DNA of 64,000 nucleotides from a virus. Its lineage: Duplodnaviria; Heunggongvirae; Uroviricota; Caudoviricetes. The stretch lies in the IMG/VR virus record IMGVR_UViG_3300028797_000113. One strand, given 5' to 3'. The notes beneath the pieces are model-generated. The model had not been told where the DNA came from. It made no database searches and was given only the letters and a program-made list of their open reading frames with translations. Made by a program: the position numbers and the translations under genes. Shown here piece by piece: positions 1 through 64,000 of the stretch; positions within the stretch are counted from its first letter, which is position 1, and each line of letters opens with the position of its first letter.

Positions 1-57
1 GAATTTAATGCTCTGCCTATCTTCTTTGCTTTTAGTAACGACCAGTTCAGAGAAGCA

Positions 58-423
58 ATGGAAAAGCGAGGACTTACTGAAAAAGATACCGACAAGATAT
101 ACAGTTTCGGAATGGGCGGGTTCTACTTAAGGTCAGACGCTCAAATCATTCGTGATTATATGAACAAAGAAGACGAAATCAATGAACTTATGAACATCCC
201 GGACTTCGCCGTCAGCGCTTTCGAATATGAAATGCACAACCACGAATACGGAATTAACTGGCAAGGAGATTATGACGTCTGCGAATGCTTTGTTCCTTGT
301 TCCTACGGGGATTCAAAAGACTTCGAAGATTATTTGGACGAAGCCGGAAAGTCAGACTGGATTCCATTCTATGCACAAGCAAAAGAAAATTATCACAACT
401 GGGATGCCAACAGAGAGGAGTGA
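58..423 (+). CDS. hypothetical protein
   Basis: First complete ORF in window, same strand and tiling as neighbours; no motif recognised. Confidence 0.5.
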   Translation: MEKRGLTEKDTDKIYSFGMGGFYLRSDAQIIRDYMNKEDEINELMNIPDFAVSAFEYEMHNHEYGINWQGDYDVCECFVPCSYGDSKDFEDYLDEAGKSDWIPFYAQAKENYHNWDANREE

Positions 424-428
424 TAAAT

Positions 429-620
429 ATGACCAAAGAAGAACTTAAAGAATTTCTTGATGAAAAAATAAACGAAGTCTTCCTTGAGTATCAGACAAGA
501 ATGGAAATTGAGAGTGGGGACATTCATCCTTTGGAGGCTCTGGCTCTTGACGAACTTGAAGATCAGATGACAGATTTAATATTAAGAGTATGCGAACGCA
601 ATATGGGCGTTCGAGATTAA
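429..620 (+). CDS. hypothetical small protein (start moved to ATG 429)
   Basis: ATG directly after the stop of the previous gene (gagTGAtaaatATG); acidic helical peptide. Confidence 0.45.
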   Translation: MTKEELKEFLDEKINEVFLEYQTRMEIESGDIHPLEALALDELEDQMTDLILRVCERNMGVRD

Positions 621-630
621 GGAGAAGCGT

Positions 631-945
631 ATGAATGTTATGGTCAGTAAAATAATGGTAAATAAAATCAATGCTTTCTTCAAGAAAGTTGGAACAAATT
701 ATCACGCTGCATACGTAGAAATGCCACTTGATAGATATTTGTTATATGTCGGAAGTGGTTATGACAACAGGTTGGATTTTAAGCCGTCGATCAATATGAT
801 GAAAGCGATTAGAATTGAATATCCACCTTCAATGTTTGCTATGAACCGCTTTTTAACAACCAACGATTTGTCCAAGATATTTCATAAATGCGACAAGACG
901 TTGGATGGTTTTATGAAAGAGTTGTATGCAGAAGTAGAAATCTAA
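631..945 (+). CDS. hypothetical protein
   Basis: SD aaggagaag 7 nt upstream of ATG; 104 aa. Confidence 0.55.
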   Translation: MNVMVSKIMVNKINAFFKKVGTNYHAAYVEMPLDRYLLYVGSGYDNRLDFKPSINMMKAIRIEYPPSMFAMNRFLTTNDLSKIFHKCDKTLDGFMKELYAEVEI

Positions 946-955
946 GGAGGCGCTT

Positions 956-1210
956 ATGACTACTGTTAAGTTTTACCGCAACAAAAGAAATGAAAACAAG
1001 TATATCGAAGTGCATAACGACGGACATTATCACAACAGCGTAAGACAGTTTATGCTCTGGTCTTGCAGAAAATGGAGAACAGTTCAGTCATTCTGCAAGA
1101 ACTTCACTGGAGATGGACACTTACATCGCTGGAGAAAATGGCATTTAGATGAACTGCTCGAAGATTACGAACCAGTAACAAAAGAAGAATTACAGAATAT
1201 GATTATTTAG
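956..1210 (+). CDS. hypothetical protein
   Basis: SD aaggagg upstream; 84 aa, Trp/Cys/His-rich. Confidence 0.55.
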   Translation: MTTVKFYRNKRNENKYIEVHNDGHYHNSVRQFMLWSCRKWRTVQSFCKNFTGDGHLHRWRKWHLDELLEDYEPVTKEELQNMII

Positions 1211-1220
1211 GAGGTGCGCT

Positions 1221-1523
1221 ATGGCAAGTAAGAAACCGAAAGCAAAATGGTGGTATGTGTTAGTTATGACCGACAAAGGTCCGACATTTGTAACTTATTT
1301 AGGAGCAGACAATACTGCAAAATGGGAGAAAGATAAACCTCCCTACGAGATGGGCGAATACTGGGCTATGAATGTAGCAAAAGGATTAACGTGGAATGGC
1401 AATATCGCTTATGCGGTGAACAGCGAATTTGATATAACCCATCAGCCTTATCTCTACAGTATGGGACACTTTGAGTGGGTAAGGGAGGAAAAAGATGGTA
1501 ACGATGAGGACAAGGGAGAATAA
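1221..1523 (+). CDS. hypothetical protein
   Basis: SD aggaggtg upstream of ATG; 100 aa. Confidence 0.55.
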   Translation: MASKKPKAKWWYVLVMTDKGPTFVTYLGADNTAKWEKDKPPYEMGEYWAMNVAKGLTWNGNIAYAVNSEFDITHQPYLYSMGHFEWVREEKDGNDEDKGE

Positions 1524-1695
1524 AGGCTTTGAAATTCAGTTCTATGATTTTCAGGGCGATTCAAGTTACGTCGTTGCTTGTAAAGACACCGAGGAAGTTG
1601 CTCGGTGTCTTTCGCAATGGTGTTGGAGCAGAGTACACGGTAATTGTCCGACCGTATGGTTAGACGGAAAACAATGGATAGGTAATGCATTATGA
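1495..1695 (+). CDS. hypothetical protein (overlaps previous gene by 29 nt)
   Basis: SD gggagg 7 nt before ATG 1495; 66 aa Cys/Trp-containing. Confidence 0.4.
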   Translation: MVTMRTRENKGFEIQFYDFQGDSSYVVACKDTEEVARCLSQWCWSRVHGNCPTVWLDGKQWIGNAL

Positions 1696-1973
1696 TGAGA
1701 ATTTATTTAACAGAAGAACAGTGTAGCGTTGGTATTACTGCTTTATATGAAACGATTTCTATGATTCTCAACGGAGAGCTGAGGCCGAACTACGACTGTA
1801 GAAAGGTTAAAGTAGGAGATAAAGTAGAAGACGCAATAAGAAACTTTTATGAAAGAGAAGGCTGGGGACTGGCAGACATCAATATGGCGTGGCTTATGTT
1901 TGGTCCGAAAGCAGAACTCGAAGGATATGCCGTAGAAGTAGAGGACGGATGGTGTGACGGGAAAAGCGATTAA
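1692..1973 (+). CDS. hypothetical protein (possible partner of HicA-like gene)
   Basis: ATGA start/stop overlap with previous ORF; C-terminus overlaps the HicA-like gene. Confidence 0.5.
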   Translation: MMRIYLTEEQCSVGITALYETISMILNGELRPNYDCRKVKVGDKVEDAIRNFYEREGWGLADINMAWLMFGPKAELEGYAVEVEDGWCDGKSD

Positions 1974-2148
1974 CTCAAGAGAAGCCAACAGATTCCTTAA
2001 CGACCACGGATTCTTTATAGCGAGAGTCAATGGTAGCCACGCTATTTACAAGGACAACAACGGCAGAACATTTACAATGACGACTGGGGCAATATCTCAA
2101 AAAACTTGGAAACGAGAATGTAAAAGATTAGGACTTATGGAGGTTTAA
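1954..2148 (+). CDS. hicA: HicA-like protein (putative mRNA interferase toxin fold)
   Basis: 64 aa; ...GFFIARVNGSHAIYKD...KRLGL resembles the HicA GSH..Y core and C-terminal ...GL. Confidence 0.45.
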   Translation: MTGKAINSREANRFLNDHGFFIARVNGSHAIYKDNNGRTFTMTTGAISQKTWKRECKRLGLMEV

Positions 2149-2150
2149 AA

Positions 2151-2333
2151 ATGATTCACGACCAGTGTCCGTTTACCGAAGAAGATATTAAAAGAATTAA
2201 CCAAACGGAATTGAGAAAAGTAATAGAACAAGTTAAGAAAGATATGAACGGTCCTTTCGCCGGGATATTACACACGAAAGAAGAATATGAAAAAGAAATC
2301 GCGTATTTATCACAGTTTTTAAAGGAGGAATAA
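2151..2333 (+). CDS. hypothetical protein
   Basis: 60 aa ORF abutting the HicA-like gene; SD ggaggtt upstream. Confidence 0.45.
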   Translation: MIHDQCPFTEEDIKRINQTELRKVIEQVKKDMNGPFAGILHTKEEYEKEIAYLSQFLKEE

Positions 2334-2335
2334 CT

Positions 2336-2842
2336 ATGGGAAGTTTTAGTTGGATGAGAGCAGACAAGACAACAAAAAGAAGTAATTTAACAATGGGCGA
2401 TCCGTACAAGATACTTGTTCCCGAGGAATACGGTGGCGGTTATATTTATGACAGATATTACGATTATGGATATGTAAACCACGATGGTGATGCATATTAT
2501 GTAGACGGAAAAGGAAACAAATACGACGATATCGAAGTGATTGCCGATTTGTATGGCATACTTGCTTACTGGAACATGAAACAGTCATTAAGACTGCCGT
2601 TAAGAGCAAGGCTTAATGATACACGGCCAATAATGTTACAGATATGGATTGACGGAAATACTTGCGAGCAGGCAACAAGATGTATGGGTATTGATATTGG
2701 TTGCTACGACAACCAGATGGATGCATTAGATTATCCGTTAAAACTAGTATCTGCAAGTTACAAAGGCACTTACGAAGAATGTAAAGACGTAAGCCACAGC
2801 GATCCGGAACAAGGTTTTTATAAAACATATTGGGAGGATTAA
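2336..2842 (+). CDS. hypothetical protein, Tyr/Asp/Gly-rich
   Basis: SD aaggagg then ATG; 168 aa. Confidence 0.55.
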   Translation: MGSFSWMRADKTTKRSNLTMGDPYKILVPEEYGGGYIYDRYYDYGYVNHDGDAYYVDGKGNKYDDIEVIADLYGILAYWNMKQSLRLPLRARLNDTRPIMLQIWIDGNTCEQATRCMGIDIGCYDNQMDALDYPLKLVSASYKGTYEECKDVSHSDPEQGFYKTYWED

Positions 2843-2843
2843 T

Positions 2844-3086
2844 ATGAAAGCATTTAAAACTGCAACCAAAGACAGCAAGACTGGGTATGAATTGTATTTG
2901 TCCGAAGCCTCATACAATATGGCAGTTGAATGGTTAAACCTAAAAACAAAACAAACTGGTAGGTGTGTTTGGAAATGCAAAGCAGAAGATGACGGCTTGA
3001 TTCATATCTATGTCGGCAAACAGGAAGGCAACCTTGAAAAGATGTTCTTCTATGATGAAGAACGAGGATATTTATTAGGAGAATAA
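2844..3086 (+). CDS. hypothetical protein
   Basis: SD ggagga upstream; 80 aa. Confidence 0.5.
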   Translation: MKAFKTATKDSKTGYELYLSEASYNMAVEWLNLKTKQTGRCVWKCKAEDDGLIHIYVGKQEGNLEKMFFYDEERGYLLGE

Positions 3087-3097
3087 GGAGGAGCGCT

Positions 3098-3292
3098 ATG
3101 AAAGAGATAAGATTTATGATTAATTACGGTGGTTATATCGGTGCAGAAGACGAATATTCAATTTACGTCGACGATGACGCAACCCCGGAAGAAATCGAAG
3201 ACGCAGTCGAAGAAGAGTTCCTTGACTTGATTAGAGATAATTGCAGATGGGAATATATCGAAGACGAGGAAGAAGACGACGAGGAGGAATAA
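3098..3292 (+). CDS. highly acidic small protein (DNA-mimic candidate)
   Basis: SD aaggaggag; 64 aa, about 40% Asp/Glu, C-terminal EDEEEDDEEE. Confidence 0.55.
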   Translation: MKEIRFMINYGGYIGAEDEYSIYVDDDATPEEIEDAVEEEFLDLIRDNCRWEYIEDEEEDDEEE

Positions 3293-3294
3293 TT

Positions 3295-3495
3295 ATGCCT
3301 TTAACCACATCTGAAGTAATCATCAACTTAACAGAAGACATTGAAACCTTATTAGGATATATCAAACACGCTCAGGACGAAGGGTTCGATTTCGGAGAAA
3401 GTTTCGAGATGGATTTGAGCGGTATCAACCACGATTTAGAAGTCGTATATGATGAAGATTACTGCGATATAGAATTAATGGAGGACGACGTATGA
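3295..3495 (+). CDS. acidic small protein
   Basis: SD gaggagg then ATG 3295; acidic C-terminus. Confidence 0.5.
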   Translation: MPLTTSEVIINLTEDIETLLGYIKHAQDEGFDFGESFEMDLSGINHDLEVVYDEDYCDIELMEDDV

Positions 3496-3665
3496 CTCTT
3501 GGTAAATTCAGAGAAGAAACCGCGAATCTTTCGGATGACTACGAATTAGTTATGTGCATCCGTGCGAAAACTGGAGAGGTTAAAGACGTGGGAGCAATTA
3601 AAGACGTCCCGACAACGAAGACATCTCATGTGGACTTCAGAAAAGAAATCTATATATTTGATTAG
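3492..3665 (+). CDS. hypothetical small protein (57 aa, not in ORF track)
   Basis: ATG overlaps previous stop (gacgtATGa); fills an otherwise empty gap; ends with TAG. Confidence 0.4.
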   Translation: MTLGKFREETANLSDDYELVMCIRAKTGEVKDVGAIKDVPTTKTSHVDFRKEIYIFD

Positions 3666-3676
3666 GAGGTAGTGCT

Positions 3677-3976
3677 ATGTACAAAACAGTTATTTTTATC
3701 GAAACCAGACGTGATGAATATGGAGTAAGTCCGCTTATCGACAGAACAATGACAGCGGGCAGATTAATTGAAACTTTAAGTAACTTTGATGAAGACACCC
3801 CGGTCTTACTCAACAACGACAACGGATATACGTACGGTATAATCGACGAAGACACCATAACTGAAGAAGATGTCGACATTGAAGAAGATGAAGATTACGA
3901 TGAGGATGAAGATTTTAACGAGGGTGAAGCATACGAAGTTTTGCAGGATGAGGAAGATGAAGGAGACGAGGAATAG
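3677..3976 (+). CDS. acidic-tail protein
   Basis: SD ttaggaggtag; poly-acidic C-terminal 40 aa; ends with TAG three nt before the next in-frame ATG. Confidence 0.55.
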   Translation: MYKTVIFIETRRDEYGVSPLIDRTMTAGRLIETLSNFDEDTPVLLNNDNGYTYGIIDEDTITEEDVDIEEDEDYDEDEDFNEGEAYEVLQDEEDEGDEE

Positions 3977-3979
3977 CCT

Positions 3980-4330
3980 ATGAAAGAAATCACTTTAGAT
4001 GATGTTAAAGAATTAAGAAAAAAGTTTGACGCCTATACGGAAACGGCAGAGCAGCACGAGTTTCCAATGCTTGCCATTATTGACGGCAAAATGCAAGAAA
4101 CAATGATGAAATATGAAGAAGCCGGAGAGGTCACAAATCAGGAAGATGCCAGAGCAATGTTCAGAGTGGTGTCAAGAGTTATCGGAGAGAGTCCGAAAGA
4201 ATATATTGATACGAACGCAATGGAAATCTGTTGGCGAACGGGAGCATATTCTGATGACTGCATTTGCGATGAGTGTATGCACCGAGAAGAATGTTCCGCA
4301 TCCAATGTAGACAATGATGACGAGGAGTGA
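3980..4330 (+). CDS. hypothetical protein with C-terminal Cys cluster
   Basis: 116 aa; CDECMHREEC motif. Confidence 0.5.
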   Translation: MKEITLDDVKELRKKFDAYTETAEQHEFPMLAIIDGKMQETMMKYEEAGEVTNQEDARAMFRVVSRVIGESPKEYIDTNAMEICWRTGAYSDDCICDECMHREECSASNVDNDDEE

Positions 4331-4337
4331 TAAAATA

Positions 4338-4595
4338 ATGCTAACTAATTTACCAAGGGATAAATCGGTAATGGTTCCGGCCGCAGATTTGGTTTCCGAA
4401 TATGTACAGAAAAGCCGTCTTGAAGAAATAAAACACATTAGACAGAAGGTAAATAACATTTTGGGAGACGCCAGATTTGATACCGGGCTTGATAAAAGAA
4501 CGTATGGCATCATTAAGGCTCGTTTAGACACGATGTTTGAAGACAGGTACGAATCGATCAGGGAGGAAAGATATGGGACAGATAATAACTCTTAA
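4338..4595 (+). CDS. hypothetical protein
   Basis: ATG 4338 after SD-like gaggag; 85 aa. Confidence 0.45.
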   Translation: MLTNLPRDKSVMVPAADLVSEYVQKSRLEEIKHIRQKVNNILGDARFDTGLDKRTYGIIKARLDTMFEDRYESIREERYGTDNNS

Positions 4596-4920
4596 AAATG
4601 GAGAACAAAAATCTATACTTAATATGTCTGACGTAATGGACATCGTTGCATTTCATCTCGGAACCGAAATAACGGACTGCATTACAAGTGAATTTGCAGA
4701 GTGGGAAGCCGAACTTGAGTACGCTAATGATGTCAAAAAAGATTATGAGGATGAGTGCGGACGATATGCCACGGCAATATGCAAAGCACAAACCGAATTA
4801 GAACTTACCCTAAAGAAATTGACCAACTTCAAAGGCAACATTGCTCCGACAATGCAAAAAGAATATAGTTCACTGCTTGATGAAATTTCTCAGGTCAGAG
4901 ATTTGCTGGAGGAAACATAA
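4573..4920 (+). CDS. hypothetical protein
   Basis: SD gggaggaaag then ATG 4573; 115 aa. Confidence 0.5.
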   Translation: MGQIITLKNGEQKSILNMSDVMDIVAFHLGTEITDCITSEFAEWEAELEYANDVKKDYEDECGRYATAICKAQTELELTLKKLTNFKGNIAPTMQKEYSSLLDEISQVRDLLEET

Positions 4921-5075
4921 TGGATATATATATGATTGCTTATATAGCATTAATAGTTGTGCTTATCATAATCGGCTTTTCAATTATTTCATTCTTGACA
5001 ATTATATTTGTAGCGGTGTTGTTTATAATCTTATTGAGCATTAAGATTTTATTGAACATGGATGACGTAATATAA
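4920..5075 (+). CDS. small two-TM membrane peptide (51 aa, not in ORF track)
   Basis: ATG overlapping upstream TAA; sequence MDIYMIAYIALIVVLIIIGFSIISFLTIIFVAVLFIILLSIKILL is almost entirely hydrophobic. Confidence 0.4.
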   Translation: MDIYMIAYIALIVVLIIIGFSIISFLTIIFVAVLFIILLSIKILLNMDDVI

Positions 5076-5086
5076 GGAGGTCTGTT

Positions 5087-5539
5087 ATGAAAGAATATGA
5101 CATCAAATACAGAATGACCGGGGCTAAAAAAATAACTCTGGTCGCCGACTCTAAAGAAGATGCTGTCGAAGAATTGGCACGAATTATCAACGGAGAGAAA
5201 ACCGTACACGAAGAAAACAATTGGATCGATATGTGGTTTCTTCTGGATATGGAATGGGATTACGATTATCCCATAGAGGACGACATGGAAAAATTAAGAA
5301 TTAAAATAACCGAGCGCAGTGGTATTTATACTGCGACATTGCAGATGAGATACGCAGACGAAAGATGGTTTGATTCGGATGATTTCTACGGTAGAGGCAT
5401 TAGCCGTAGAGACGCTATGAGCAATTTAAGACAGATTGTTCGTAATCACATTGAATTTTTAAATCAAAATCTTCTGGATAACGACGACATCACGGTTGTC
5501 GACCAGAACGGCGGTCGGTTTGAAGATTACGAACTATAA
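5087..5539 (+). CDS. hypothetical protein
   Basis: SD aaggaggt then ATG; 150 aa. Confidence 0.55.
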   Translation: MKEYDIKYRMTGAKKITLVADSKEDAVEELARIINGEKTVHEENNWIDMWFLLDMEWDYDYPIEDDMEKLRIKITERSGIYTATLQMRYADERWFDSDDFYGRGISRRDAMSNLRQIVRNHIEFLNQNLLDNDDITVVDQNGGRFEDYEL

Positions 5540-5551
5540 AGGAGATTAATT

Positions 5552-5800
5552 ATGTATTGCTTGGAACTATTTATTTTAGGAAAGAAATCTTTTGAAATAA
5601 CAGTTGACTCACCAGACGAAGCGCTGGTTGTTAATAATGCCATTGCAGATTTCGTTGATTACGCAATGGAAAACGGAATTATATCCAAAGACTTTGAGTA
5701 TTATCCCCATCTTTCCGAATACGACGAAAGCATTGGAGAGTGGGTAACTTGGTATGATGAAGACGGACGTGATTTTAATGAACATTTTTCAGGAGATTAA
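5552..5800 (+). CDS. hypothetical protein
   Basis: SD aaggagatt; 82 aa acidic. Confidence 0.5.
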   Translation: MYCLELFILGKKSFEITVDSPDEALVVNNAIADFVDYAMENGIISKDFEYYPHLSEYDESIGEWVTWYDEDGRDFNEHFSGD

Positions 5801-5802
5801 AT

Positions 5803-5973
5803 ATGGCAAAACCAATACCGTGTGAAATAATATTTAATACCCGCTGGGGATATGAAATGCAGCCTATAAAATGTGCCAGCATTGCAGAGGCTTTAAGGGA
5901 AGCAAAGGAACAGGGTATGGCTTTTAGAATCGTAGTCAACGGAAAGGTTGTAAGAACTGGATGGTTCGTATAG
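5803..5973 (+). CDS. hypothetical small protein (56 aa, not in ORF track)
   Basis: SD aggagatt then ATG 5803; ends with TAG; fills a gap. Confidence 0.4.
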   Translation: MAKPIPCEIIFNTRWGYEMQPIKCASIAEALREAKEQGMAFRIVVNGKVVRTGWFV

Positions 5974-5983
5974 GAGGAACATT

Positions 5984-6214
5984 ATGAAAGCATATTATAG
6001 TTGTTATTATGACGGTAATGAATGCGAAAAGGCGATTCCGAAGTTTAATGACGAAGGATATTTAATCCCGGAATCCAATAAAGAAATCAAAAAGAAATAC
6101 TCTCACATCATTTCAGAACATACTCTGGAAGAGGGCTGGGATATTTGTGATAACTGCCCCAGAAACTTCTCTATGAGCGGTTGTTGTCACGGAAACTTAA
6201 AAATGGGAGAATGA
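5984..6214 (+). CDS. Cys-rich small protein
   Basis: SD taggagg; CDNCPRNFSMSGCCHGN C-terminal metal-binding-like cluster. Confidence 0.5.
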   Translation: MKAYYSCYYDGNECEKAIPKFNDEGYLIPESNKEIKKKYSHIISEHTLEEGWDICDNCPRNFSMSGCCHGNLKMGE

Positions 6215-6216
6215 TT

Positions 6217-6411
6217 ATGACAATTGAAAGCGCAATTAGAATGTTATGTGAACTCTATGGTAAGGCGCTAACAGATCAGAGAATTAACAAACCAATATCC
6301 TATGCCTTATATCATACGTGGGAATATTTTGACGCAAGAGAAGATAAAAAAGAAAAAAAAGATAAGCCGACTAAAAAAGACGAATTGCCCAAGACATTTT
6401 ACTTGGCTTAA
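6217..6411 (+). CDS. hypothetical protein with Lys-rich tail
   Basis: ATG 6217 after gggaga; KKEKKDKPTKKDE tail. Confidence 0.45.
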   Translation: MTIESAIRMLCELYGKALTDQRINKPISYALYHTWEYFDAREDKKEKKDKPTKKDELPKTFYLA

Positions 6412-6422
6412 AGGAGATTAAT

Positions 6423-6677
6423 ATGAGCGCATATCAAGATGATTTGAATGATTATGCTTACGAGTTATGGGCGAGCAGAGATGAAATGAACACGGACAGA
6501 TGGAGAGAAGACCTAGCGGAACAAGGGATATGGCTATCTCAAACCGGGCCGATTTACATAACAGACATGACCACATCTCATATAGAAAACTGTTTGAATT
6601 TCATCAAGGGAACAAAAAACGAAAAAGTTTACACACCCTTATTTAAAGCGGAATTAAAACGGAGAGGAGAAATATAA
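6423..6677 (+). CDS. hypothetical protein
   Basis: SD aaggagatt; 84 aa. Confidence 0.5.
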   Translation: MSAYQDDLNDYAYELWASRDEMNTDRWREDLAEQGIWLSQTGPIYITDMTTSHIENCLNFIKGTKNEKVYTPLFKAELKRRGEI

Positions 6678-6905
6678 ATGAATTTTGATTACAGAAAAGT
6701 CATACACGGAATTGAGTTAACCGAGAAAGAAGCAAAGATATTATATGATGCAGAAGAAATCTTAACTACTGCTCACAACAAATTAAATAATGTCGACGGA
6801 ACGGAAATAGACGAAGATTTAATTCCGTCTATTGATAAAGCTCTGTACCCATTAGCCGAATGTAATGCAAGACTTAATGTCCGTATAACATTAGGAGTAG
6901 ATTAA
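6678..6905 (+). CDS. hypothetical protein
   Basis: Translationally coupled (taaATG); 75 aa. Confidence 0.5.
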   Translation: MNFDYRKVIHGIELTEKEAKILYDAEEILTTAHNKLNNVDGTEIDEDLIPSIDKALYPLAECNARLNVRITLGVD

Positions 6906-6925
6906 GAGTAGATTAGGAGGTAATT

Positions 6926-7930
6926 ATGCAGGGCAGAGTAGAGAATGAAATAAAAACATTCAAGGCAGCAGACGCGGTGGTTAAAAGCCTTCCTCGGTTT
7001 GCAAACGAATGGTACTTCAATATGAAAGCGTCAAGAAAGACGGCATCTTCTTGCTATGACTTTGTTAGAAAAATCAGACGCTTCTTGGAATATATAAACG
7101 AAGACACAATGAGCGTTAATCCCGAGGACATAACTCTGTATGCTTGTGAAAGTTTTTTAATATCTTGCCAGACAAAAAAAGATGAACACGGAATGGAAGT
7201 TTATACGTCCGATTCTTACCAGCAGGGAATGTGGTGTGCATTAAACAGCTTCACAAAGTTCTTAGCAAAGAGAAAATATATAGAATATAACTACATGGAA
7301 GACATCGAGAAGCCAAAGAATAGGGATTTGGACAGAATAAACAGCGAAAGAGTTCTGCTGACCCAAAGAGATTTCAACAAAATTCTTTCTGCCGCAAAAG
7401 AAGGAAGCAATTATATGGGCGGATTATTGAGCAACAGAGATGTTTTGATTCTCTTGTTGTTTATGACTACTGGTATTAGAAAAACTGCACTATCAGAAAT
7501 TAATATCGAAGACATTAACTTAGAAGATATGACACTATCGGTTGTCGATAAAGGAAATAAGACGCACATTTACAACCTGAATGATCAAGTAGCAGAGTAC
7601 CTTGCTAAGTGGCTGAAAGACAGAGAAAAAATCAAAAAGCAAAATTCCCCGTCCGCATTATTTTTACAGAGAGACGGGACAAGGCTTGGCGACGATTCAA
7701 TATACAACATTGTAAAGCAAAGTTGTTATAAAGGAATTGGCAAAAAATTATCACCGCACAAATTACGTTCTGGATTCTGTTCCATCCTTTATAGCAAAAC
7801 TCACGATGTTGAATTTGTAAGACGTGTGGTAGGCCATTCTAATATACAAACAACTCAAAGATACATTAAGACAGAAGAAGAAGAACGCAAACGAGCCGCA
7901 AAAATTATGTCTGATTTACTTAACGTATAA
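6926..7930 (+). CDS. tyrosine recombinase / phage integrase
   Basis: 334 aa; C-terminal HKLRSGF ... VGHSNIQTTQRYI matches the tyrosine-recombinase R-H-R-Y catalytic region. Confidence 0.85.
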   Translation: MQGRVENEIKTFKAADAVVKSLPRFANEWYFNMKASRKTASSCYDFVRKIRRFLEYINEDTMSVNPEDITLYACESFLISCQTKKDEHGMEVYTSDSYQQGMWCALNSFTKFLAKRKYIEYNYMEDIEKPKNRDLDRINSERVLLTQRDFNKILSAAKEGSNYMGGLLSNRDVLILLLFMTTGIRKTALSEINIEDINLEDMTLSVVDKGNKTHIYNLNDQVAEYLAKWLKDREKIKKQNSPSALFLQRDGTRLGDDSIYNIVKQSCYKGIGKKLSPHKLRSGFCSILYSKTHDVEFVRRVVGHSNIQTTQRYIKTEEEERKRAAKIMSDLLNV

Positions 7931-7950
7931 ACAAGAAAGGTGGTGATGAT

Positions 7951-8658
7951 ATGATATTTACGGTATTAAGCATTCTGGGCTTGGATGCTTTCGTTAAAAA
8001 ACTAAATACGCGTAGCGGAAAATATGACGCGAACGAATATGGAGTATATCGCGACGGCAATGGAAACTACAGGTTGCAGAGTAACGGACACTGGGTCGTT
8101 GATACTTATAATGGTTTTGGAGAACACATTATAAAGAATGTAAAAACAGGTGAGACAGAAATAAATATCGACGACATCGAAGCCTATAAACGAAAAGCAG
8201 AAGCATTAAAAAATAATCAGAAATATTATCTTTTCCGGCCAGAACATAATCTGTATCATCACGTAGGGAATAACGAAATTAAGGGTCACAGATATGCAAA
8301 AGTAAACGGTCCGGGTCTATATGTGGTTAGAATAATTAACTTTAGGCCGAGCAAGACGGAAACAAACCCAATAATAAAATATTATTGCGGAGAGTTCTAT
8401 ATGGATATGGCTTATAACATTTGCGAAGAAACCGAAAGTTCCAGACAAAGAAACATAACCATTTATGGTAATCAATATAATGATATAACGAACTTTATCA
8501 TTAATAAGGCCAATGAACATATAGGTTATTTTGATAATAAAAGAATGTTTTTCGGTGCGAACAAACCGATCAACTTAAGCGGAGCATTGGAGGATTCTTC
8601 TAGGCTCGCGAGCGACTCATTAAAAAGAAGGAGGATAATAACGTGTACAAAGAAATAA
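7951..8658 (+). CDS. hypothetical protein (cargo, hydrophobic N-terminus)
   Basis: SD aaaggtggtg; 235 aa, no motif recognised; sits between integrase and ImmA-like gene. Confidence 0.5.
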   Translation: MIFTVLSILGLDAFVKKLNTRSGKYDANEYGVYRDGNGNYRLQSNGHWVVDTYNGFGEHIIKNVKTGETEINIDDIEAYKRKAEALKNNQKYYLFRPEHNLYHHVGNNEIKGHRYAKVNGPGLYVVRIINFRPSKTETNPIIKYYCGEFYMDMAYNICEETESSRQRNITIYGNQYNDITNFIINKANEHIGYFDNKRMFFGANKPINLSGALEDSSRLASDSLKRRRIITCTKK

Positions 8659-9392
8659 AGAAACCTACTATTCGCAAACTGAAAAAAGCACATAATAACC
8701 ACTTGAAAAATCCTAACTGGGATTTAGGACGCTACATTTTCGGCGCCGATTCCGACATCATAGTGCCGTGGAAGTACGCATATAATTATAACTTTGACCT
8801 ATTTAAAGAAGACGTATTGCATATATACGCACAACGGAAAAAGCGTGACGAAGAATTAAATCTCAAAGCCAAACAAACGATTCATACATCTATTATTGAT
8901 GGCAAGTATTATCATCTGGACGAAACAACCACGTCGTTTTACTGTATGATTTTTTACGAAATCTATATGGTTAATGATGTCAAATACTTTATGATGAATT
9001 TTATCACGACGCCCGGAAGTAAATATGACGATAAAAAACATTGCATCAATTATTGTGAATACAGCGAAGGCTTCCGTTCTTTAACAAGAAAAGAATATAT
9101 ACAAATGTCAAAAACGGAAGGCAATATAAATCACTCTTATCAAATGGTTCTATCAGAAATGCTTAAACATGATTTATATAATAATTTGGTTGATGCATTC
9201 TTGAATAAACCAATATCCGGGAAGTGCAGCGCAGAAGAAGCGTTTTACTTTAATGATTTGTTAGTCAGAGGCAGAACGGAGTTGAGCTTTGATGATTTGT
9301 CCGAAGACACAGAATGCGGAAAATATTTTTGCTTTGGTTTGGACGACGACTACCAGTATCAGGTAGAACATGACTTTAAACTTAGCGAATAA
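8643..9392 (+). CDS. hypothetical protein (cargo, Tyr/Cys-rich)
   Basis: GTG start after ggagg; overlaps previous gene by 16 nt; 249 aa. Confidence 0.45.
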   Translation: MYKEIKKPTIRKLKKAHNNHLKNPNWDLGRYIFGADSDIIVPWKYAYNYNFDLFKEDVLHIYAQRKKRDEELNLKAKQTIHTSIIDGKYYHLDETTTSFYCMIFYEIYMVNDVKYFMMNFITTPGSKYDDKKHCINYCEYSEGFRSLTRKEYIQMSKTEGNINHSYQMVLSEMLKHDLYNNLVDAFLNKPISGKCSAEEAFYFNDLLVRGRTELSFDDLSEDTECGKYFCFGLDDDYQYQVEHDFKLSE

Positions 9393-9404
9393 GAAAGGAA
9401 ATCT

Positions 9405-9776
9405 ATGAATTATAAACAAATTCTTGATGACATTATTCACCAATACGAAAGCAAGTATCTATTTGCACCTACGGTTGATGTTCAATCGTTTGCCTTATCT
9501 CGACAAGGAGTTATTATATTGGATTTCAACCTGTTAAAAAATCCAAATGCCTTTTTTATTTTTTCTGTTTTACATGAGATAGGTCATTGCGAAACATACA
9601 AACCAAAACAAACGAAGGCAACAAGGGAATTTTTAGCAACGCAATGGGCCATAAAGGAATTTAATGCACTGGGATTAAAACTCACTAAATCAAATCAAAC
9701 TGCTTGGCAAGAATACATATATTCATTCGCCCCAAAGAATAAGAGCAAGTACAAATTAGACTGGAATTTAAAATGA
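9405..9776 (+). CDS. ImmA/IrrE-like zinc metallopeptidase (HExxH)
   Basis: 123 aa with FSVLHEIGHCE zincin HExxH motif, as in ImmA anti-repressor proteases of prophages and ICEs. Confidence 0.55.
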   Translation: MNYKQILDDIIHQYESKYLFAPTVDVQSFALSRQGVIILDFNLLKNPNAFFIFSVLHEIGHCETYKPKQTKATREFLATQWAIKEFNALGLKLTKSNQTAWQEYIYSFAPKNKSKYKLDWNLK

Positions 9777-9817
9777 GTTTCACTTTTGACACTTAAAAAG
9801 TTGAACTCATTTTTAAA
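9772..9817 (+). terminator. rho-independent terminator after the lysogeny-like module
   Basis: AATGAGTT...AACTCATT 8-bp stem with nested ACTTTT/AAAAGT stem, followed by TTTTT. Confidence 0.6.
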
Positions 9818-9872
9818 AACCACACAAAAATGATACACAACAAAAAACGAATTGCACTTGAAAGGAGATTTT

Positions 9873-10175
9873 ATGACAGTTGAATTATTTATACCATTAA
9901 AAGCAAAACTTAAAAATGGAAGACAAAACCAACCGCTTGAACCAGATAAATTATATGATGTGCATTATATATCTACTGGGCAATCTTATACTACTGTGTA
10001 TTTTGAAAACAAAGACGACAATTCAGTTCAATGCGGAGTTAATTCAATTCATTTAGATTTTTATATTAAAGATAGGCTGGTAGATATTCAGAGAAGTTAT
10101 TTGTTTAATCCGTATATTGGACTCAGAGAAATACTTAACGGCGCACCCGCGATATGTTTTATGGACGAAGATTAA
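9873..10175 (+). CDS. hypothetical protein
   Basis: SD aaaggagatt then ATG 9873; 100 aa. Confidence 0.5.
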   Translation: MTVELFIPLKAKLKNGRQNQPLEPDKLYDVHYISTGQSYTTVYFENKDDNSVQCGVNSIHLDFYIKDRLVDIQRSYLFNPYIGLREILNGAPAICFMDED

Positions 10176-10186
10176 AGGAGGCTGTA

Positions 10187-11013
10187 TGGCTACACCAATT
10201 ATTAAGTGGGCTGGAGGCAAACGACAGCTACTGCCAGAACTTAGAAAGAGAATGCCAAAGGAATTTAATTGGTACTATGAACCGTTTTTTGGCGGAGGCG
10301 CTTTGTTCTTTGATATTAACCCTACTGTCGCAGTTATTAATGACGCAAACATACAATTAATGAATGTGTATGAACAAATAAAAAAGAACTGGGTTAACGT
10401 ATGTTTGCAATTAACGTCATTTGAACATACCTACAACGGAATGACAGACGAAGAAGACCAACTTGAATATTATTTTAAGCTGAGAGAGATGTTTAACAAT
10501 TGTATAAAAGAGAATGAATTATCATCTCACAGTGCAGCATTGTTCATCTTCTTAAACAAGTCCGGGTATAACGGTTTGTATAGAGTGAACAAAAAAGGTG
10601 AGTTTAATGTTCCGTCAGCAAAAAAGAAAACAGTTATTTCTTTTGATGTCGGCAACATAAAAATGGCGTCTAAAGCGCTTCAAACAACTATCATGCACTC
10701 TGGAGATTTTACCTATGCTTGTCAGACCGCAAGGAAAGACGACTTTGTATTTTTTGATAGTCCATATTATGATACGTTTGATAATTACCAAGCGTCAGGG
10801 TTTACGGAAAAAGATCATTTGCGTTTGGTAAAACTGGCAGACGCACTTACCGATAGCCGAGTAAAATGGATGATGACATACAACGACTGCGATTATATAA
10901 AAGCATTATACAAAGGATATTACATTGATGAGGTTGACGTAAGACGCAACATTAATTCAGATGCAACCAAGCGGACCGGGAAAGAGATAATTATTAGAAA
11001 TTATAAGGAGTAA
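10187..11013 (+). CDS. dam: DNA adenine methyltransferase (Dam/MethyltransfD12 family)
   Basis: SD aaaggagg; N-terminal IIKWAGGKRQLLPEL and DSPYYDT (DPPY-type) motifs. Confidence 0.85.
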
Positions 11014-11017
11014 TAAT

Positions 11018-11284
11018 ATGGATTATTATGTTGACAGAAACTATTTGTTAGACGCTTTAAACGAAGCGCAAATTGAATATGATGAAAATTATAAGGGGCT
11101 TGGCAAGGCAAAGGAAATCGCCTCAAACCTTCCAACCGTAAGCCTAGTCAGAAAATTTGAAAAAATAAACGAAGACATTGAAAACATCAGAGATTTCATA
11201 GGGTGCGGTGACAAAGTATATTTCAGCGCTGACGCCGTACACGAGATTATTAACCGCACGATTAAACAATTAAAAGGAGAATGA
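11018..11284 (+). CDS. hypothetical protein
   Basis: 88 aa; tiled ORF with SD. Confidence 0.5.
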   Translation: MDYYVDRNYLLDALNEAQIEYDENYKGLGKAKEIASNLPTVSLVRKFEKINEDIENIRDFIGCGDKVYFSADAVHEIINRTIKQLKGE

Positions 11285-11287
11285 AAT

Positions 11288-11584
11288 ATGAAAACATGCA
11301 GAGACTGTGCTTGCGAAAACGTATGCAGCATACGACATAAGTTGGACGAATGTGCGTGCAATGAAGCATTTTTTAAGGTAGATGCGGCTAAGGAACTGAC
11401 AAAACTAAAATCGCACATCGAACATAAATCGGTTCACATTAATTTGTTTGACAATCTAATGATTGAAAGTTCTGAATTGATTAACTTTATAGACGAAAGA
11501 ATATCTGATCTGACAAAGCACAGAAGCAAATGTGATGGATGTCATCCATCCTGTAGAGAAGAATGTTACAACTGTGATGATTAA
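11288..11584 (+). CDS. Cys-rich small protein (MKxCxxC family)
   Basis: MKTCRDCACENVC N-terminus, paralogous to the 27088 and 29277 ORFs; more Cys pairs at the C-terminus. Confidence 0.5.
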   Translation: MKTCRDCACENVCSIRHKLDECACNEAFFKVDAAKELTKLKSHIEHKSVHINLFDNLMIESSELINFIDERISDLTKHRSKCDGCHPSCREECYNCDD

Positions 11585-11600
11585 AGCGAGGTGATTAATT

Positions 11601-11981
11601 ATGTGGTATGCATTTAGAATGGACAGTTTTATCACAAGCGCAAAAACAAAGAAAGAATTAATAGCAAATCTGTATGTTGAACAGTATCAAGTTAAAAGAA
11701 TATCTTGTGGCGCTTATGAATTGCTTACGCCTGCTAGCGATTGTTTAACATATTATTTGTTCGATGGTTTAACAAAAGCGTTTGACAACGGATTTAAAAC
11801 ACAATGGGAAGAGCATTTAGAGTTAGAAGCACTCACAAAATTTTTAAATGATATTGAGAGTGTTGCGCAGAAACACGGGTGGAATATAGGAGCATACGAA
11901 AATAAAAGCAAAAAAGAAGATTTAATAGAAGTTGTCTTTATACCTGCTCTCGGTTATGATTCACAGTTCAGAAAGTTTTAG
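11601..11981 (+). CDS. hypothetical protein
   Basis: SD gaggtgatt; 126 aa; TAG stop. Confidence 0.5.
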   Translation: MWYAFRMDSFITSAKTKKELIANLYVEQYQVKRISCGAYELLTPASDCLTYYLFDGLTKAFDNGFKTQWEEHLELEALTKFLNDIESVAQKHGWNIGAYENKSKKEDLIEVVFIPALGYDSQFRKF

Positions 11982-11997
11982 AAGGAGAGAACAATAA

Positions 11998-12351
11998 ATG
12001 AGAAATTTTGAAGAAATAATTGTTACATATTATCCCGATCATATGATACCTTATCCCGAATATAAAGGAAAACCATATTTCTCGATTCAGTATGAAGAAA
12101 ATGGCGAACACCATGTTGGCTATGGTACGTTTAGTCCACAAGTGTTATCAGGTTACATTAAAGATTATTTTAACGGTAGAGCAAGCATTGTTGAAGCACT
12201 TGAAAATCAAAAGACAGGACATTGGATAGAGTTAGGGTGTGTTGGAAATGATAATTACGATTTTAAATGTTCAGAGTGCAATCATTCCGACACCCACTCA
12301 AAAGCCGTAAAGGTAAATTATTGTTGGTTTTGTGGTGCAAAAATGGAATAG
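11998..12351 (+). CDS. small protein with C-terminal GHWI...CGAKME zinc ribbon
   Basis: KTGHWIELG...CSECN...CWFCGAKME; same C-module as the 12363, 38241 and 39336 ORFs. Confidence 0.55.
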   Translation: MRNFEEIIVTYYPDHMIPYPEYKGKPYFSIQYEENGEHHVGYGTFSPQVLSGYIKDYFNGRASIVEALENQKTGHWIELGCVGNDNYDFKCSECNHSDTHSKAVKVNYCWFCGAKME

Positions 12352-12362
12352 GGGTGTCTACA

Positions 12363-12665
12363 ATGGGAAAGAAAATTGATGCAGAAGAACTCTATCACAG
12401 AATGTATGAAGAGGCGTTTGAAAAGGATTCCGATTTACAGAAATGGGATAGTGGATGTTGGATTAGATTTAAACTCTTTGAAAATGTCTTAAAAGATATG
12501 CCTGAAGTTGAAGAAAAAACAGGACATTGGACAAAGAAAGATGTCGATTTTAATGGTAGAGTATGGCATAACTGCTCTATATGTAATGGCGTAGCAATGA
12601 CAGGTGCAGACGACAATTTCTTTAATTTCTGTCCTCATTGTGGTGCAAAAATGGAAAGGGGTTAA
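12363..12665 (+). CDS. small protein with C-terminal GHW...CPHCGAKMERG zinc ribbon
   Basis: ATG 12363; EKTGHWTKK...CSICN...CPHCGAKMERG. Confidence 0.55.
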   Translation: MGKKIDAEELYHRMYEEAFEKDSDLQKWDSGCWIRFKLFENVLKDMPEVEEKTGHWTKKDVDFNGRVWHNCSICNGVAMTGADDNFFNFCPHCGAKMERG

Positions 12666-12668
12666 ACA

Positions 12669-12917
12669 GTGAACACCGAAATTTATAAAATCTATATTCG
12701 TTCTGCTTTTGACGGTTTTGAAAAATATTATTTCATAGGCACAAAAGAACAGTTGATGACCTTAATCGGAATCTTATACTCAACGAGACTTGTTCAAATT
12801 GAAAGAATATCATACGAAATAGCCAAAAAAGAAGAACCTGATGATTGTAAACAGATAAAATATGCCGTTGAAAGTAATGGAAATATATTCACTTATGTAT
12901 GCAAAGGAGAATATTGA
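12669..12917 (+). CDS. hypothetical protein
   Basis: GTG start 4 nt after previous stop; 82 aa. Confidence 0.4.
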   Translation: MNTEIYKIYIRSAFDGFEKYYFIGTKEQLMTLIGILYSTRLVQIERISYEIAKKEEPDDCKQIKYAVESNGNIFTYVCKGEY

Positions 12918-13073
12918 AGTAGACACCAATATATAATATTATAATTATTATATATATATTATTATTAATATATATATAATAAAATTTAATTATTTATATT
13001 ATTTTTTTCTCTCCTTATAGAGAGAAAAAAATAAATAATATAATATATAATATAATATAAAAGGAGAATAATT
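12918..13073. repeat. AT-rich quasi-palindromic element with central perfect hairpin (origin/iteron candidate)
   Basis: (ta)n and ataat repeats flanking tttttttctctcc-ttat-agagagaaaaaaa; symmetric on both strands. Confidence 0.5.
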
Positions 13074-13349
13074 ATGGATAATTTAGATTTACTATTAAGG
13101 GAATTAAACAAAGCAGTCGAAGATAAAAAGCCGATCCTCGTTTCGATTTTGAAACCGGGGCAATTAAAAATCCATTCGGAATTTTGTCCTACAAGCATCA
13201 CTTATAACGGCTGGTTAAGGATAGATTGCAAGAATAACGAATCAGTAAATTTTTACATCGACGATTATTTTTTAAACCTTGATTCATCTAGCGGAGTTCT
13301 CACGTTCGTAGCAAAAAATCAGGACGAATCTATCGGAATTTGTTTTTAA
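13074..13349 (+). CDS. hypothetical protein
   Basis: SD aaaggagaataatt then ATG; 91 aa. Confidence 0.5.
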   Translation: MDNLDLLLRELNKAVEDKKPILVSILKPGQLKIHSEFCPTSITYNGWLRIDCKNNESVNFYIDDYFLNLDSSSGVLTFVAKNQDESIGICF

Positions 13350-13357
13350 AAAAGTTG

Positions 13358-13386
13358 TTGACAACGCAAACTAAAAGTGATAAAGT
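13358..13386 (+). promoter_or_regulatory. sigma70-type promoter (TTGACA-17-TAAAGT with extended TG)
   Basis: gTTGACAacgcaaactaaaagTGaTAAAGT about 130 nt upstream of the ERF gene. Confidence 0.6.
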
Positions 13387-13513
13387 AATGAAGTAAGGTA
13401 AAAATTAAAGGCTACGGAACATAACCAAATTTGCATTATAAATACAATCAATGTGGTTCTCCTTAAATAACACATTCGTGGCCTTTTATTTTTTACACAG
13501 AAAGGGGCATAAA

Positions 13514-14227
13514 ATGAAAAATATCTATCAAACTATCTCAGATGTAATGGCAGAGATTGGTGCTATCGGCAAAGACAAGAAAAATCAATCCCAAGGTTTT
13601 ATGTACAGAGGTATTGATGCCGTGATGAATGCACTCAGTCCCGCATTAGTCAAACACAAACTCTTTGTAGTTCCCGAGATTCTCGAACAGATCAGAGAAG
13701 AAAGAACGAACAAGAACGGAACTACTCTTATTTACTCAGTATGTAAAATTAAATATACCTTTTATGCAGAGGATGGTTCATCTGTATATGCTATCGTTAT
13801 CGGCGAAGGTATGGATTCTGGCGACAAGGCAACTAATAAGGCTATGAGTATTGCTTTTAAGTATGCTTGTTTCCAAGTATTCTGTATTCCTACAGAAGAA
13901 ATGGTTGACCCGGACGCTGAGGTTCACGAAGTAGCACCTAAGGCAACTCAGACCGAGAAAGAACCTAAGGTCGAAAAAGAACCCAAGGCTGAAAAAGAAC
14001 CTAAGGCTGAGCAGCCTAAAAAGACCAGCGAAGATATGGCAGAAGAAAAGGAAAAGATTTCAGAGTCTGACCTTGAAACCTTAAGAAAAATGATTAACAG
14101 AGACAACGTCTCAGAAGAGAAACTGGTAGAAACATATAAGGTTACTGCTGCCGAAGAATTAAATAAAGCCCAGTTAAAAAACATTAAACAGAACTGGGAT
14201 AAAGTAAGACAGAAATGCGCACAATGA
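13514..14227 (+). CDS. ERF-family single-strand annealing protein
   Basis: GKDKKNQSQGFMYRGIDAVMNALSPALVKHKL matches the ERF core; C-terminal KEPKVEKEPKAEKEPKAE low-complexity repeat. Confidence 0.7.
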   Translation: MKNIYQTISDVMAEIGAIGKDKKNQSQGFMYRGIDAVMNALSPALVKHKLFVVPEILEQIREERTNKNGTTLIYSVCKIKYTFYAEDGSSVYAIVIGEGMDSGDKATNKAMSIAFKYACFQVFCIPTEEMVDPDAEVHEVAPKATQTEKEPKVEKEPKAEKEPKAEQPKKTSEDMAEEKEKISESDLETLRKMINRDNVSEEKLVETYKVTAAEELNKAQLKNIKQNWDKVRQKCAQ

Positions 14228-14235
14228 GGTAACTA

Positions 14236-14760
14236 ATGGAGTTCATAGGTCATCTCGTCGGGGCAACACGAAACTTATCGACAGGTAAATTTAATATTAC
14301 CTTCGAACTCGATGAAGGAAACATACAAGACCTTGACAAGATAAGCGGAAACAAAAAGTTAATAATACAAGCGAAGCAGCATTACGATAAACGAAGCCTT
14401 ACGGCAAACGGATATGCGTGGAAACTTATGCAGTTAATTGCAGAAGCTACAGACCAAACCAAATGGGACGTTTATCTTACTTGCATACAAAGGTATAGCC
14501 GAGCCTTTACACACTTAATTGTAAAGCCACAAGCCATACCGAGAGTGCAAGAGATGTTTCGTGTTTGTATTGACTTAGGCGAGATAACCGTGAACGGCCA
14601 AACAGGACATCAGTTACAATGCTATTTTGGAAGTCATACATTTACGACTAAAGAAATGAGCGTGTTTATAGATGGAATTATAAGCGAATGTCGTGATCTT
14701 GAGATTCCGATAATTCCAGACAGCGAAGTAGACAGATTAAAAAAGGAGTGGGGCAAATGA
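14236..14760 (+). CDS. hypothetical protein (recombination module)
   Basis: 174 aa directly after ERF gene; no motif recognised. Confidence 0.5.
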   Translation: MEFIGHLVGATRNLSTGKFNITFELDEGNIQDLDKISGNKKLIIQAKQHYDKRSLTANGYAWKLMQLIAEATDQTKWDVYLTCIQRYSRAFTHLIVKPQAIPRVQEMFRVCIDLGEITVNGQTGHQLQCYFGSHTFTTKEMSVFIDGIISECRDLEIPIIPDSEVDRLKKEWGK

Positions 14761-14984
14761 CAACTATTACAGTTAACGACGAAAGAGATAATGTTGTTGA
14801 ACTTAGAGATTTATGTCCGGGAGATTTCTTTTACATTAACGATCCTGAGAACATGAAACTCTTAACAGGAATGGACAGCATAAACGCAGAAGTTTTTGAT
14901 TTGGTTAATTTGACAAAACAGATACTTCCCACCGACGAGGTCGTTTGTAAATACAAAGAAATCACAATTGATGCAACGCTATGA
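14757..14984 (+). CDS. hypothetical protein
   Basis: ATG 14757 overlapping upstream TGA; SD aaaaaggag. Confidence 0.45.
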   Translation: MTTITVNDERDNVVELRDLCPGDFFYINDPENMKLLTGMDSINAEVFDLVNLTKQILPTDEVVCKYKEITIDATL

Positions 14985-15277
14985 AGCCAACCCAAAGCAT
15001 AATCCAAACCGAAAAGAAATGTTATATTTGCGGTTGTGCAAGAGAAGAAATACTCAGTGAACACCATTGTATTTCAGGGGACGGCAGACGAGATATTGCA
15101 GAACGTCTTGGATTAAAGGTTTGGATATGTTATTATTGTCATAAAGCGTTGCACGATAAAGATAACAATGATAAAGACTTTGATTTACAGATGAAACAAA
15201 AGGCTCAAATGGTCTTTGAAGAAAAGATAGGAACAAGAGAGCAATGGATTGAATACTTCTGGAAATCATATTTATGA
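14981..15277 (+). CDS. HNH-like endonuclease fold protein
   Basis: CYICGC...SEHHCISGDG...LKVWICYYCHKALH fits the C-x2-C...HH...N...C-x2-C...H HNH pattern. Confidence 0.5.
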   Translation: MKPTQSIIQTEKKCYICGCAREEILSEHHCISGDGRRDIAERLGLKVWICYYCHKALHDKDNNDKDFDLQMKQKAQMVFEEKIGTREQWIEYFWKSYL

Positions 15278-15581
15278 AAGGTGGTATAGCTATGGAAAAG
15301 ACAGGAGGTTGAAATGGACGGTGACTGATATTGAAAAATTGTATGACAAAGTCATGCAGACCAAAGAAAAACGCCAACGAAATAATATAGAATACTTTAT
15401 TACCGAGTTTGAAAAACAAATGACAGGCGACTTAGATGAGCTCTATCAAACAGATAAAGAACAGTATAATATATCGCTTGCCAACGTGAAGAAACAAGGC
15501 ATAAGAGTATTTAGAAACGCCGAAGGCAAACACAAATTAGACTGTACGAATATGTCGAGCAACATATTTGAACATTTATAA
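15249..15581 (+). CDS. hypothetical protein (start uncertain: TTG 15249 or downstream)
   Basis: 110 aa ORF; aggagg at 15297. Confidence 0.4.
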   Translation: MNTSGNHIYERWYSYGKDRRLKWTVTDIEKLYDKVMQTKEKRQRNNIEYFITEFEKQMTGDLDELYQTDKEQYNISLANVKKQGIRVFRNAEGKHKLDCTNMSSNIFEHL

Positions 15582-15585
15582 AACA

Positions 15586-15779
15586 TCTGGCGCTTACAGC
15601 AATTTTACACCACATTTATGGAATAGACTTTTAATCTATTATTTACTTTGCGTCAGTTACATCGGGCTCACACAGCAATATATTTAATACAAAAAACAGC
15701 CATTGATAAGTTTTTATATTATGAGTCCGGCAAGTCACAAACAAAAATAAAATTCTGGCACTTACAGCAATTTATCACC
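15586..15779 (+). repeat. pair of 26-nt direct repeats upstream of the vWA gene
   Basis: tctggcGcttacagcaattttacacc (about 15586-15611) and tctggcActtacagcaatttatcacc (about 15754-15779). Confidence 0.6.
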
Positions 15780-15817
15780 TTGCAATTGGTTTTATGTGTC
15801 AGGGAAAAGAGGAAAAA

Positions 15818-17296
15818 ATGGATTTCGCAAATGCTTTAAAAGAAGAAGCAAGAAAAACTTATACTGAGAATGGCGCTCAGGCATACAACACTACGTCGGA
15901 TGCTTTGTTGGACCTTTTCGGTACTATCGGTTCTTTAAGAACCAGAGATTATACGGAAATTGATACGCTTGTTGAAGAAGCGTTCAAGGTTGATCCGTTA
16001 TTCACAATGAAGATTATCTTCTACGCAAGAGACATAAGAGAGGGATGCGGCGAAAGAAAAGTCTTCAGACATATTATTAAATATATCGCAAATAAATACC
16101 CTTATGCTCTTATGAAGAACGTCATTCTTATACCGAAGTTCGGTAGATGGGATGATATGTATGAACTCGTAGGCACGCAGCTCGAAGATTTCATGTGGTC
16201 TGTAATGTACGACCAGTGGTTTAGAGACTTGGCTAACTATCAGGAAAAACAGCCTATCTCTTTACTCGCTAAATGGATTAAGACACCCGATGGTTCTTCA
16301 AAAGAAACAAGAAGACTTGGTTGTTTAACTGCTAAAAAGTTGGGCTATATTAATGCCAGTGACTTTAAGAAACAGTTAAGAGCGTTGAGAAGACACATTG
16401 ATGTTACAGAAGTTAAGATGACCGCAAACGAATGGTCTGACATTGAGTATTCAGCGGTTCCGAGTAACGCAATGACTAAATACAGACACGCATTTGACAG
16501 GCACGACAATGAAAGATTCATGTCCTTTGTTACAAGAGCCGTTAATGGCGAAGTAAAGATAAATTCATCTACACTTTATCCATACGACATCGTTGAAAAA
16601 TCATTGTATTATCAAGACAAATCAGATGTTCTTGAAGCGCAATGGAGACAGTTGCCTAATTATGTAGAACCCGGAACCAATGCAATGATAATTGCAGATG
16701 TATCTGGCTCAATGTCTGGAAGACCTATGGCAACATCAATTGGACTTGCAATGTATTTTGCAGAGAGAAATGTTGGTGCATATCATAATTTATTTATGAC
16801 GTTTTCTTCTAATCCCGAGGTTGTTACTCTTAAGGGCGACACCTTAGAACAAAAGATACAGTTTATACACAATGTAAACTGGGGCGGATCGACAAATCTC
16901 GAAGCAGCATTCAAACTTATTCTTGACATCGCCATTAAAAACAATATTCCTTCAGAGGAAATGGTTAAGTCATTAATCATCGTATCTGATATGGAAATTG
17001 ATATGGCAACATCAGGATGGGGAACTCCTACTTCATCAGAAACTTGGTCGTTCTACGATACAATGAGAAATTTATATCACAGAAACGGATATGAAATTCC
17101 TAATGTTGTGTTCTGGAATGTTAATTCAAGGCACGACGTATTCCACGTGGACGCTAAGAGAAAAGGCGTGCAGTTATGCTCAGGTTCATCTATCAATACA
17201 TTTAAACAGTTAATGGGTTGTATAGGTATGACGCCTGTTGAGATGATGAATAAAATAATCAACTCAGAAAGATACGCCGAAATAAAAATAGAATAA
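15818..17296 (+). CDS. vWA-domain protein with alpha-helical N-domain (DUF2828-like; Ro60/TROVE-like architecture)
   Basis: 492 aa; N-terminal TENGAQAYNTTSDALLDLF; MIIADVSGSMSG MIDAS motif (DxSxS) near aa 300. Confidence 0.6.
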   Translation: MDFANALKEEARKTYTENGAQAYNTTSDALLDLFGTIGSLRTRDYTEIDTLVEEAFKVDPLFTMKIIFYARDIREGCGERKVFRHIIKYIANKYPYALMKNVILIPKFGRWDDMYELVGTQLEDFMWSVMYDQWFRDLANYQEKQPISLLAKWIKTPDGSSKETRRLGCLTAKKLGYINASDFKKQLRALRRHIDVTEVKMTANEWSDIEYSAVPSNAMTKYRHAFDRHDNERFMSFVTRAVNGEVKINSSTLYPYDIVEKSLYYQDKSDVLEAQWRQLPNYVEPGTNAMIIADVSGSMSGRPMATSIGLAMYFAERNVGAYHNLFMTFSSNPEVVTLKGDTLEQKIQFIHNVNWGGSTNLEAAFKLILDIAIKNNIPSEEMVKSLIIVSDMEIDMATSGWGTPTSSETWSFYDTMRNLYHRNGYEIPNVVFWNVNSRHDVFHVDAKRKGVQLCSGSSINTFKQLMGCIGMTPVEMMNKIINSERYAEIKIE

Positions 17297-17462
17297 TAAT
17301 TATGGGGGAGCCGTTAAACTGTTGTATTTGTAGACCATGGCTACGGTATAAACAGTGAAACAGATGTTGCAATAATGACGGTAAGGGCACTCCCCTGCCA
17401 CGCGATATAGGGCTTTATGCTTTATATAAATAGTCCTCGGATGGACTTCTCTAAGTTAAACT

Positions 17463-17496
17463 ATTGTACGTCAGGGTTCAATGCCTTGCGTACAAT
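17463..17496 (+). ncRNA. acceptor/T-arm-like minihelix hairpin
   Basis: ATTGTACG/CGTACAAT 8-bp stem enclosing AGGG-TTCAATG-CCTT, just 5' of tRNA-Asn. Confidence 0.35.
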
Positions 17497-17498
17497 TC

Positions 17499-17571
17499 GG
17501 AGGTATAGCTCAGTTGGTAAAGCAAGTGACTGTTAGTCACTGGGTCAAAGGTTCAAGTCCTTTTATCTCCG
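17499..17571 (+). tRNA. tRNA-Asn (anticodon GTT)
   Basis: Cloverleaf folded by hand: acceptor GGAGGTA/TATCTCC, D arm GCTC-AGTTGGTAA, anticodon stem AGTGA/TCACT with loop CTGTTAG, T arm AAAGG-TTCAAGT-CCTTT. Confidence 0.8.
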
Positions 17572-17648
17572 CTCGCATAAGAGTTTTGGCTTTCTTCTTA
17601 TGCGACTAGCATCACCTCCTTTGATGCATAAAAGTATTGTTTACTCGT

Positions 17649-17748
17649 TGCACGGTGGCGAAATGGAGACGCAAATGACCGAATAAGCCAGCGGTCATGT
17701 AGCAAACGGCAGACACTACGTGTAGGGTTCGATTCCCTATCCGTGCAA
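17649..17748 (+). ncRNA. tRNA-like element with canonical T-arm/acceptor but aberrant anticodon region (about 100 nt)
   Basis: TGCACGG/CCGTGCA acceptor, GCG-AAATGGAGA-CGC D-arm, TAGGG-TTCGATT-CCCTA T-arm; middle forms ATGACCG/CGGTCAT stem with 10-nt loop plus long extra arm. Confidence 0.4.
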
Positions 17749-17809
17749 GCGTACATTGTGACATAGCGATGCACGTTCAAATTTAAACCTTCTTGAAAAG
17801 TTGCATAGT

Positions 17810-17877
17810 GGCGGAATAGGTAGACGCTATGAAAGGTACAGGTAGATTGAGACTGGGGTTCGAGTCCCCCGTGCCGC
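17810..17877 (+). ncRNA. tRNA-like T-arm/acceptor element without a foldable anticodon arm
   Basis: GGGG-TTCGAGT-CCCC T-arm followed by GTGCCGC that pairs 6/7 with upstream GCGGAAT; 5' part is Leu-tRNA-like (GTGGCGGAATAGGTAGACGC) but has no anticodon stem. Confidence 0.3.
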
Positions 17878-18110
17878 TTTGAGAAATCATTAGGTGAAGT
17901 AACCTTTGGCGGAGCGGTTTCCCGACTGGTAGGTAATATCTCAATTATGTGAGTGTGCAAATCCTCACCTATGCAAACGGAGTGAAGAACAAATGAATCG
18001 GCGACTCAGTGATATTGGCGCATCGGTACCGCGCCCAGCGACGGCTGCAAAATATCAGGCCAATAGCCGAGATGTGTGGCCCGTGGGTGACCTTAACCCA
18101 CACGCTCCTT

Positions 18111-18181
18111 AAGGACGTAGTTCAATGGTAGAACATCGGTCTCTAAAACTGACAATGTGTGTTCGACTCACACCGTTCTTG
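18111..18181 (+). tRNA. amber suppressor tRNA (anticodon CTA, reads UAG)
   Basis: Canonical cloverleaf: acceptor AAGGACG/CGTTCTT, D arm GTTC-AATGGTA-GAAC, anticodon stem TCGGT/ACTGA with loop CTCTAAA (T33, CTA, A37), T arm GTGTG-TTCGACT-CACAC. Confidence 0.75.
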
Positions 18182-18331
18182 GCGACTTAAATACTGTACA
18201 AGATGCCCCAATCTAATAAAAACATATCCCCCCCAGTTATGTTTGTAATCTATATGAAAAACACCACAAGTGATGTGTTCCACTCAAACACATTAACCCA
18301 TTCGAGTGTCGCAGTACAGTTGCTCGAACAT

Positions 18332-18403
18332 TGGGCTGTCGCCAAGCGGTAAGGCAACGGGTTTTGATCCCGTCATTCGCTGGTTCAAATCCAGCCAGTC
18401 CAG
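18332..18403 (+). tRNA. tRNA-Gln (anticodon TTG)
   Basis: TGGGCTG TC GCC-AAGCGGTAA-GGC A ACGGG-TTTTGAT-CCCGT CATTC GCTGG-TTCAAAT-CCAGC CAGTCCA G; nearly colinear with E. coli tRNA-Gln. Confidence 0.85.
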
Positions 18404-18438
18404 TACATTATTAAATTATATTTCAAAGGAGGAATATT

Positions 18439-18849
18439 ATGAACCGAGTAATTTTAATGGGACGCCTAACTAAAGACCCGGACATCAGAGGGGAAGGCAC
18501 CGCGCTTGTTGCTAAATATACTTTAGCAGTTGACCGTAAATACAAGAGAGATGAAGACGACAGCGTTGATTTTATTTCTTGTGTTGCCTTTAGTAAAGGC
18601 GCAGAATTTGCAGAGAAATATCTCAAAAAGGGAACTAAGATGTTGGTAAGCGGTCGTATTCAGACAGGTAGTTACACCAACAAGGACGGACAGAAAATTT
18701 ATACGACAGACGTCATCATCGAAGAACAGGAATTTGCGGAAAGCAAAAAGGCCTCCGAAGAATCAAACGGTGGCTCAAAATCCAAGGCAGCAGACCCCGA
18801 TGAAGATTTTATGAACATCAGCGATGCGGTTGACGATATGCCGTTCTAA
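18439..18849 (+). CDS. ssb: single-stranded DNA-binding protein
   Basis: SD aaggagg; OB-fold N-region (ILMGRLTKDP...GTALVAKYTLAV) and acidic C-terminal tail ...DDMPF. Confidence 0.85.
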   Translation: MNRVILMGRLTKDPDIRGEGTALVAKYTLAVDRKYKRDEDDSVDFISCVAFSKGAEFAEKYLKKGTKMLVSGRIQTGSYTNKDGQKIYTTDVIIEEQEFAESKKASEESNGGSKSKAADPDEDFMNISDAVDDMPF

Positions 18850-18875
18850 TTAAATTACACATTGATCGTGGTACT

Positions 18876-18918
18876 GAGAAGTGGAGAGCGAGAAGAAGCC
18901 GACCACTTCTCTTTAAAA
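18876..18918 (+). terminator. rho-independent terminator after ssb
   Basis: GAGAAGTGG-18-nt loop-CCACTTCTC perfect 9-bp stem followed by TTTAAAA. Confidence 0.6.
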
Positions 18919-18935
18919 CCCCAAAAGGAGGTTGT

Positions 18936-19556
18936 ATGCAATTAAAAACAAAATTAACCGAGTTAGTTAAGGCAGGCAACAACAAGATAGTTTCTATCGG
19001 CTCCCAGTCAGGATTTTTCTTTATCGGTTACCCACAAGAATTTCTTGAACAGGAAGAAGAATATAACAAGAGATGGGAATTAGCCTTTAAGCAGTCAGTG
19101 GCGGCGGCAACCACTGCATATAATAACTGTGTTAAGTCACCACCTGACCCGGACAGAGAAATTAAAAGGAAAGAACGTGACCCTAAGACAAACCGTATGA
19201 CAGATATGGTTGTCCCCATCGAAATTCTTGAAAAAGAATGGAAACAGAAATGCGATAACCTTGAAATCGCTATGCAAAGAGCAAACATGAAGGTTAATAA
19301 ATTTAAACCATTCGGAAAGAGAGAAGTCAAAGAGTGTTATCCGGGCCTTAACGATGATAAGGAAGTTATAATCATTAAGGGTTACGAAGTGGGAAGATAC
19401 TGGATGAAATCAGAATTTGATAAAGACACAAGAAAGGACTTATGTAATGGCTGCATACAGAAAACCCATGAAACAAAAAGCGGTGAAATCGTCGGGGATG
19501 TCGCCAAATATGACCAAGAAAAAGCCGACAAAACGGAAGAAACCGAATCCGTATAA
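18936..19556 (+). CDS. hypothetical protein
   Basis: SD aaaggaggttgt; 206 aa; no motif. Confidence 0.55.
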   Translation: MQLKTKLTELVKAGNNKIVSIGSQSGFFFIGYPQEFLEQEEEYNKRWELAFKQSVAAATTAYNNCVKSPPDPDREIKRKERDPKTNRMTDMVVPIEILEKEWKQKCDNLEIAMQRANMKVNKFKPFGKREVKECYPGLNDDKEVIIIKGYEVGRYWMKSEFDKDTRKDLCNGCIQKTHETKSGEIVGDVAKYDQEKADKTEETESV

Positions 19557-19782
19557 GGCGCCTCCGACAGTTAAAAGATATTATTCTGGAATTGCTTATG
19601 GAATAGACTTGTTGCGAGATGATTTAATTGAATCTTGCGACAGCGACATAGTAAAGCAATGGATAAAAGACCGGGCGCAACGCTTAAAGCAAGCGTCAAG
19701 TAAAAAACTCACAGACCTTGAGAAGAAAAAGACTAAAGAAAAACTTAAGGACTGGGAAGAAAGAGAGTGGGAAAACTTATGA
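19447..19782 (+). CDS. basic Lys-rich protein overlapping the previous gene by about 110 nt in another frame
   Basis: aagga then ATG 19447; KKKPTKRKKPNPYK; both frames stay open. Confidence 0.35.
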   Translation: MAAYRKPMKQKAVKSSGMSPNMTKKKPTKRKKPNPYKAPPTVKRYYSGIAYGIDLLRDDLIESCDSDIVKQWIKDRAQRLKQASSKKLTDLEKKKTKEKLKDWEEREWENL

Positions 19783-20066
19783 ATATATTTTCGATTACAG
19801 AACATGGCATCCCAATATTCGAAGGAACCATTGATCAGGTTGGCAATATGCTCAATATGACTCGATGTGACATTTATGATGCCATTGATGATTCGACTCT
19901 TATTAAGGGCAAATATTTAATTCACAAGAGAACCGAAGCAGAAATTTCAGCGAATATGTTACAGGAACATTTATATAATAGTGACGGTTCACGTAAGTAT
20001 GAATATCGTCAAGGGTTTCCTAATCGTTACAGAGATGCTTCATCAAGAAGATTTACGGCAATGTAA
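19779..20066 (+). CDS. hypothetical protein
   Basis: ATG 19779 overlapping upstream stop (cttATGA); 95 aa. Confidence 0.5.
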   Translation: MNIFSITEHGIPIFEGTIDQVGNMLNMTRCDIYDAIDDSTLIKGKYLIHKRTEAEISANMLQEHLYNSDGSRKYEYRQGFPNRYRDASSRRFTAM

Positions 20067-20077
20067 GGAGGTTAATT

Positions 20078-20383
20078 ATGGTAACTACAGAAGATATGTG
20101 TTTTGGCGACTGCGGTGCACCCTGTAATACTCATTGTACTTTATACGGCAGAAGCAGAACGGTCCTGATTTGTGATAAGTGCAAAGAAGAAACAGATGAC
20201 CTCTGGCAGTTCGGAAGAAAACAGTTATGTAAACACTGTTTGTTGGATTCCTTTGCAATTACTGAAGGTAAATGTGATGAATGCCAGTGCGAAGATACAT
20301 TGTATGATGTCGAAGGTAATCTGTTATGCGAAGACTGCGTAACCGAATTTTTTGACAAGGTTAAGGAGGACGACGATCAATGA
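20078..20383 (+). CDS. multi-Cys zinc-finger protein
   Basis: SD aaggaggtt; CFGDCGAPC...CDKCKEE...CKHC...CDECQC...CEDC. Confidence 0.55.
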   Translation: MVTTEDMCFGDCGAPCNTHCTLYGRSRTVLICDKCKEETDDLWQFGRKQLCKHCLLDSFAITEGKCDECQCEDTLYDVEGNLLCEDCVTEFFDKVKEDDDQ

Positions 20384-21066
20384 ATGTCTTAGTAGTATGC
20401 GAAGAAAGCCAAAGAGTTGCCTCTGCTTTTAGAGAGCTTGGCCACAATGCTTTCTCTTGTGACATAATTGATTGTTCTGGCGGACATCCTGAATGGCATA
20501 TTAAACATGACTGCATACCATTATTGAATGGACGATGTACTTTTCAAACTTGCGACGGCAAGATGTACACTTTGCTTGGACCGTGGGACTTAATTATAGC
20601 ACATCCACCTTGCACGTTCTTAACAAACACTGGAAACAGATGGTTTGACGTTGAGAAATATGGCGAAGCAGCGATACAGAGAGAAAAAGACAGAGAAGAA
20701 GCAATTAAGTTCTTTATGACCATTGCGAATTGCGACTGCAAAAGAATAGCGATTGAAAATCCGATAGGCGTTATGAGTACACGATTTCGCAAGCCTAATC
20801 AGATTATTCATCCATATATGTTTGGTGATCCCGAGAGAAAAGCCACGTGCTTATGGCTTAAGAACTTGCCAAACTTAGAGCCTACGAACATTGTAGAGCC
20901 AAACATCATTCATTACAAGAATGGAAAAGGAACTGATTCTCCTTGGCACGTAAACACAATGTCGTTACCTAAGGAAGAGAGAACAAAAGAGAGAAGCAAA
21001 ACATTTCCGGGCATAGCCAAGGCTATTGCAGAGCAATGGGGAAAGTTAGGAGGCAATAATGAATAA
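20380..21066 (+). CDS. C5-cytosine-methyltransferase-like protein with degenerate motif I
   Basis: IAHPPCTFLT (motif IV PCQ-like), AIENPIGV (motif VI ENV-like) and N-terminal LVVCEESQRVASAFRELGHNAFSCDI in place of the FxGxGG loop; only 228 aa. Confidence 0.45.
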   Translation: MNVLVVCEESQRVASAFRELGHNAFSCDIIDCSGGHPEWHIKHDCIPLLNGRCTFQTCDGKMYTLLGPWDLIIAHPPCTFLTNTGNRWFDVEKYGEAAIQREKDREEAIKFFMTIANCDCKRIAIENPIGVMSTRFRKPNQIIHPYMFGDPERKATCLWLKNLPNLEPTNIVEPNIIHYKNGKGTDSPWHVNTMSLPKEERTKERSKTFPGIAKAIAEQWGKLGGNNE

Positions 21067-21610
21067 TCAAGGAGCAAAAGCAGATGCGGGCAAGTTGCCA
21101 TTAACTCTTGTGCCGTTAGAAATTATCAGAAACATAGCCGCAATACGTCGCTATGGAAAAAATAAATATGGTTCATCAGAGAACTGGAAAACAATTGAAC
21201 CTGAAAGATACAGAGATGCAATGTTCAGACATATGTTGCTGTATATCGAAGACCCTTATGGCGTTGACGAAGAAAGTGGACTGCCTCATTTATGGCACTT
21301 GGCCTGCAATGTGGCTTTCTTATGCGAATTGCAAAAAGATGGGTTTAAGTCCGGGAGCACTGGAGTAAATATAAAGGATATTAAATGTCTGGATTTATCA
21401 GGTGCAACAGAAACGCAGAAATCGAAATTAAAAGATATGCTTGTTGCATCGGCACAAGCAGAATTACAAGAGTATGGCACTGTTGTAACACCTAATAATG
21501 TACCAAATAGTACAGTTGATGCCGATGGTTTCGACTGGAAGGAAGGCGATTATGTTAAGCCATCCGACAAAGATTACGAAACAAATTTTGGCGGAATGAC
21601 AACGAAATAA
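21059..21610 (+). CDS. dATP/dGTP diphosphohydrolase-like (MazG-like, DUF5664/PF18909-type) protein
   Basis: DAGKLPLTLVPLEIIRNIAAIRRYGKNKYGSSENWK and DEESGLPHLWHLACNVAFLCEL match the N-domain signature of this phage family as I recall it. Confidence 0.55.
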   Translation: MNNQGAKADAGKLPLTLVPLEIIRNIAAIRRYGKNKYGSSENWKTIEPERYRDAMFRHMLLYIEDPYGVDEESGLPHLWHLACNVAFLCELQKDGFKSGSTGVNIKDIKCLDLSGATETQKSKLKDMLVASAQAELQEYGTVVTPNNVPNSTVDADGFDWKEGDYVKPSDKDYETNFGGMTTK

Positions 21611-21623
21611 AGGAGGAAAAAAT

Positions 21624-21911
21624 ATGATACCGCATTGGGTGAATGTTGCTTGTGATGGAAATCCGGGAGCTTTGAATTTCATTATGGAAGTCATAGCGCT
21701 CGTAGGATTTGATAAAGCAGAGGAATACTTTAAGAAACTACATAATAAGCACATTGTCGGTTCCGAGTTGTATATTCTTTGGAATGATTGTTGTGACAGA
21801 AACACTTTAATCGCTATGAACATAATGAACACACATAGCCTTGATGATATTGTTGAACACATAAATGCCAAGAATGGCAGAGGAATTTCTTATTTAAGGG
21901 AGGATAAATAA
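21624..21911 (+). CDS. hypothetical protein
   Basis: SD aaaggagg; 95 aa. Confidence 0.5.
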   Translation: MIPHWVNVACDGNPGALNFIMEVIALVGFDKAEEYFKKLHNKHIVGSELYILWNDCCDRNTLIAMNIMNTHSLDDIVEHINAKNGRGISYLREDK

Positions 21912-22429
21912 TGGGCAAGATAACAATTTTTGATTTAGATGCAGGTATCGGCAACGTATTAGACGCTCTTGATAATCTCGTAGACATGGAAACTGGTGAG
22001 ATTACGGATGAAGAACAGTTTAATCTATTAAGGACTGAACTCGATGCCTTGGCAGAGAAGAGAGACGAAAAGATTTCTAACATCGCCTGCTGGATCAAGC
22101 AGTTAGAGTCCGATGCCGAAGCAATTAAGAAAGAAAAAATGAAACTGGCCGCAAGGCAGAAAGCAGCAGAGAACAAGGCCAACAACCTTAAGAGATACCT
22201 TGGTTTTGCATTAAACGGCGAGAAGTTTAAAGATGCAAGAGTAAGTATTTCTTATAGACCGTCACGAACAGTAGAGTTTGCCGAAGGCTTTAATTACTTT
22301 AATCTGCCTGAAGAGTTTCAGAAAATTACTTGTGAACCTCGTAGGACAGAACTCAAAGAAGCACTCGAAAACGGACTTACTATTGACGGTGTCGAAATTG
22401 TAGAGAAATCCAATATGCAAATCCGATAA
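21911..22429 (+). CDS. Gp157-like (siphovirus replication-module) protein
   Basis: 172 aa coiled-coil protein directly upstream of the primase-helicase; resembles Sipho_Gp157 by position and composition. Confidence 0.4.
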   Translation: MGKITIFDLDAGIGNVLDALDNLVDMETGEITDEEQFNLLRTELDALAEKRDEKISNIACWIKQLESDAEAIKKEKMKLAARQKAAENKANNLKRYLGFALNGEKFKDARVSISYRPSRTVEFAEGFNYFNLPEEFQKITCEPRRTELKEALENGLTIDGVEIVEKSNMQIR

Positions 22430-22457
22430 ACTACACTAATAGAAATGGGGCATTCAG

Positions 22458-24380
22458 ATGTTAGTTGACAATGAAAAGTTAGAGCAAGCGAAAATAGCAT
22501 TGGCTAGTGAAACGCCTGACTTAATAGCAGAGTTGATGAATCTGCAACAATATGATTCAAGAAATCATAAAGCTCTTTGCCCTTTTCATAACGAAGATAC
22601 TCCGAGTTTTGTATGGGACCCGAAGCGCCACAGATATATGTGCTTTGGGTGCCACGCTACCGCGGATATTGTGACTGCTTATACATCCACCGGGCTGACA
22701 TTCTTGGAGGCTTGCGAAAAGATATTCGAAAAGGCTGGAATTACATATGCCTTTGGCGAAAAGGGTGTAAAAACGCAGGCACAATACCGTTATCCGCACG
22801 AGGAACCGTTGAATGACAAAGAGAAAATAACTGAATATTTTGAGAAGCGCTGCATTTCAAGAGCCACTCTCGACCATTGCGATGTAAGAGAAGATGAAAA
22901 GGGCAATGCAGTATTTAACTATTACGACACTAACGATGTTTTAACTCTGGTTAAATACAAGCCCTCTCACAAAGTCAAAAAGGGAGAGAACAAATCGTGG
23001 TGTCAGAAGAATGCAGACTCAAGACCTCTCTTGTTTAATATGAACAGAGTTACGCCCACCCAAGCGCTTTTGATTACGGAGGGCGAACCCGATTGTCTTG
23101 CGGCTATTGAAGCAGGCTATATGAATACGGTTGCAGTTCCTTTAGGTGCCAACAACTACGGTTGGATCGAAGAGAACTGGGACTTCCTTGAACAGTTTAA
23201 TTCTATCATCCTTGCATTTGACAATGATGAAGCAGGATATAAGGCCACAAAGGAAGTTATTTATCGTTTGGGAACATGGCGAACAAGCCTTATGGATATA
23301 CCTGAAACGACAGAATATTGGGGCGACGAAGTCAAAGTAAAAGACATTAACGAATTGCTTTACTATTGCGGTAAAGAAGCCGTCCTGAATGCGATTATCA
23401 ACGCAAAAGACTCTCCCGTGCAGTCAGTTGTTGACTTTTCCACGGTTGAGGATATTGATATTGATAATATGCCGGGCATATACACTGGGTTTAAACAGGT
23501 CGACAAAGTCATCGGTAAGATTTTCTATTCGATGGTAACCATTGTAAGTGGTCTTCCGTCGTCTGGTAAAAGTTCTTTTTTAAACCAAATCATAAGCAAC
23601 GTCATTGATAGTGGCGAAAAGGTTTGGATATTCTCTAAAGAGATGAACGCGAATATCTTATCTAACTGGTTGACCATAAGCCTTGCAGGCACTGGAAACC
23701 TTAAGCAGTATGAGAACAGTTACACTGGAGAACCGTTCTACAAACTGCCGACAGAAACAAAAAGAAAAATCAGAGAGTATTATAACGAACAGTTATACAT
23801 CTACAAAGACGATGCACCTAATGATGAGGATTCACTTTTTGAAAGTATGGAAGAATGTGTCCGTAAGTTTGGCATACGAACACTGATAATTGACAACTTA
23901 ATGTGTATCGCATTAAAGAACGGCACGAGCGATAAATATGATGCTCAGACAGACTTCTTTAACAGGCTCTTGAGTTTCGCAAAGAAGTTCAATGTGGCAA
24001 TTATCATTGTATGTCATCCGAAGAAGCTTCCGGCTGGCGTCAGAGAAGTAGATATGTATGACATAAGCGGTTCGTCAAACATAATTAACTTAGCGCATTT
24101 AAGTTTTGCGTTAAGGAGAGTCACAAAAAAGGAAAAGGAAGACCCGAAGTGTCCTTACGCTAAATATGATGTAATGCTTTCTATCATCAAAGACAGAATA
24201 CAGGGACGTAACGGTGTCGACGTTCCGTTTTATTATGATAATCCGTCACGTAGGTTCTATACTAACTTTGAAGAATATAGGCGAGACTTTAAGTGGGATA
24301 GCGAACACACCAATAAAGACTTGCCGATGCCTGAAAAGTTAGTAGATTATGCAGAAGAGTTATATGGAGATAAAAAATGA
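22458..24380 (+). CDS. bifunctional DNA primase / DnaB-like helicase (T7 gp4-like)
   Basis: CHC2 zinc finger CPFHNEDTPSF...CFGCH, TOPRIM LITEGEPDCLAA...DNDEAG, Walker A VSGLPSSGKSSF and helicase motifs in the C-terminal half. Confidence 0.85.
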   Translation: MLVDNEKLEQAKIALASETPDLIAELMNLQQYDSRNHKALCPFHNEDTPSFVWDPKRHRYMCFGCHATADIVTAYTSTGLTFLEACEKIFEKAGITYAFGEKGVKTQAQYRYPHEEPLNDKEKITEYFEKRCISRATLDHCDVREDEKGNAVFNYYDTNDVLTLVKYKPSHKVKKGENKSWCQKNADSRPLLFNMNRVTPTQALLITEGEPDCLAAIEAGYMNTVAVPLGANNYGWIEENWDFLEQFNSIILAFDNDEAGYKATKEVIYRLGTWRTSLMDIPETTEYWGDEVKVKDINELLYYCGKEAVLNAIINAKDSPVQSVVDFSTVEDIDIDNMPGIYTGFKQVDKVIGKIFYSMVTIVSGLPSSGKSSFLNQIISNVIDSGEKVWIFSKEMNANILSNWLTISLAGTGNLKQYENSYTGEPFYKLPTETKRKIREYYNEQLYIYKDDAPNDEDSLFESMEECVRKFGIRTLIIDNLMCIALKNGTSDKYDAQTDFFNRLLSFAKKFNVAIIIVCHPKKLPAGVREVDMYDISGSSNIINLAHLSFALRRVTKKEKEDPKCPYAKYDVMLSIIKDRIQGRNGVDVPFYYDNPSRRFYTNFEEYRRDFKWDSEHTNKDLPMPEKLVDYAEELYGDKK

Positions 24381-24721
24381 TTACGCAAGGAATGAAAATA
24401 AAGGTTTTTCCTGATACTAATATTCAGGCCTACAAAGATATGATTTATGACGAGGGTTATTTTTGTTCGTTAGAAGGCGAATATTTAGTAGTCGGAAGGG
24501 CATTTAAAAACATGTCAAAGAAAACTTGGTTCTCCTACCGCTTTAACGAATGGAGAGTAAGAGCAAGGTTATCTAAACAAGAAGCGGCCGAAATGTTAGG
24601 CGTATTAAAACCTACCATTGACCGTTGGGAATCGGGCGCAACACTGCCAAGCAGTGAATGTAGGCCCATAATTACCGAAATAACTGGTATAGAGTTTGAA
24701 ACCATAGGGGGATCAACATGA
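24377..24721 (+). CDS. protein with C-terminal XRE-type HTH
   Basis: LSKQEAAEMLGVLKPTIDRWESGATLPS resembles HTH_3. Confidence 0.5.
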   Translation: MITQGMKIKVFPDTNIQAYKDMIYDEGYFCSLEGEYLVVGRAFKNMSKKTWFSYRFNEWRVRARLSKQEAAEMLGVLKPTIDRWESGATLPSSECRPIITEITGIEFETIGGST

Positions 24722-24939
24722 TGAACACTTTTATGTCTGCTGCCGAATACGAGAGAGCAATGAAAGAACTAGCTGGCAACAATGCTTATATGACAAACGG
24801 TGTGAATACCGAATATGATTCAGAAGCCTTTCATAAACAAGCAGATGATTTGATGTGCAAGGTTCTCAGAGGACTTGGTTATTCGGCCGGATGTGACATA
24901 TATGATAAAATACCAAAATATTATTCTAAGGAGGTTTAG
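24718..24939 (+). CDS. hypothetical protein
   Basis: ATGA-coupled; 73 aa. Confidence 0.5.
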   Translation: MMNTFMSAAEYERAMKELAGNNAYMTNGVNTEYDSEAFHKQADDLMCKVLRGLGYSAGCDIYDKIPKYYSKEV

Positions 24940-24944
24940 CAACT

Positions 24945-25145
24945 ATGAAAAAAATGATCGTGTACAATTTGACAAACGAGAGAGGGGACGTCGTAAAGAA
25001 GTTAGGCTTTGCGTGTCCTGACTGTCAGAAAGTATATAGTGAATTGCGTATGAGATACGAAAAGACATCAATCACTTGTACTTGTGGAACGAAGTTGAAG
25101 AATCCGATGTGGGAGGTAGCGTATGAATCAGATGAAGACCGTTAG
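24945..25145 (+). CDS. zinc-ribbon small protein
   Basis: CPDCQ...CTCG. Confidence 0.5.
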   Translation: MKKMIVYNLTNERGDVVKKLGFACPDCQKVYSELRMRYEKTSITCTCGTKLKNPMWEVAYESDEDR

Positions 25146-25365
25146 AAAATATTTAGAAGATGGCAACTCTTTAACCAGTATGGAAGCCTTTAGAAAGTGG
25201 GGCATTACAAGATTATCCGATAAGATTTTTAAGTTGAGGCAGACCGGGTTACAAATAGACTCCATCCCGACCGAAGGAAAGAATCGTTTTGGCGACACCG
25301 TTCACTTCTCAACATACAGATTATCTTGTGTTAATGACATATTAAAAGAAGGGGAAGGCAAATGA
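25123..25365 (+). CDS. putative winged-HTH DNA-binding protein
   Basis: LTSMEAFRKWGITRLSDKIFKLRQTGLQI...RFGDTVHFSTYRL pattern. Confidence 0.45.
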   Translation: MNQMKTVRKYLEDGNSLTSMEAFRKWGITRLSDKIFKLRQTGLQIDSIPTEGKNRFGDTVHFSTYRLSCVNDILKEGEGK

Positions 25366-25505
25366 TAATTACTATAATAGTTGGGTTTATTTGTTTCGTT
25401 GTTGGCGGATGTTGTGGCTTTGTTATGATGGCACTTATGGTGGCAGCAAGCCGTGAGGATCAGCGCAGAGAAAGGGAAGCGGATGATATACGAATACACG
25501 AGTCC
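25362..25505 (+). CDS. small membrane peptide (47 aa, not in ORF track)
   Basis: ATG overlapping upstream stop; IITIIVGFICFVVGGCCGFVMMALMVAA TM segment. Confidence 0.35.
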
Positions 25506-25689
25506 TAACGGATATAAAGGTAGAATGTATCAGGGCGCGAGACCGGGTTGCACTTCCGTGTCTATTCGTGATAAGAACGGCAAGGAAGTGTTTCACTCGG
25601 GCTTCTCAAACTGCAAAACATTTCAAGATTTAAAAGATGAAGTAGATGATTTTCCAGAATTTTTAAAATTGCTGACTAAGGAGGACTGA
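25483..25689 (+). CDS. hypothetical protein
   Basis: ATG 25483 after gggaag; 68 aa. Confidence 0.45.
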   Translation: MIYEYTSPNGYKGRMYQGARPGCTSVSIRDKNGKEVFHSGFSNCKTFQDLKDEVDDFPEFLKLLTKED

Positions 25690-25769
25690 AATGAAATTTT
25701 GGGGCTATTTATTTATAATTTTATTTGCCATTGTAGTGCTTTTATTTTTCAACGAATGGAGGAAATAAG

Positions 25770-26120
25770 ATGGTTACAGTTATTTGTGACAGATGCAAAG
25801 AAACCATTGTCACATTAGATAGCACAAGCAAAATAAGCGACTATGTATCGTATGTCGAAGTACATAAAACCATTTTAGAGACTTTATATTCTGGCGGAAA
25901 CAGTCGCTATTGTTTGTGTGACAAATGCATTAAAGATTTTCTGTACTGGCGACGTAACTCGAAACCAACATTTACTTCTGAAGAAGTGTGCGACAAACTT
26001 GTCGAGGTGGGGCAACATGACCATTCCCGATTTAAGTTAAATGAAACAATTATGTATAGTCCATCAGAAGTTAAACACATATTGGATGGTACATATGTCT
26101 CTAAAGGAGAACAAAAATGA
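25770..26120 (+). CDS. Cys-rich protein
   Basis: SD ggaggaaataag; CDRCKE...CLCDKC. Confidence 0.5.
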   Translation: MVTVICDRCKETIVTLDSTSKISDYVSYVEVHKTILETLYSGGNSRYCLCDKCIKDFLYWRRNSKPTFTSEEVCDKLVEVGQHDHSRFKLNETIMYSPSEVKHILDGTYVSKGEQK

Positions 26121-26350
26121 AAGATTCAGGGATAATACCCATAGCGATAGCCATTGGATGTGTCATCATATTGCTCGCATTTGCTTGGCTTATAGATTCA
26201 GTTGCAGATACATACAAATGGAATACTGGACGCTGCCAATGTGGTGGCAGTTGGGTATATGAGCAAGCCGTCGGACACGATTGGTGGACAAGTTATATAT
26301 ATCACTGTAATAAATGTGGAAAAGCAATTGAAATCACGCAAAGGAGATAA
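26117..26350 (+). CDS. TM plus zinc-ribbon small protein
   Basis: IIPIAIAIGCVIILLAFAWLI TM then CQCGG...CNKCGKA. Confidence 0.5.
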   Translation: MKDSGIIPIAIAIGCVIILLAFAWLIDSVADTYKWNTGRCQCGGSWVYEQAVGHDWWTSYIYHCNKCGKAIEITQRR

Positions 26351-26352
26351 AT

Positions 26353-26799
26353 ATGTTTGAATCGGCAGAACAAAGAGTATGGTTGCCAGTCGCAGAATCA
26401 TCGATCGACAACATCAGCGACAAAATCCGACAAACGCGATATGCTATAGACACCGTGGTGACGTGTCACGAAATAAGTCGAGATGCTCATTCTTCTCTTA
26501 CCCGAGCAGAAATCGATCCTAATGCTCTTATGAGCGCGTTATTAGGAATGCAAGACATCCTCAATTCGTTAGATAGAGAAAATAGTCAAACTAAGACATT
26601 GATGAATACCACAAATCAAATTGTCGGAGACAACCTTGGTTACATGAAGTCCAAAATGCATAACCACATCTCTTATATCCACGAGTGTGTTAACTGCGGA
26701 CACGCGTTGGAAGTGCCTGAGAACAACGGCATATTTAACTGTAAGTATTGTGGTTCAGTATATGCTATTGGACCGACACGAATTTCTTGTGAATATTAG
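26353..26799 (+). CDS. hypothetical protein with C-terminal zinc ribbon
   Basis: CVNCGH...CKYCGS. Confidence 0.5.
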   Translation: MFESAEQRVWLPVAESSIDNISDKIRQTRYAIDTVVTCHEISRDAHSSLTRAEIDPNALMSALLGMQDILNSLDRENSQTKTLMNTTNQIVGDNLGYMKSKMHNHISYIHECVNCGHALEVPENNGIFNCKYCGSVYAIGPTRISCEY

Positions 26800-26808
26800 G
26801 AGGTAATT

Positions 26809-27072
26809 ATGGCAGATAACGAATATATGGATAAATTTAACGACATTTTTCCGATAGGGCGTCCTGTTAAACCGATTAAAGTAAGAGCGTATTGCGGGAA
26901 GTGTATGCTAAATGGTGAGCTTAATCAGTTGGAGCAGAAAGATAACGTGCTTTTAACTGCACCAGTTAAATACCAGTATGTTTGCCCCGTATGCAAAAAG
27001 GAATATACATCCACTATATCTTATCCGTTTATAAAATATGTGGATGACGTGGACATAAGAGAGAGTGAATAA
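26809..27072 (+). CDS. zinc-ribbon small protein
   Basis: CGKC...CPVCKK. Confidence 0.5.
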   Translation: MADNEYMDKFNDIFPIGRPVKPIKVRAYCGKCMLNGELNQLEQKDNVLLTAPVKYQYVCPVCKKEYTSTISYPFIKYVDDVDIRESE

Positions 27073-27087
27073 AAAGAGGAGGCCAAC

Positions 27088-27378
27088 ATGAAACAATGCA
27101 GGGACTGTATTCATAAAAATGTATGTTATGTTCTGAAGGCAAAAGCAATTCCTGAAGAGCCTTGCGCTTATCAAAGCAACAACGCTGCTATTTATGATGA
27201 AATATATACCATAGGTTACGAAGACGCGGTTGCCGATATGAGAAATATGATTATGGAACAGCAAGGCAAGAAGCATAATAAGTACCGTAAGAAATATAAT
27301 ACAGATTTAAGCCACTGTTTTAAAGATAAAAATATGTATTATATCTTACAAGCTTGGAAGAATTGGAGGTCAAAATGA
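27088..27378 (+). CDS. Cys-rich small protein (MKxCxxC family)
   Basis: MKQCRDCIHKNVC N-terminus paralogous to the 11288 ORF. Confidence 0.5.
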   Translation: MKQCRDCIHKNVCYVLKAKAIPEEPCAYQSNNAAIYDEIYTIGYEDAVADMRNMIMEQQGKKHNKYRKKYNTDLSHCFKDKNMYYILQAWKNWRSK

Positions 27379-27731
27379 TTAGAAACGAATGTGACGATTG
27401 TATGTTAGACGGTACTGATGCTTGCGCTGGTAGAGTAGATGGTCACATCTGCCCAGACTTTTTAAGAGAGTGTCCTAAGTGTCCAGAATATGACACTATA
27501 CATCATAACTGTCCATTGTATTGCAAGTTTATTCGAGATGGAATGAAAGAAGAACTGAGCGCATGGATCGAGGAACTGAGAGATAAGGTAGAACGTATTG
27601 ACGAGCGCACTTATTTAACCACAAATGGCGATACGACCGGGTACGGTGTCAAAGACGCTTATCAGTTCAAGAAAGAAGTATTGGCCATATTTGATAAAAC
27701 AATATCCGAATTAAGAGGAGCCGACAAATGA
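27375..27731 (+). CDS. Cys/His-rich protein
   Basis: ATG 27375 after ggaggtc; CDDCMLDGTDAC...HICPDFLRECPKCPEYDTIHHNCPLYC. Confidence 0.5.
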   Translation: MIRNECDDCMLDGTDACAGRVDGHICPDFLRECPKCPEYDTIHHNCPLYCKFIRDGMKEELSAWIEELRDKVERIDERTYLTTNGDTTGYGVKDAYQFKKEVLAIFDKTISELRGADK

Positions 27732-27991
27732 AAGATGAGATTTATTTTTCAGACGGAACGCCGTTTGAACCGCCTGAAGACCCATTATTTAAAAAATATC
27801 CACCGTGTGAGAAGTATGATTATCATTGTTGGTGTTGCTCTAAGTGTCCTCGTGGTTGGGATTGGAGCATTCCCGAAGAAGACAAAGAAATTTTTGAACA
27901 ATATCAAAAAGAATTTAACGAATATTGCGAAAGTCACGGAGGCATTGAGAACATCTTAGTTGAATTGAACTTAGAAGGAGCACAAGAATGA
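27728..27991 (+). CDS. Cys-rich small protein
   Basis: CEKYDYHCWCCSKCPRGWDW. Confidence 0.5.
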   Translation: MKDEIYFSDGTPFEPPEDPLFKKYPPCEKYDYHCWCCSKCPRGWDWSIPEEDKEIFEQYQKEFNEYCESHGGIENILVELNLEGAQE

Positions 27992-28542
27992 AAGTCGATA
28001 TATATAATACAGATAAACAATACCGTGTGATATATGCCGATCCTCCATGGAAACAATCCAAAGGCGGTAAGAAAGCGGTGAGAAAGAACAGCAGCGGAAA
28101 GCCACTTGATTATCCAGTATGTTCGATGGAAGAAATCAAAGAACATCTGAGACAAGCGGATTCCTTAACTGGCGACGATGCAATATTATTCTTATGGACT
28201 ATCGACAAATACTTGTTTGAAGCTGAAGAAATCGCAAAGTCCTTGGGATATAAACTGCACGCTCGTATGATATGGAATAAGGTCAACGGCATTCCGGCAG
28301 CGTTTACGGTGAGATATGGCCACGAATACTTGTTATATATGTATAAAGGCAAGTTAACACCAGTCGCAAGAGAAGAACGTGGAAAGATACACACCGTATT
28401 TACCGAGCAAGTAAAGAAGCACTCTCAGAAACCTGAAGAAGCATATCGAATTATTGAAAGATTATATCCACACTTCAATAAAATAGAGTTATATGCGAGA
28501 AACGAAAGAGATGGTTGGGACTGCTGGGGCGACGAAGTATAA
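27988..28542 (+). CDS. MT-A70 family N6-adenine DNA methyltransferase
   Basis: YRVIYADPPWKQ (DPPW catalytic motif) near the N-terminus; 184 aa. Confidence 0.75.
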   Translation: MKVDIYNTDKQYRVIYADPPWKQSKGGKKAVRKNSSGKPLDYPVCSMEEIKEHLRQADSLTGDDAILFLWTIDKYLFEAEEIAKSLGYKLHARMIWNKVNGIPAAFTVRYGHEYLLYMYKGKLTPVAREERGKIHTVFTEQVKKHSQKPEEAYRIIERLYPHFNKIELYARNERDGWDCWGDEV

Positions 28543-28554
28543 AGGAGGACGAAG

Positions 28555-28740
28555 ATGAGTAGTTATACGGCGCAATTATATTGTGAAAGATGCGGTAAAT
28601 TATTGGCAGAAGTCAACGCGTATCACGAGCCGAGAGCGGGTGTTTTTGTTCCGCAAGATTTTATGGAAAGAAAGTACAGACTTCCTAGTATGTTTTGCCA
28701 AGAGTGTTTAAACAGAGTGGAGGATGAACGCGATGAATAA
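28555..28740 (+). CDS. zinc-ribbon small protein
   Basis: SD aaaggagg; CERCG...CQEC. Confidence 0.5.
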   Translation: MSSYTAQLYCERCGKLLAEVNAYHEPRAGVFVPQDFMERKYRLPSMFCQECLNRVEDERDE

Positions 28741-28975
28741 ACTGCGAGAAGTTTTGTTTGATGAGTCTGGTAAAACGGCAGCATTTCTTAAAAAATGTCA
28801 CGAAGAATTTAAGAAAGAGAAAGGCTGTTCTACTTGCAAGAATCTAAAGCACGTCCGAGACTATCCGGGCTTTGTAGATGCAGAAGAGAACGAATGTACC
28901 GCTGGCCTTGAATGTGATACCGTTTTATTTTCGATTAAGAACTGTCCCAAATGGGAAGAAGGGGAACTGCTATGA
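28724..28975 (+). CDS. Cys-rich small protein
   Basis: 83 aa; CSTCKN...CTAGLECD...CPKW. Confidence 0.45.
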   Translation: MNAMNKLREVLFDESGKTAAFLKKCHEEFKKEKGCSTCKNLKHVRDYPGFVDAEENECTAGLECDTVLFSIKNCPKWEEGELL

Positions 28976-29280
28976 ATGATATGATTGCAAAAACACCTGT
29001 CTTAGAACTAATTGACAAAGTAGTCTACAGTCAAGAATGGGCTGAGTTTAGATTAGATTATGGTTCACGCGGACAAATCGAACTTATAAAAACCTTTATC
29101 ATGGAATCGTCTTCGGACAATTTCAAAATAGGTTATTGGAGAACCAGCCATGTGCCGAACGAAGATTATGTATGTTCTGAGTGCGGTGGCGCTTGTTGGT
29201 ATTACGACGTAGAAAAGGATGTGTCTAAAAGCAGATACTGTCCGAACTGCGGAGCGATGATGTGGGGATTTCATAAATGA
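28972..29280 (+). CDS. protein with C-terminal zinc ribbon
   Basis: ATG 28972; CSECGGACWYYD...CPNCGAMMW. Confidence 0.5.
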   Translation: MNDMIAKTPVLELIDKVVYSQEWAEFRLDYGSRGQIELIKTFIMESSSDNFKIGYWRTSHVPNEDYVCSECGGACWYYDVEKDVSKSRYCPNCGAMMWGFHK

Positions 29281-29546
29281 AAACGTGTGCAAATTGTATT
29301 TATAAAGACAGAGACTGGGGAGATAATCCCTGCCGTACTTGTTTTGGTGTTACCAGTGATTATGAAAATTGGACTGGCGTCGAAGATGACTATGATCCTG
29401 TGATATGTGCAGAATGCAGACACGCTGGGCCATGTACATACATCAAAGGTGTAGCATACTTGACTTGTGATTTAGAAAACCATAAGCCAATATTTAATAG
29501 TAAACCAAAATGGTGTCCGTTACATAAGGAGGAAAATGATGAATAA
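29277..29546 (+). CDS. Cys-rich small protein (MKxCxxC family)
   Basis: MKTCANCIYKDRDWGDNPCRTC...CAECRHAGPC. Confidence 0.5.
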   Translation: MKTCANCIYKDRDWGDNPCRTCFGVTSDYENWTGVEDDYDPVICAECRHAGPCTYIKGVAYLTCDLENHKPIFNSKPKWCPLHKEENDE

Positions 29547-29841
29547 ACAATATGGAAGTTATACAGATGCGGATTTAAACGATTGGCAGATGTTGCCTGA
29601 GAATAGCAGAGTTTTAACATCAAGTGCGTTTGGTGCGTGGTTGTTAAGACGCGACGAAAGAAAAGGCAATAGAGATTTAATAACAGAATTTGAAAAGGCA
29701 AAAGCAGAGATGGAAAAGAGAAGAAATGCTCTTGATGATGGTAACCTCAATGATTTCAAGAAATGCAAAATGCAAGGATATAGCGATTCAATGGGCATCT
29801 TAGACCATCGTATTGAAGAATTGAAAGGCGAGAAACAATGA
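29536..29841 (+). CDS. small protein ending in IEELKGEKQ (junction-motif family)
   Basis: C-terminal RIEELKGEKQ overlaps the start of the next gene. Confidence 0.5.
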   Translation: MMNKQYGSYTDADLNDWQMLPENSRVLTSSAFGAWLLRRDERKGNRDLITEFEKAKAEMEKRRNALDDGNLNDFKKCKMQGYSDSMGILDHRIEELKGEKQ

Positions 29842-30044
29842 AATTGGACGAAGCGGTCGAAAGACTGAACAATGTAATCATTTGTGAGAAATGTCACATA
29901 TCGGGCAAGGAGTGTAATGATAATTGCCCAACTCAATATAAGGCCGGGACCGTCGGCGAATGTGTAGAAGCAATGGAAACAGTTCTGAATTTTGTTAAAC
30001 ATAACAGGGGTTCAGAACAAGAAAGATGGCTGAGAGGAGAATAA
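29838..30044 (+). CDS. Cys-rich small protein
   Basis: CEKCHISGKECNDNCP. Confidence 0.5.
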   Translation: MKLDEAVERLNNVIICEKCHISGKECNDNCPTQYKAGTVGECVEAMETVLNFVKHNRGSEQERWLRGE

Positions 30045-30045
30045 A

Positions 30046-30306
30046 ATGATAATCAAAATACTTTGTATTAGTTTGTTGGCCACAATGGGGATTTGTATTA
30101 TTTGTTTAATAGCAAAGATATTGGAATTAAAAGCGATAAATAAAATATTGGCTGACGAAAATGAAAAAATATATGAGCAATATAATTTAACACGTGGCAC
30201 ATATCACGATACAGTACAAATGTTTTGTCAGATGTGTGAACTGAAAGCAGAAGAATATAAACCAGACGATTGGGATTCATTAGCAAACGCAGAGCGTGAC
30301 CATTAA
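30046..30306 (+). CDS. small membrane protein
   Basis: IIKILCISLLATMGICIICLIAKI TM segment. Confidence 0.5.
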   Translation: MIIKILCISLLATMGICIICLIAKILELKAINKILADENEKIYEQYNLTRGTYHDTVQMFCQMCELKAEEYKPDDWDSLANAERDH

Positions 30307-30327
30307 GGAACTGAAAGGAGAACAGAA

Positions 30328-30552
30328 ATGATATATGTATATGAAAATGATATTTACGATAATCCGTCACGCGAAAAAATAAAATACAGTTCCGAACACA
30401 TACCGAGAGTCGGAGAAATTTTACACTTTCCACATATTGGTGGCTTTAAAGTTAAAGATGTTGCTTACGAAATATCTGATGACAGCGAAGAGAATACAAT
30501 AATGTGGGTTGAAGTATATGTTGATAAACTGAAAGGAGAAAACAAAAAATGA
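30328..30552 (+). CDS. hypothetical protein
   Basis: Junction motif gaactgaaaggagaacagaaATG; 74 aa. Confidence 0.5.
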   Translation: MIYVYENDIYDNPSREKIKYSSEHIPRVGEILHFPHIGGFKVKDVAYEISDDSEENTIMWVEVYVDKLKGENKK

Positions 30553-31565
30553 TGAACGGAAGATATACTTATGATGACTTCGAAAGAATGCGTGAGCAAG
30601 ACAAAAAGGAAGGAGACTCTATAGCCAAAAGGGTGTTGAGATATATTGGTTATGGCATAATCAGTGTGATTATTGTTTTAGTAATAGTATGCCTTTTTAG
30701 TTGCTTCTATTCAGTGGATGAACAGCACAACGCAATAATCACCCAGTTCGGACAGATTGTCAAAGTGAACACCGCTGGATTTTATTTTAAAGCGCCATGG
30801 CAGTCGGTTAAGAAAGTAGACATGACCACTCATGGCACATCTATAGGATATGTAATTGAAGATGATTCACAGAAAGGATCATATCCCGTAGACGAAGCGA
30901 ACGGCATAATGATAACTTCGGACTTTAATCTTTTAAATATAGACTTTTATATTGAATACAGAGTGTCAGACCCGGTCGCTTATGTTTATAATTCCAAAGA
31001 ACCCGAAGCCGTGTTAACAAACATAGCATTAGCGAATATTCGTACCATAGTTTCAAATTATACGGTTGACGAAGCTATGACTACGGGTAAAAATCAAATT
31101 CAGGCAGACATTAAATCGGCTATTCTCGATTCGCTTGAAACAAGAAATCTTGGATTATCAGTTGTAAATATAACCATTCAGGATTCCAGACCTCCCGTTG
31201 AAAGCGTAGAGTCTGCATTCAAAGCTGTTGAAACCGCAAAGCAAGGTGCCGATACTGCAATGAATAATGCTCTTCAATATCAGAACAGCGAGATACCCGC
31301 CGCAGACGCTAAGGCCGATGCAATCATCCAGCAGGCAGAAGCCAAAAAGACATCAAGAATTGCTGAAGCCACTGGTCAGGTTGAAAGATTTAATCAAATG
31401 TATGGACAGTATAAGCAGTTCCCTTTTACAACAAAAAAGAGACTGTTCTATGAGAAGTTAGAAGAAGTAATTCCGGGTTGCAAGATTATTATTACCGACG
31501 GCTCTACAGAAACGATGTACCCTTTGGAATCATTTATTAGCACCGAAACGGAAGGAGAACAATAA
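30549..31565 (+). CDS. hflK: SPFH/band-7 protein, HflK-like
   Basis: N-terminal TM; YSVDEQHNAIITQFGQIVKVNTAGFYFKAPWQSV SPFH core; coiled-coil Ala/Gln-rich C-terminal half. Confidence 0.75.
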   Translation: MMNGRYTYDDFERMREQDKKEGDSIAKRVLRYIGYGIISVIIVLVIVCLFSCFYSVDEQHNAIITQFGQIVKVNTAGFYFKAPWQSVKKVDMTTHGTSIGYVIEDDSQKGSYPVDEANGIMITSDFNLLNIDFYIEYRVSDPVAYVYNSKEPEAVLTNIALANIRTIVSNYTVDEAMTTGKNQIQADIKSAILDSLETRNLGLSVVNITIQDSRPPVESVESAFKAVETAKQGADTAMNNALQYQNSEIPAADAKADAIIQQAEAKKTSRIAEATGQVERFNQMYGQYKQFPFTTKKRLFYEKLEEVIPGCKIIITDGSTETMYPLESFISTETEGEQ

Positions 31566-32464
31566 TGAATAATCTTAAAAAGAAATTAATTATATTATTA
31601 TCGGTTATGAGCGTGGGCTTTGTTGTGTTGTTATTATTAGGTATCATCACATTCTTTTCTTCAACATACACGGTTAAACCCAATGAAACTGCCATCGTTG
31701 TACGATTAGGCAAGGCTCAATCATCAGTAAATACCGCCGGACTTCACTTCCACGCACCGTTTATTGAGAGTACAACGAAGATTTATACTGGCGATATGCT
31801 TTATGACATTCCTGTATCGGATGTTATTACGGCTGACAAGAAAACAATGATCGCTGACTGTTATGTTATTTGGTCGGTAACTGATTCTGTCAAATATTAT
31901 CAGACGCTAGGTGCCATTCAGGGAAGAGGAGAAGAAAGGGTTGAAGCGGCCGTATTTAATGCCGTTAAGAATACCATCTCTTCAATGACTCAGGACAACA
32001 TTATCGCCTCCAGAGGTTCAACACTTACGGATGAAATTACCACAGCGTCCAACTCGGATATATCACAGTATGGTATCACTATTGAGTTGGCAGAGATCAA
32101 AACTCTTGATTTACCAGACGATAATAAAAATGCGGTTTACGAGAGAATGATTTCGGAAAGAAATAACATTGCCGCAGGCTATACCGCTAAAGGCGATGCT
32201 GAAGCACAGAAGATTAAGAACAATACAGACAAGCAAGTATCTATTACTGTAGCAAATGCCGAAGCCGAAGCAGCCAAAATCGAAGCGGAAGGCGAAGCTG
32301 AGTATATGAAAATCTTGTCGGATGCCTATAACGACCCCGACAAAGCAGACTTCTACAATTTTGTAAGAAGTCTTGACGCTCTCAATTCTCTTAAGAGCAG
32401 CGATGCAACAATTATTTTAGATAAAGATTCTGAATATGCCCGAATACTTTACGGCGCAGAATAA
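31565..32464 (+). CDS. hflC: SPFH/band-7 protein, HflC-like
   Basis: N-terminal TM; YTVKPNETAIVVRLGKAQSSVNTAGLHFHAPFIEST; ATGA-coupled to the hflK-like gene. Confidence 0.75.
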   Translation: MNNLKKKLIILLSVMSVGFVVLLLLGIITFFSSTYTVKPNETAIVVRLGKAQSSVNTAGLHFHAPFIESTTKIYTGDMLYDIPVSDVITADKKTMIADCYVIWSVTDSVKYYQTLGAIQGRGEERVEAAVFNAVKNTISSMTQDNIIASRGSTLTDEITTASNSDISQYGITIELAEIKTLDLPDDNKNAVYERMISERNNIAAGYTAKGDAEAQKIKNNTDKQVSITVANAEAEAAKIEAEGEAEYMKILSDAYNDPDKADFYNFVRSLDALNSLKSSDATIILDKDSEYARILYGAE

Positions 32465-32474
32465 GGAGAACAGA

Positions 32475-32648
32475 ATGAATGTTAAGCAATGTGAGGCGTG
32501 TGAACATTACAGAAGAATAACATGGTCGGCGCCTTATCAACCAAAGGGTTATCACACAATTGGAATGACTCACGCTTACGGATATTGTGCATTACACAAG
32601 AAGAGATGCTTAAATATAAAAAAATGCAATAATAAGGAGGACAAATAA
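32475..32648 (+). CDS. Cys-rich small protein
   Basis: SD aaggagaacag then ATG 32475; CEACEHY...CALHKKRC. Confidence 0.45.
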   Translation: MNVKQCEACEHYRRITWSAPYQPKGYHTIGMTHAYGYCALHKKRCLNIKKCNNKEDK

Positions 32649-32649
32649 G

Positions 32650-32982
32650 ATGTACGATATTGATACCGTTGTTAGATTTAGAATACCGGGCTACGGCATT
32701 CCGGCCGTTGGATGTGATAAAGGCTTTATCGAAGCGGTAATTTTACACAAGAATTACACATCCTACATAATTAATTCAGAGCACTACGGCGTGCTTATCG
32801 TTGATGAGGTTGAAATCTACGAGACGTACGACTGTTTGACCGTTGAAGACATTAAGAAAAAGCAGGCTGCGGCAAACGTCTTGCATTATAACGATGCAGA
32901 CCATTTTCTCTTAAGAGATTTTTACAAAATGTCTGCTCAAAATCAAGAAATAGTAAGAAGCGTTATTAACGCGTTGAATTAA
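32650..32982 (+). CDS. hypothetical protein
   Basis: SD aaggaggac; 110 aa. Confidence 0.5.
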   Translation: MYDIDTVVRFRIPGYGIPAVGCDKGFIEAVILHKNYTSYIINSEHYGVLIVDEVEIYETYDCLTVEDIKKKQAAANVLHYNDADHFLLRDFYKMSAQNQEIVRSVINALN

Positions 32983-32993
32983 GGAGGTATGCT

Positions 32994-33509
32994 ATGCCGA
33001 ACTGGATTGAAGGAACTTTAAAAATACGTGGAAATCTTTCTGACATTAAACGATTTTTTGACGAAGGACTGGACGCTTCTTCATATTTTGGCGAAGCACA
33101 TCAATCAGACATAGATAAACAACGTGTTTTTACTGGGAATATCGAAGAAGGATGGATAGAATATACATTTTCCGATGAACCGCACGTTAAAGGCACTCGT
33201 AGAATGTTTATTACGGATGATTATGTATTCGCAGATACAGAAGACGATGATCTATTGGTATGCTGCGTAGATATCAAACAGGCTTGGTCGTTTATTTCAA
33301 ACGACACCGATGAACAGAAGTTAATCGAAATCGCAGACGAATATAACGTGGACTTAAGACTGTTTGGTATTGAATGTGGAATGCAATTTTGCGAAGAAAT
33401 TATCGTATGTCATGGAGATAATGGCGACAAAGGCAAGATTGTACTAAATAAAGAGATTCAATACAAAGACTGGATGTGGGAATGTCCGTTCCCGCGAATG
33501 GGAGGCTAA
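32994..33509 (+). CDS. hypothetical protein (MPNWIEGTLKIRG N-terminus)
   Basis: SD aaggaggtatg; 171 aa; first gene of a three-gene set with the ATPase. Confidence 0.5.
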   Translation: MPNWIEGTLKIRGNLSDIKRFFDEGLDASSYFGEAHQSDIDKQRVFTGNIEEGWIEYTFSDEPHVKGTRRMFITDDYVFADTEDDDLLVCCVDIKQAWSFISNDTDEQKLIEIADEYNVDLRLFGIECGMQFCEEIIVCHGDNGDKGKIVLNKEIQYKDWMWECPFPRMGG

Positions 33510-33510
33510 T

Positions 33511-34224
33511 ATGTACATTTTAAAAACTTGGCGTGATCCGTACGACGACGGTTTTAATGTTTGTACTCGTAGAGAGATAACATTCAATGAAGGACTTACA
33601 GTTCTCGTCGGCTGTAATGGCTATGGCAAGACGACGACGCTATTAAACCTAAAAGAAATGTTGAGAAAAGAGAAGATACCTTGCTATATGTTCGACAATC
33701 TGCACGACGGTGGCAGTAATTCTCTCAGTTCTGCCATTTATTATGGCAATATAGACATGGCGTGTGGACTGATGTGTTCGTCTGAAGGCGAAAGAATCAC
33801 TGGTAACATAAGTCAGGTCGCTGGCGGTTTAAAACAGTTCTTAGACACTGGAAACCATCCGATGAACAGAAATCCCTTTGCTGCGTTTTTCGATAAAGAC
33901 GATGAGCCTATTACAAGCAACAAAAGATTTCTCTTAATGGATGCCGTTGACTCTGGCTCAAGTATTGACAACGTCATTGAACTTAAAGAGTTATTCGATT
34001 TAATACTCGAAGACTCCAAGAAGCAGGGCTTAGAAACCTACATTATCGTTTCTTGTAACGAGTATGAGTTAGCAAATGGAACGCCTTGTATGGATATTCG
34101 CAATGGCAATTACATAAACTTCAAGGACTACAATGACTTCAAGAAGTTTGTTCTTAAGACGCGTAAGATTAAAGACGTGAGATACGAAAAAATAAATGCA
34201 AGGAGGGAAAAAGAAAATGCCTGA
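33511..34224 (+). CDS. small ABC/AAA_21-type ATPase
   Basis: Walker A LVGCNGYGKTTT; Walker B-like RFLLMDAVDSGSS; 237 aa. Confidence 0.65.
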   Translation: MYILKTWRDPYDDGFNVCTRREITFNEGLTVLVGCNGYGKTTTLLNLKEMLRKEKIPCYMFDNLHDGGSNSLSSAIYYGNIDMACGLMCSSEGERITGNISQVAGGLKQFLDTGNHPMNRNPFAAFFDKDDEPITSNKRFLLMDAVDSGSSIDNVIELKELFDLILEDSKKQGLETYIIVSCNEYELANGTPCMDIRNGNYINFKDYNDFKKFVLKTRKIKDVRYEKINARREKENA

Positions 34225-34786
34225 TTATACAATAACTACAGAAGCCGATATTGATAAATTATTAAAAGGGACCGTTAAGCTGGTCACGAAAGACTATGTC
34301 ATCTATAAGCGTGACTGGTTGGGCGAGCATATCGATCAAGAAGCCGAACTTATTAAATCGTATGCACAATACAAAAAAACTTTTAATCAAATCGAACAGT
34401 CGGAAGAGCAATTTAAAAAATGTGACAAGAAAATATCTTGCGAGAATTGCTTCACAAGTAATCAATGCAAGTTTTATTTGAACCTGATTCAGAAAAAAGT
34501 CAAAAAGGTTATCGAAACCCACGAAAGATACAAAGACTTCAAACTCGTTGAACCTACGCCTCTCAAAGATTTGTATGAAGGACAGAACTTTGATGTCATT
34601 CAATTCCACACAATTCTGGGTGACAGTTGTATTACTGGTTTTTGTGGTCAATGTTCGTGGAAAGATGGTATGCTTGAATCGTTAGACGGCGATTCATACT
34701 ATGCAAATACTATTGTGTATGCTGAAAGTAAATTCCAGACCGATGAAGGAAAGAATTGCGTAGACATATTGGTTAATGAATGGTAG
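34217..34786 (+). CDS. Cys-rich protein downstream of the ATPase
   Basis: SD aaggagggaaaaag then ATG 34217; CDKKISCENCFTSNQC...CITGFCGQCSW. Confidence 0.5.
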   Translation: MPDYTITTEADIDKLLKGTVKLVTKDYVIYKRDWLGEHIDQEAELIKSYAQYKKTFNQIEQSEEQFKKCDKKISCENCFTSNQCKFYLNLIQKKVKKVIETHERYKDFKLVEPTPLKDLYEGQNFDVIQFHTILGDSCITGFCGQCSWKDGMLESLDGDSYYANTIVYAESKFQTDEGKNCVDILVNEW

Positions 34787-34795
34787 GAGGTTGGC

Positions 34796-35152
34796 ATGAA
34801 ACAATTAAAGAACTGTCCGAACTGCGGTGGCATCCTTGATGATGAAGGCAGATGTATGTACTGCAAATCAAAGGTATATGACCTTACGGGTATGAGAATT
34901 GACTTAGACACCAGAGATATTGTCTTACTTAAGTTTAAATCGCAAGGGCGCGAGATAATATACAAGGCATTTCCTACAACAATAAGCGTCGAGCATCATA
35001 TGGACCCGATTTGCTGCGCTTCGGGGTTCGGGCCGCAATATATAATGACCGCTCTGCCTGACATAGATTTAAACCTTGAATTTAGAGCGACGCCTTATAT
35101 TAATGAGAACGGTGACACCGTTGTGTGCGAATCAAGACTAGTGGAGGAATAA
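34796..35152 (+). CDS. N-terminal zinc-ribbon protein
   Basis: SD ggaggttgg; CPNCGG...CMYCKS. Confidence 0.5.
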   Translation: MKQLKNCPNCGGILDDEGRCMYCKSKVYDLTGMRIDLDTRDIVLLKFKSQGREIIYKAFPTTISVEHHMDPICCASGFGPQYIMTALPDIDLNLEFRATPYINENGDTVVCESRLVEE

Positions 35153-35154
35153 AT

Positions 35155-35415
35155 ATGAAATGCCCAGACGTAAAGAAATTAAAACCTCTCGTAAAGAATG
35201 GTCAAGAAAAACACAGAAGAAAAGTGTTAAAAGATACCATCAGTGGCATCAAGTGGAGTGCTTCTCAAGGCGATATTGATAGAGAATTTCTAATGAGTTC
35301 TGATGAAGATGTTCAATATTGTGCTGAATTTTTACAACAGAGAGGTTATAAAACAATAGCCAGTCGCGGTGCTTTAGGTTGCCCATTGTTATATGTCAAA
35401 TGGGGAGAAAAATAG
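35155..35415 (+). CDS. hypothetical protein
   Basis: SD ggaggaataaat then ATG 35155. Confidence 0.45.
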   Translation: MKCPDVKKLKPLVKNGQEKHRRKVLKDTISGIKWSASQGDIDREFLMSSDEDVQYCAEFLQQRGYKTIASRGALGCPLLYVKWGEK

Positions 35416-35423
35416 GAGAGAGT

Positions 35424-35621
35424 ATGATAATAGAGTTTAACAGACTAAAATCACAAAACATACATTGTATGCATTGTGGCAAAAAAATTGCCACTTGGCA
35501 TATACAACTTGCTGGACATTGTTGTTTATGTGACGGATGTGTGAAGCTGGTCCATAGGGCAACAAATCAAATCTTGACCAATCCACCAACAACAGACGCA
35601 CCAGTAAGATTGACAGAATAA
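35424..35621 (+). CDS. zinc-finger small protein
   Basis: HCMHCGKK...HCCLCDGC. Confidence 0.45.
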   Translation: MIIEFNRLKSQNIHCMHCGKKIATWHIQLAGHCCLCDGCVKLVHRATNQILTNPPTTDAPVRLTE

Positions 35622-35631
35622 GGAGAACGCC

Positions 35632-35868
35632 ATGGAAAAAGAAAAATATATGATAAAACTTTATAAGTGTCGTTTATGCGGAGAAGTTTTTGATGAAGGC
35701 ACTGCTCCTCAAAATAAGCATCATATTTTCATGTCAGATTTGGCCGTAGGAAAACATACCACACAACTGATAGCAGACAGAAGTGCGCACTATACAGATG
35801 ATCACATTGGTCTGGCCGACTTTATCGGTTTTAAGTATGTATTCAAGGAGGAGACAAACGATGTTTGA
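35632..35868 (+). CDS. hypothetical protein
   Basis: SD taaggagaacgcc; CRLCGE. Confidence 0.5.
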   Translation: MEKEKYMIKLYKCRLCGEVFDEGTAPQNKHHIFMSDLAVGKHTTQLIADRSAHYTDDHIGLADFIGFKYVFKEETNDV

Positions 35869-36106
35869 TTTTAAGACAAATGTATCATGTGTTTTAGAAA
35901 GTATATTTGCCGGGTTTAAAGATGAGAACATTAAGATGGCGGCAGATAAAATTACAGAACTTCATACAGATGAACTCGAAAGTTTAAAGACAGAAATAAA
36001 AAATCCAAAAACGTGTTTGTTTGCAGGAACTTACGAAGCAGATTGGATAATAGAACAAATCGTAGACAAACGCATTGCAGAACTGAAAGGAGAGAACAAT
36101 GAATAA
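35861..36106 (+). CDS. small protein of the ...RIAELKGENNE C-terminal family
   Basis: SD caaggaggag then ATG 35861; ends IVDKRIAELKGENNE overlapping the next start. Confidence 0.5.
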   Translation: MFDFKTNVSCVLESIFAGFKDENIKMAADKITELHTDELESLKTEIKNPKTCLFAGTYEADWIIEQIVDKRIAELKGENNE

Positions 36107-36263
36107 ACAAGAAACAATAGACGGACTTGAAATGTTGTTATTCTTTAATCAAAGAGCAGGTCGGGAACTTTGGCAAGAAAAATCAAAAGATGTTCAAGAT
36201 AAAGATATAGCAAAAGCCGAAGAAATATTGCAAAGTGCTATTGCAGAACTGAAAGGAGAATAA
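36099..36263 (+). CDS. small protein ending AIAELKGE (54 aa, not in ORF track)
   Basis: Starts at the ATG embedded in the junction motif; ends with the same motif. Confidence 0.45.
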   Translation: MNKQETIDGLEMLLFFNQRAGRELWQEKSKDVQDKDIAKAEEILQSAIAELKGE

Positions 36264-36266
36264 TCT

Positions 36267-36479
36267 ATGTCAAATAACGAAGTGAGTTATAGATATATAC
36301 ATCATAACAAATGTTCGGGTGGTAGAGCAACAAGAGAAGTTGACGGCAAAGATTATTGTTTAGGACTTCTTGATATGGCTTATGAATATAAATTCTGTGA
36401 TGAATGTTTAGAGTGTCCAAGATTTATCAACAACAATATAGACAGGATTGCAGAACTTAAAGGAGAGAACAATGAGTAA
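36267..36479 (+). CDS. Cys-rich small protein ending IDRIAELKGENNE
   Basis: CDECLECP; conserved C-terminal peptide. Confidence 0.5.
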   Translation: MSNNEVSYRYIHHNKCSGGRATREVDGKDYCLGLLDMAYEYKFCDECLECPRFINNNIDRIAELKGENNE

Positions 36480-36696
36480 CATAGTAATACAGACATTTCC
36501 CGATGGTTCTTCTTACATTTCAAAAACAAAAAATGAGCAGACTAAAGAAGAATTTGCTATTGCCGAACTTGAGAAATTAAGAGCAGAAATTGATGAATTT
36601 ATGATTATCTCATTTTTTGACGATGATGAGATTGATTATATAAGACATTGTTTTGACCAGCACATATCCGAACTGAAAGGAGAAAAGAATGGGTAA
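36472..36696 (+). CDS. small protein with ELEKLRAEIDEF ... HISELKGEKNG module
   Basis: ATG 36472 inside junction motif. Confidence 0.5.
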   Translation: MSNIVIQTFPDGSSYISKTKNEQTKEEFAIAELEKLRAEIDEFMIISFFDDDEIDYIRHCFDQHISELKGEKNG

Positions 36697-36970
36697 AATA
36701 TATTGGGACGAAGGCAACGGAAAAGTTACCACAGATTCAAGTTATGCACCTATTATTAAGGGGCAAAACATTTACATTGAAACCTATGAGATTTACGGAA
36801 CTAACGAAAGAATAAGTATAGCATACACACAAAGTATCAAAGACAATGAAAATATGTACTATTTCAGAAAACGAATACTGAATGCTCACAGACTTGAATA
36901 TTGTGATTTGGGAAAATTAGTTAAGTTTGAAGTACCAAGTAAAGTCTATAAAATGTTGGCGAGGAACTGA
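36689..36970 (+). CDS. hypothetical protein
   Basis: Starts in junction motif; 93 aa. Confidence 0.5.
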   Translation: MGKIYWDEGNGKVTTDSSYAPIIKGQNIYIETYEIYGTNERISIAYTQSIKDNENMYYFRKRILNAHRLEYCDLGKLVKFEVPSKVYKMLARN

Positions 36971-37000
36971 AAAGAGAAAAGAAATAAAGGAGTTAAACAA

Positions 37001-37258
37001 ATGAAAAAAGATTGTTGGAACTGTAAAAATGACTATCGATATGAAAAATTTCCTTGTGATTATTGTCATTCAGAAAATATAAACGATTTTTGGAAGCCAA
37101 AAGACGAAATGAAAGATTTTGCTATTGAAGAACTTGAAGAAATAAAGACAGAAATACATCAGATAACTATGAGTGGTTTACTTGGAACAACATTGGTTAG
37201 AGTAGAGAAAGTTGACAATATTATTGATAATCGTATAAAGAAGTTAAACAATGAATGA
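37001..37258 (+). CDS. small protein with ELEEIKTEIHQI ... IDNRIKKLNNE module
   Basis: ggagttaaacaaATG junction variant; N-terminal CWNC...CDYCHS. Confidence 0.5.
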   Translation: MKKDCWNCKNDYRYEKFPCDYCHSENINDFWKPKDEMKDFAIEELEEIKTEIHQITMSGLLGTTLVRVEKVDNIIDNRIKKLNNE

Positions 37259-37811
37259 ATTACCATATAAAGAATGTCAGTATTGTAAACATAAAGAGTG
37301 GTGCGAAAAACATAGACCTATGTGCAAAGGAGTTAAACAATGAAGAAACCGAGATATAATGCTATGGCAAAAGCAAGAGAAAAATACCTTGCAGACAAAA
37401 ATAAAAAACGCAGAGCAAGGGGAAAACAAAAGAAATGCGATTATGATTGCAAAAAATGTGTTTGGAAAGATACAAATTGTTCGGTAGGAAGGAGTTAAAC
37501 AATGACAGCACTAAATAAAAAACGCAAATGTCATAATACTCTTTATGATAGGGGCGGCGAAAAAGGAAAATATCAAAAAGGCAAAGGTTTTCTTATGTTT
37601 CATAAAAAAGACCGGGTGAGATTAAATGCAGAAGTACACAAAGGAGAATAAAGAATGAATAAATACTGTAAATTCAATGATGGGCACTTTACCTATTATG
37701 TCAATACTTTGACAGGAGAGAAGAAGTTTGAACTTGAAGAAGGAGACATTGAAGTAGAGTCAAATCTTGACGATTTTAGCAGAACAAGAAAAAAGGAGCA
37801 ACAGAATGAAT
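37251..37811 (+). other. run of four tiny Lys/Cys-rich ORFs (about 30-51 aa, not in ORF track)
   Basis: About 37251-37343, 37340-37495, 37502-37648 and 37655-37811; the first three each start at a ggagttaaacaATG junction, the fourth at aaggagaataaagaATG. Confidence 0.35.
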
Positions 37812-37982
37812 AAAGGAATTAAGCAAAATTATTGTGTTGTGATCGACTATAAGGACGGTAGAGAATGGGAGTGGTGCTCAACATTACTTGAAGCAATAGG
37901 CAAAGGTAGACGGGCCGTTAAAGATGATAATGTTAAAAGAGCACACCTGACAATCAATTTTTGGAAGGAGAATAAACAATGA
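37806..37982 (+). CDS. hypothetical small protein
   Basis: ATG 37806 after aaggagcaacag; 58 aa. Confidence 0.4.
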   Translation: MNKGIKQNYCVVIDYKDGREWEWCSTLLEAIGKGRRAVKDDNVKRAHLTINFWKENKQ

Positions 37983-38257
37983 GCGATATGCCAAGGGAAG
38001 AAGCCATAGAGATATTAGAAGGCGCAATCAAAAAACCAAATACAAAAGACGGATATTTAGGGCAGGCTTTAACAATGGGAATTGAAGCACTTAAAAATCA
38101 AAAGTCATTACAAACTGAACTTGAAGAAATAAAGGCAGAAATACACGATATTAGACTTGAAATTGATTGTGATAGTCACACAGGCGATAAAGTAATTCAG
38201 TTAATAGACAAAAGAATATCCGAACTGAAAGGAGAGAACAATGAAACTGATAATTGA
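37979..38257 (+). CDS. mosaic small protein (EAIEIL...GIEALKNQK N-module plus ELEEIK...ISELKGENNE C-module)
   Basis: N-module shared with the 39336 ORF; C-module shared with the 36472, 37001, 38480 and 39082 ORFs. Confidence 0.55.
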   Translation: MSDMPREEAIEILEGAIKKPNTKDGYLGQALTMGIEALKNQKSLQTELEEIKAEIHDIRLEIDCDSHTGDKVIQLIDKRISELKGENNETDN

Positions 38258-38480
38258 TATAGACGAAAAAACTCTTAATAGGATAATAAACACTAAACAA
38301 ATATCACAAAGGGAAGAAGTATATCTTGTGAATAGTATGATAAACGGCACACCACTTCGAACAGGACATTGGATAGATAAAGGTTCATTGTCTTGCAGAT
38401 GTTCGGAGTGTGGTTGTAAATCAAATAAAGAAACAAGGTTTTGTGCTAATTGTGGTGCAAAAATGGAAGGAGATAACTAA
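38241..38480 (+). CDS. mosaic small protein (MKLIIDIDE N-module plus GHWI...CGAKMEG zinc ribbon)
   Basis: N-module shared with the 38480 ORF; C-module shared with the 11998, 12363 and 39336 ORFs. Confidence 0.55.
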   Translation: MKLIIDIDEKTLNRIINTKQISQREEVYLVNSMINGTPLRTGHWIDKGSLSCRCSECGCKSNKETRFCANCGAKMEGDN

Positions 38481-38746
38481 TGAAATATATAATTGATATA
38501 GACGAAGATTTATTTAATGAATTATTACAAGGGACAGCATCTAATAAGCAAAATGATAAAATTCTTAAATGTGTGAAAAAAGCCGAACTTTTACAGGAAG
38601 AACTTGAAGAAATAAAGAAAGAGATTTTCGATTTGCCGACATTTCCTTTTGTTTATAATCGTGAAGCAGAGTGTATTGTAAAATCACATATAGCATTTTT
38701 AATGGATAGAAAAATAAAGGATTTAAACAATGAAACTGATAAATAG
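38480..38746 (+). CDS. mosaic small protein (MKYIIDIDE N-module plus ELEEIK...KIKDLNNETDK C-module)
   Basis: See the two preceding entries; TAG stop. Confidence 0.55.
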   Translation: MKYIIDIDEDLFNELLQGTASNKQNDKILKCVKKAELLQEELEEIKKEIFDLPTFPFVYNREAECIVKSHIAFLMDRKIKDLNNETDK

Positions 38747-38872
38747 ACTCCTAAATATATTCAAACATAAAAAAGATATACAAAATGTATTTTTAGAAAG
38801 ATTTAAAAGTTCTGATGAAAGTCTTTCGCTTGAAAATTTGAAATTGACTAACAGTATAAAGGAGAATAAAGA

Positions 38873-39085
38873 ATGAGTGATATTTTAATTATTATAGCCT
38901 TATTCATAATCGCAATAGTCGAAGTAATAAGAATGGTTCAGAACTGTATTCAGATTCATTACATAAACAAAGATACAGGGGCAAGAGATAACGCATACAA
39001 TGAGTTTGTTAAAAGCCTTAAATATACCGATAAGGAATTTGTTGAAAGAATGTTAAGAGAGTTTGAAAAGGAGAATGAAGAATGA
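38873..39085 (+). CDS. small membrane protein
   Basis: ILIIIALFIIAIVEVI TM segment. Confidence 0.5.
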   Translation: MSDILIIIALFIIAIVEVIRMVQNCIQIHYINKDTGARDNAYNEFVKSLKYTDKEFVERMLREFEKENEE

Positions 39086-39339
39086 ACATAATATATGGTA
39101 GAGACGGAAATGTTTATAAAACTTCAATTAGTAATGGTAAAGAATATATGTCGTCAAAAAAAGAAAAAGAAGAATTTGCCATTGCCGAACTTGAAAAGAT
39201 AAAAGACGAAATGAATGTCGAATTGTTTGAAGAATATTCGGCAGAAAGAGAATTTGATAGGGGTTATGAATCTTGCTTAAAACAACAAATTAACAGGATA
39301 GACAATCACATTAAGGAACTGAAAGGAGAGAACAAATGA
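39082..39339 (+). CDS. small protein with ELEKIKDEMN ... IKELKGENK C-module
   Basis: Conserved C-terminal family. Confidence 0.5.
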   Translation: MNIIYGRDGNVYKTSISNGKEYMSSKKEKEEFAIAELEKIKDEMNVELFEEYSAEREFDRGYESCLKQQINRIDNHIKELKGENK

Positions 39340-39590
39340 CAAATCAAGAAGCAATAGAAGTATTAAAGTTAAACAATCCGTTTATGGCGGGCAAAGATAA
39401 AGAAAACTTTTCAAAGGCGATTGATAAAGGCATAGAAGCACTTGAGAATCAGAAGATAGGACATTGGATAAAAGACGAAATGAGCATAATGTTTGACATT
39501 TGGGTATGTTCTGAATGTGGCGGTGGTGGAGATAAACATTTTAAATATTGTCCTCATTGTGGGGCAAAGATGGAAGGAGAGAAGAAATGA
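39336..39590 (+). CDS. mosaic small protein (EAIEVL...GIEALENQK N-module plus GHWI...CPHCGAKMEGEKK zinc ribbon)
   Basis: Modules as described above. Confidence 0.55.
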   Translation: MTNQEAIEVLKLNNPFMAGKDKENFSKAIDKGIEALENQKIGHWIKDEMSIMFDIWVCSECGGGGDKHFKYCPHCGAKMEGEKK

Positions 39591-40534
39591 GAACAATAAC
39601 AAAAACACATACAGGAATCATCGTTTCAGATGAGGAATTAAAACTGGAATATCTTTACGTGGGAGATTACGGCAAGGAAAACAACATCAAGGCAGACTTC
39701 CTTGGTTATAACAAGAGAATTGATAAGGTCGAACATAAAGACGTCGACATAACCGATAAGCTGGTTGTTACGGTGTCTTCTCAAAAGGGTTGCCCTATGA
39801 AGTGCGACTTTTGTGACTGTCCTAAATATGGTTATCACGGTAATGCTTCGTTGGGTGAGTTAATGTCTGAGATTTCAACCGCCGTATCGTTGTCCGGGAT
39901 TCAACACGGTAAGAGATTGAATATCCACTTCGCAAGGATGGGAGAACCTACATTCAATCCGAATGTTATTCAGGCAGCGAGAATAGCCTATTATACTTTC
40001 AAGAGACAGTTTGACGAATATCATCCCGTCGTATCTACAATGTGTCCAAAGAGCAATAAAAACTTGGCAGACTTTTTATACAAATGGGTAGATGCAGGTT
40101 ATGTGTTTGGTGGTGACGACGGTTACGGCCTTCAGTTTTCTATTAACACTCTCGACGAAGAAGCTCGTAATAAAGCATTTAATAATATGTCTCTTTCTTT
40201 ACAGGAAATCGGCGATTTAATCCAAGAGTTACCCGACCCGAAGAAAAGAAAATTTACTCTGAACTTTGCCGTAACATCCGAAAGCAATCTTGATCCGGTC
40301 CTTATGGATAAATACTTTGACAAAGAAAAATGTATCGTAAAGATTACGCCTATTCACGAAACCTTTGAAGCCATCAGTAATGGCTATGAAATCATAAAGA
40401 GTTTTGATGTGTATGAGAAGTTTGAAAAGCCACTTGTCGACGCTGGCTGGGACGTTATCGTATTTGTTCCTTCGGAAGAAGAAGACGCCGACAGAATCAC
40501 TTGTGGAAATTCGTTAATCGCAAAGGAGGGTTAG
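39587..40534 (+). CDS. RlmN/Cfr-family radical-SAM RNA methyltransferase homologue
   Basis: VVTVSSQKGCPMKCDFC (Cx3Cx2C cluster in RlmN-like VSSQxGC context), FARMGEPTFNP (MGMGEPL-like) and C-terminal DADRITCGNSLIA (DIDAACGQL-like). Confidence 0.7.
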   Translation: MRTITKTHTGIIVSDEELKLEYLYVGDYGKENNIKADFLGYNKRIDKVEHKDVDITDKLVVTVSSQKGCPMKCDFCDCPKYGYHGNASLGELMSEISTAVSLSGIQHGKRLNIHFARMGEPTFNPNVIQAARIAYYTFKRQFDEYHPVVSTMCPKSNKNLADFLYKWVDAGYVFGGDDGYGLQFSINTLDEEARNKAFNNMSLSLQEIGDLIQELPDPKKRKFTLNFAVTSESNLDPVLMDKYFDKEKCIVKITPIHETFEAISNGYEIIKSFDVYEKFEKPLVDAGWDVIVFVPSEEEDADRITCGNSLIAKEG

Positions 40535-40535
40535 T

Positions 40536-40787
40536 ATGAAAAGAATATTAATATTTTTATGTATGATTTGTGCTTTAGGGTTTTGCGGATGCGGTAAAGC
40601 AACCGAGACAGACAAGCCCAGTGACAGTATGTTTGTGATTGTCGAAGGCGGAGGATTAAATTCTTATATAATTGCTTATCACAAAGAAACAAAAGTGATG
40701 TATGCCGTTTCAAACGGAGTCAACAACAGCGGTACATTTATGGTATTGGTCAATCCCGACGGGACACCTATGATATATGAGGAGTAA
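40536..40787 (+). CDS. putative secreted protein or lipoprotein
   Basis: Signal-like MKRILIFLCMICALGFCGCG N-terminus. Confidence 0.5.
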   Translation: MKRILIFLCMICALGFCGCGKATETDKPSDSMFVIVEGGGLNSYIIAYHKETKVMYAVSNGVNNSGTFMVLVNPDGTPMIYEE

Positions 40788-40792
40788 ATAAT

Positions 40793-41059
40793 ATGAAACT
40801 TTATAGAAAACAAATAAGACCTATGTTATATTCTCCTGCCACTCAAGGTTTTAGTGACACTTACGAACCTTTAGTAAAACAGTGGTACAATGAAGAAGAT
40901 GTGACACCAGCAAAAATAGAGATGTGGAAACAATCTATAGAACAAATAGATGCTTGGGGCTCATTGAGGCTCGCAGAAAGATATGTAGAATATGTCGATT
41001 GTAAATTTACTCATCAAGAACCATCGTTTGAAGAAGAATACGATATAAGGAGTGAATAA
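40793..41059 (+). CDS. hypothetical protein
   Basis: 88 aa. Confidence 0.5.
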   Translation: MKLYRKQIRPMLYSPATQGFSDTYEPLVKQWYNEEDVTPAKIEMWKQSIEQIDAWGSLRLAERYVEYVDCKFTHQEPSFEEEYDIRSE

Positions 41060-41060
41060 T

Positions 41061-41477
41061 ATGGCTAAAAAAGATTGTTATTTTTACAGAGCAAGCACTG
41101 TTGCGTCTGGAGGTTTCCCTGAATGCTGCATTCACCCGGACACGCCCGATAAACCTAAGTGTTCTAAATGTAATTTATATATAGACAGAAATGGGTTATT
41201 CCCTTACGTTGTTGATATGAGCCGAGAAAATAAAAAGAAACTGGAAGCTCAAGAAAGCAGCGTAACGGCCAGTCAGATAGTTGCGAGTTGGTACGAGACA
41301 GAACCACGGCCAATAAAAGACTATGTTGACAACACAAGATATGTCACAGCGATATGCAGATGTCCTGTGCCTCTTACGATGGGCATAGTAATAGACAAAG
41401 AAAAATGTATAAGTGACGACGGATGGTATCATTTCCGTTGTACGAAATGCGGATTGAGAGGAAAAGTTTATGGATAA
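41061..41477 (+). CDS. Cys-rich protein
   Basis: ATG 41061; CCIHPDTPDKPKCSKC ... CRCP ... CTKCG. Confidence 0.5.
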   Translation: MAKKDCYFYRASTVASGGFPECCIHPDTPDKPKCSKCNLYIDRNGLFPYVVDMSRENKKKLEAQESSVTASQIVASWYETEPRPIKDYVDNTRYVTAICRCPVPLTMGIVIDKEKCISDDGWYHFRCTKCGLRGKVYG

Positions 41478-41736
41478 AGACGAAATATACGAAAACATAG
41501 GTTTATTATATGAGCAAGCCGAATATGAAGATGAACTGACTGGACGCATCAATAGTTATCGGTGGGAAATGGGCCTTGGTGTTTTTGGAACATTGTACTC
41601 GGATTGTGTAAAAACATATAAAGAGTTCAAAGAACAGACAGGTATTGACGTACAAGGAACATTGTGGGGTTATCCAGTAGATGTAAATCCTAACGCACCT
41701 TTTGATACATTAAAACTTTGGAAAGAGGTTAAGTAA
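41470..41736 (+). CDS. hypothetical protein
   Basis: 88 aa. Confidence 0.5.
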   Translation: MDKDEIYENIGLLYEQAEYEDELTGRINSYRWEMGLGVFGTLYSDCVKTYKEFKEQTGIDVQGTLWGYPVDVNPNAPFDTLKLWKEVK

Positions 41737-42168
41737 ATGGATGATTTTATGCAGGCATTCCGTGATATTGTCATAGAAGAGTTTGGAGGTAGACCCTCTC
41801 CATATCGTGACATAATTTCGCAAAGATTCATCAATCAACTGGAAGAAATGTATCGTCAATCACGCATAAGACAATGCGGTTGTGACGATTATGATGAATA
41901 TCTGTATAAATATTCTGGTGTCATTTCTGAAATTTATGAACACGTTTGCAGAGATATTGTAAATTATCAACATCTTATCAACAAGCGTGGATATTTAATT
42001 GACATAACATTATACGAAAAAATGGTAAAGGACGGCTTGATAAAAAATGATATAACTCGTATATTAAATATGTTAGACAAGATGGCTGATGTAGCACCAG
42101 TTGAATTTGACCTTGAAAATTTGCCGAGAAAGATACCACGTAAGAGTAAGAGGAAACCGTATGAGTAA
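41737..42168 (+). CDS. hypothetical protein
   Basis: 143 aa; coupled to the polymerase gene. Confidence 0.5.
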   Translation: MDDFMQAFRDIVIEEFGGRPSPYRDIISQRFINQLEEMYRQSRIRQCGCDDYDEYLYKYSGVISEIYEHVCRDIVNYQHLINKRGYLIDITLYEKMVKDGLIKNDITRILNMLDKMADVAPVEFDLENLPRKIPRKSKRKPYE

Positions 42169-45100
42169 TTTTATTTTTCAGAATTATCACAAGCATACAT
42201 ATTGGTCTAATATTAAAGTCCCCGATTCAGCAACTTCCCTTGAAGAATATTGCAAGCGTGCCGTTGAATTAGGCCATGGAATTATCTGTTCTCTTGAACA
42301 CGGCTGGCAAGGACATTATATTGAGTGTCATCAGTTAGCAGAAAAGTACGGTCTTAAGTTCGTGTTCGGTACTGAAGCCTACTGGGTTAAGGACAGACAC
42401 GAGAAAGACGGTTCTAACTGTCATATTTGTATCTTGGCAAAGAATGAGAACGGAAGACAGGCGATCAATGACATTCTGTCTCAGGCAGCTATTGACGGTT
42501 ATTACAGACAGAGTCGTATTGACTTGCCTTTAATAATGACATTGCCTCCCGAAGATGTTATCATCACAACTGCTTGTGTTGCGTTCTGGAAGTATGACGA
42601 TATTGATTCAATAATTAAGCAACTCTTTAATCGTTTCGGAAAGAACTTCTATCTTGAAGTTCAGTATCACAATACACCTTCCCAAAAACAAACAAATAAA
42701 CACATCCTTGATTTGAGAAAGGAATTAGGCATCCAACTGATGATGGGTTGTGATAGTCATTACATAGACCAGAAAGGCGCTTTAGACAGAGATGAGTTTA
42801 TCAAATCTAAAGGTATGGAATATCCCGACGAGAATGACTGGTATATGGACTATCCTGACGGCGAAACTGCTTACAGAAGATTCGTTGAGCAGTGCGTTCT
42901 TGACCACGAACAGATTATGGAGGCCATGAATAATACAAATATCTTTCTTGAAGTTGAAGAATATGACTGCCCTATCTTTAATCACGACATTAAGATGCCT
43001 ACTTTATATGCCGATTTGACGCAACAGGAGCGCGATAGCAAGCTCGAAGCGTTGATATGGGATAAATGGTCAGAGTACAAAAAAGAAGTGCCCACAGAGC
43101 GCCACAGTGAATATGAAGAGCAAATCAAATATGAACTTGACATCGTAAAGACAACTTTTCACTCTGATTATTTCTTACTTGACTATGCAATTACTCAGTT
43201 AGGTAAGAAGAAAGGTGGACAACTTACGCTTACTGGCAGAGGTTCGGGCGTGTCATTCTTCTTAAATAAACTTTTAGGCTTTACATCTGTTGACAGAATA
43301 TCTGCCAAAGTAAAAATGTACCCTGAAAGATTTATGTCACCCACTCGTATTCTTGAAACACATTCATTAGCAGATATTGATATGAATGTGGCCAGACAAG
43401 AACCGTTCTGGGAGGCGCAAGAAGAATTATTAGGATTCGAGCATTCCAAACAGATGGTTACATTCCAACAGTTGAAGCCTGCTGCCGCTTGGAAAATGTA
43501 TGCGAAGTCACAAGGTGTTGACTTTGAAACATCGAATGCGATTTCCGGGCAGATTGCAAAGTACCTGAAGGATTATGCCAAGGCTAAAGAAGAAGCAGAC
43601 GACGATGAAGAAATTGACATCGACATTCTTGACTATATTGATGAGAAATATAAAGACATATATTTAAAGAGCGAAGATTATCTCGGTGTAATATCTGCCG
43701 TTTCCAGTCATCCTTGCGGCTCTTTAATATATGCAGGCAATATCCGTAAGGAAATCGGATATATTTATGTTAAGTCACAATCCAGTGACGGTATGCTTTG
43801 TTGTTGTATGGACGGCAAGTGGGCTGAGAAGTACGGCTTCTTAAAGAATGACTGGCTTAAGGTTAATGTAGTGGAAGTAATCTATAAAATCTTTGAGCGT
43901 ATAGGCATGGAACCGTTCTCATCCACGGAACTTATTGAGAAATGCAAAGATGATCCGTTGCCTTGGAACTTATATAAGCAACAATGCACCAAAGGACTTA
44001 ATCAGGTTGAACAGCCTTCAAGTTCAACTAAAGTTGGCGCGTATGCGCCCAAAAATATATCCGAGTTAACGGCTTTCGTGGCAGCAGTCAGACCGGGTTT
44101 CAAATCTATGTATGACATTTTCGAATCGAGAGAGCATTTCGATTACAAGATTCCCGCATTTGATAATTTGTTACAAACAGATGAAATGCCTAACTCATTT
44201 GTGCTTTATCAGGAACAAGCGATGCTTACCTTGAACTACGCTGGCATTCCTATGAGTGAATGCTACGCGGTTATTAAAGCCATTTCGAAAAAGAGAGTAG
44301 ATGAAATCACAAAGAACAAACCTATCTTCATTGATGGCTTCCAAAAGAGACTCAAAGAAGACGACGGCAGCATTTCAGACATTAAGGCCGAGGAGGTAGC
44401 ACATCAAGTATGGCAGATTATTGAAGACAGTTCTAAATATTCATTCAATTCCGCGCACGCTTATTCTGTTGCATTAGACAGCTTATATCAGGCATGGCTC
44501 AAATCGCACTATCCGTTAGAATTTTATGAGACATATCTGAATATACTTAACAAGAAAGGCGCTAAGGACAGATTAAATAAATTCAAAGAAGAAGCAGAAC
44601 ATTACTTCAAGATTTATTTCCCGCCTTATAAATTTAGACAGGACAACAGAAGTATTACTATTGACCACGAGAATAACGCCATTAATAACGCGCTATCATC
44701 CATTAAGGGTTACAGCAATATTGTTGCCGAAGAATTATATACAGCCAGCGCTTATCACGATTTTATTAGCGTGTTGACATATCTGGATGGCGTGTCTATT
44801 AAATCAGCAAAGATTATACCGTTAATCAAAATAGGTTACTTTAGCGAGTTCGGTAACGAGAAAGCGTTGCTAAAGTTTATGGATTATTGGGATATGCTCA
44901 AGCAAGGCAATGCAAAGCAAATATCCAAAGACAAGGTTGATGACATCATAGGAAAATATTCAGCATATTATGGTAACGACAAGAATAAAGACGGTTCTGA
45001 ATCAAAATCGTGGAAGTTAGATGCGGACAGAATGCCCGACTTCCTTCAGGACATTCTGCAAGATTGCGTTGATAACATTCCGGCTCCGACGTACAAAGAA

Positions 45101-45406
45101 AGAATGGCTTGGCAACAAGAAATTTTAGGATATATTGAACTCACTACTGGCAAGAAAGAAGATACTAAAAAGATTTTGGTACTTGACGTTAAGCCCTTAA
45201 TCGGCCAGTATTCTCCTAATCCTTGGTGCTACAAGGTCGACACTCGTTCCATAGGTACTGGAAGAAGCGCTACGCTTAATGTAGATGCAAGAACGTGGGA
45301 CGCTTACGGTCCGTTGAAATGTTTTGACATAGTAGACGTTGGTCGTCTGGCTAAAAACAAAAAAGGTTATTGGTATATGTATGATTACAGAAAGGTGGCA
45401 GAATGA
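42161..45406 (+). CDS. dnaE: DNA polymerase III alpha subunit (DnaE-type, short form with N-terminal PHP domain)
   Basis: ATG 42161 after aggaaacc; MSNFIFQNYHKHTYWS PHP start, ...SAHAYSVALDSLYQAWLKSHYP polIII-alpha palm/fingers signature; 1081 aa. Confidence 0.85.
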   Translation: MSNFIFQNYHKHTYWSNIKVPDSATSLEEYCKRAVELGHGIICSLEHGWQGHYIECHQLAEKYGLKFVFGTEAYWVKDRHEKDGSNCHICILAKNENGRQAINDILSQAAIDGYYRQSRIDLPLIMTLPPEDVIITTACVAFWKYDDIDSIIKQLFNRFGKNFYLEVQYHNTPSQKQTNKHILDLRKELGIQLMMGCDSHYIDQKGALDRDEFIKSKGMEYPDENDWYMDYPDGETAYRRFVEQCVLDHEQIMEAMNNTNIFLEVEEYDCPIFNHDIKMPTLYADLTQQERDSKLEALIWDKWSEYKKEVPTERHSEYEEQIKYELDIVKTTFHSDYFLLDYAITQLGKKKGGQLTLTGRGSGVSFFLNKLLGFTSVDRISAKVKMYPERFMSPTRILETHSLADIDMNVARQEPFWEAQEELLGFEHSKQMVTFQQLKPAAAWKMYAKSQGVDFETSNAISGQIAKYLKDYAKAKEEADDDEEIDIDILDYIDEKYKDIYLKSEDYLGVISAVSSHPCGSLIYAGNIRKEIGYIYVKSQSSDGMLCCCMDGKWAEKYGFLKNDWLKVNVVEVIYKIFERIGMEPFSSTELIEKCKDDPLPWNLYKQQCTKGLNQVEQPSSSTKVGAYAPKNISELTAFVAAVRPGFKSMYDIFESREHFDYKIPAFDNLLQTDEMPNSFVLYQEQAMLTLNYAGIPMSECYAVIKAISKKRVDEITKNKPIFIDGFQKRLKEDDGSISDIKAEEVAHQVWQIIEDSSKYSFNSAHAYSVALDSLYQAWLKSHYPLEFYETYLNILNKKGAKDRLNKFKEEAEHYFKIYFPPYKFRQDNRSITIDHENNAINNALSSIKGYSNIVAEELYTASAYHDFISVLTYLDGVSIKSAKIIPLIKIGYFSEFGNEKALLKFMDYWDMLKQGNAKQISKDKVDDIIGKYSAYYGNDKNKDGSESKSWKLDADRMPDFLQDILQDCVDNIPAPTYKERMAWQQEILGYIELTTGKKEDTKKILVLDVKPLIGQYSPNPWCYKVDTRSIGTGRSATLNVDARTWDAYGPLKCFDIVDVGRLAKNKKGYWYMYDYRKVAE

Positions 45407-45609
45407 ATTTATTTGACAAAGATTCCCGAGAAACAATCGAAATTATTTTAGCAAGAAGAAAAAAAGCATTCGAAGATTTTCTCTCAAACAGCGGATGTCA
45501 CGATTGCCCCAAGATAATGCATTGCCAAAGAAATGAATTTGAAGCAGAATGGTGTTCTCGTTTTGCTGATTTTTATAACGAGGAATATGGCAAGAATGGA
45601 AGGAGATAG
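45403..45609 (+). CDS. Cys/His small protein
   Basis: GCHDCPKIMHCQ. Confidence 0.5.
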   Translation: MNLFDKDSRETIEIILARRKKAFEDFLSNSGCHDCPKIMHCQRNEFEAEWCSRFADFYNEEYGKNGRR

Positions 45610-45610
45610 A

Positions 45611-45958
45611 ATGAAAAGAAATTACAAAGACGAACCAGTTGTAGAGCTTGTGTTTGAAATGAAAGACGGAATGACATATCACGCTTTCGGAACGCCAATC
45701 CGCGAAGAAATAGGATTCTTGAGCGATATATGCCTGCTCTGGACAAAGGATGAATTTATGCGATTACCGATCAAGCAAAGAATGGTGTTGCCGTTTGCGT
45801 TTTATCTGCCGCATTCAGACTTATCCTTTAAAAGTGATGGCGGTTTTATAAGTATATTCAGGAATAATAATCTTTTATTTATGCTTAACCGCAACGAAAT
45901 CAAAAGAATTATATCGGGCATAAACGACTGTCTTGTTGACTTTCGTGAACAAACGTGA
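45611..45958 (+). CDS. hypothetical protein
   Basis: SD ggaggagatag then ATG 45611. Confidence 0.5.
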   Translation: MKRNYKDEPVVELVFEMKDGMTYHAFGTPIREEIGFLSDICLLWTKDEFMRLPIKQRMVLPFAFYLPHSDLSFKSDGGFISIFRNNNLLFMLNRNEIKRIISGINDCLVDFREQT

Positions 45959-45996
45959 TATATTAACCATACGAGTGAGAAGATAAAGGAGAACAA

Positions 45997-46236
45997 ATGC
46001 TTCACGAAATCAAAATCACGGAAGAACAATACAACCACATAGAATCTATCAGGTATGACCTACCTCAAAAATTCCGATACGTCTCAAAAATATTATCCCC
46101 AAAGTACAAGATAACAGAAGAAACAACCTTTATCACATATAAAGACCCGTGGCACTTCTATCTTGTGTTTGAGTGTGATATTAATGAGCCTGCTAAAACG
46201 GACGAGACTGAAAAGAAAAAGGAGAACGACGTATGA
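45997..46236 (+). CDS. hypothetical protein
   Basis: SD aaaggagaac; 79 aa. Confidence 0.5.
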   Translation: MLHEIKITEEQYNHIESIRYDLPQKFRYVSKILSPKYKITEETTFITYKDPWHFYLVFECDINEPAKTDETEKKKENDV

Positions 46237-46400
46237 GTTTTGTAGAAGATTTAATTTCTGAAATGAACAAAGTCAAAGTCTATGACGTAGTAGACAATGA
46301 CAAGCCTATCAAAACGATAGAATGTAGTGTCGTATGCGACATCATCACGGTACTTTTAGACAAGTACGGAATTGGGGTGGACAATGATTTACATGGATAA
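46233..46400 (+). CDS. hypothetical small protein (55 aa, not in ORF track)
   Basis: ATG overlapping upstream stop; overlaps the NifS-like start. Confidence 0.3.
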   Translation: MSFVEDLISEMNKVKVYDVVDNDKPIKTIECSVVCDIITVLLDKYGIGVDNDLHG

Positions 46401-47484
46401 TGCAGCCACCAATATGGGCAACATAGGAATTTTTAATATTAACAGTCCGTATGCGGACAATAGTGAATTTGAAAACGCAAGAAAGCGCATAGCAAATTGT
46501 TTGAGATTAAAAGTAGAAAATATTTATTTTACTTCCGGCGGTTGTGAAGCAAACTCGTGGGCATTGCAAAGATGCGGTTGCAAAACAATTATTACAACCA
46601 AAATCGAGCATCCCTCTGTACTGAAATGTTGTGAGTGGTTAAGTAAGAACGGATATAATGTCATTTATCTTGACGTTGACAGATATGGCAGGATTGATGT
46701 GCTTGAACTTGACCGAACTTTATCGAAGATTACATTAGCGCCTACGCTCGTTTCGATTATGGCAGTCAATAATGAGATAGGTACGGTTCAAGACTTGAAG
46801 GCCATTAGAAAAGTTATTGATTATCACAACGAATTACGACAAAGAGCAAGTACAGAAACGGGAACCAATTTCTGTGAGCCTATTTATTTTCACTCGGATT
46901 GTGTACAAGCAATAGGACATTTAAAACTTCCTTACGACTGTTTGGATATGTTCTCTGCTTCGGGCCATAAATTTGGTTTTAATTTCGGTGTTGGCTTTTT
47001 ATATAGCCGAATCCCCATTCAGCCATTGATATTCGGTGGTTCACAAGAGAAAGGCTTAAGGGGAGGCACATCAAATGCAAAAGCCGTAATCGAAATGGCA
47101 GACAGCCTGACAGACAACTACCAAAACGGCAAGAGACTTCGCAAGGATGAAGAGCTTGTTGCGTACTTAAGGACATCCCTTCAGAAATTCGACGTAGTAT
47201 TTAATACTCCACCGCATTGTTTATCAAGTATATTATCTGTTTCTTTTAAAAATATTGATTCAGAAAAATTAATGATGTTCTTAAAGGATTTCGACATATT
47301 TGTTTCAGCAGGCAGTGCTTGTGCCGCGGATCACAAAGAACCATCACACGTACTCAAGGCTATCGGAGTTCCTAAAGATTATATCCACGGAACAATCCGT
47401 TTCTCGCTTTCGTCAAAACTTACTTCAAAAGAAGATATTGACCAAGTGATGAGCCTAATAAAACAGTTTTTGGAGAATCAATAA
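46384..47484 (+). CDS. cysteine desulfurase (NifS/IscS-like, class-V aminotransferase)
   Basis: IYMDNAATN start, SASGHKFGFNFGVGFLY PLP-lysine motif, C-terminal SAGSACAA active-site Cys loop. Confidence 0.8.
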   Translation: MIYMDNAATNMGNIGIFNINSPYADNSEFENARKRIANCLRLKVENIYFTSGGCEANSWALQRCGCKTIITTKIEHPSVLKCCEWLSKNGYNVIYLDVDRYGRIDVLELDRTLSKITLAPTLVSIMAVNNEIGTVQDLKAIRKVIDYHNELRQRASTETGTNFCEPIYFHSDCVQAIGHLKLPYDCLDMFSASGHKFGFNFGVGFLYSRIPIQPLIFGGSQEKGLRGGTSNAKAVIEMADSLTDNYQNGKRLRKDEELVAYLRTSLQKFDVVFNTPPHCLSSILSVSFKNIDSEKLMMFLKDFDIFVSAGSACAADHKEPSHVLKAIGVPKDYIHGTIRFSLSSKLTSKEDIDQVMSLIKQFLENQ

Positions 47485-48170
47485 TGAAAAGAATTGACAA
47501 ATTTAATCTCGTCTTACACGAAATACAATCCATCTTAACAATTATATTTCTTTTCTTGGGTGGGTTGTTCTTCACATTAGAGATAACAATGCTTATCCAA
47601 ATGGATAAACAAGAGCAACCGATAGTGATAGACGAGACAGAAGAAGTCATTGAAGAAATCGTTGTCGACGAACCAGTAGTGGTAAATATACCTCCTACAA
47701 GAGAAGAATTAATGTTCGAAGACTTCGAAGCATTGACTCAGATTGAGGATAAAAAGGACTGGTATCTGGCTTACAAAGGTTTTCTCGAAGACTATCCTGA
47801 GTTTGATAGAGGTTCGTCTCTTTATGACAGATACAACGATGAAGAAATTTATATGATGCAACGCGTTATCGAAACAGAAGTCTACGGTTGTGACTTCGAC
47901 GCGAAAGCAAATGTTGCAAGTGTAATTTTAAATCGAATTGAAGGGGATAATAATTTCCCCGATGATGCAATAACAGTTTGTACCGCTCCCGGTCAGTTTG
48001 TTTACTCAAGAAAACAAATATCAGAAGACACTCAACTTGCTTTAGAGTACGCTGCTGAAATTGAAGACACCACAAATGGAGCCTTGTATTTTAACAGTAT
48101 GGCACCTATGGATTCATGGAATGGTCGAACAAGGATTTTTACGGACCACGTAGGTCATTCATTCTACTAA
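47484..48170 (+). CDS. SleB-type cell-wall hydrolase (Hydrolase_2) with N-terminal TM anchor
   Basis: TM ILTIIFLFLGGLFFTL; NVASVILNRIEGDNNFPDDAITVCTAPGQFVYS matches the SleB/CwlJ catalytic region. Confidence 0.7.
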   Translation: MKRIDKFNLVLHEIQSILTIIFLFLGGLFFTLEITMLIQMDKQEQPIVIDETEEVIEEIVVDEPVVVNIPPTREELMFEDFEALTQIEDKKDWYLAYKGFLEDYPEFDRGSSLYDRYNDEEIYMMQRVIETEVYGCDFDAKANVASVILNRIEGDNNFPDDAITVCTAPGQFVYSRKQISEDTQLALEYAAEIEDTTNGALYFNSMAPMDSWNGRTRIFTDHVGHSFY

Positions 48171-48248
48171 TATGGGTACGGCTGTAATAATAATACTATT
48201 ACTTGTTATAGTGGTAGTTTTATTCTGCGACGATTGGAGAAAGAGAAA

Positions 48249-48578
48249 ATGAACATACTGTATTGTGGAGTAAAACAAGAAATTAAAAAACTTGCGGAAG
48301 AGATTCATAGCAGGTTCGATTATAACGGCGAATATGTTGAAAGTGCAGAATTGTCGACCAGTATCAAAAAGCTGAGGAGGGCGATAAGTCGAAATGATAT
48401 TCTAATAATTGACTTGAGTTTTATATCTTCGACAACTGCAATCCTAATTGCTCTTGCAGAAGAACATAACTTAGAAATTATAGGCTATTATTTACAAGAA
48501 CCTCCACAGAAGACGCGATACTCTGATGTATGTGATGCCATACTAAACGTCGACGACATAGTAGATTATATTGAATGA
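48249..48578 (+). CDS. hypothetical protein
   Basis: SD ggagaaagagaaa then ATG 48249; 109 aa. Confidence 0.45.
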   Translation: MNILYCGVKQEIKKLAEEIHSRFDYNGEYVESAELSTSIKKLRRAISRNDILIIDLSFISSTTAILIALAEEHNLEIIGYYLQEPPQKTRYSDVCDAILNVDDIVDYIE

Positions 48579-49020
48579 GGTAAACATTGTGGATTTAATA
48601 GAAAAAGAATTTGATTTTTGCGGGTATCATTGCTTGATTACTTTTACAGAAGTAGGATATAGATGTGGATATGTTGTAATACCCGACAATGATTATTTTT
48701 ACGGAAAAAATTTTTATGACATTAACGATACAAAAAAATTACCAATACCATTGTCCTATGCGGGCCGAACATTTCCACGGCAAGATGGCAATTATTGGAT
48801 AGGATTCACTTGTGATAACAAAGGCGATAAGCCCGACACAAACAGAGTAAAAGAAATATGGGGAGATAAGGCGATGGTGTTAACCTTTTTGAATATGCAA
48901 AAGCTCCCCGTACTTCCAAAAGACGGAACGATCAGAACGACGGAATATGTCGAGGATAAGTTAAAGCAGTTAGTATTGGAGATTAAGAGATGCAATACGG
49001 AGACAGAATCCCGGAACTAA
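48571..49020 (+). CDS. hypothetical protein (start TTG 48571 or GTG 48589)
   Basis: 149 aa Cys/Tyr-containing. Confidence 0.45.
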   Translation: MNEVNIVDLIEKEFDFCGYHCLITFTEVGYRCGYVVIPDNDYFYGKNFYDINDTKKLPIPLSYAGRTFPRQDGNYWIGFTCDNKGDKPDTNRVKEIWGDKAMVLTFLNMQKLPVLPKDGTIRTTEYVEDKLKQLVLEIKRCNTETESRN

Positions 49021-49343
49021 ATTTTAAAATGCTTAATTATTCAGAGGAACGCTTAAAGAATTTAAGATTTCACAGAGTGTTAGATTCCCCTGAAATGTTT
49101 TATATTAAGTTTCCAGTAGACTTATTGACTGCGAGGATTGTTGTAAATACAAAAAACGGCGAAGTCAATTGTTATTTATACGGACAAACTGGAGAATTAT
49201 ATCAGGCATTCTTTACGCATAGCACCAATACCGATAGTTATATTTTTAAAATCAACAAATTATATGTTGAAGAATTGAAGAAGTTTGGAATAAAGGAGAT
49301 AGAAAATGGCAAACACAGCAAAAAGAGAATGGAAACAGAGTGA
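48990..49343 (+). CDS. hypothetical protein
   Basis: 117 aa. Confidence 0.5.
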   Translation: MQYGDRIPELNFKMLNYSEERLKNLRFHRVLDSPEMFYIKFPVDLLTARIVVNTKNGEVNCYLYGQTGELYQAFFTHSTNTDSYIFKINKLYVEELKKFGIKEIENGKHSKKRMETE

Positions 49344-49932
49344 TTTCAGATTAAACAAAAAGGGCAAGCCTTTTCTCGTAAGAGAAGACAGGTCAGGCTA
49401 TCAGCCTACGGAAGTTAAACGCAAAGAAGAAATAGACAAACCCAAGAAAACAGATTTCGAAATCATAAGGAGAGAACAAATGGATGTAACGTATGCAGTA
49501 TTAAAATTCAAGAAACTTAAGGATGACGCAGAATTGCCGATGAAACCTACATTCGGCAGCGCGGGATATGATGTTATCGCTTGTGCGGATGAAATTATCA
49601 CCATTCAGCCCGGAGAAACAGTAATGATTCCCACTGGTCTTACGGCATCCTTCAGGAAAGAATTTGTCGGCCTGCTCTATTCAAAGGACACTATGGCTAC
49701 TAAATACGGTCTTGTTATTGCTCAGGGCGTTGCAGTCATAGATTCAGACTGTCGCACTGAATGGAAAGTCCCGATCAAGAATATATCTGACAAGCCTCAA
49801 TTAATTCGTTCTGGCGACAGAATTGCTCAGTTATTGGTACAGCCCGTATGTAGAGTGAAGATGTTTGAAGTAGATGACTTAAACCGCACTCATTATAACA
49901 GATACAACGGAGGCGAAAATGAAGATGAGTAA
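49306..49932 (+). CDS. dut: dUTP diphosphatase (possibly with N-terminal extension; alternative start 49480)
   Basis: PTFGSAGYDV motif 3, LIRSGDRIAQL motif; strong SD at both 49306 and 49480. Confidence 0.8.
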   Translation: MANTAKREWKQSDFRLNKKGKPFLVREDRSGYQPTEVKRKEEIDKPKKTDFEIIRREQMDVTYAVLKFKKLKDDAELPMKPTFGSAGYDVIACADEIITIQPGETVMIPTGLTASFRKEFVGLLYSKDTMATKYGLVIAQGVAVIDSDCRTEWKVPIKNISDKPQLIRSGDRIAQLLVQPVCRVKMFEVDDLNRTHYNRYNGGENEDE

Positions 49933-50161
49933 TGACGATATTAGAATTGATGACGTGTCTGTTGAAACGCTGCATTCCCCCACGCATGAAATCATTAAGT
50001 TTAAATGGACCGGGAATTTAGGTTTCGGAGAATATACTCTTTATGAAGACCACGGAATATGGCGAGCAGATTCCGAACATATGGATGCATACGATTTGAA
50101 TAAAACATTTTTAAAACAACTTTTAAATAAATTTGCTGACACGGTAGACGTGGTAAGCTGA
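49919..50161 (+). CDS. hypothetical protein
   Basis: 80 aa. Confidence 0.5.
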   Translation: MKMSNDDIRIDDVSVETLHSPTHEIIKFKWTGNLGFGEYTLYEDHGIWRADSEHMDAYDLNKTFLKQLLNKFADTVDVVS

Positions 50162-50176
50162 AAGGAAGTAAAGGAT

Positions 50177-50350
50177 ATGGAATTTTTAACAATCGAAGAA
50201 GTTCAACAAATCTTAAGAATAGGCAAGAACTCCGCTTACGATTTATGTAAACGCGAAGACTTCCCTTGTGTTAAGATAGGACGCTCTTACAGAGTTCCGA
50301 AAAAAGACTTTGAAGAGTGGTTAAGTAAACAGACTTGCAAGAAAGAGTAA
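50177..50350 (+). CDS. excisionase/MerR-type HTH (HTH_17-like) small protein (57 aa, not in ORF track)
   Basis: SD aaggaagtaaagg; LTIEEVQQILRIGKNSAYDLCKREDFPCVKIGRSYRVPKKDFEEWL is a typical Xis/AlpA-type HTH. Confidence 0.55.
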   Translation: MEFLTIEEVQQILRIGKNSAYDLCKREDFPCVKIGRSYRVPKKDFEEWLSKQTCKKE

Positions 50351-50352
50351 TT

Positions 50353-50535
50353 ATGGAGCGCGTCGTATATAAATTGGGAGACTGGGTTGAATATATTCGT
50401 CGACACTACGTGGTCGAACGTCCTGAACCCGTAATTACTCACGAAGAAGGTGTTGTCACGAATATTTTCAGACACAAAAGAATAAAAGCAAAAAATCCCC
50501 CGAGAAATCGGGGGTATTTTTTTAATAGTGAATGA
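50353..50535 (+). CDS. possible small ORF (60 aa) running into the terminator
   Basis: ATG 3 nt after previous stop, weak SD; overlaps the 3' end of the convergent gene. Confidence 0.25.
   Translation: MERVVYKLGDWVEYIRRHYVVERPEPVITHEEGVVTNIFRHKRIKAKNPPRNRGYFFNSE
50497..50523. terminator. bidirectional rho-independent terminator between convergent blocks
   Basis: CCCCCGA-gaaa-TCGGGGG then TATTTTTTT on + strand; A/T runs on both sides. Confidence 0.7.
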
Positions 50536-52432
50536 TTTCATAGAAGTACCAGTCGGTGTCTTCTTCACACGTTGCATTGGGATAGTCTTTATAATAGACC
50601 GCTTCATGCCAGATGTATTCGTCTTGGAAACGATAATGGAATAATCCACCGTGATTATATTGTGGCCAATAAGGTTCATCTTGCATAACATCTTTAGCGG
50701 ATTTATATGACTCATAAGTCGTATATTCCAGACCGCCTAAGATGCCTCTGATTGCACTATACTGCCAATAGGATTCATCACACACATCGTTGGGTATTCT
50801 AAAATAACCAATAGGTATTCCAAAATCAAATGATTGCCAATCTTCATGCGACCAAGGGAGGTCGTCATAATGAACTCCGCTTGGTGTTTTGCCCGCAGTA
50901 TCAACCGCGTTGGCTAACGAAATAACGCCACTTGAATAATTATTGTGAGTAAGTACGTTTACATTAATAATTTTGGTGTATTGAAATGCCTGACTATATG
51001 CCCAAGCATTAATGGTGCTTGGAATGATGGCTTCATCCATATATAAATTATGACAATAACAACATATTCCTCCACATTCAGTGACACCTTCGGGAATGGT
51101 AACGGGGAAATTATAGTTTTTGCAACCGTTAAACATATTGGTGACGTGTTGAACCGAAGAAGGTATCACGATGTTACGATTCAGATTCTCGCATCCGAAA
51201 AACATCCCCTCAGTATCTAAACAACCAGACGGTATCACAATATCTTGATTGAGATTATAACAACCAGAAAAGCAATTGCTCAATATTTTTACAGTGGAAG
51301 GTATTCGGATATTCTGGTCCAAATTAGTACACGACGCAAATGTTCCTCTCATCTCAATTAACCCTTCAGGGAAAGATATATTCTGATTAAATCTCATATA
51401 ACAAGAAGCAAAGGTTTGATATGCAAATTTCAAGTGGCTTGGCATTTGTACGTTCTGATTAAAATAACCACAACTGGTAAACGTACCGCTTAATGACTCG
51501 ATATTGTCATCAAAAGTTATGGGGGCATTTAAACCATTGCATCCCATAAATATATATCCTCCGTCAGTATTAATTTCAGCTGTATCTCCATAGTAATTAT
51601 AGTTTACAAAATACTCATAGTCAGAATAATAATTACTCGGATAGTAAGGCACATAAAAGGGCTGATCGAGGCTATAGCAATAAGATAACATTCCAGTCAA
51701 AATTGAATTGCAGGGTATCTTTATCGGTTGGTCTAAATTCGTGCAGTGATAAAACATACACGTGGCATCAACATTATTAGGCACCTTGATATTCTGATTT
51801 AAGTTTTCACAGTAATAAAACATATAATAGCAATTATTTGCCCCGTCTGGTATTTTGATATTTTGATTCAGATTATAGCAATAGTAAAAACACTGATAGA
51901 AATTTACAACGCTACTCGGGAATTGTATGTTTTGATTCAGCCTATAATCGTACTCAAATGCCCATGGCATATCTATCGGCGACACACCCATAAAGATAAC
52001 ATTGCCGTTGAAGTTATGCCAATCCCTAAATGCCCACGCAAAATTACCAGCACCATAACCGCCATTGCCATTACTATAGACATAGATATTGGCATTGTAA
52101 TAACAGCCATCGCCTATCAGTCCATACCAGTAATTACAACTTGCGGGTATGTTAAGGTCTTGACTAAAATTATTAGCGTGAGTAAACATATTTTGCATCG
52201 TCTCGATGTGGCTACTGTATGGACTGATATGTACAGGCGAATTAAAATTCACGCAATCATAGAACATACCGTACGCATTGTTAACCTCATCAGGAATTGT
52301 AAACGGCGCATTATAATTATTTAGGTCATTAAACATATATGACGCATTATTATTTTTAATTCCTACACCACTTCCCAATGATATAGAAAAGGGAACATCC
52401 AAGTCCCTGAAATCATTAAATAACATTCCCAT
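50522..52432 (-). CDS. BspA-type leucine-rich-repeat (LRR_5-like) fibre / receptor-binding protein
   Basis: 636 aa made almost entirely of about 23-aa repeats of form IPxxVxxxxxMFxxCxNLNQxIxIP; N-terminus paralogous to the 53083 ORF. Confidence 0.65.
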   Translation of the reverse strand: MGMLFNDFRDLDVPFSISLGSGVGIKNNNASYMFNDLNNYNAPFTIPDEVNNAYGMFYDCVNFNSPVHISPYSSHIETMQNMFTHANNFSQDLNIPASCNYWYGLIGDGCYYNANIYVYSNGNGGYGAGNFAWAFRDWHNFNGNVIFMGVSPIDMPWAFEYDYRLNQNIQFPSSVVNFYQCFYYCYNLNQNIKIPDGANNCYYMFYYCENLNQNIKVPNNVDATCMFYHCTNLDQPIKIPCNSILTGMLSYCYSLDQPFYVPYYPSNYYSDYEYFVNYNYYGDTAEINTDGGYIFMGCNGLNAPITFDDNIESLSGTFTSCGYFNQNVQMPSHLKFAYQTFASCYMRFNQNISFPEGLIEMRGTFASCTNLDQNIRIPSTVKILSNCFSGCYNLNQDIVIPSGCLDTEGMFFGCENLNRNIVIPSSVQHVTNMFNGCKNYNFPVTIPEGVTECGGICCYCHNLYMDEAIIPSTINAWAYSQAFQYTKIINVNVLTHNNYSSGVISLANAVDTAGKTPSGVHYDDLPWSHEDWQSFDFGIPIGYFRIPNDVCDESYWQYSAIRGILGGLEYTTYESYKSAKDVMQDEPYWPQYNHGGLFHYRFQDEYIWHEAVYYKDYPNATCEEDTDWYFYEIIHY

Positions 52433-52446
52433 TTGAATGCTCCTTT

Positions 52447-53070
52447 CTATTCATAATATTCGTTGTCTAACATTACAGGATAACCTAATAACGTCGACGG
52501 TATGGTTACATCATAGTTGCCAAAGTAGGCGTGCCAATCCGCTGCTTTAATCTTTGTAATATACAGCACATCGTTCTCAATGTAATATTCAAAGAACCTT
52601 GTGTAATCAAAGGCGTCTCTCTTATACCATATTCCAGACATCTTCAAAATAGATATTTCATAAATCGAATTAGGTTCGAAGGTGGGCGGGCCGTTAAGCC
52701 ACGACAGGCTTCTTTGAGATGTCTCGGGATATTTTAAGAATGTAACCTGAGGCACGGATTCGCCAAAGGTCAACACGAAATATGTGTGACCTTCAGCACG
52801 AACACGCAATACGGTGCTTTCTGTAATTGTCATATAATGCAAGGAAGACTCTCTCGCCATAATCTCGTCAATCGCATCCTGAGTGTTGGTTGCATCCAGT
52901 TTCTCGTTGGAAACCGTGATACGAGTAGCGGTAAGATTATCAAATACTTGCTGTTGAACATCGGGATATGCAGCGTCGAGTTTTTCCATATTCTCGTTAT
53001 GCGTATCCAAGTTCCAATACTTACTTCCCAGAGGAAGTCTTAAATTCAAATTAGGTGTGTAATTAGCCAT
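52447..53070 (-). CDS. fibre-associated adaptor protein (fused A+B form)
   Basis: N-terminus MANYTPNLNLRLP paralogous to the 55977 ORF; C-terminus ...WHAYFGNYDVTIPSTLLGYPV paralogous to the end of the 55231 ORF; TAG stop. Confidence 0.55.
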   Translation of the reverse strand: MANYTPNLNLRLPLGSKYWNLDTHNENMEKLDAAYPDVQQQVFDNLTATRITVSNEKLDATNTQDAIDEIMARESSLHYMTITESTVLRVRAEGHTYFVLTFGESVPQVTFLKYPETSQRSLSWLNGPPTFEPNSIYEISILKMSGIWYKRDAFDYTRFFEYYIENDVLYITKIKAADWHAYFGNYDVTIPSTLLGYPVMLDNEYYE

Positions 53071-53082
53071 AAAACTTCCTCC

Positions 53083-55215
53083 TTAAATAAAGTTAAGTAA
53101 GCAAGTATATTTAGGAGGGACTTCAGAGCCGGGAGCAAGATTTGCCCAATCCCAATATAAATATACTATGCAGTTATTCGTGCCTGTATATGTTCCAGCC
53201 CAACTAAAGTACGGAGTTCCATTAGAGTTAAAATTCTGAACGTAGTCTTGATAATTACAAGGACCCCAGATGCCTCGGAAATTTCCTGAAACATATCCAT
53301 CGCTTGCTCCAAAGAGCCAAGCGGCATTGGATGGACTCGGTCCTCCTGCTCCTTCTATTGTGTGAAAACAAATCTCAACATTGTATTCGTAATTATAGGT
53401 TCGGTAAGGGTAATAAGTTTGCGTAAAATTATACCATACCGTTGCATTATTGAGCATATTAATATGAAACAATGTGTCTCCATAAGATACCACACGACCA
53501 TATTCATCACACTGAGCTGGGGTTAAGCCAGTTACATCAGGACTATAAAGCAATGGGTCTCTACGTGGTATAGGTTTGAAAAGACCACCATTAACCAAGT
53601 CATAAAAATCCAATACGTCTGCCTGTATGGTTATGTTTCGTATTTTTGTGTTCTGGCACGCACGGAAAATTCGGTTACAATTAGGACCAAACACAACTTC
53701 GGGAATATGCAAATTGCAAGAATTTAAAAATACATTTCTGGCATTGCGAAGATTAGTAAGAGGCAGTGTAATGTGCTGATTTAAATTTCCACAGTTCTCA
53801 AACATTCCGTTGACTTCTATAACAGATTCTGGTATCTGAATGTTTTGGTTGAGACTGTGACAATTTTGGAACATATTTACGCATCGCTCCAAAGTGCTTG
53901 GCAATCCAATATTCTGGTTGAAAGCATCACAATATGAAAACATATAGGAACTGTCTATTAAATTCGCACTTAAATGTATATTCTGATTGAGATTATCGCA
54001 ATCATAAAAACAAGAGGTTGCATACGTGACAGTGTCTGGTATATAAATATTTTGGTCAAGACTCGAACAATGAGAAAACGCCGAGTACATTTGTTCTACT
54101 CCCACTGGTATTTGCAAATTTTGATTGAATCTTGAGCAATAACTGAAAGTTCCTTCCATCCTTTTTAACGAACTCGGTAATGTTAACAATGTATTAAAAT
54201 TATAACAACTGCTAAAGGTAGATTGCATAACCTCTACAGTGCTCGGCAATCCGATAACACAATTCAGATTGATACAATCTTCAAAAGTTGCCCATAAATT
54301 CTCAACGCCTTCAGGAAATGAAATAGGGTAATTGAAATTACGACAGTTCCCTAATACTGAACCAATACCTAACCATCCTGATTCAAACACAACATCTGAA
54401 TTAAAACTCGGACATGATGAAAACAATCCATTGGAGTTCCAAATGTGGTCAAATGAACTACTACCCCTGCACACAGGAACAAAAAACGGCTTATTCAAAT
54501 TAATACAATTAGCGAACATATAAGTAATTTCCGAATTGCGAGGAATCGGAACGGTCACATTAAGATTTCCACAATAACAAAAACAATCAGCAGCGTTGAT
54601 GTTATCTGGCATATGGATTGCTTGATTAAAATTACTGCATCCATAAAAACAACTATACATACAATTAACAGTATCTGGAATTTGTATATTTCGATTCAAG
54701 TTGTTACAACCATAAAACGCAGATGCCATATTCTGAGGATGAGTACCATCCATAAAACGAATATCGCCATTAAATCCACTCATATAAGAAAAGGCATAAC
54801 TGTAGTTGTTAGGCTCTCCAGTTCCAGTAGTCGCATACACATTTACATTGGCGGTATAATTGCTACAGCCGTTTAATATATAACCATATGCTATTGCGCT
54901 CTCAGGAATATTTATGTCTTGATTGAAGTTAATACAATTAGAGAACATATAGTTCAATGCTCGCAAATTCTGATGATGTGGGTCTATAGATATAGGTGCA
55001 TTAAGATTTTGACATTCATAAAACATATCCATCGAAGACATAACACAATCGGGAACAGCAAACGGAGCATTGTAGTTTCTGCAATTCGCAAAAATCCACT
55101 CTGCTCTATTGGAAACTATATGCGATTGGTAATCATAATAACCAGTAAACCCGACATTGCTTCCCAGATTCATAGAGAAACTATCTTGATTTAAGTTATC
55201 AATAAAATAGCCCAT
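53083..55215 (-). CDS. BspA-type leucine-rich-repeat fibre / receptor-binding protein
   Basis: 710 aa; repeats such as QNIQIPESVIEVNGMFENCGNLNQHITLP. Confidence 0.65.
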   Translation of the reverse strand: MGYFIDNLNQDSFSMNLGSNVGFTGYYDYQSHIVSNRAEWIFANCRNYNAPFAVPDCVMSSMDMFYECQNLNAPISIDPHHQNLRALNYMFSNCINFNQDINIPESAIAYGYILNGCSNYTANVNVYATTGTGEPNNYSYAFSYMSGFNGDIRFMDGTHPQNMASAFYGCNNLNRNIQIPDTVNCMYSCFYGCSNFNQAIHMPDNINAADCFCYCGNLNVTVPIPRNSEITYMFANCINLNKPFFVPVCRGSSSFDHIWNSNGLFSSCPSFNSDVVFESGWLGIGSVLGNCRNFNYPISFPEGVENLWATFEDCINLNCVIGLPSTVEVMQSTFSSCYNFNTLLTLPSSLKRMEGTFSYCSRFNQNLQIPVGVEQMYSAFSHCSSLDQNIYIPDTVTYATSCFYDCDNLNQNIHLSANLIDSSYMFSYCDAFNQNIGLPSTLERCVNMFQNCHSLNQNIQIPESVIEVNGMFENCGNLNQHITLPLTNLRNARNVFLNSCNLHIPEVVFGPNCNRIFRACQNTKIRNITIQADVLDFYDLVNGGLFKPIPRRDPLLYSPDVTGLTPAQCDEYGRVVSYGDTLFHINMLNNATVWYNFTQTYYPYRTYNYEYNVEICFHTIEGAGGPSPSNAAWLFGASDGYVSGNFRGIWGPCNYQDYVQNFNSNGTPYFSWAGTYTGTNNCIVYLYWDWANLAPGSEVPPKYTCLLNFI

Positions 55216-55230
55216 AGTTAGTCCTCCTTT

Positions 55231-55977
55231 CTACCAGTCCCACATATCTGTGACTATCACAACAGGATAGCCATCTAGTGTGTCTGGAATATAAATATCT
55301 AAATTGCCAAAAGCCGCCAACCATTCATCTCTTTTAACAGACGTCACCCACGCCTTGCCTTCTTCGATAGTGTAATTAAAGAAGTTTTCATAAGCGGGAG
55401 GCATAACCAATTGAAGAAGCCTTCGTCTTAACAGATTGAGTTGCGCGCTCATTAGTTTGTCAGGGTTGAACACGGGAACAGGAGGTGGCGTACCGTAGTT
55501 AATAGCATTCTCAATTCCAGTTCCGTTTGTTTTGTAAGCGGTTAATTCTGCATTTGTTTCAAATATCGGGATATTCGTCGATAAAATGCACTGGTCCATT
55601 GTCTTGACCAAGTCTTTCCAACAATACACATTTGCAGGCAACGCCGAACAATTATCTCGCGTGACTAACGTAATAGCGCTGTAGCTTGCCGGACTTGAGC
55701 CTTCTCTATTTTGAGTATAGATTCTGGGATTGCTTATAAACGCACCTCTTTGTATAATTTCTTGCATTGAAAATCCCAGTCGGCCAGTTATAGTACCACT
55801 CACCGTGTCGCATTGTGACATACTATAATCGTCATCATATTCTCTCATTTTATAACGAAAATACACCCGAGGATCGTTAATGTAATCCTCGCCTGTACAA
55901 AGAAATTCATCCGTGGATACGGTTATGGTGCTACTGTAACCACACCCTGTGGTTACTGAATAATCAAAATGAGCCAT
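55231..55977 (-). CDS. fibre-associated protein (B part)
   Basis: 248 aa; C-terminus DEWLAAFGNLDIYIPDTLDGYPVV; ends TAG, in frame with downstream ATG. Confidence 0.55.
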   Translation of the reverse strand: MAHFDYSVTTGCGYSSTITVSTDEFLCTGEDYINDPRVYFRYKMREYDDDYSMSQCDTVSGTITGRLGFSMQEIIQRGAFISNPRIYTQNREGSSPASYSAITLVTRDNCSALPANVYCWKDLVKTMDQCILSTNIPIFETNAELTAYKTNGTGIENAINYGTPPPVPVFNPDKLMSAQLNLLRRRLLQLVMPPAYENFFNYTIEEGKAWVTSVKRDEWLAAFGNLDIYIPDTLDGYPVVIVTDMWDW

Positions 55978-56453
55978 TATCTTCTCTTAAACCACATACA
56001 GTCTAACCTTAAGAAAGACAATTCATAAGTCGAGTTAGGCTGAAATGATGGATGTCCTCCTTCCCATCTAAAATCTATACCCGAATCGGGCAATGACTGA
56101 ACAAAGTTTACAGTCGGTACAGTTTCACCAAAATGCAAAATTAAATATATGTGCGCCCACGTAGCGATAGTCAGCGTAATATTCTGGTCTACATAAACCT
56201 CATAGGTGTTACCGTCTATGAGAGTGCCAGCCAAACTGTCGACCGCTTCCTGTACGTTGGTCGCATCTAATTCACTCGCGGTGTTGTCATATCTAATCAT
56301 GACCGCCGGGATGGGCGACGAACCGCCTTGCGGATCGGTAAGCAATGCGTACGCATCATCGAGAATACGCATATTTCTATTCCAAGTGCTGATATTAAAG
56401 TTTTCTGATTCTGCGGGTAATATTAACCCTAAGTTCGGACTTGTCTTTGCCAT
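55977..56453 (-). CDS. fibre-associated adaptor protein (A part)
   Basis: MAKTSPNLGLILPAESENFNISTWNRNMRILDDAY paralogous to the N-terminus of the 52447 ORF. Confidence 0.55.
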   Translation of the reverse strand: MAKTSPNLGLILPAESENFNISTWNRNMRILDDAYALLTDPQGGSSPIPAVMIRYDNTASELDATNVQEAVDSLAGTLIDGNTYEVYVDQNITLTIATWAHIYLILHFGETVPTVNFVQSLPDSGIDFRWEGGHPSFQPNSTYELSFLRLDCMWFKRR

Positions 56454-56482
56454 TATATTTCTCCTTTCGTTAATAATCTATG

Positions 56483-56510
56483 TAAAACAAAAAGAGAGCC
56501 GAAGCTCTCT
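56483..56510 (-). terminator. rho-independent terminator (minus strand)
   Basis: AGAGAGC-ttcg-GCTCTCT followed by TTTTTGTTTT on the minus strand. Confidence 0.55.
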
Positions 56511-56526
56511 AATTGTAATGTTTCCA

Positions 56527-56883
56527 TTATTGTTTTTCGATTGAGCGAATCGCATCCATGAAGGCTCTACGTTCTACTTCCGATGAAGCATTCTCCATCA
56601 TATGCTCAAGCTGTGCGATTTTGTCTTCTTTGCTATGTCTAGCATATCTGCCATAATCTCTTGTTTCGCCGTAAGCATAATTTCTGCCACTGTTCATCAT
56701 TCTTCCTCTGGAATAATCGCCATCTTCATTATAGCCTTTCATAGCGCGGATGGTTTCAATATAGTTCAGAGTCTTTACAGCCTTGTAGACATTGTCTAAT
56801 TCCGTAGGAGAGATTTCGCCCTTTTTAACTACCTGACCGACTTCATCTTCGAGCAGATAGCCTAAGTCTGTTAGTACGTGCAT
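56527..56883 (-). CDS. hypothetical structural-module protein
   Basis: 118 aa; SD on minus strand. Confidence 0.5.
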   Translation of the reverse strand: MHVLTDLGYLLEDEVGQVVKKGEISPTELDNVYKAVKTLNYIETIRAMKGYNEDGDYSRGRMMNSGRNYAYGETRDYGRYARHSKEDKIAQLEHMMENASSEVERRAFMDAIRSIEKQ

Positions 56884-56895
56884 ATCTTACTCCTT

Positions 56896-57336
56896 TCAAG
56901 CGGTTCTCGTAATACGAACGGAACCATTATTTACGTTGATTGTCGGTGTGGGGGTTGCTTCTTCTGACACGTAGCGCACCGCTACGGTGAAACAACAACC
57001 GCGAGGGACTGTTATCGAAGTTGTACTGGTCAAATTTCCAAGGGTGTCTACATCAATGGGTGAATAGGTAGCAATACTTTCTTCCTTTACTTCTCCATTT
57101 TCCGTAATTCCAATCGAGATAGGCACTGCATCAGCAGCGTCTTCGGGGATTGAAACATTACCATTGAAAGTGACAATATATCTTGCGAAACAGTTATTTG
57201 TGATTCCTCTGAGAATAAAAATTCCTGAACCATCTTCGTGATAAATACCACCATTGGTACAAGGAATAGATGCGTTAAACGGAATGGCGCTATTTAAAGC
57301 GACACTGACCGGGTTATTAGCAATATATTCTGCCAT
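56896..57336 (-). CDS. beta-rich structural protein (possible fibre tip or exosporium-like domain)
   Basis: 146 aa, Thr/Ser/Asn/Gly/Ile-rich, CC pair. Confidence 0.45.
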   Translation of the reverse strand: MAEYIANNPVSVALNSAIPFNASIPCTNGGIYHEDGSGIFILRGITNNCFARYIVTFNGNVSIPEDAADAVPISIGITENGEVKEESIATYSPIDVDTLGNLTSTTSITVPRGCCFTVAVRYVSEEATPTPTINVNNGSVRITRTA

Positions 57337-57348
57337 AGGATCACCCCC

Positions 57349-58158
57349 CTACATACCACATCCACATCCACCGTTAGAACAGGAGAAGATATTTGTCTTT
57401 CCATATACGGGAACTGCGGGTACGGGACAGTTAGATAATCTTGTATATAAGTTATCTACAACATTATTCTGTGACTGAATAAGTTGTGCTGTTTGTGCAG
57501 TCTGTGATGCATTAAGGGTTGCCATATTAAGTTGTGTTCTGAGATTGTCATTCTCTCTCTTGAAACCGTCTAACTCCAAAGCACATAACTTGTCCAAAAT
57601 GGCCTGCGTATTAGCCGTATTACTTGCTATGATATTGCGAACGCCATCTGTGACCGCTGCCCTGTCTGCACAGTTTTCCGTTGCAACAGTATATTTCAGG
57701 TCTCCAATATTTGCTCTGTTTTCGCAGCAACAATTCTGAAGGCTCATTGCAAGTGTGTTTAACTGTCCTGAGAGTGCCTGACTATCTGCATATCTCTGGT
57801 TCATAGAAGCAATTTGATTGGTGTATGCGGTCTGCATAGCGTCCATTGCTCTGTTGCAATCTGATATCTCAGAAGTTGCAAAACCATTAGAGATTGATGT
57901 TTGAATGCCATTTAACTGGCTTGAAATACTTGCGGTATCAAAGCCTCTGTTAACGTCATTCTGGGTTGCTGTATTCCACATATAAGGAAGAACGCCTTCG
58001 TTACCGCCAAAGCCACCGCCGAATCCGTTACCCCATCCACCCATCAGAGCGAAAAGGAAAAGAATTACAAACCAGCCGCCGAAGCCGTCGCCGAAACCAC
58101 CGTTACTACCACACATAGGAGATACAGGCATAATCATGTTTTGATTGTCTGATAACAT
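57349..58158 (-). CDS. Gly/Cys-rich membrane protein
   Basis: GGFGDGFGGWFVILFLFALMGGWGNGFGGGFGG, NCCCENR, C-terminal CSNGGCGCGM; Gln/Asn/Thr-rich coiled middle. Confidence 0.5.
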   Translation of the reverse strand: MLSDNQNMIMPVSPMCGSNGGFGDGFGGWFVILFLFALMGGWGNGFGGGFGGNEGVLPYMWNTATQNDVNRGFDTASISSQLNGIQTSISNGFATSEISDCNRAMDAMQTAYTNQIASMNQRYADSQALSGQLNTLAMSLQNCCCENRANIGDLKYTVATENCADRAAVTDGVRNIIASNTANTQAILDKLCALELDGFKRENDNLRTQLNMATLNASQTAQTAQLIQSQNNVVDNLYTRLSNCPVPAVPVYGKTNIFSCSNGGCGCGM

Positions 58159-58248
58159 AATTTGTCCTTTCTACCATTTCGGTTAGTGGCTCATCTCTTA
58201 ACGATGAGTCAGTTTTTTATTTATAACTTTTTGCGCAAAGTAGTTATA

Positions 58249-58479
58249 TCAGAACTTAAATCCAAACATTCGGGCTAATTGCATTAATTGATTTAACTTG
58301 TTTTGAGAAAGTTTCCCACTGTTCATTAATCTTTGTACGATCATCTGTGGGTTTTGTAGTTCTTCCTCGGTAACATCCGCGTTATGCTCTATTAAATATT
58401 GCATCGGATTGTTTTGAAATTTACCATATTCGCTCATTATATTATTATTCTGAGCAACATTAAAAAGATTATTTGGCAT
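58249..58479 (-). CDS. hypothetical protein
   Basis: 76 aa. Confidence 0.45.
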   Translation of the reverse strand: MPNNLFNVAQNNNIMSEYGKFQNNPMQYLIEHNADVTEEELQNPQMIVQRLMNSGKLSQNKLNQLMQLARMFGFKF

Positions 58480-58840
58480 CCGCTTTCTCCTTTACTGATT
58501 TCTTTTCAGGTTCGGGTTTTTTATTCATCAATTCAAGCAGAGTGTCTAACTTCTCGTTGAATGCCGTAATGGTTGAATCCCATAAATCTTTTTCAATATA
58601 ATTTTTGTCGTCTGACTTAGGAGTCGTGTCTCGTTCCATATAGTCGTATATCCTAAGTGGAAGAGGGCGGCCCATTATGTCGACTGATTTCACATAAAAG
58701 GTGTTTGCTTCTGAATCAAAGATAGGCAATGTGTGTCCGGGCGCTACGGGAAATGATTTGGCTCCCGCTTCTCCTTGACACCAAGCCATATCGTTGGTTT
58801 GATTTTGTTGATAATTTTGCTGATAATAAGGATTGTACAT
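58469..58840 (-). CDS. hypothetical protein
   Basis: 123 aa; Gln/Asn-rich N-terminus. Confidence 0.5.
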   Translation of the reverse strand: MYNPYYQQNYQQNQTNDMAWCQGEAGAKSFPVAPGHTLPIFDSEANTFYVKSVDIMGRPLPLRIYDYMERDTTPKSDDKNYIEKDLWDSTITAFNEKLDTLLELMNKKPEPEKKSVKEKADAK

Positions 58841-58843
58841 TAA

Positions 58844-59251
58844 TTATTCCTCCGACCAATAGAATAGTGGAATTTCATCTCCAGAATCGTACGTGTCATA
58901 ATAATTCCCATTGATAACAGAAATAACATGACCGTCAATATAGAGAATGAATTTTCCTCTAGCGTTATCTCTACAGAAATCTTTTACCGTGTAACAGTCG
59001 GGGCAAGTATTCGGTATAATGTGTCTTTTATAGCCGTTCTGTTTTAAGTATGCACCCCATACATTATTGCTTGAAGGCATATCTTTTAATATCTTACCCA
59101 TCCGTGTTACATCGTCGTACACATCTACCCAATCCATATCCATCACATTGGCTATAGCTCTTATAACGCAATCGCCTGCGTGTTTGTTGTATGGATTTAG
59201 GTTTCGATAAATGTACATAATTACCTCCGGGGAAGACAGCGAACGAGCCAA
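58844..59251 (-). CDS. putative papain-like Cys-His peptidase
   Basis: HAGDCVIRAIANV (candidate nucleophile Cys) and YIDGHVISVINGNYYDTYD (candidate His/Asp). Confidence 0.35.
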   Translation of the reverse strand: MARSLSSPEVIMYIYRNLNPYNKHAGDCVIRAIANVMDMDWVDVYDDVTRMGKILKDMPSSNNVWGAYLKQNGYKRHIIPNTCPDCYTVKDFCRDNARGKFILYIDGHVISVINGNYYDTYDSGDEIPLFYWSEE

Positions 59252-59324
59252 CCTCGTTTACGTAAGGACTAAATTTTTCCACGGTCTATTGACACATATC
59301 CCGTTCGCTTATCTTGAAATAATC

Positions 59325-59362
59325 ATACAACAAAAAGGACTCTATGATTTACAGAGTCCTTT
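59325..59362 (-). terminator. rho-independent terminator (minus strand)
   Basis: AAAGGACTCT-9 nt-AGAGTCCTTT followed by TTGTTG on minus strand and ACTTTTT on plus. Confidence 0.5.
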
Positions 59363-59406
59363 CATACTTTTTATCATAAACTTATAACAAACTTACAAAA
59401 AAATTG

Positions 59407-60153
59407 TTATACAAGTGGCACGAACTTAATTCTTGCACCACTTGATTTGCGCACATATTTACATTTCATGCCGCATTTAACAAATACTTCTTTAGAATGT
59501 ATGTTGATTTGAGGCATCTTCTCTAATACAAAGAAAGATTTTTCACTAGCCCCATAAATCTGTACCGATGCAAATTCTTGCTCATTATCAAACTCAAGCA
59601 TTATGTAACCATCCGTAGGAAAGACAAACATATCTGAGTCATTTGTTATCTCTACGACTTTTCCAAAATCGTTATGAGTTATATCAGGTTTGTTATCCCA
59701 ATATTCCATATCCTCATCCGTAATTGACATTGTTGCAAACGGCAATTCAGATACTGGCCTAATACCATCGCCGATTTTTATTCGGGGAATATCGCCCAAT
59801 TTATCATCCGTTCTATAATCCAAGTAAATATACAACACACCTTGCGTCGACATATAGTCCGGGATTCTAGTCCATTCAGACATTGTATGAGCAACGATAC
59901 ATCTGCCACAACTACCTCCCGCTTGTGTCATATTTGTTGGGGAGACATGAGATACCAGCACGTCAAATATCTTGCTTCTTATTCTCTTTAAATCATTAGC
60001 AACCGTCGACGACGATATGTTTAATTGATCCGCTATTTGAAAATCAAGATGCTCTGAAGCTTTGAGTTCAAATATCTGAGCTTCTCGTTCCGTAAAATTA
60101 CATTCCTTACGAAATAAATCTTTTTGATATGGCGAAAAATCGTGTATCTTCAT
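59407..60153 (-). CDS. LuxR/GerE-type HTH (sigma region-4-like) domain protein with unknown C-terminal domain
   Basis: FTEREAQIFELKASEHLDFQIADQLNISSSTVANDLKRIRSKI at the N-terminus. Confidence 0.55.
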   Translation of the reverse strand: MKIHDFSPYQKDLFRKECNFTEREAQIFELKASEHLDFQIADQLNISSSTVANDLKRIRSKIFDVLVSHVSPTNMTQAGGSCGRCIVAHTMSEWTRIPDYMSTQGVLYIYLDYRTDDKLGDIPRIKIGDGIRPVSELPFATMSITDEDMEYWDNKPDITHNDFGKVVEITNDSDMFVFPTDGYIMLEFDNEQEFASVQIYGASEKSFFVLEKMPQINIHSKEVFVKCGMKCKYVRKSSGARIKFVPLV

Positions 60154-60168
60154 CCTTTTAATCCTTTC

Positions 60169-60203
60169 ACTTAAATGCGGGGACGCCGATTAAACGCCCC
60201 CGC
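60169..60203 (-). other. GC-rich intergenic hairpin
   Basis: GCGGGGACG...CGCCCCCGC imperfect 9-bp stem between two minus-strand genes; no clean U-run. Confidence 0.3.
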
Positions 60204-60210
60204 CGATCAA

Positions 60211-60441
60211 TTATTCTTCTTCGGGTTCAGGTGTTACTACGGGATGAGCATACATTCTGTATTCCTGTTCAACACCTTCGCTTGTTAAGATTACCGCACC
60301 GTGTGACTCTACCGAAGAAATAGCGGCAGCCGCAAGAATGTTATGATAAGCATTCTGTGCTAAAAGATATGTGTCATACACATTAACAATAGTTGCTACT
60401 GTACCAGCATTATTCTGGATTTCCATTACAATGTACTTCAT
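60211..60441 (-). CDS. hypothetical protein
   Basis: 76 aa immediately downstream of the fibre gene. Confidence 0.5.
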   Translation of the reverse strand: MKYIVMEIQNNAGTVATIVNVYDTYLLAQNAYHNILAAAAISSVESHGAVILTSEGVEQEYRMYAHPVVTPEPEEE

Positions 60442-60443
60442 AA

Positions 60444-63400
60444 TTAGTTACCTCCATTTAACATTGCTTTTATTTGTGCGAGTTCGTTCTTTAACTCGGC
60501 AAGTTCGGTTTTTAACTCAGTAAGTTCTTCTTGCTGAAGTTGAATTGTTTTAATGGCAGGCGCCATAAATTCTTCATAACGCAAACCATAACGATATTCT
60601 CCTTCAACAGGCATATCGTCTTTAATAGATACACCATTTTCTTCTCTCATATATGGAACTGTCTTTTGGTCTTTACAGAAACCGCCAAAGTCCTTGGCAG
60701 TCATTCCAAGTTCTGCCATTTCTTCTTCAACGTCTTGAGCGATCATACCATAGTGAGTTCTATCAGACTTGCCGTTGATATACTTATATGATACGGGGTT
60801 GAGTGCCATGATGAAATCTCTTGCAGATTCATCAAGCGGCTTAATATCTTTTTTCTCATTGCGGTCCGATGTGGAAATGGCTGAATTGGTTGAGTATATT
60901 TGTCCCCAACGGTAGTTAGGTCCGCCTAATAGTATGCCATAAGCCGTGGCACCGTCTGATTCAGGTGCAAGTGCCCAATATGCACTACTACCATTTTTTC
61001 TTACACCAAAAATAACAGCAAAGTTGGCCTCATTTGACGCTCTCAAATACAAGAGCTGACTTGACGGTGCCTCTATCATGCCATTGGTAGTGGTATTAAG
61101 TATTAACCTATGCAGACCGGGGTTAAAAATTAACTCTCCAAAGCGCACTTGAGATGTATCTTCACTATTATTTGCATTATAACTATATAAAACTCTATAA
61201 TTTGCACTTGTAGAAGTGCTATTTCTTTTAACTTGATTATCGTGAGTGACATAACCCGGACCATTTGTAAGTTGATTAAGATTAGTTAAATTGCCGTTGT
61301 CAAAGAATGTTCCCGTTGTTTGGACCGTATAGCCATTAGTAGATTTGCCTTGCACGATGGCATATTGCATATGTATGCTGCTATCGTTAGGTAAAAATAA
61401 AGCATATAAACCTATATCATAACTTCCATTATTTGGTGCATTTTGAGACATCATAATAACTCTTGTCCAAGTGTTTGCCGTAATACCAACGCCAATGTTG
61501 GCAGTAATTTTAATTATACCGCTGAAACTTCTGCCATTACCTCTGCTTAAAAGATTTACGAAATCATTAAGAGAAGCGACCTCTAAACCAATATAGCAAG
61601 GAAAGGTTCTCTCCATTAGAGCCAATGTAGAATCAACACCAGTAGTAGGTAAAGTATATAGTCTGTCTGAATTATTTTCGGCGGGTAAAATATAATTGGC
61701 TTTACCGTTTGCAGCAAATAAGTTTATGATACCACGCACAGCACCAGCAGTACCATCTGCTATGCTATTACCACACCAAAGACCAGAATCTACGCTTGTA
61801 GTAGAGGTATGTTCTTTTGCTATTTGCATATAGCCATCATTTGGATTAACGCCAAAACAGTGATTTATACCTACAGGTTGGTCTTTATATCCGGACAACA
61901 GTGCCAAATACATCAGTCCCGATGAACCTGAAAGTCCATATACATATACTTTATTTGTAACAGAACTTATATATCCGTTTGAATATAAACCGATATTACT
62001 TGCATAACTCGAATAATCAATATAATTTTCAGCACTTGCTCCGGTCCATTCTGACCATTTAACTGGTGTATTTAATAATGTAACAGAACAGTTTTCACAT
62101 CTAAAAATATCTACTATTATAGTTCTATAATTTTCTGGACCATAATTACCTGCATTAATGAGTATTCCTATTGCTTGTCCATAACCTGCTGTATAACCCA
62201 CAGATGTCACTCTTCTAGGGATAATTCGATAATGTGAAAATGAAACTGCTTGATAGTTTCTTGAGCACCCCTCAATTGGAGTCTGTGCATCAGTCTGACT
62301 AATCTCCATCAAAGTATCTGTTCTCTGTTCAGGGTTATTAGCACAATATGACAAAACTCTACATTTAACACTCCAAGAAGCTCCATAACTATCTGGTCTA
62401 ACAGACATAAAATACCAGCCTTGCGTATCCGCATCCCCCGACACAACATATACATTAGTGCCGTTATATTCTTTATGAACGAGCGCCGTTTCTATTCCAT
62501 GGTTCCAGTCATACTTTTCTCCAGTTGTTACCAACGATACAGCCGTACCACTTTCTGCTTCTTGTTCGGAAGTATAAGTTGTATCTGTTGCAGATATAGT
62601 AATCTTATCATTAGTTGCATCTGGCGTAAGAGTTACATTACTTCCAGCAACTAATTCAAGCGTATCTGTTTTACTGTCTGCCTGAATAGTTGTGCTACCT
62701 ACTTTAACATTAGAGAAAGCGTTTTGGTTTACTTCTCCACCTATAGACATATCAACCAAACTTGTGCCGTTATATTTGAACCAAGTGTTCTGTTCATACA
62801 ATGTCGCACGTACGTTAGATGTTGTACTATCATATGCACCACCAACTAATACATAAACTTTGGTTGTATCGTTGGGCGTTTGAGTCCACCACACTTGGTC
62901 AAGGTAATATAAACCGTCTGTGACGTTGATGGTTCCCACTAAATAGATAGGAGCGTAAGGTGTTAAAGAACCAGATGCTCTTGTCGTATTAAATGCATAA
63001 CGTGTATCAAAGATACTTATTGAACTATATACCACATTCTGACCAGCGATATTGGTGTTAGCATTATAATTTGTATTACAGTACCAGATAGAACTACCTA
63101 CTTTAAAACCGTGACTATTTGCTATCTTAGTTGTTCCAGCCGTTCTATTATCTGCCGTAACCGTTCCATCAGATGCCGTACATATACTTTGATATGTTCC
63201 ATTTATATCTTCCATAAACAGACCAGCATTCCACACGCCAACGGCACCTGTCTTGCCAGAAAAGTAAGCAATTCTGTTTTCTGTAACAGTATTGGCATCA
63301 CCAGTCTCTTGCAGACCTCTATCAATCGCATTGAAGTAAGACAGGCTTCCGTAGTTAGTAGTTCCAGTACCAGTCCAGTCTGTCCATTTCACTGGCGTAT

Positions 63401-64000
63401 CAAGAATGGTAACAGTACAATTTTCACATTCATAATAATCTAATTCGAATGTTCTATAATAACTTGCCGTCGTTGGTTTATCTCCATTATAAAAACTAAT
63501 ACCGATGGCGTGACCATACCCAGCCGTATATCCAGCAGATTTCAAAGGATGGTAGGGGATATAAGTGTGTGCTTTATTATATCTTTCATTCCAGTCACAA
63601 TAGATTAATCCATCAGCACGACCACTTGCCGTTACATAAGTAATAGAGTCGTACGTTGCATCGGCAGGGCAATAACTACGAATTTTGAATTTTACTCTCC
63701 AAGGCTTCTGCCACGTATCAGGTCTTACAGACATAAAATACCAAGAGGTATTAGCCCAATCATTTGCAGTACCATAATAACTCGTACTTGCATAGGTTTT
63801 GCTTATCAAAGGCTTGAGGTCACCATAATGCTGAGCAAAATCTTCGAACGTACCTTTCGGTGTTAACGCCTTATTAGTTGTACTTCCGTCAAATGACACG
63901 GAAGTTCTTGCAACTTTGTTGCTATCTGAACTATCTGTAACAACAAGTTTATCTCCACTGGCTACTGTAATATCATTTGTCTGCAAAGCACCACCATTAG
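60444..64000 (-). CDS. large tail fibre / tailspike protein with C-terminal S74 intramolecular-chaperone domain (5' end outside window)
   Basis: ORF open to window edge; internal duplicated about 140-aa domain; C-terminus SDRNEKKDIKPL...YGMIAQDVEE plus coiled coil ELTELKTELAELKNELAQIK typical of endosialidase-type chaperone domains. Confidence 0.7.
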   Translation of the reverse strand, partial: NGGALQTNDITVASGDKLVVTDSSDSNKVARTSVSFDGSTTNKALTPKGTFEDFAQHYGDLKPLISKTYASTSYYGTANDWANTSWYFMSVRPDTWQKPWRVKFKIRSYCPADATYDSITYVTASGRADGLIYCDWNERYNKAHTYIPYHPLKSAGYTAGYGHAIGISFYNGDKPTTASYYRTFELDYYECENCTVTILDTPVKWTDWTGTGTTNYGSLSYFNAIDRGLQETGDANTVTENRIAYFSGKTGAVGVWNAGLFMEDINGTYQSICTASDGTVTADNRTAGTTKIANSHGFKVGSSIWYCNTNYNANTNIAGQNVVYSSISIFDTRYAFNTTRASGSLTPYAPIYLVGTINVTDGLYYLDQVWWTQTPNDTTKVYVLVGGAYDSTTSNVRATLYEQNTWFKYNGTSLVDMSIGGEVNQNAFSNVKVGSTTIQADSKTDTLELVAGSNVTLTPDATNDKITISATDTTYTSEQEAESGTAVSLVTTGEKYDWNHGIETALVHKEYNGTNVYVVSGDADTQGWYFMSVRPDSYGASWSVKCRVLSYCANNPEQRTDTLMEISQTDAQTPIEGCSRNYQAVSFSHYRIIPRRVTSVGYTAGYGQAIGILINAGNYGPENYRTIIVDIFRCENCSVTLLNTPVKWSEWTGASAENYIDYSSYASNIGLYSNGYISSVTNKVYVYGLSGSSGLMYLALLSGYKDQPVGINHCFGVNPNDGYMQIAKEHTSTTSVDSGLWCGNSIADGTAGAVRGIINLFAANGKANYILPAENNSDRLYTLPTTGVDSTLALMERTFPCYIGLEVASLNDFVNLLSRGNGRSFSGIIKITANIGVGITANTWTRVIMMSQNAPNNGSYDIGLYALFLPNDSSIHMQYAIVQGKSTNGYTVQTTGTFFDNGNLTNLNQLTNGPGYVTHDNQVKRNSTSTSANYRVLYSYNANNSEDTSQVRFGELIFNPGLHRLILNTTTNGMIEAPSSQLLYLRASNEANFAVIFGVRKNGSSAYWALAPESDGATAYGILLGGPNYRWGQIYSTNSAISTSDRNEKKDIKPLDESARDFIMALNPVSYKYINGKSDRTHYGMIAQDVEEEMAELGMTAKDFGGFCKDQKTVPYMREENGVSIKDDMPVEGEYRYGLRYEEFMAPAIKTIQLQQEELTELKTELAELKNELAQIKAMLNGGN

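What the first reader, a model, noticed from the sequence alone, without database searches (positions are those of the whole stretch)
18111..18181. Canonical amber-suppressor tRNA (anticodon CUA) in a phage that uses TAG as a stop codon
The element folds into a textbook class-I cloverleaf with U33, A37 and anticodon 5'-CTA-3'. It would therefore decode UAG. Large replication and structural ORFs are intact under the standard code, so the phage is not wholesale recoded. At least eight genes in the window terminate with TAG (ending at about 3665, 3976, 5973, 11981, 12351, 38746, 40534, 52447 and 55231 on the relevant strands). The tRNA could drive regulated readthrough, counter a host that suppresses or relies on UAG, or be a relic of, or adaptation to, a TAG-recoded host.
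Basis: seen in the sequence. Interest (0 to 1): 0.8.

Follow-up and report, generated by a model that had tools for sequence, protein, structure and literature searches.

The report
Phage tRNA-Trp mutated into amber suppressor
A large phage that uses the ordinary genetic code carries an intact tRNA that should read the stop codon UAG; it is the phage's own tryptophan tRNA with one changed anticodon base, a kind of thing already reported in phages.

Summary
Window 18111-18181 (+) is a high-scoring tRNA (Rfam 63.9 bits; ARAGORN) with anticodon loop CUCUAAA, anticodon CUA at 18143-18145, and all 21 stem pairs intact.

The phage uses the standard code:
- 17 of 139 genes (12%) end in TAG.
- Coding density is 95.5% under the standard code and 95.8% with TAG read as sense.
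- Family profiles and orthologues end at the TAG sites.
- About 20 kb of tail genes contain no in-frame TAG.

New result: the tRNA is of tryptophan type (A1-U72, G73). Every database match is an annotated tRNA-Trp. The closest relative found (IMG/VR, 116 kb) has tRNA-Asn, tRNA-Gln and tRNA-Trp(CCA) at the same spot. So the suppressor is the phage's tRNA-Trp with C35 changed to U, like E. coli su+7.

TAG stops are no rarer here than in that relative (12% vs 14%). No release factor or synthetase gene was seen among about 35 proteins scanned.

Most likely it causes partial, untargeted UAG read-through. It is either a young, nearly neutral variant or the first step of the published route to TAG recoding. 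About half of the ~130 kb genome was not visible, so recoded targets there are not excluded.

This is a new member of a known kind, of modest interest.

The parts
18111..18181 (+). Amber-suppressor tRNA (anticodon CUA) with a tRNA-Trp-type body; discriminator G at 18181; no encoded CCA
   Evidence: ARAGORN; Rfam 63.9 bits; cloverleaf minimum-energy fold; all database hits are annotated tRNA-Trp; orthologue of tRNA-Trp(CCA) in L185
18143..18145 (+). Anticodon 5'-CTA-3' (C34 U35 A36) inside the loop CUCUAAA (18141-18147); T at 18144 is the C35-to-U change relative to tRNA-Trp
   Evidence: Sequence; alignments A2 and A3
17499..17572 (+). tRNA-Asn(GTT), first member of the Asn / Trp-derived / Gln cluster
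   Evidence: the same three isotypes cluster in relative L185 and in Gordonia phage GMA2
18331..18404 (+). tRNA-Gln(TTG), 150 nt downstream of the suppressor
956..1210 (+). Gene ending in TAG (TAGGAGG); read-through would add 6 aa
3492..3665 (+). Gene ending in TAG; read-through would add 20 aa
3677..3976 (+). Gene ending in TAG, in frame with the next gene (3980-4330). phrog_3939 (83 positions) covers residues 1-78, so this is a complete small protein
5803..5973 (+). Gene ending in TAG; read-through would add 8-12 aa
11601..11981 (+). Gene ending in TAG; read-through would add 9 aa
11998..12351 (+). Gene ending in TAG; read-through would add 46 aa
24718..24939 (+). Gene ending in TAG; read-through would add 2 aa
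24945..25145 (+). Gene ending in TAG; read-through would add 15-25 aa
26353..26799 (+). Gene ending in TAG (TAGGAGG), in frame with 26809-27072. The downstream part matches the separate small family phrog_9369
34217..34786 (+). Gene ending in TAG (TAGGAGG), in frame with 34796-35152
35155..35415 (+). Gene ending in TAG; read-through would add 3 aa
38480..38746 (+). Gene ending in TAG; read-through would add 7 aa
39587..40534 (+). Radical-SAM protein gene ending in TAG. The phrog_24834 profile (336 positions) is matched to position 323 at residue 312 of 315
45403..45609 (+). Gene ending in TAG; read-through would add 15 aa
52447..53070 (-). Tail-fibre adaptor-like gene (207 aa) ending in TAG (TAGAAAGGAGCA). 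Its orthologue in L199 also ends in TAG. The next gene is in another frame
55231..55977 (-). Tail-fibre adaptor-like gene (248 aa) ending in TAG (TAGAAAGGAGGACTAACTATG), in frame with the 710-aa BspA-LRR gene 53083-55215. Homologues are stand-alone proteins of 247-262 aa. Orthologues end in TAA and are out of frame with the next gene
57349..58158 (-). Gene (269 aa, phrog_16490) ending in TAG, in frame with 56896-57336 (phrog_20016, matched from residue 1). Orthologues end in TAA

Best explanation
The element is the phage's own tRNA-Trp gene whose middle anticodon base has changed (C35 to U, CCA to CUA). The result is a structurally intact amber-suppressor tRNA in a phage that still uses the standard code.

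Shown:
- It is a real, well-formed tRNA with anticodon CUA.
- Its body is of tryptophan type.
- The syntenic gene in the closest relative is tRNA-Trp(CCA).
- TAG is a genuine and undepleted stop codon in the ~70 kb that could be examined.

Inferred:
- It is transcribed with the Asn / Trp-derived / Gln cluster in the early/middle (+) strand region and matured by host RNase P and CCA-adding enzyme.
- It is charged by a host synthetase. The most likely is GlnRS, through U35, G73, the weak A1-U72 pair, G3-C70 and G10, as in E. coli su+7. In a host without GlnRS it would be TrpRS through G73 and A1-U72.
- It then competes with RF1 at UAG.

The expected result is partial, untargeted read-through of host TAG stops and of the phage's 17 or more TAG-terminated genes. 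Twelve would gain tails of 2-46 aa and five would fuse to the next gene.

I see no dedicated target. Its most likely status is a young, tolerated or mildly useful variant, for example one that buffers amber mutations or perturbs host termination. That corresponds to the 'suppressor acquired before recoding' stage of the published route to code 15.
For: - tRNA call and fold.
- Tryptophan-type body: all four phage-database hits are annotated tRNA-Trp, with 86% identity to GMA2. An exact 26-mer with C at position 35 occurs in a bacterial tRNA-Trp(CCA). A1-U72 and G73 are seen in alignment A2.
- Orthology: relative L185 (primase-helicase 79% identical, DNA synteny on both sides) has tRNA-Asn, tRNA-Gln and tRNA-Trp(CCA) between the same flanking genes.
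- Structural constraint: the two tRNAs are identical at 53 of 71 positions, with six two-sided compensatory stem changes and no mispair in the window copy. A second IMG/VR phage with the same 5' half also has CCA.
- Standard code: coding density is 95.5% (code 11) vs 95.8% (TAG as sense). Stops are TAA 79, TGA 43, TAG 17. PHROG profiles and homologues end or start at the TAG junctions. Orthologues have TAA or TAG at the same ends. Another 6 kb of structural genes (338, 486, 803 and 1584 aa) is intact.
- No adaptation: the TAG stop fraction is 12% here and 14% in the CCA-bearing relative.
[quoted passage not shown] Suppressor tRNAs occur in standard-code relatives of recoded phages (10.1101/2021.08.26.457843).
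Against: - Only about 70 kb of a genome of roughly 130 kb was visible (longest contig carrying a window protein is 129,826 nt). Capsid, portal, terminase and lysis genes were not seen and could hold in-frame TAGs.
- The six compensatory changes show long-term constraint on the tRNA fold, but they do not date the anticodon change. A long-standing, selected suppressor is therefore not excluded.
- Expression, charging and decoding are all untested.
- An efficient suppressor acting on 12% of the phage's own stops would be expected to carry a cost. That argues for weak activity, recent origin or an unknown benefit.
Confidence: 0.68

Rival explanations
1. Code-switch device. The suppressor exists to translate late genes, in the unseen half of the genome, that contain in-frame TAG codons (code 15 style), as in crAss-like, Lak, Garnet or Topaz phages.
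For: About 40% of TAG-recoded phages carry CUA suppressors, and recoding concentrates in structural and lysis genes (10.1101/2021.08.26.457843). At least six of the 14 other IMG/VR loci with a Trp-like CUA tRNA gain far more ORF coverage with TAG as sense than with TGA as sense. Roughly half of this genome was not visible.
Against: No in-frame TAG is needed anywhere in 70 kb, including about 20 kb of tail and tail-fibre genes. Coding density rises only 0.3 points with TAG as sense, against a published threshold of 5-10 points. TAG ends 12% of genes, including three late genes. In the window, ORF coverage gains less from TAG as sense than from TGA as sense. No RF2 or synthetase gene was found among the proteins scanned.
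Confidence: 0.12
2. Programmed read-through. The suppressor is selected to make sub-stoichiometric fusion proteins, notably the 248-aa tail-fibre adaptor fused to the 710-aa BspA-LRR protein (55977 to 53083, minus strand), plus four other in-frame neighbours.
For: Five of 17 TAG-terminated genes run in frame into the next gene with no other stop. At two late-gene junctions the window has TAG where both relatives have TAA. The adaptor ends in an LRR-like unit (IPxTLxGYPV) that could continue into the LRR protein. Fourteen of 17 TAGs are followed by a purine, a context that favours suppression in E. coli (own knowledge).
Against: The enrichment is not significant (5/17 vs 18/122, p = 0.16). Every junction has a strong Shine-Dalgarno sequence plus ATG for independent initiation. 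Homologues of the adaptor are stand-alone proteins of 247-262 aa. In relatives the adaptor and LRR genes are out of frame. The purine after TAG is explained by the overlapping ribosome-binding site.
Confidence: 0.05
3. Not a working decoder. It is a decaying or non-translational tRNA-like RNA, for example a relic in an eroding tRNA cluster or a decoy or partner for an RNA-binding protein, whose CUA anticodon has no role in translation.
For: The 540 nt upstream hold tRNA-like elements with aberrant anticodon arms. In about 80-kb phages carrying a homologue of the neighbouring RNA-binding protein, the tRNA-like gene that follows it has freely varying anticodons (TGA 22, TCA 14, TGT 9, ACA 5). 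The phage apparently tolerates loss of its tRNA-Trp(CCA).
Against: All conserved tertiary positions and all 21 stem pairs are intact, and six compensatory changes separate it from the L185 orthologue. Its Rfam score equals that of its bona fide neighbours. The loop CUCUAAA keeps U33 and A36-A37-A38. The orthologue in L185 lies in a phage that lacks the RNA-binding protein gene.
Confidence: 0.1
4. It is a pyrrolysine tRNA, which is the label ARAGORN gives it.
For: Only the anticodon CUA.
Against: It has the canonical features that tRNA-Pyl lacks: G18G19, a T-loop UUCGA, a 5-bp anticodon stem, and two bases (U8, A9) between the acceptor and D stems. Its body is of tRNA-Trp type. No pyl genes were seen among the proteins scanned.
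Confidence: 0.01

Closest known systems
E. coli su+7 (amber suppressor derived from tRNA-Trp by the anticodon change CCA to CUA)
   Same: It has the same parent isotype and the same single base change (C35 to U), and it keeps A1-U72 and G73. The E. coli suppressor is charged with glutamine because U35 is a GlnRS determinant (PMC9976931).
   Different: This one occurs naturally in a phage genome rather than as a laboratory-selected chromosomal mutant. The acceptor stem differs (A2-U71, G4.U69, A5-U68). The host and its synthetase set are unknown, so the inserted amino acid is not established.
Suppressor tRNAs of TAG-recoded (code 15) gut phages: crAss-like, Lak, Garnet, Amethyst, Topaz (Borges et al., 10.1101/2021.08.26.457843; Peters et al., PMC9523058)
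   Same: Both are phage-encoded CUA tRNAs placed among early/middle genes, in phages of animal-associated metagenomes with presumably standard-code hosts. Other IMG/VR CUA tRNAs share the tRNA-Trp-like anticodon arm GGTCTCTAAAAC.
   Different: Those phages have many in-frame TAG codons in late genes and gain 5-10% or more coding density under code 15. This window gains 0.3 points and uses TAG as a stop in 12% of its genes.
Standard-code phages that carry a suppressor tRNA: the Agate-clade phage with a TGA suppressor (Borges et al., Fig. 3A) and Klebsiella phage phiKp24 tRNA-Sup-TTA (PMC8386662)
   Same: A suppressor tRNA in a phage with no recoded genes. It has been interpreted as a step before recoding or as of unknown purpose.
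   Different: This one decodes a different stop codon (UAG). The donor gene is identified through a CCA orthologue in a relative. The target stop codon is not depleted, whereas the Agate relative had only 2.7% TGA stops.
Phage T4 psu suppressors (anticodon mutants of T4 tRNA genes; McClain 1970, cited in PMC8386662)
   Same: A phage's own tRNA gene becomes a nonsense suppressor through an anticodon mutation.
   Different: The T4 suppressors were selected in the laboratory to rescue amber mutants. Here the variant was found in metagenome assemblies, and no amber-mutant target was identified.

Membership tests
Nonsense (amber) suppressor tRNA | A canonical tRNA cloverleaf with intact conserved positions | tested here: met
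   Rfam 63.9 bits over the full model; ARAGORN; the minimum-energy fold is a cloverleaf; all 21 pairs are intact
Nonsense (amber) suppressor tRNA | Anticodon CUA in a 7-nt loop with U33 and a purine at position 37 | tested here: met
   Loop CUCUAAA at 18141-18147
Nonsense (amber) suppressor tRNA | Is aminoacylated and inserts an amino acid at UAG in vivo | not testable with these tools
   Needs a reporter assay, tRNA sequencing or proteomics
tRNA-Trp lineage (bacterial/phage type) | Discriminator G73 and an A1-U72 first pair | tested here: met
   Alignments A2 and A3; identity rules from PMC9976931
tRNA-Trp lineage (bacterial/phage type) | Closest sequence relatives are tRNA-Trp genes, and the syntenic orthologue is tRNA-Trp | tested here: met
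tRNA-Trp lineage (bacterial/phage type) | Anticodon CCA (decodes UGG) | tested here: not met
   The anticodon is CUA. It descends from tRNA-Trp but is not a functional tRNA-Trp
tRNA-Pyl | An atypical body: no G18G19 or T-psi-C consensus, a 6-bp anticodon stem, a 3-nt variable loop, and one base between the acceptor and D stems | tested here: not met
   The sequence shows G18G19, T-loop UUCGACU, a 5-bp anticodon stem, a 4-nt variable loop and U8-A9. The defining features are from my own knowledge
Alternatively coded (code 15) phage | Coding density rises by at least 5-10% when TAG is read as sense | tested here: not met
   95.5% vs 95.8% with my own simple gene caller; thresholds. Only the 64-kb window plus 7 kb was tested
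Alternatively coded (code 15) phage | In-frame TAG inside conserved genes, aligning with Gln in homologues | tested here: not met
   There are none in the window. All five in-frame TAG junctions are gene boundaries by family profiles, homologue lengths and orthologues. The unseen half of the genome was not tested
Alternatively coded (code 15) phage | Helper genes (RF2, aminoacyl-tRNA synthetase) near the suppressor | tested here: inconclusive
   None were found among about 35 proteins scanned. Most small proteins were not scanned, and such genes are rare even in recoded phages

The most novel reading that the evidence does not exclude
The suppressor may be a selected device for programmed, low-level read-through. 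By reading the TAG at 55231-55233 it would fuse the 248-aa tail-fibre adaptor to the 710-aa BspA-LRR receptor-binding protein. It would likewise fuse four other in-frame gene pairs. The virion would then carry a minor fused fibre species. The TAA-to-TAG differences from both relatives at two late-gene junctions would be the genomic trace of this.
Probability: 0.05. Interest if true: 0.75.

Novelty: new member of a known kind. Interest (0 to 1): 0.35.

Why it matters
The published model for how phages come to reassign TAG runs in order: the stop codon becomes rare, a suppressor tRNA is acquired, then in-frame stops accumulate. This phage offers a concrete case of the middle step. The donor gene is identified (the phage's own tRNA-Trp, one base changed), and there is no prior loss of TAG stops. 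That suggests the suppressor can come first and be tolerated. If the tRNA is active, it is also a natural Trp-derived amber suppressor that could be tested for the amino acid it inserts. The phenomenon itself is already documented, so the finding refines the existing picture rather than changing it.

Tried and rejected
1. TAG recoding in the window. I looked at every ORF that lengthens when TAG is read as sense. All cases are either upstream of real starts or gene boundaries with a ribosome-binding site plus ATG. Rejected.
2. Close relatives carrying the same tRNA.
   - Exact or degenerate tRNA patterns in IMG/VR found nothing or other Trp-like CUA tRNAs in unrelated phages.
   - The JGI metagenome scan found only a bacterial tRNA-Trp, and GTDB genomes gave nothing.
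   - No second copy of this CUA gene was found outside the source samples.
3. Synteny through the neighbouring RNA-binding protein gene and through SSB. These led to unrelated phages, not to orthologous tRNA loci. The primase-helicase search succeeded.
4. Getting the rest of the genome. Exact-protein look-ups returned only short Logan and ENA contigs, 100% identical to the window. They added 6.15 kb on the right and 1 kb on the left. The 50-200 kb contigs were not returned.
5. Theta (HDV-like) ribozyme next to the tRNA, as in recoded phages. No Rfam hit at E <= 1 in 16.5-19.5 kb.
6. Host identification. No near match in GenBank phages, E. coli genomes gave nothing, and the lysin-like protein had no relative in GTDB genomes. 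The host stays unknown; low GC, strong Shine-Dalgarno sites and a SleB-like hydrolase suggest Firmicutes.
7. Ro60 identity of the neighbouring protein. A PDB sequence search gave only a weak vWA-region hit. Not established.
8. Promoter and terminator scan of the tRNA region: no more hits than in shuffled sequence.

Full report
**1. The observation**

ARAGORN finds three tRNAs in the window:
- tRNA-Asn(GTT) at 17499-17572
- a tRNA with anticodon CTA at 18110-18183
- tRNA-Gln(TTG) at 18331-18404

Rfam's tRNA model matches 18111-18181 end to end at 63.9 bits (E = 7e-13). Its two neighbours score 64.7 and 61.3 bits. The RNAfold minimum-energy structure is the cloverleaf.

Reading the sequence, the anticodon loop is CUCUAAA at 18141-18147, with C34-U35-A36 at 18143-18145. 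U8, A14, A15-U48, G18G19, the T-loop UUCGACU, G53-C61 and discriminator G (18181) are all in place. None of the three tRNAs encodes CCA. An independent Logan assembly of SRR10393135 (L179) contains the identical 74 nt.

**2. Does the phage use TAG as a stop?**

The window has 38% G+C. Genes lie on the + strand up to about 50.2 kb and on the - strand beyond that, and they have strong Shine-Dalgarno sites.

Gene counts and coding density:
- A simple gene call gives 139 genes with stops TAA 79, TGA 43 and TAG 17.
- Coding density is 95.5% under the standard code and 95.8% with TAG as sense. The published criterion for recoding is a gain of 5-10%.

Five TAGs are followed in frame by the next gene (3976, 26799, 34786, 55231 on the minus strand, 57349 on the minus strand). 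Each of these is an ordinary boundary, with TAG embedded in or followed by a ribosome-binding site and an ATG. Examples are TGG TAG AAAGGAGGACTAACT ATG and GAA TAG AAAGGAGCATTCAA ATG.

Independent support that these are gene boundaries:
- phrog_16490 ends at the TAG of 57349-58158, and phrog_20016 starts at residue 1 of the next gene.
- phrog_3939 and phrog_9369 are small families that fit the separate genes at two other junctions.
- Homologues of the 248-aa protein are stand-alone proteins of 247-262 aa.
- In two syntenic relatives (L198, L199) the orthologues of two TAG-terminated late genes end in TAA. A third ends in TAG. The adaptor and LRR genes are not in frame there.

A further 6.15 kb beyond the window end, from a 100% identical Logan contig, holds intact genes of 338, 486, 803 and 1584 aa. 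So TAG is a stop throughout the roughly 70 kb visible, including about 20 kb of tail genes.

**3. What the tRNA is**

The only GenBank phage matches are annotated tRNA-Trp genes. Gordonia phage GMA2 is 86% identical and has Trp, Gln and Asn genes side by side. The 26-mer GGTAGAACATCGGTCTC[C]AAAACTGA occurs exactly, with C at position 35, in a bacterial tRNA-Trp(CCA). The tRNA has A1-U72 and G73, the bacterial Trp identity marks (PMC9976931).

The decisive comparison is with IMGVR_UViG_3300028591_000122, a 116-kb contig (L185). Its primase-helicase is 79% identical. DNA synteny runs at 64-79% for the genes left of the cluster, for SSB and for the primase. Between the same flanking genes it has tRNA-Asn(GTT), tRNA-Gln(TTG) and tRNA-Trp(CCA).

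The window tRNA and that tRNA-Trp compare as follows:
- They share 53 of 71 positions, including the unusual G4.U69, A5-U68 and C6-G67 pairs.
- They differ by six two-sided compensatory stem changes.
- The window copy has no mispair.

Another IMG/VR phage with the same 5' half also has CCA. The suppressor is therefore the orthologue of a phage tRNA-Trp that has stayed under structural constraint and has U instead of C at position 35. ARAGORN's 'tRNA-Pyl' label reflects only the anticodon; the body has none of the tRNA-Pyl peculiarities.

**4. How it most likely works**

These steps are inferred, not shown. The tRNA sits in the early/middle gene block between an RNA-binding-protein gene and SSB, and is probably made as part of the tRNA cluster.

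U35 is the main GlnRS determinant, and the E. coli amber suppressor of tRNA-Trp is charged with glutamine. This tRNA also offers G73, a weak 1-72 pair, G3-C70 and G10. It lacks G2-C71, G36 and U38. In a host without GlnRS, TrpRS (through G73 and A1-U72) is the alternative. The host is unknown.

The loop CUCUAAA keeps A36-A37-A38. From my own knowledge, this is the recognition motif for i6A37 modification and the loop found in efficient amber suppressors.

Once charged, the tRNA would compete with RF1 at every UAG. Among the phage's own genes, twelve would gain 2-46 residues and five would fuse to the next gene.

**5. Is there a purpose?**

I found no sign of genomic adaptation to a suppressor:
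- TAG ends 12% of genes here and 14% in the CCA-bearing relative.
- There are no back-up stops after TAG.
- In-frame fusions are not significantly enriched (5/17 vs 18/122, p = 0.16).
- No release factor or synthetase gene was found among about 35 proteins scanned.

By contrast, at least six of the 14 other IMG/VR loci with Trp-like CUA tRNAs gain much more ORF coverage from TAG as sense than from TGA as sense. In this window TAG gives the smaller gain.

The best reading is a tolerated, probably recent anticodon switch. That is the 'suppressor acquired by a standard-code phage' stage described by Borges et al., but here without prior TAG depletion.

The main caveat is coverage. The genome is probably about 130 kb, and capsid, portal, terminase and lysis genes were not visible.

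**6. Comparison with what is known, and novelty**

The closest analogues are:
- E. coli su+7
- the T4 psu suppressors
- the suppressors of code-15 phages
- the standard-code phages already reported to carry suppressors (the Agate TGA case; phiKp24)

This is a new member of a known kind. What is new is the identified donor gene and the lack of TAG depletion. It interests people working on genetic code evolution but would not surprise them.

**7. Verdict**

Interest is 0.35.

Noticed in passing
window 15794-17296 (+): A 500-aa protein immediately upstream of the tRNA cluster matches phrog_850 'RNA-binding protein' and Pfam DUF2828 + DUF7788 + vWA. This resembles the Ro60/TROVE architecture, but a PDB sequence search did not confirm it. 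The closest relative, L185, has the tRNA cluster but lacks this gene.
   Followed up: partly
window 17649-17748 and 17803-17877 (+); L185 6661-6747 and about 6925-7050: tRNA-like elements that tRNA finders do not call. The first has a 7-bp acceptor stem, a D arm, a long variable arm and a perfect T arm (GGGTTCGATTCCC), but its anticodon arm is a 7-bp stem with a 10-nt loop. The second has a tRNA-Leu-like D arm (GTGGCGGAATAGGTAGACGC) and a T arm but no acceptor pairing. Short identical stretches recur in relative L185, whose copy has the anticodon arm closed into a hairpin. They may be eroded class-II tRNAs or non-decoding tRNA mimics.
   Followed up: partly
L001-L080, about 60 nt after the homologue of the RNA-binding protein gene (e.g. 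L018 7513-7584, L002 7512-7583): In about 80-kb phages, one homologous 69-72-nt class-I tRNA-like gene follows that gene, and its anticodon varies between close relatives: TGA 22, TCA 14 (reads like an opal suppressor, but with C33), TGT 9, ACA 5, others 4. The anticodon does not look constrained, which suggests a tRNA mimic rather than a decoder.
   Followed up: partly
L081 7130-7224, L083 1519-1611, L085 2462-2555, L091 1810-1901, L093 2447-2539: Several IMG/VR CUA suppressor tRNAs with a Trp-like 5' half are about 92 nt long. They carry a conserved insert of about 20 nt (ATATCCCTCTGAAGGAGGTAG) in the variable region. Their flanking DNA looks TAG-recoded.
   Followed up: no
window 50522-55977 (-): Two tandem tail-fibre modules. 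Each is an adaptor-like protein (207 or 248 aa) whose C-terminus resembles a first LRR unit, followed by a 636- or 710-aa BspA-type LRR/DUF285 protein. Both adaptor genes end in TAG. The same layout occurs in relative L199.
   Followed up: partly
window 18349-18367 (inside tRNA-Gln): Two independent Logan contigs break inside tRNA-Gln: L179 ends at 18367 and L175 starts at 18349. This suggests the tRNA-Gln sequence is shared with another genome in the sample.
   Followed up: no
window 39587-40534 (+), 46384-47484 (+), 21059-21610 (+): Three genes that may act on nucleic acids: a radical-SAM protein with weak similarity, limited to the core region, to RlmN/Cfr RNA methyltransferases; a NifS/DndA-like cysteine desulfurase; and a protein with the dATP/dGTP diphosphohydrolase N-terminal domain. 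They could be nucleic-acid or tRNA modification functions.
   Followed up: no
window 30549-32464 (+): Two adjacent SPFH/Band-7 domain proteins (338 and 299 aa) sit in the early/middle region of the phage.
   Followed up: no

Follow-up and report, generated by a model that had tools for sequence, protein, structure and literature searches.

Probable homologous recombination at a repeated coding-tail and RBS linker in a hyperplastic array of small accessory phage genes

The 64,000-nucleotide stretch of DNA analyzed here, referred to in the following as the window, contains 19 small plus-strand genes of 30–93 aa, tightly packed in 35632..39590. An earlier note had described at least 12 genes of 50–110 aa stitched together by one junction sequence; the array is larger, its genes are shorter, and that sequence, junction 1, lies at only 6 internal boundaries. 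The genes are as follows:

g01: 35632..35868, +
g02: 35861..36106, +, carries C1
g03: 36099..36263, +
g04: 36267..36479, +
g05: 36472..36696, +, carries C1
g06: 36689..36970, +
g07: 37001..37258, +, carries C1
g08: 37251..37343, +, Shine–Dalgarno (SD) sequence AAGAAG
g09: 37340..37498, +
g10: 37502..37651, +
g11: 37655..37813, +
g12: 37806..37982, +
g13: 37979..38257, +, N2+C1 chimera (N2 part 37988..38107, C1 part 38117..38235)
g14: 38241..38480, +, N1+C2 (zinc ribbon; C2 block 38361..38476)
g15: 38480..38746, +, N1+C1, with a KDLNNE tail and junction 2
g16: 38730..38876, +, SD sequence AAAGGAT
g17: 38873..39085, +
g18: 39082..39339, +, carries C1
g19: 39336..39590, +, N2-like head and C2 zinc ribbon

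An AGGAG SD sequence precedes the ATG of all array genes except g08 and g16, and most genes have start/stop overlaps, either ATGA or ATGAATAA. Promoter-like sites in the 28–42 kb region were modestly more frequent than in shuffles, with none at gene junctions, and terminator-like sites showed no enrichment in the same region. Most likely, the small genes of the array are translationally coupled and form a single polycistronic unit. It represents hyperplastic accessory genes in a phage of ~110–130 kb from gut or rumen metagenomes, which is probably temperate and Clostridia-infecting.

About half of the array genes belong to a very large, uncharacterized superfamily of small phage proteins made up of two modules. 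Their heads are helical, of the 'AIKKPNTKDGYLGQA..AIKALEQ' type (N2; g13, g19) or the 'MKLIIDIDE..NGTPL' type (N1; g14, g15). The C1 tail (g02, g05, g07, g13, g15, g18) consists of two helices separated by a variable loop, with conserved ends and a hypervariable middle, whereas C2 (g14, g19) is a zinc ribbon, GHWI..CSECG..CPNCGAKM. As the earlier note had proposed, the modules are combinatorial: the 2×2 set is complete, with g13 as N2+C1, g14 as N1+C2, g15 as N1+C1 and g19 as N2+C2. The zinc ribbon was also confirmed far from the array, in two further groups of module genes:

Second module cluster: 11018..12665, +, between integrase and erf; C1 in 11018..11284, C2 in 11998..12351 and 12363..12665
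More module genes: 28951..29841, +; C2 in 28951..29280, C1 in 29536..29841

N1 is common to its carriers over only ~16 aa. Identity between the two copies of N2 is 39%, so that the modules of this genome are anciently related rather than recently copied. Among homologues, at least 19 unrelated C-terminal partners follow the N2 head, and at least 46 unrelated N-terminal partners precede the g14-type ribbon, which bears out the idea of a recombining modular family. AF2 modeled g13 as three helices (pLDDT 82) and the g14 zinc ribbon with pLDDT ~90; these predicted structures, a generic helical bundle and a zinc ribbon, had no PDB neighbor, and the proteins did not match characterized anti-defense proteins. 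Over its full length, g19 matches phrog_10714 (PHROG 10714; E = 3e-10), and close N2+C2 homologues have precomputed matches to PF23458 (Pfam DUF7130), while g14 and g19 themselves scored 17–19 bits against Pfam, below the cut-off of 35. The nearest known families are DUF7130, PHROG 10714 and generic zinc ribbons (Zn_Ribbon_1, DZR), whose descriptions do not include the combinatorial architecture seen here.

Junction 1, a 22-nt linker, comprises the last C1 codons (E-L-K-G-E-N-N-E), the SD sequence and the start codon of the following gene, as originally described, with an ATGAATAA or ATGA overlap; GAAAGGAG within it is a strong RBS. A search for GAACTGAAAGGAGAGAACAATG with up to 3 mismatches found five copies, at 36080, 36453, 36670, 38222 and 39316, and none in 100 shuffles. 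The core GAACT[GT]AAAGGAG occurs seven times in the window, adding the copies at 36246 and 30308; a looser variant closes the list:

36080..36101, +: g02/g03 boundary, exact match
36246..36269, +: g03/g04 boundary, partial copy, GAACTGAAAGGAGAATAATCTATG
36453..36474, +: g04/g05 boundary, 1 mismatch, Leu codon CTT
36670..36691, +: g05/g06 boundary, 2 mismatches
38222..38243, +: g13/g14 boundary, exact match
39316..39338, +: g18/g19 boundary, spacer longer by 1 nt
30308..30330, +: outside the array, 3' of a membrane-protein gene's stop codon
29818..29840, +: diverged junction GAATTGAAAGGCGAGAAACAATG, end of the C1 gene 29536..29841

The five main positions listed previously therefore stand and the one given as ~36243 is a partial copy; of the two variants proposed near 29817 and 30308, the latter has the core and the former is looser. 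All seven core copies are on the plus strand, 5–8 nt upstream of an ATG, with none on the minus strand, and in 1.65 Mb of related loci junction 1 was found 45 times on the plus strand and never on the minus strand.

Junction 1 is conserved at the DNA level. CTG makes up 9.1% of the Leu codons in the window's genes, yet is found in six of the seven junctions, and nucleotide identity among the C1 paralogues is 77% in helix 1, 69% in the junction and 38% in the variable C1 core. Furthermore, the junction is retained at 30308 even though it sits after a stop codon there, so that GAACTG is non-coding and the ELKGE frame is not translated; in the same slot of L001, a contig of a 98–99% identical phage, another gene has junction 1 as its coding tail, NRIKELKGEQE. 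No RNA structure was found at junction 1. The same 22-mer ends unrelated proteins in other phage-like contigs (for example L088, a 217-aa protein, and L091, L092, L099, L100, L140 and L142). The motif recurs 7–10 times per genome and is also present in phages without further extended DNA similarity to the window phage. Junction 1 is wholly absent from ~75 more distant relatives with the radical SAM gene, and is therefore a habit of one lineage and community rather than a general device.

Five internal boundaries carry a second junction. With up to 1 mismatch, GGAGTTAAACAATG was found at 37240, 37329, 37491 and 38719 (0.03 expected); a fifth reported copy, at 36989, contains an additional A. 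A third RBS repeat, AAAGGAGAATAAAGAATGA (family D4), which was missing from the earlier list, is present in four copies:

Junction 2 (GAAGTTAAACAATG): 37240..37253, +, g07/g08 boundary
Junction 2, other copies: 37329..37342, 37491..37504, 38719..38732 and 36989..37003
Third RBS repeat: 37640..37658, 37964..37982, 38858..38876 and 39067..39085, +

When the gene set was compared between related contigs, it was found to be reassorted and not fixed. Between L001 and the window there are four indels or replacements of cassettes, each of which ends in the junction or in an SD–ATG region. One is an additional 1 kb with five genes and a junction copy on each side; the two HSPs around this insert overlap by 38 nt (36065..36102), containing the junction copy at 36080. 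At the inferred crossover, identity between the two L001 copies is limited to 14 + 5 nt, so this indel was not a clean event. Another difference is a gene replacement that ends inside CATTAAGGAACTGAAAGGAG. The block g12..g19 (37799..39567, +) is present in the window and in contig L002 and missing from L001, L003 and L114 (98–99% identical), with breakpoints in AAGGAG...ATGA. Overall, 11 of the 12 breakpoints between the window and L001 had a start codon no more than 35 nt away, and the median distance was 14.5 nt, compared with 121.5 nt for random positions (none of 20,000 random sets was so low). In an unrelated phage pair, L087 and L090 (99.7–100% identical), L090 lacks exactly one gene, located between two 22-nt junction copies, and the HSPs overlap by 22–23 nt, CCGAACTGAAAGGAGAGAACAA. 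L102 and L115 have one gene in common, with the junction at both ends, in unrelated surroundings. In a flank test of loci found by searching for the junction, and thus subject to ascertainment bias, 18 of 23 flank-sharing pairs of junction occurrences shared one side only, and four of the five two-sided pairs were chance matches in bacterial orthologues.

Recombination has also taken place within genes, and g13 and g14 are chimeric in origin. The N2 part of g13 is 88% identical at the nucleotide level to L149/L150, where it is part of an N2+C2 gene, whereas its C1 part has 94% identity to L151, in which the N part before it is unrelated. On its 3' side, the C1 block common to the window, L151 and L104 ends at the junction copy at 38222. 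Similarly, the C2 block of g14 is 97% identical to L148, where it follows an N2-like head. The other breakpoint of these N/C swaps lies at intragenic linkers: the NQK end of ...ALKNQK, the ELEEIK helix and TGHWI. The suggestion that the junction acts as a module-exchange site was thus right in that it coincides with exchange breakpoints; because it sits between genes, however, it delimits cassettes of whole genes and the 3' edge of C1, and the N/C swaps themselves break elsewhere.

The window also encodes what is likely its recombination machinery:

13451..14227, +: Erf-like single-strand annealing protein (phrog_155, 2.6e-42)
14236..14760, +: NinB/Orf mediator (phrog_72, 2e-13)

Rad52-like recombinases, including Erf, recombine short, diverged homology (PMC3945230). 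The junction provides a short stretch of homology, since it is a direct repeat at many gene boundaries and is also present in other phages. On balance, we favor homologous recombination at this repeated linker as the explanation for the array. The Erf-type recombinase, or host machinery, would recombine at the junction, so that whole-gene cassettes would be deleted, inserted, duplicated or replaced, and the junction together with the intragenic linkers (NQK, ELEEIK, TGHWI) would allow protein modules to be exchanged.

The most serious alternative, less probable but a real contender, is that the junction is a by-product of paralogy and purifying selection for a strong RBS and translational coupling, with illegitimate recombination from which only joins at gene boundaries survive (Hendrix-type). 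Selection against gene-disrupting joins could give much of the pattern, because every gene of the phage has the generic RBS consensus, AAGGAG with an A-rich spacer, and breakpoints without a junction (21609, 26117, 27071, 40796 and 41047) are likewise at SD–ATG sites, no less closely tied to starts than the others. The pattern is therefore partly generic gene-boundary mosaicism. Moreover, the C1 genes are true paralogues that all end in the junction, so any gene-precise indel among them would be junction-flanked, and the KGE, EGE and RGE tails also found on C2 proteins and in other phages are expected from an SD sequence embedded in coding sequence. Against this stand the exact 22–23 nt junction at both ends of the gene deleted in L090, the out-of-frame copy kept at 30308, the rare CTG codon fixed in the junction, and the identical 22-mer on unrelated proteins in phages without other DNA similarity. 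In addition, GAACT lies outside the part that presumably pairs with 16S rRNA (the Firmicutes anti-SD sequence). We infer that homologous recombination at the junction, as opposed to selection on random joins, is the cause.

It is improbable that the junction is a recognition site for a T4 RegB-like GGAG RNase of early mRNAs, a homing-type nuclease or a regulatory RNA-binding protein. The conservation of GAACT 5' of the SD sequence, which ribosome binding does not explain, and the strict strand specificity would fit such a role, but no nuclease or RegB-like gene was present among the scanned ORFs, the motif has no RNA structure, and it is missing from most relatives that have the remaining gene set. 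We consider it very improbable that the repeats and differing arrangements are artefacts of collapsed or chimeric metagenome contigs, a concern that the earlier note had raised. The data are metagenomic assemblies and the region has short direct repeats, but none of these exceeds 41 nt, and names of the ENA contigs (k141_...) point to assembly with longer k-mers. Most of the array (36309..46000) is 100% identical to the independent ENA contig L002, g13 was recorded from JGI and ENA alike, and reading frames are uninterrupted over every junction. Contigs from both ENA and JGI (L001, L003/L005 and L125) show the alternative arrangement again; it is reproduced in ENA ERZ27257204, JGI Ga0310786_10000768 and Ga0265300_10000783. 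Equally hard to credit is targeted mutagenesis of the C1 core, for example by a diversity-generating retroelement: its conserved ends and hypervariable middle would fit, but the cores (18–27 aa) are unalignable rather than point-substituted, the scanned ORFs include no reverse transcriptase, and whole modules shared at 88–97% nucleotide identity with sharp edges are a signature of recombination.

The junction may be seen as a translational analogue of the PeSL (promoter-early stem-loop) elements of the hyperplastic regions of T4-type phages (Arbiol et al. 2010, PMC2839356; Comeau et al. 2014, PMC4122927). In both cases, short repeated motifs with their own role in gene expression lie between small, non-essential, mostly ORFan genes and bound the indels and replacements that separate nearly identical phages. 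Unlike PeSLs, which are intergenic and consist of a sigma-70 promoter and a terminator stem-loop, the junction has no promoter, terminator or RNA structure; it is an SD sequence and start codon inside the last eight codons of the upstream gene, whose product thereby also gains a peptide tail. The hosts of the motif also differ from T4-like phages, being gut/rumen Clostridia-type phages with PolIII-alpha. Conserved boundary ('linker') sequences were proposed in the modular theory of phage evolution, as cited in PMC3029335 (references 21, 22), and in mycobacteriophage Island3 (gp67/gp68) an inserted gene shares ~50 bp, or 18 C-terminal residues, with the upstream gene (Pope et al. 2011, PMC3029335). 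These cases resemble the explanation favored here in invoking homologous recombination at short conserved gene-boundary sequences, and the Island3 geometry is that of the junction repeats; here, however, one motif recurs many times per genome and extends to otherwise dissimilar phages.

The lambda exo–xis region is likewise a block of small, early, dispensable genes of variable content, in which the Ea22 mosaic combines a common N-terminal and coiled-coil part with alternative portable C-terminal domains, including DUF551 (PMC10834534); N2–DUF551 fusions occur among the homologues here (P0085, P0103, P0104 and P0116). The cluster at 11018..12665 is its positional equivalent, whereas the main array is located in the midst of replication genes; the likeness drawn here is one of position and architecture. 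A reading of the proteins as candidate anti-defense or host-takeover effectors is based on context, namely small, accessory, variable genes in the early/replication region and a few Lar-fused relatives. They may be dispensable host-interaction factors, acting in host takeover or counter-defense, whose heads and tails would be recombined to vary specificity, and the junction marks where near-identical phages gain, lose or swap whole genes.

The array (window positions 35632..39590) was found to comprise 19 genes, g01–g19, all on the + strand and encoding proteins of 30–93 aa. It is AT-rich (33% GC), with a strong purine skew. Nearly all of the genes have an AGGAG Shine–Dalgarno (SD) sequence about 7 nt ahead of the ATG, and in most of them the start overlaps the preceding stop (ATGA or ATGAATAA). 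The simplest reading is that the array is one polycistronic, translationally coupled block. Other genes identified in the window were:

6926..7930, tyrosine integrase
13451..14227, Erf-like annealing protein
14236..14760, NinB/Orf
22458..24380, primase-helicase
30549..32464, two tandem SPFH/Band 7 genes (338 and 299 aa), early region
39587..40534, radical SAM gene (phrog_24834, E = 1e-74; CPMKCDFCDC motif)
42101..45406, PolIII-alpha
46372..47484, class-V aminotransferase, after the radical SAM gene

Judged from the genes around the array, this is a large phage; contigs carrying an identical radical SAM protein are 108–130 kb. It is probably temperate, with a recombination system of its own (integrase, Erf-like protein and NinB/Orf). 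A search of GenBank phages for close relatives returned a single, uninformative 124-nt match (Dulem virus 37). At least 276 IMG/VR contigs of 40–225 kb have the radical SAM protein conserved at 56–100% aa identity, its gene always lying directly 3′ of a variable small-gene block. Separate from the array, the following features were also observed:

15794..17296, gene for a 500-aa protein matching phrog_850 ('RNA-binding protein') at E = 7e-139, directly 5′ of three tRNA genes
18110..18183, + strand, tRNA with anticodon CTA (amber suppressor; tRNA-Pyl by ARAGORN), between tRNA-Asn and tRNA-Gln(ttg)
53083..55215 and 55231..55977, − strand, in-frame ORF pair split by TAG
56896..57336 and 57349..58158, − strand, in-frame ORF pair split by TAG

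TAG is the stop in 12 of the 108 predicted + strand genes, and there could be TAG read-through or recoding in late genes. Near the 15794..17296 gene, Rfam matched tRNA and no other family.

The earlier note had described the array proteins as combinations of N- and C-terminal modules. By BLASTP and module HMMs, all four combinations of two heads (N1, N2) and two tails (C1, helical; C2, zinc-ribbon-like) were found: g13 is N2+C1, g14 is N1+C2, g15 is N1+C1 and g19 is N2+C2. The ribbon module was also confirmed in the two distant ORFs for which it had been claimed, 11998..12351 and 12363..12665. The modules were located as follows:

C1: g02, g05, g07, g13, g15, g18; elsewhere in the window at 11018..11284 and 29536..29841
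C2 (zinc ribbon): g14, g19; elsewhere in the window at 11998..12351, 12363..12665 and 28951..29280
N1: g14, g15; elsewhere in the window, none
N2: g13, g19; elsewhere in the window, none

Within the window's genome, the modules that genes have in common share 30–50% aa identity, and they are old relatives rather than fresh copies. In the databases, the N2 head (AIKKPNTKDGYLGQA..AIKALEQ) was 75–90% identical in 117 of 120 matches, with at least 19 unrelated partners on its C-terminal side (C1-type, C2-type, DUF551, Cys-rich and others), and the g14-type ribbon (GHWxDKGSLSCRCSECGCKSNKE..CPNCGAKM) was nearly invariant in 120 matches, joined to at least 46 unrelated N-terminal parts; both partner counts are rough lower bounds because single-linkage clustering placed C1 partners together with C2 partners in a single cluster. 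The N2+C1 profile gathered 1,489 clusters at 50% identity. At the nucleotide level, the N2 part of g13 (37988..38107) was 88% identical to contigs L149 and L150, where it precedes a C2 ribbon; the C1 part of g13 (38117..38235) was 94% identical to L151, where it follows an unrelated head; and the C2 part of g14 (38361..38476) was 97% identical to L148, where it follows an N2-like head. The edges of these blocks are sharp, and the breakpoints fall after ...AATCAAAAG (NQK) and at GAACTTGAAGAA (ELEEIK), ACAGGACATTGG (TGHW) and AAAGGAGA. Since they lie at NQK, ELEEIK and TGHW, the N/C swaps use conserved intragenic linkers. The proposal that the intergenic junction is the module-exchange site thus stands for the 3′ edge of C1 and of entire genes, but not for the exchange of heads and tails.

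That junction is a 22-nt repeat (junction 1, GAACTGAAAGGAGAGAACAATG) that translates to E-L-K-G-E-N-N-E-stop and includes GAAAGGAG and the next ATG. It is present in five copies at ≤3 mismatches, against none in 100 shuffles, and its core, GAACT[GT]AAAGGAG, in seven copies in the window, all on the + strand and 5–8 nt ahead of an ATG. The recurrence, coding content, SD and start codon are thus as first described, but junction 1 joins genes at six boundaries, not 12. A second junction (GGAGTTAAACAATG) has four copies at ≤1 mismatch and one with an additional base, and a third RBS repeat (AAAGGAGAATAAAGAATGA) has four copies.

The general RBS of the phage, AAGGAG with an A-rich spacer, accounts for the 3′ half of junction 1, but not for GAACT. 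Three observations show that the junction is conserved as DNA. CTG accounts for 9.1% of the Leu codons across the window's genes but is the Leu codon in six of seven junctions. Among ten C1 genes, mean nucleotide identity was 77% in the first helix (ELEKIKAEI) and 69% in the junction, versus 38% in the core and 42% at the gene 5′ ends. Finally, the copy at 30308 is preceded by a stop codon (CAT TAA GGAACTGAAAGGAG) and so escapes translation in the ELKGE frame; its sequence is nevertheless intact. As a separate observation, the protein tails of two C1 genes, g07 and g15, read KKLNNE and KDLNNE (37240..37258 and 38719..38746), which, compared with ELKGENNE, resembles the loss of 9 nt (AAAGGAGAG), i.e., the SD itself; after this apparent loss, only weak SDs precede the genes that follow, g08 (30 aa) and g16.

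A consensus scan of 28–42 kb gave 70 promoter-like sites versus 47 in shuffles, none of them at junctions, and 8 terminator-like sites versus 7.6 expected, likewise none at junctions. A promoter or terminator role of the kind played by the promoter-early stem-loops (PeSLs) of T4-type phages was rejected, since neither signal is found at the junctions. RNAalifold found no consensus structure (0 pairs over seven copies) and an Rfam search matched only three tRNAs; RNA-level explanations were rejected.

A fixed gene set in related phages would have spoken against reassortment, but this was not what we saw. The near-identical relative L001 (ENA), 98–99% identical to the window over their common DNA, differs from it by four events, and its arrangement is repeated in the JGI contigs L003/L005, L114 and L125. 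First, an additional 1 kb in L001 holds five genes, of which four combine C1 with other heads; in the window, the two alignment blocks share 38 nt (36065..36102), corresponding to a junction copy at either end of the insert. Second, window 37799..39567 (g12–g19), both ends of which fall in AAGGAG...ATGA, is missing from L001. Third, the gene at 30046..30306 is swapped in L001 for an unrelated C1-type gene, with similarity restarting within the junction. Fourth, a replacement running from one SD-ATG site to another affects the gene at 40794..41046. When the events in L001 and L125 were taken together, 11 of 12 breakpoints lay within 35 nt of a start codon, at a median distance of 14.5 nt compared to 121.5 nt at random, and none of 20,000 random sets was as low. 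Only 11 of 24 distinct genes are common to the arrays of the window and its near-identical relative; the array genes are accessory. An assembly artefact as the source of the repeats and arrangements, and diversification of the DGR type, were both considered and rejected.

Scanning for the exact pattern located the junction in 9 IMG/VR and 54 metagenome contigs, most from a few JGI samples; about 8–10 of these are chance matches ahead of ordinary bacterial genes. Many C1 proteins of the phage-like contigs terminate in the 22-mer, and so do proteins unrelated to C1 in L088, L091, L092, L099, L100, L140 and L142. These phage-like contigs have little or no further DNA in common with the window. 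A separate pair of phages, L087 and L090, are 99.7–100% identical, except that L090 is without exactly one gene (L087 8643..9204), and the overlap between their alignment blocks is CCGAACTGAAAGGAGAGAACAA. In this independent lineage, the event runs cleanly from junction to junction. Among the 88 junction occurrences, 23 pairs had a similar flank (≥75% identity over 90 nt), 18 of them on one side only; four of the five two-sided pairs were bacterial orthologues. L102 and L115 have one common gene between two junctions in otherwise unrelated surroundings.

In 75 more distant relatives sharing the radical SAM gene, a search for lineage-specific SD-type junctions with another sequence gave none, yielding only unrelated repeated 14-mers, and a module HMM census found C1, N1 and N2 absent within 10 kb of that gene outside the window's lineage. 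The 14-mers include TTTTTTGGATCCAT, seven times within 20 kb in L063 (IMGVR_UViG_3300028048_000115), and the promoter-like AACCCCTTGACAAA, four times within 20 kb in L014/L015; such 14-mers may be regulatory repeats in their own right. Some relatives also have long tetranucleotide or pentanucleotide tandem runs close to the radical SAM gene: L018, L020 and L056 carry (ACAG)n, and L021 carries (AGAGC)n.

The system works like PeSL cassettes (PMC2839356, PMC4122927) but is not a PeSL. Like the T4-type element, the junction bounds indels and replacements between near-identical phages (window/L001 and L087/L090). However, a PeSL carries a strong sigma-70-like early promoter and a stem-loop terminator within the repeat, whereas the junction has neither and consists of a translational signal to which a C-terminal peptide is fused. 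The system also works like the short conserved boundary sequences of modular theory, where one short sequence recurs at gene or module junctions of phages otherwise dissimilar on at least one side (PMC3029335 discusses these, with Island3 gp67/68 as an example). Here this was the case for 18 of the 23 pairs, and the identical 22-mer occurs in the 9 IMG/VR and 54 metagenome contigs, mostly otherwise unlike the window.

Homologous recombination at short repeated patches is the best-supported mechanism. The chief patch would be the coding-tail/RBS junction, with the phage-encoded Erf-like annealing protein and NinB as candidate machinery. The footprints are alignment blocks that overlap by exactly the repeat, and an Erf-like SSAP is encoded; Rad52-like recombinases, Erf included, recombine short and diverged homology and drive mosaicism (PMC3945230). 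The main rival is illegitimate recombination filtered by selection, plus paralogy, which explains the non-junction events equally well and may underlie some of the others. It does not explain why the exact repeat flanks the L087/L090 indel on either side, why the junction at 30308 is kept out of frame, or why unrelated proteins carry the identical 22-mer. Beyond recombination at repeated patches, we raise, as a speculation that we consider rather unlikely, that the ELKGENNE/RBS junction might be more than an accident prone to recombination, namely a selected, horizontally spreading 'plug-and-play' linker of a gut/rumen phage community and the engine of the superfamily's combinatorial diversification. 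A gene with this 3′ tail could then be inserted in frame, translationally coupled, at any linker copy in any carrier phage, with general annealing recombinases serving instead of an integrase. If true, the linker would be a translation-level counterpart of PeSLs or integron attC sites, driving shuffling among putative two-module effectors whose superfamily has more than 1,000 clusters.

Pfam and PHROGs searches with all 19 genes gave weak zinc-ribbon/DUF matches, phrog_16725 (g01) and phrog_10714 (g19), and nothing else. The last was a full-length match to a family of unknown function (E = 3e-10, residues 1–83 on profile positions 4–103 of 109). DUF7130 (PF23458) scored 19.2 bits with g14 and 17.4 bits with g19, below the gathering cut-off of 35 bits, and precomputed PF23458 matches exist for the homologues P0010, P0140, P0153, P0159, P0166 and P0219; Zn_Ribbon_1 and DZR (18.9 and 18.8 bits) were also under the Pfam cut-offs. 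In the zinc-ribbon-like module, six cysteines (C52, C54, C57, C59, C68 and C71) do not vary among 39 homologues, and AF2 predicts β-strands with pLDDT ~90. The AF2 model of g13 has three helices (pLDDT 82), one long helix spanning the N2/C1 boundary, and that of g14 has a poorly defined head and a confident zinc ribbon. Foldseek searches against the PDB and profile searches of the PDB gave no significant neighbors; the models themselves are a generic three-helix protein and a zinc ribbon. Against the Lar-like family (PF14354/phrog_6422), g19 reached only E = 0.043 with phrog_6422, which is not a significant match. N2-DUF551 and Lar-C2 fusions are present among the homologues: P0180 and P0202 have a Lar-like N-terminal part fused to C2, with PF14354 and the 'Lar family' name recorded for P0180 only.

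The array had been proposed to encode anti-defence or host-takeover effectors, and no named homologue with either activity was found in Pfam, PHROGs or database homologue searches. The second module cluster (11018..12665, small C1/C2 genes) lies between integrase and erf, as in the lambda exo-xis region, and the Ea22 protein of lambda likewise has a mosaic make-up, its portable C-terminal domains including DUF551 (PMC10834534); the likeness to exo-xis/Ea22 would be one of position and architecture only. We favor the reading that the array proteins are dispensable host-interaction factors, presumably for host takeover or counter-defence, because the genes are accessory and located in the replication/early region, the second cluster is exo-xis-like, Ea22 offers a parallel, and DUF551 and Lar fusions occur. 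Among genome contigs, a single confirmed locus hints that the superfamily's host range includes Clostridia: L153 (Candidatus Fimenecus sp. MAG, JAZSDZ010000098.1), a probable prophage, has N1-type (MKLVIDIPEE..NGTPLPKGHG) and N2-type genes at 3022..3339 and 4001..4354, with Cys-rich and zinc-ribbon tails, both adjoining a DNA-methylase-like ORF.

One side of the long-running debate on phage mosaicism holds that random joins are filtered by selection. Boundary sequences are not detectable at most mosaic boundaries (PMC3029335), and the debate has lacked natural systems with a clearly identifiable one. Here, a single 22-nt motif marks many boundaries, bounds clean one-gene indels at 99.7–100% identity and is common to otherwise unrelated phages encoding annealing recombinases, so the question becomes directly testable, in an unusually clear natural case of linker-mediated mosaicism. 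Annotation calls for caution, since C-terminal 'KGE' tails are dictated by the RBS of the downstream gene. The analysis also brings to light a very large and as yet unnamed superfamily of small proteins in phages, with 1,489 clusters at 50% identity for one head/tail profile alone, whose heads and tails are reshuffled at high frequency and which would be a natural library for host-interaction and counter-defence functions.

What the first reader, a model, noticed from the sequence alone, without database searches (positions are those of the whole stretch)
39587..40534. Phage-encoded RlmN/Cfr-like radical-SAM RNA methyltransferase lacking the usual resolving cysteine
The 316-aa ORF has the RlmN/Cfr hallmarks. 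These are a Cx3Cx2C cluster embedded in VSSQxGC, an MGEP SAM-binding motif, and the conserved C-terminal CG(Q/N)L methyl-carrier cysteine. RlmN/Cfr enzymes methylate C2/C8 of A2503 in 23S rRNA, and RlmN also methylates A37 of tRNA. Cfr confers multi-drug ribosome resistance. As I recall the alignment, the conserved Cys seven residues upstream of the first cluster Cys (C118 in E. coli RlmN) is Thr here, and an extra CDC follows the cluster. A phage copy would mean the phage edits host rRNA or tRNA, or its own tRNAs.
Basis: partly seen in the sequence, partly recalled or inferred. Interest (0 to 1): 0.8.

Follow-up and report, generated by a model that had tools for sequence, protein, structure and literature searches.

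The report
Phage RlmN-like enzyme missing one cysteine
This phage gene encodes an uncharacterised, stripped-down cousin of the RNA methylases RlmN and Cfr that has lost the cysteine they need to finish their reaction, and gene neighbourhoods in related loci point away from ribosomal RNA or tRNA and, tentatively, towards NAD-type nucleotides.

Summary
ORF 39587-40534 (+, 315 aa) is an intact phage gene with the CxxxCxxC cluster in VSSQKGC, RMGEP, a C-terminal TCGN cysteine, and Thr where RlmN has Cys118.

A 41-sequence family profile matches only RlmN and Cfr among solved structures (E about 1e-20, whole core). A pLDDT-90 model finds RlmN first.

It is not a member of the curated RlmN or Cfr families:
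- It scores 44 bits against a cutoff of 290.
- It lacks about 55 residues of RlmN's N-terminal region.
- No sequence in its clade has the resolving Cys; Asp77 and Arg117 come with that loss.

It belongs to a large, mostly phage-borne family. A sister clade keeps both cysteines and often sits beside the NAD salvage genes NadM and NadV. Relatives in the window's own clade occur in three settings:
- inside a pncB-pncA-X-nadE-nrtR operon;
- fused to an ECF transporter component and an MTA/SAH nucleosidase;
- in cassettes with a cysteine hydrolase and a ferredoxin-reductase-like flavoprotein.

tRNA genes are rarely adjacent.

Best reading: a class-A radical-SAM one-carbon transferase that uses methyl-Cys306 and an external thiol, acting on a non-ribosomal, possibly NAD/ADP-ribose-type substrate. 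The substrate is not established.

The parts
39587..40534 (+). Gene for a 315-aa class-A-like (RlmN/Cfr-type) radical SAM enzyme, 'mini-RlmN' clade B; the stop codon is TAG.
39770..39772 (+). Thr62 codon, the position equivalent to the resolving Cys118 of E. coli RlmN. It is never Cys in 243 family sequences and is Thr in 80 of 80 clade-B viral loci.
39791..39817 (+). C69-x3-C73-x2-C76 [4Fe-4S]/SAM cluster motif followed by the clade-specific Asp77.
39935..39949 (+). R117-MGEP SAM-binding motif. Arg replaces the Gly or Ser of RlmN and clade A and is invariant in clade B.
40502..40507 (+). C306-G307 on the C-terminal loop, aligned to the RlmN Cys355 methyl carrier.
30549..32464 (+). Two tandem SPFH/Band_7 genes. 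They are a recurrent partner of this family in phages (immediately downstream in 24 of 80 viral loci) but lie 7 kb upstream here. A functional link is only inferred.
46393..47484 (+). NifS/DndA-like cysteine desulfurase, a possible Fe-S supply for the radical SAM enzyme. This is inference only, and the gene is not shared by other phages that carry the family.

Best explanation
Shown: the gene encodes an intact radical SAM enzyme of a large, uncharacterised, mostly phage-borne sister family of RlmN and Cfr, here called mini-RlmN. It has the radical SAM barrel plus a C-terminal loop cysteine and lacks about 55 residues of RlmN's N-terminal region. It belongs to clade B, which has lost the resolving cysteine (Thr62) and fixed Asp77 and Arg117 in the active-site motifs. 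Inferred: it still does class-A chemistry. Cys306 is methylated by one SAM. A second SAM is cleaved at the [4Fe-4S] cluster. The 5'-deoxyadenosyl radical turns methyl-Cys306 into a thiomethylene radical, which adds to an sp2 carbon next to a ring nitrogen. With no internal second Cys, the enzyme-CH2-substrate thioether must be released by an external thiol or reductant from the host, such as thioredoxin or a low-molecular-weight thiol, or by chemistry that uses Asp77. More speculative: the substrate is probably not 23S A2503 or tRNA A37. It may be a nucleotide-like small molecule of the NAD/ADP-ribose pool, attacked on the adenine or pyridinium ring, as part of the phage's handling of host NAD metabolism or NAD-based defence. 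My sub-confidences are: family placement 0.95; one-carbon transfer via Cys306 0.55; non-ribosomal substrate 0.6; NAD/ADP-ribose-type substrate 0.3.
For: Homology and fold. The family profile hits only RlmN and Cfr (E 1.6e-21 to 8.7e-20 over the full core). The AlphaFold model has pLDDT 90. The top ten Foldseek PDB hits are all RlmN-family radical SAM methyltransferase chains (E 5e-11 to 1e-8, TM 0.60-0.65), and the next is MgmA at 6.6e-5.

Conservation. C69, C73, C76, RMGEP, N124, S185, R194 and C306-G307 are invariant or nearly so.

Clade signatures. Clade B is 80 of 80 Thr, CxxCD, RMGEP and CGN. Clade A is 71 of 71 Cys, 70 of 71 CxxCG, 70 of 71 SMGEP and 70 of 71 CGQ. The two clades are related at hhalign probability 99.8.

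A methylase-type product profile is suggested by the fusion to a bona fide MTA/SAH nucleosidase (223.9 bits against a cutoff of 169).

A small-molecule substrate is suggested by three findings: fusions to a QueT-type ECF S-component; fusions or operons with an isochorismatase-family hydrolase that keeps its Asp, Lys and Cys; and a TrxR-like flavoprotein partner in which 17 of 19 lack a CxxC motif and none has it conserved, which makes it a likely electron donor.

NAD link:
- A pncB-pncA-rSAM-nadE-DUF5662-nrtR operon in 3 gut alphaproteobacterial MAG loci (L014, L015, L055), with partial versions in 2 more (L017, L053).
- Clade-B phage locus L093 has PncA, DUF5662, PncB, NadD-like and NadE 3-7 kb downstream.
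- An rSAM followed by an NMNAT-like gene in L172.
- Vibrio phage PS17B-2 has PRPP synthase, NAMPT and then the rSAM.
- In clade A, 31 of 71 loci have an NAD gene within 8 kb and 17 within 600 bp. By my reading of their sequence motifs, neighbours also include Macro and NADAR domain proteins.
- A published survey reports NadV in 22-33% of medium and jumbo phages (PMC9503650). Random placement would put it within 2 kb in roughly 1% of loci.
Against: No NAD or ADP-ribose gene lies in the 64-kb window or in about 10 kb beyond each end. In clade-B viral loci, NAD genes are within 10 kb in 22 of 80 but never adjacent, and many of those loci are related phages. No neighbour is shared by all loci. Phage accessory regions gather unrelated auxiliary genes, so adjacency is weak evidence. 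Radical SAM methylases are slow, so conversion of a millimolar NAD pool is implausible. Without the resolving Cys, methyl transfer itself is unproven, and no activity was measured. Some homologues lie among tRNA genes (Stenotrophomonas phage ANB28) or near FolE or QueE-like genes.
Confidence: 0.4

Rival explanations
1. It is a true RNA methyltransferase like RlmN or Cfr. It would make m2A or m8A on host 23S rRNA A2503 or on A37 of host or phage tRNAs, recognising RNA with the core barrel alone and using a host thiol in place of Cys118.
For: RlmN and Cfr are the only characterised relatives. The phage encodes tRNAs, including Gln(TTG) and a CTA suppressor. Homologues sit among tRNA genes in Stenotrophomonas phage ANB28 and about 4 kb from a tRNA cluster in Pectobacterium phage Arno162.
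Against: About 55 residues of RlmN's N-terminal region are absent. Scores are far below the curated cutoffs. The phage-clade proteins are acidic. tRNA genes lie within 2 kb in only 3 of 80 clade-B and 4 of 80 clade-A loci. Relatives are fused to a transporter component, a nucleosidase or a hydrolase. RlmN is widespread in bacteria (my own knowledge), so a host probably already has it. The resolving Cys is missing.
Confidence: 0.2
2. It is a 7-deazapurine salvage enzyme related to queuine lyase QueL, which converts queuine to preQ1. It would supply preQ1 for tRNA or phage DNA modification.
For: Relatives at 36-41% identity are fused to a QueT-family S-component that passes Pfam's cutoff (37 to 50 bits against 33.7) and, in three of the five, also to a nucleosidase. 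This mirrors the C. difficile queK-qrtT-queL operon of hydrolase, ECF-S component and radical SAM enzyme (PMC11477304; PMC11130926). A FolE gene or a QueE-like gene lies 4-5 kb from homologues in two phages.
Against: No preQ1 riboswitch was found by Rfam at gathering threshold across the four fusion-gene loci, nor in a relaxed search upstream of one of them. No TGT or DpdA, QueK, QueC or QueD was found in the window stretches with Pfam annotation or among the neighbours sampled. The fused nucleosidase is a bona fide MTA/SAH nucleosidase. QueL is catalogued only under the generic IPR006638 family, with no RlmN-type family listed. The reading does not explain the NAD neighbourhoods. The QueL sequence could not be obtained, so direct homology is untested.
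Confidence: 0.1
3. It C-methylates adenine in phage DNA as an anti-restriction modification.
For: The gene lies in the replication and early region beside the DnaE-type polymerase. DNA methyltransferases are frequent neighbours: in the window, in L093, and immediately downstream in about 10 viral loci.
Against: No DNA-binding domain was found. The protein is acidic. Cellular relatives are in metabolic operons and fusions. A slow radical enzyme is ill suited to genome-wide modification. No C2- or C8-methyl-deoxyadenosine is known in DNA (my own knowledge).
Confidence: 0.08
4. It is a single-turnover trap. Lacking the resolving Cys, it would cross-link itself covalently to its nucleic-acid target, as the RlmN C118A mutant does, and so disable a host RNA.
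For: RlmN C118A is crystallised cross-linked to tRNA (PDB 5HR6 and 5HR7). No other conserved Cys exists in the clade.
Against: The same clade includes cellular genes in operons with a dedicated reductase and a hydrolase, which implies turnover. The stoichiometric cost would be high, and the N-terminal region that in RlmN is implicated in RNA binding (my own knowledge) is missing.
Confidence: 0.04

Closest known systems
RlmN (dual-specificity 23S rRNA A2503 / tRNA A37 C2-methyltransferase; PDB 3RF9, 5HR7, 6FZ6)
   Same: The radical SAM barrel is shared. So are the xSSQxGC-x3-C-x2-C cluster context, the MGEP SAM motif, the LxxSxxxxxxxxR and K-x-x-P-x-N motifs, and the C-terminal loop Cys-Gly equivalent to Cys355. 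It is the best sequence-profile and fold match.
   Different: Foldseek identity is about 17-18%. About 55 N-terminal residues are missing. Cys118 is replaced by Thr. Asp follows the third cluster Cys, and Arg precedes MGEP. It scores 44 bits against a cutoff of 290. It is phage-borne, and its genomic contexts are metabolic rather than translational.
Cfr (23S rRNA A2503 C8-methyltransferase; PDB 9P0P)
   Same: It has the same class-A architecture and is matched over the full core at E 8.7e-20 by the family profile.
   Different: The differences are the same as for RlmN. The Cfr models score 21-25 bits against cutoffs of 468-550. Nothing suggests an antibiotic-resistance role.
Phage mini-RlmN clade A (for example the Vibrio phage PS17B-2 protein CAM0110987.1 and Salmonella phage Arash gp133c); uncharacterised
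   Same: It has the same short architecture, is phage-borne, and matches at hhalign probability 99.8. Both clades occur next to Preiss-Handler NAD modules in gut phages.
   Different: Clade A keeps both catalytic cysteines and has SMGEP, CxxCG and CGQ. It is much closer to RlmN (E 3e-19 with a single sequence). It often lies directly between or beside NadM and NadV.
QueL, queuine lyase of C. difficile (radical SAM; Yuan et al. 2019, cited through PMC11130926)
   Same: It is a radical SAM enzyme tied to an ECF S-component and a nucleoside hydrolase, which parallels the QueT-rSAM-nucleosidase fusions in clade B.
   Different: No sequence comparison was possible. No Q-salvage genes or riboswitch were found around family members. 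The fused nucleosidase is of the MTA/SAH type.
Phage NAD salvage by NadV plus NadM/NatV (KVP40-type, 'NARP2'-like)
   Same: This is the genomic setting of many family members: NadM, NadV, PncA, PncB, NadD, NadE and, by my reading of sequence motifs, Macro and NADAR genes.
   Different: No radical SAM component has been described for these pathways. The 2022 survey of phage NAD-ADP-ribose systems never uses the word 'radical'. The window itself has no such genes.

Membership tests
RlmN/Cfr (class A radical SAM methylases) | CxxxCxxC radical SAM cluster within the SSQxGC context, plus the GEP SAM-binding motif | tested here: met
   VSSQKGC69PMKC73DFC76 and RMGEP; these columns are invariant in the family.
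RlmN/Cfr (class A radical SAM methylases) | C-terminal loop cysteine that carries the methyl group (Cys355 in E. coli RlmN) | tested here: met
   C306-G307 aligns to the RlmN 'aaCGQL'. CG[NQ] is present in all 80 clade-B and all 71 clade-A viral sequences.
RlmN/Cfr (class A radical SAM methylases) | Resolving cysteine seven residues before the first cluster Cys (Cys118 in E. coli RlmN) | tested here: not met
   Thr62. None of 243 family sequences has Cys there, and it is Thr in 80 of 80 clade-B loci.
RlmN/Cfr (class A radical SAM methylases) | N-terminal accessory domain (helix-hairpin-helix-like), implicated in RNA binding (my own knowledge) | tested here: not met
   Query residue 48 aligns to RlmN residue 104. 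The 47 N-terminal residues of the model are mainly beta strands.
RlmN/Cfr (class A radical SAM methylases) | Score at or above the curated family cutoffs (TIGR00048, NF008396, TIGR04432, NF000424) | tested here: not met
   44.3 against 290; 30.3 against 633; 21.2 against 550; 24.7 against 530 bits.
RlmN/Cfr (class A radical SAM methylases) | Fold of the radical SAM core with the C-terminal extension | tested here: met
   Foldseek top hits are RlmN 5HR7 and 3RFA at E 5e-11 to 1e-10 and TM 0.65. The next family is at E 6.6e-5.
RlmN/Cfr (class A radical SAM methylases) | Formation of m2A or m8A at 23S A2503 or tRNA A37 | not testable with these tools
   This needs biochemistry or RNA mass spectrometry.
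QueL queuine lyase | Sequence homology to C. difficile QueL (Q186P0 / YP_001088187.1) | not testable with these tools
   The accession was found, but no tool could retrieve the sequence.
QueL queuine lyase | Genomic linkage to queuosine salvage (QueK, QrtT/QueT, TGT, preQ1 riboswitch) | tested here: inconclusive
   QueT-type domain fusions occur in Firmicutes relatives. No preQ1 riboswitch and no QueK or TGT were found in the loci inspected.
Phage mini-RlmN family (PHROG 24834 and relatives; uncharacterised) | Full-length match to the family | tested here: met
   phrog_24834 at E 1.1e-74 over residues 16-312. More than 7,377 homologues were found, in 669 clusters at 50% identity.
Phage mini-RlmN family (PHROG 24834 and relatives; uncharacterised) | Clade-B signature: Thr or another non-Cys residue at position -7, CxxCD, RMGEP | tested here: met

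The most novel reading that the evidence does not exclude
Phage mini-RlmN enzymes are radical SAM C-methylases of nucleotides rather than of rRNA or tRNA. They would methylate the adenine C2 or C8, or the pyridinium ring, of NAD+, an NAD precursor or an ADP-ribose-derived immune signal. That would make them a third, overlooked component of phage NAD-reconstitution and anti-NADase modules. The window's clade B would do this without an internal resolving cysteine, borrowing a host thiol.
Probability: 0.2. Interest if true: 0.85.

Novelty: new variant of a known kind. Interest (0 to 1): 0.62.

Why it matters
Class-A radical SAM methylases are known from two RNA enzymes, RlmN and Cfr (my own knowledge). 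Their mechanism rests on two cysteines. Here is a very abundant phage family: more than 7,000 homologues of this protein alone, found in gut phages, marine vibriophages, jumbo phages and a roughly 636-kb contig that looks like a megaphage. It keeps the methyl-carrier Cys but, in one whole clade, not the resolving one.

That gives a natural test of how the enzyme-substrate cross-link can be resolved. The two-cysteine sister clade often sits between the NAD salvage genes NadM and NadV, a position not mentioned in a dedicated survey of phage NAD systems. This suggests an unknown step in the phage-host conflict over NAD.

Databases currently label these proteins '23S rRNA (adenine2503-C2)-methyltransferase' or even 'prohibitin family protein'. 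Both labels are probably wrong and could be misread as antibiotic-resistance (Cfr-like) genes in viromes.

Tried and rejected
- Single-sequence AlphaFold gave pLDDT 31 and was useless. It was redone with an alignment.
- The afdb50 fold library was not available.
- A megablast of 20 kb of the window against isolate phages found nothing.
- PADLOC found no defence-system model for the enzyme, its cassette partners or the SPFH genes.
- Rfam found no riboswitch in 14 related loci or upstream of a fusion gene, and only three tRNAs in the window.
- The QueL lead could not be closed. The PNAS paper and the MMBR review are not held. The accession was found but the sequence could not be retrieved. PDB 9CG2, which bears QueL's generic name, turned out to be a DUF512 cobalamin-binding protein.
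- Literature searches for a radical SAM enzyme together with phage NAD salvage returned nothing.
- I considered that the TrxR-like partner reduces an intermolecular disulfide and rejected it, because no CxxC motif is conserved in these proteins; 17 of 19 have none.
- I considered that the NifS-like gene is a general partner and rejected it, because it occurs only in this phage.
- Long 'fused' ORFs in the viral sets are upstream-start or read-through artefacts.
- Source names for cluster members gave only propagated RlmN labels.
Full report
**1.

The ORF list gives 39548..40534 on the + strand. The ATG at 39587 has a GGAG about 9 nt upstream and overlaps the stop of the preceding ORF as ATGA. 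Four independent metagenome contigs (17 to 130 kb) carry a gene call with exactly this 315-aa product.

Translation shows:
- T62-V-S-S-Q-K-G-C69-P-M-K-C73-D-F-C76-D77-C78
- R117-M-G-E-P
- I-T-C306-G-N-S-L-I-A-K-E-G-stop

The window is a phage. It carries a DnaE-type polymerase, primase-helicase, Erf, integrase, DNA methyltransferases and a tail fibre. An identical gene sits on an IMG/VR viral contig. A 20-kb stretch around the gene has no close DNA match among isolate phages.

**2. What it is related to**

With the single sequence, the similarity to known families is weak and covers only the N-terminal half:

| Search | Result |
|---|---|
| Pfam Radical_SAM | 21.7 bits, below the gathering score |
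| NCBIfam RlmN TIGR00048 | 44.3 bits against a cutoff of 290; residues 46-151 only |
| PDB phmmer, RlmN | E 7e-7; residues 48-135 |
| PHROGs phrog_24834 (unknown function) | E 1e-74 |

The family itself is very large. The 5.8-billion-protein collection holds more than 7,377 homologues, and the best 120 are 73-92% identical. The 50%-clustered library holds 669 clusters.

A 41-sequence alignment (A2) turns the weak hit into a clear one. Its profile matches S. thermophilus RlmN (6FZ6, E 1.6e-21), E. coli RlmN (3e-20) and Cfr (9P0P, 8.7e-20) over positions 48-312, which is the whole core including the C-terminal 'CGQ'. The next radical SAM protein scores E 0.11.

AlphaFold2 with this alignment gives pLDDT 90 and pTM 0.90. 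Foldseek against the PDB returns ten RlmN-family chains first (E 5e-11 to 1e-8, TM 0.60-0.65), then MgmA at 6.6e-5. So RlmN and Cfr are specifically the closest characterised relatives.

**3. Why it is not an RlmN or Cfr**

- It fails all curated cutoffs by five- to twenty-five-fold.
- Query residue 48 aligns to RlmN residue 104. RlmN therefore has 103 residues before the aligned core against 47 here, and those 47 are mainly beta strands in the model. From my own knowledge, the N-terminal region of RlmN is a helix-hairpin-helix-like accessory domain implicated in RNA binding.
- Thr62 sits opposite Cys118. This is a property of the family, not an accident of this gene. None of 243 family sequences carrying the cluster motif has Cys at that position: 189 have Thr, 23 Ile and 9 Asn.
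- The only invariant cysteines are the three cluster ligands; C306 is nearly invariant.

**4. Two clades**

Aligning homologues from isolate phages and a second IMG/VR scan revealed a sister clade, here called clade A. It occurs in phages of Vibrio, Salmonella (Arash), Aeromonas, Xanthomonas and Stenotrophomonas, and in many environmental jumbo phages.

| Feature | Clade A (71 loci) | Clade B (80 loci; the window's clade) |
|---|---|---|
| Position 7 before the first cluster Cys | Cys, 71 of 71 | Thr, 80 of 80 |
| After the third cluster Cys | Gly (CxxCG), 70 of 71 | Asp (CxxCD), 80 of 80 |
| Before MGEP | Ser (SMGEP), 70 of 71 | Arg (RMGEP), 80 of 80 |
| C-terminal Cys motif | CGQ, 70 of 71 | CGN, 80 of 80 |

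Clade A is equally short, because its residue 5 aligns to RlmN residue 83, and it is much closer to RlmN (E 3e-19 with one sequence). It is clearly homologous to the window's family (hhalign probability 99.8, E 2e-29). Since RlmN, Cfr and clade A all have the second Cys, its absence in clade B is most simply a loss. That loss came with two active-site substitutions, Asp77 and Arg117.

A third group (Pectobacterium Arno162, Vibrio D479) lacks the C-terminal part altogether as annotated.

**5. Gene context in phages of the window's clade**

In 80 viral loci, no neighbour is universal; the commonest neighbour family is present in 24.

- *SPFH.* An SPFH/Band_7 gene lies immediately downstream in 24 of 80 loci, in two groups of related phages. 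The window itself has two SPFH genes 7 kb upstream. In Xanthomonas phage JGB6 the homologue is even annotated 'prohibitin family protein' between SPFH fragments. I cannot explain this link.
- *tRNA.* tRNA genes lie within 2 kb in only 3 of 80 loci.
- *NifS.* The NifS-like gene of the window is not shared by other phages.
- *Other recurrent neighbours.* These are an antirepressor, an integrase, MazF-like toxins, DNA methylases and metallophosphoesterases, which is typical accessory-region content.

**6. Gene context in cells: fusions and operons within clade B**

- *Firmicutes fusions.* Proteins of 586-937 aa join a QueT-type ECF S-component to the rSAM domain, and three of the five also carry a PNP_UDP_1 domain. 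In P0140 that domain passes the MTA/SAH nucleosidase equivalog cutoffs (223.9 against 169; 172.6 against 73.8 bits). From general knowledge, class-A methylases release both SAH and 5'-deoxyadenosine, and this nucleosidase clears both. The fusion therefore fits methylase stoichiometry, and the transporter domain argues for a small-molecule substrate.
- *Three-gene cassette.* In a distant branch (about 30% identity; Elusimicrobia, Bacteroidales, Chloroflexota, archaea) the cassette is isochorismatase-family hydrolase, TrxR-like flavoprotein, then rSAM. The parts are sometimes fused. Seventeen of the 19 flavoproteins have no CxxC motif and none has it conserved, so they look like ferredoxin-reductase-type electron donors. 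The hydrolases keep the Asp, Lys and Cys positions.
- *NAD operon.* In gut alphaproteobacterial MAGs, at 55% identity to the window protein, the gene sits inside pncB-pncA-rSAM-nadE-DUF5662-nrtR in three loci (L014, L015, L055), with partial versions in two more (L017, L053). In other MAGs it is a stand-alone gene next to a resolvase.

**7. The NAD thread**

The same theme recurs independently in several places:

- Clade-B phage locus L093 has PncA, DUF5662, PncB, NadD-like and NadE 3-7 kb downstream.
- Thirteen clade-B viral loci have an NMNAT-like gene within 10 kb.
- Locus L172 has the rSAM directly followed by an NMNAT-like gene.
- In Vibrio phage PS17B-2 the order is PRPP synthase, NAMPT, rSAM.

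Across clade A, 31 of 71 loci have an NAD gene within 8 kb, 22 within 2 kb and 17 within 600 bp. The typical arrangement is NadM (NMNAT-Nudix) just upstream and NadV just downstream. By my reading of their sequence motifs, other neighbours are Macro, NADAR, a deoxyribosyltransferase-like protein and metallophosphoesterases.

A dedicated survey reports NadV in 22-33% of medium and jumbo phages (PMC9503650). Random placement in genomes of 100-150 kb would therefore put it within 2 kb in about 1% of loci. That survey never mentions a radical SAM enzyme, and my literature searches found none.

For clade B the signal is weaker. Twenty-two of 80 loci have an NAD gene within 10 kb, 4 within 2 kb and none adjacent. 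The window and about 10 kb beyond each end have no NAD or ADP-ribose gene.

**8. How it most likely works**

*Established for RlmN (general knowledge; the PDB entry titles show the C118A cross-link).* Cys355 is methylated by one SAM. A second SAM yields the 5'-deoxyadenosyl radical, which abstracts hydrogen from the methyl-Cys. The thiomethylene radical adds to adenine C2. Cys118 then resolves the protein-substrate thioether, and without it the enzyme stays cross-linked.

*Inferred here.* C306, the cluster, the SAM motifs and the fold are all conserved under strong selection, so the first steps are probably retained. Resolution must come from outside, from a host thiol or thioredoxin, or from Asp77-assisted chemistry.

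*Speculative.* An alpha-thio radical adds readily to electron-poor N-heteroaromatic rings, so the adenine or pyridinium ring of an NAD/ADP-ribose-type nucleotide would be chemically suitable and would fit the contexts. The slow turnover of such enzymes argues against bulk NAD conversion and for a low-abundance target. None of this was measured.

**9. Rivals**

- *Canonical RNA methylation (0.2).* It is favoured only by homology and by occasional proximity to tRNA genes.
- *QueL-like lyase (0.1).* It is suggested by the QueT fusions, which mirror the queK-qrtT-queL operon. It could not be tested directly, lacks riboswitch or TGT support, and does not explain the NAD contexts.
- *DNA C-methylation (0.08) and a suicide cross-linker (0.04).* Both remain possible.
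- *A decaying relic.* This is excluded by the conservation across thousands of sequences.

**10. Verdict**

The gene is a real, intact phage gene of a very large uncharacterised sister family of RlmN and Cfr. The RNA-methyltransferase label is unproven and, on context, less likely than a non-ribosomal substrate.

I rate it a new variant of a known kind, with moderately high interest. The mechanism question (class-A chemistry without the resolving Cys) and the NAD-module association of the sister clade are both directly testable.

Noticed in passing
window 18110-18183 (+), with 17499-17572 and 18331-18404: The window has a tRNA with anticodon CTA (amber suppressor; ARAGORN labels it 'Pyl') between tRNA-Asn(GTT) and tRNA-Gln(TTG). 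TAG ends 12 of 103 ORFs. Reading through a single TAG would fuse the late-strand ORFs 53083-55977 (-) into 965 aa and 56896-58158 (-) into 421 aa. This may be late-gene TAG recoding, as reported in some gut phages.
   Followed up: partly
window 15794-17296 (+): A 500-aa protein matches phrog_850 'RNA-binding protein' (E 7e-139) and, by eye, has a vWA-like DVSGSM motif. It lies directly upstream of the tRNA cluster and may be a Ro/TROVE-like protein. Rfam finds no Y-RNA-like partner.
   Followed up: partly
window 46393-47484 (+): The phage encodes a NifS/DndA-like cysteine desulfurase (250.6 bits to TIGR03402, below the cutoff; Pfam Aminotran_5), followed by a SleB-type cell-wall hydrolase. It could supply sulfur for Fe-S clusters or for thiolation. 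Only this phage among the rSAM-bearing loci has it.
   Followed up: partly
window 30549-31565 and 31565-32464 (+): Two tandem SPFH/Band_7 genes, which PHROGs calls 'lipoprotein'. SPFH genes lie immediately downstream of the rSAM gene in 24 of 80 related viral loci and flank it in Xanthomonas phage JGB6. The association is unexplained.
   Followed up: partly
L180-L259 (IMG/VR loci), L175 (Vibrio phage PS17B-2, 4155-7846): A two-cysteine mini-RlmN clade sits between or beside NadM (NMNAT-Nudix) and NadV (NAMPT) in many phages. Neighbours that I identified by sequence motifs include Macro, NADAR and metallophosphoesterase genes. This radical SAM component of phage NAD loci is absent from the published survey PMC9503650.
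   Followed up: partly
L093 13814-17465: A gut phage carries a complete Preiss-Handler NAD route (PncA, DUF5662, PncB, NadD-like, NadE). DUF5662 recurs in the bacterial pncB-pncA-rSAM-nadE-DUF5662-nrtR operon, so it is probably an NAD-related protein of unknown role.
   Followed up: partly
L170 (ENA scaffold of 635,939 bp): A clade-B homologue (the P0128 cluster, 137 members) lies on a contig of about 636 kb. The 19 kb inspected around it carries gyrase/topoisomerase IV, ParB-HNH and IF3 genes and otherwise unannotated genes. It looks like a megaphage.
   Followed up: no
window 10117-11013, 20380-21066, 27988-28542 (+): Three DNA methyltransferase-like genes lie in one phage window. The first is a DNA methyltransferase (phrog_56) whose metagenome gene call carries the Dam-type MethyltransfD12 domain. 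The second is a short protein with a PPC motif that I judged C5-like by eye. The third carries an MT-A70 domain.
   Followed up: no
L161 (Xanthomonas phage JGB6), L178 (Stenotrophomonas phage ANB28), JGI names: Public annotations of this family are inconsistent and probably wrong. They include 'prohibitin family protein', 'ribosomal RNA large subunit methyltransferase N' and '23S rRNA (adenine2503-C2)-methyltransferase'.
   Followed up: yes
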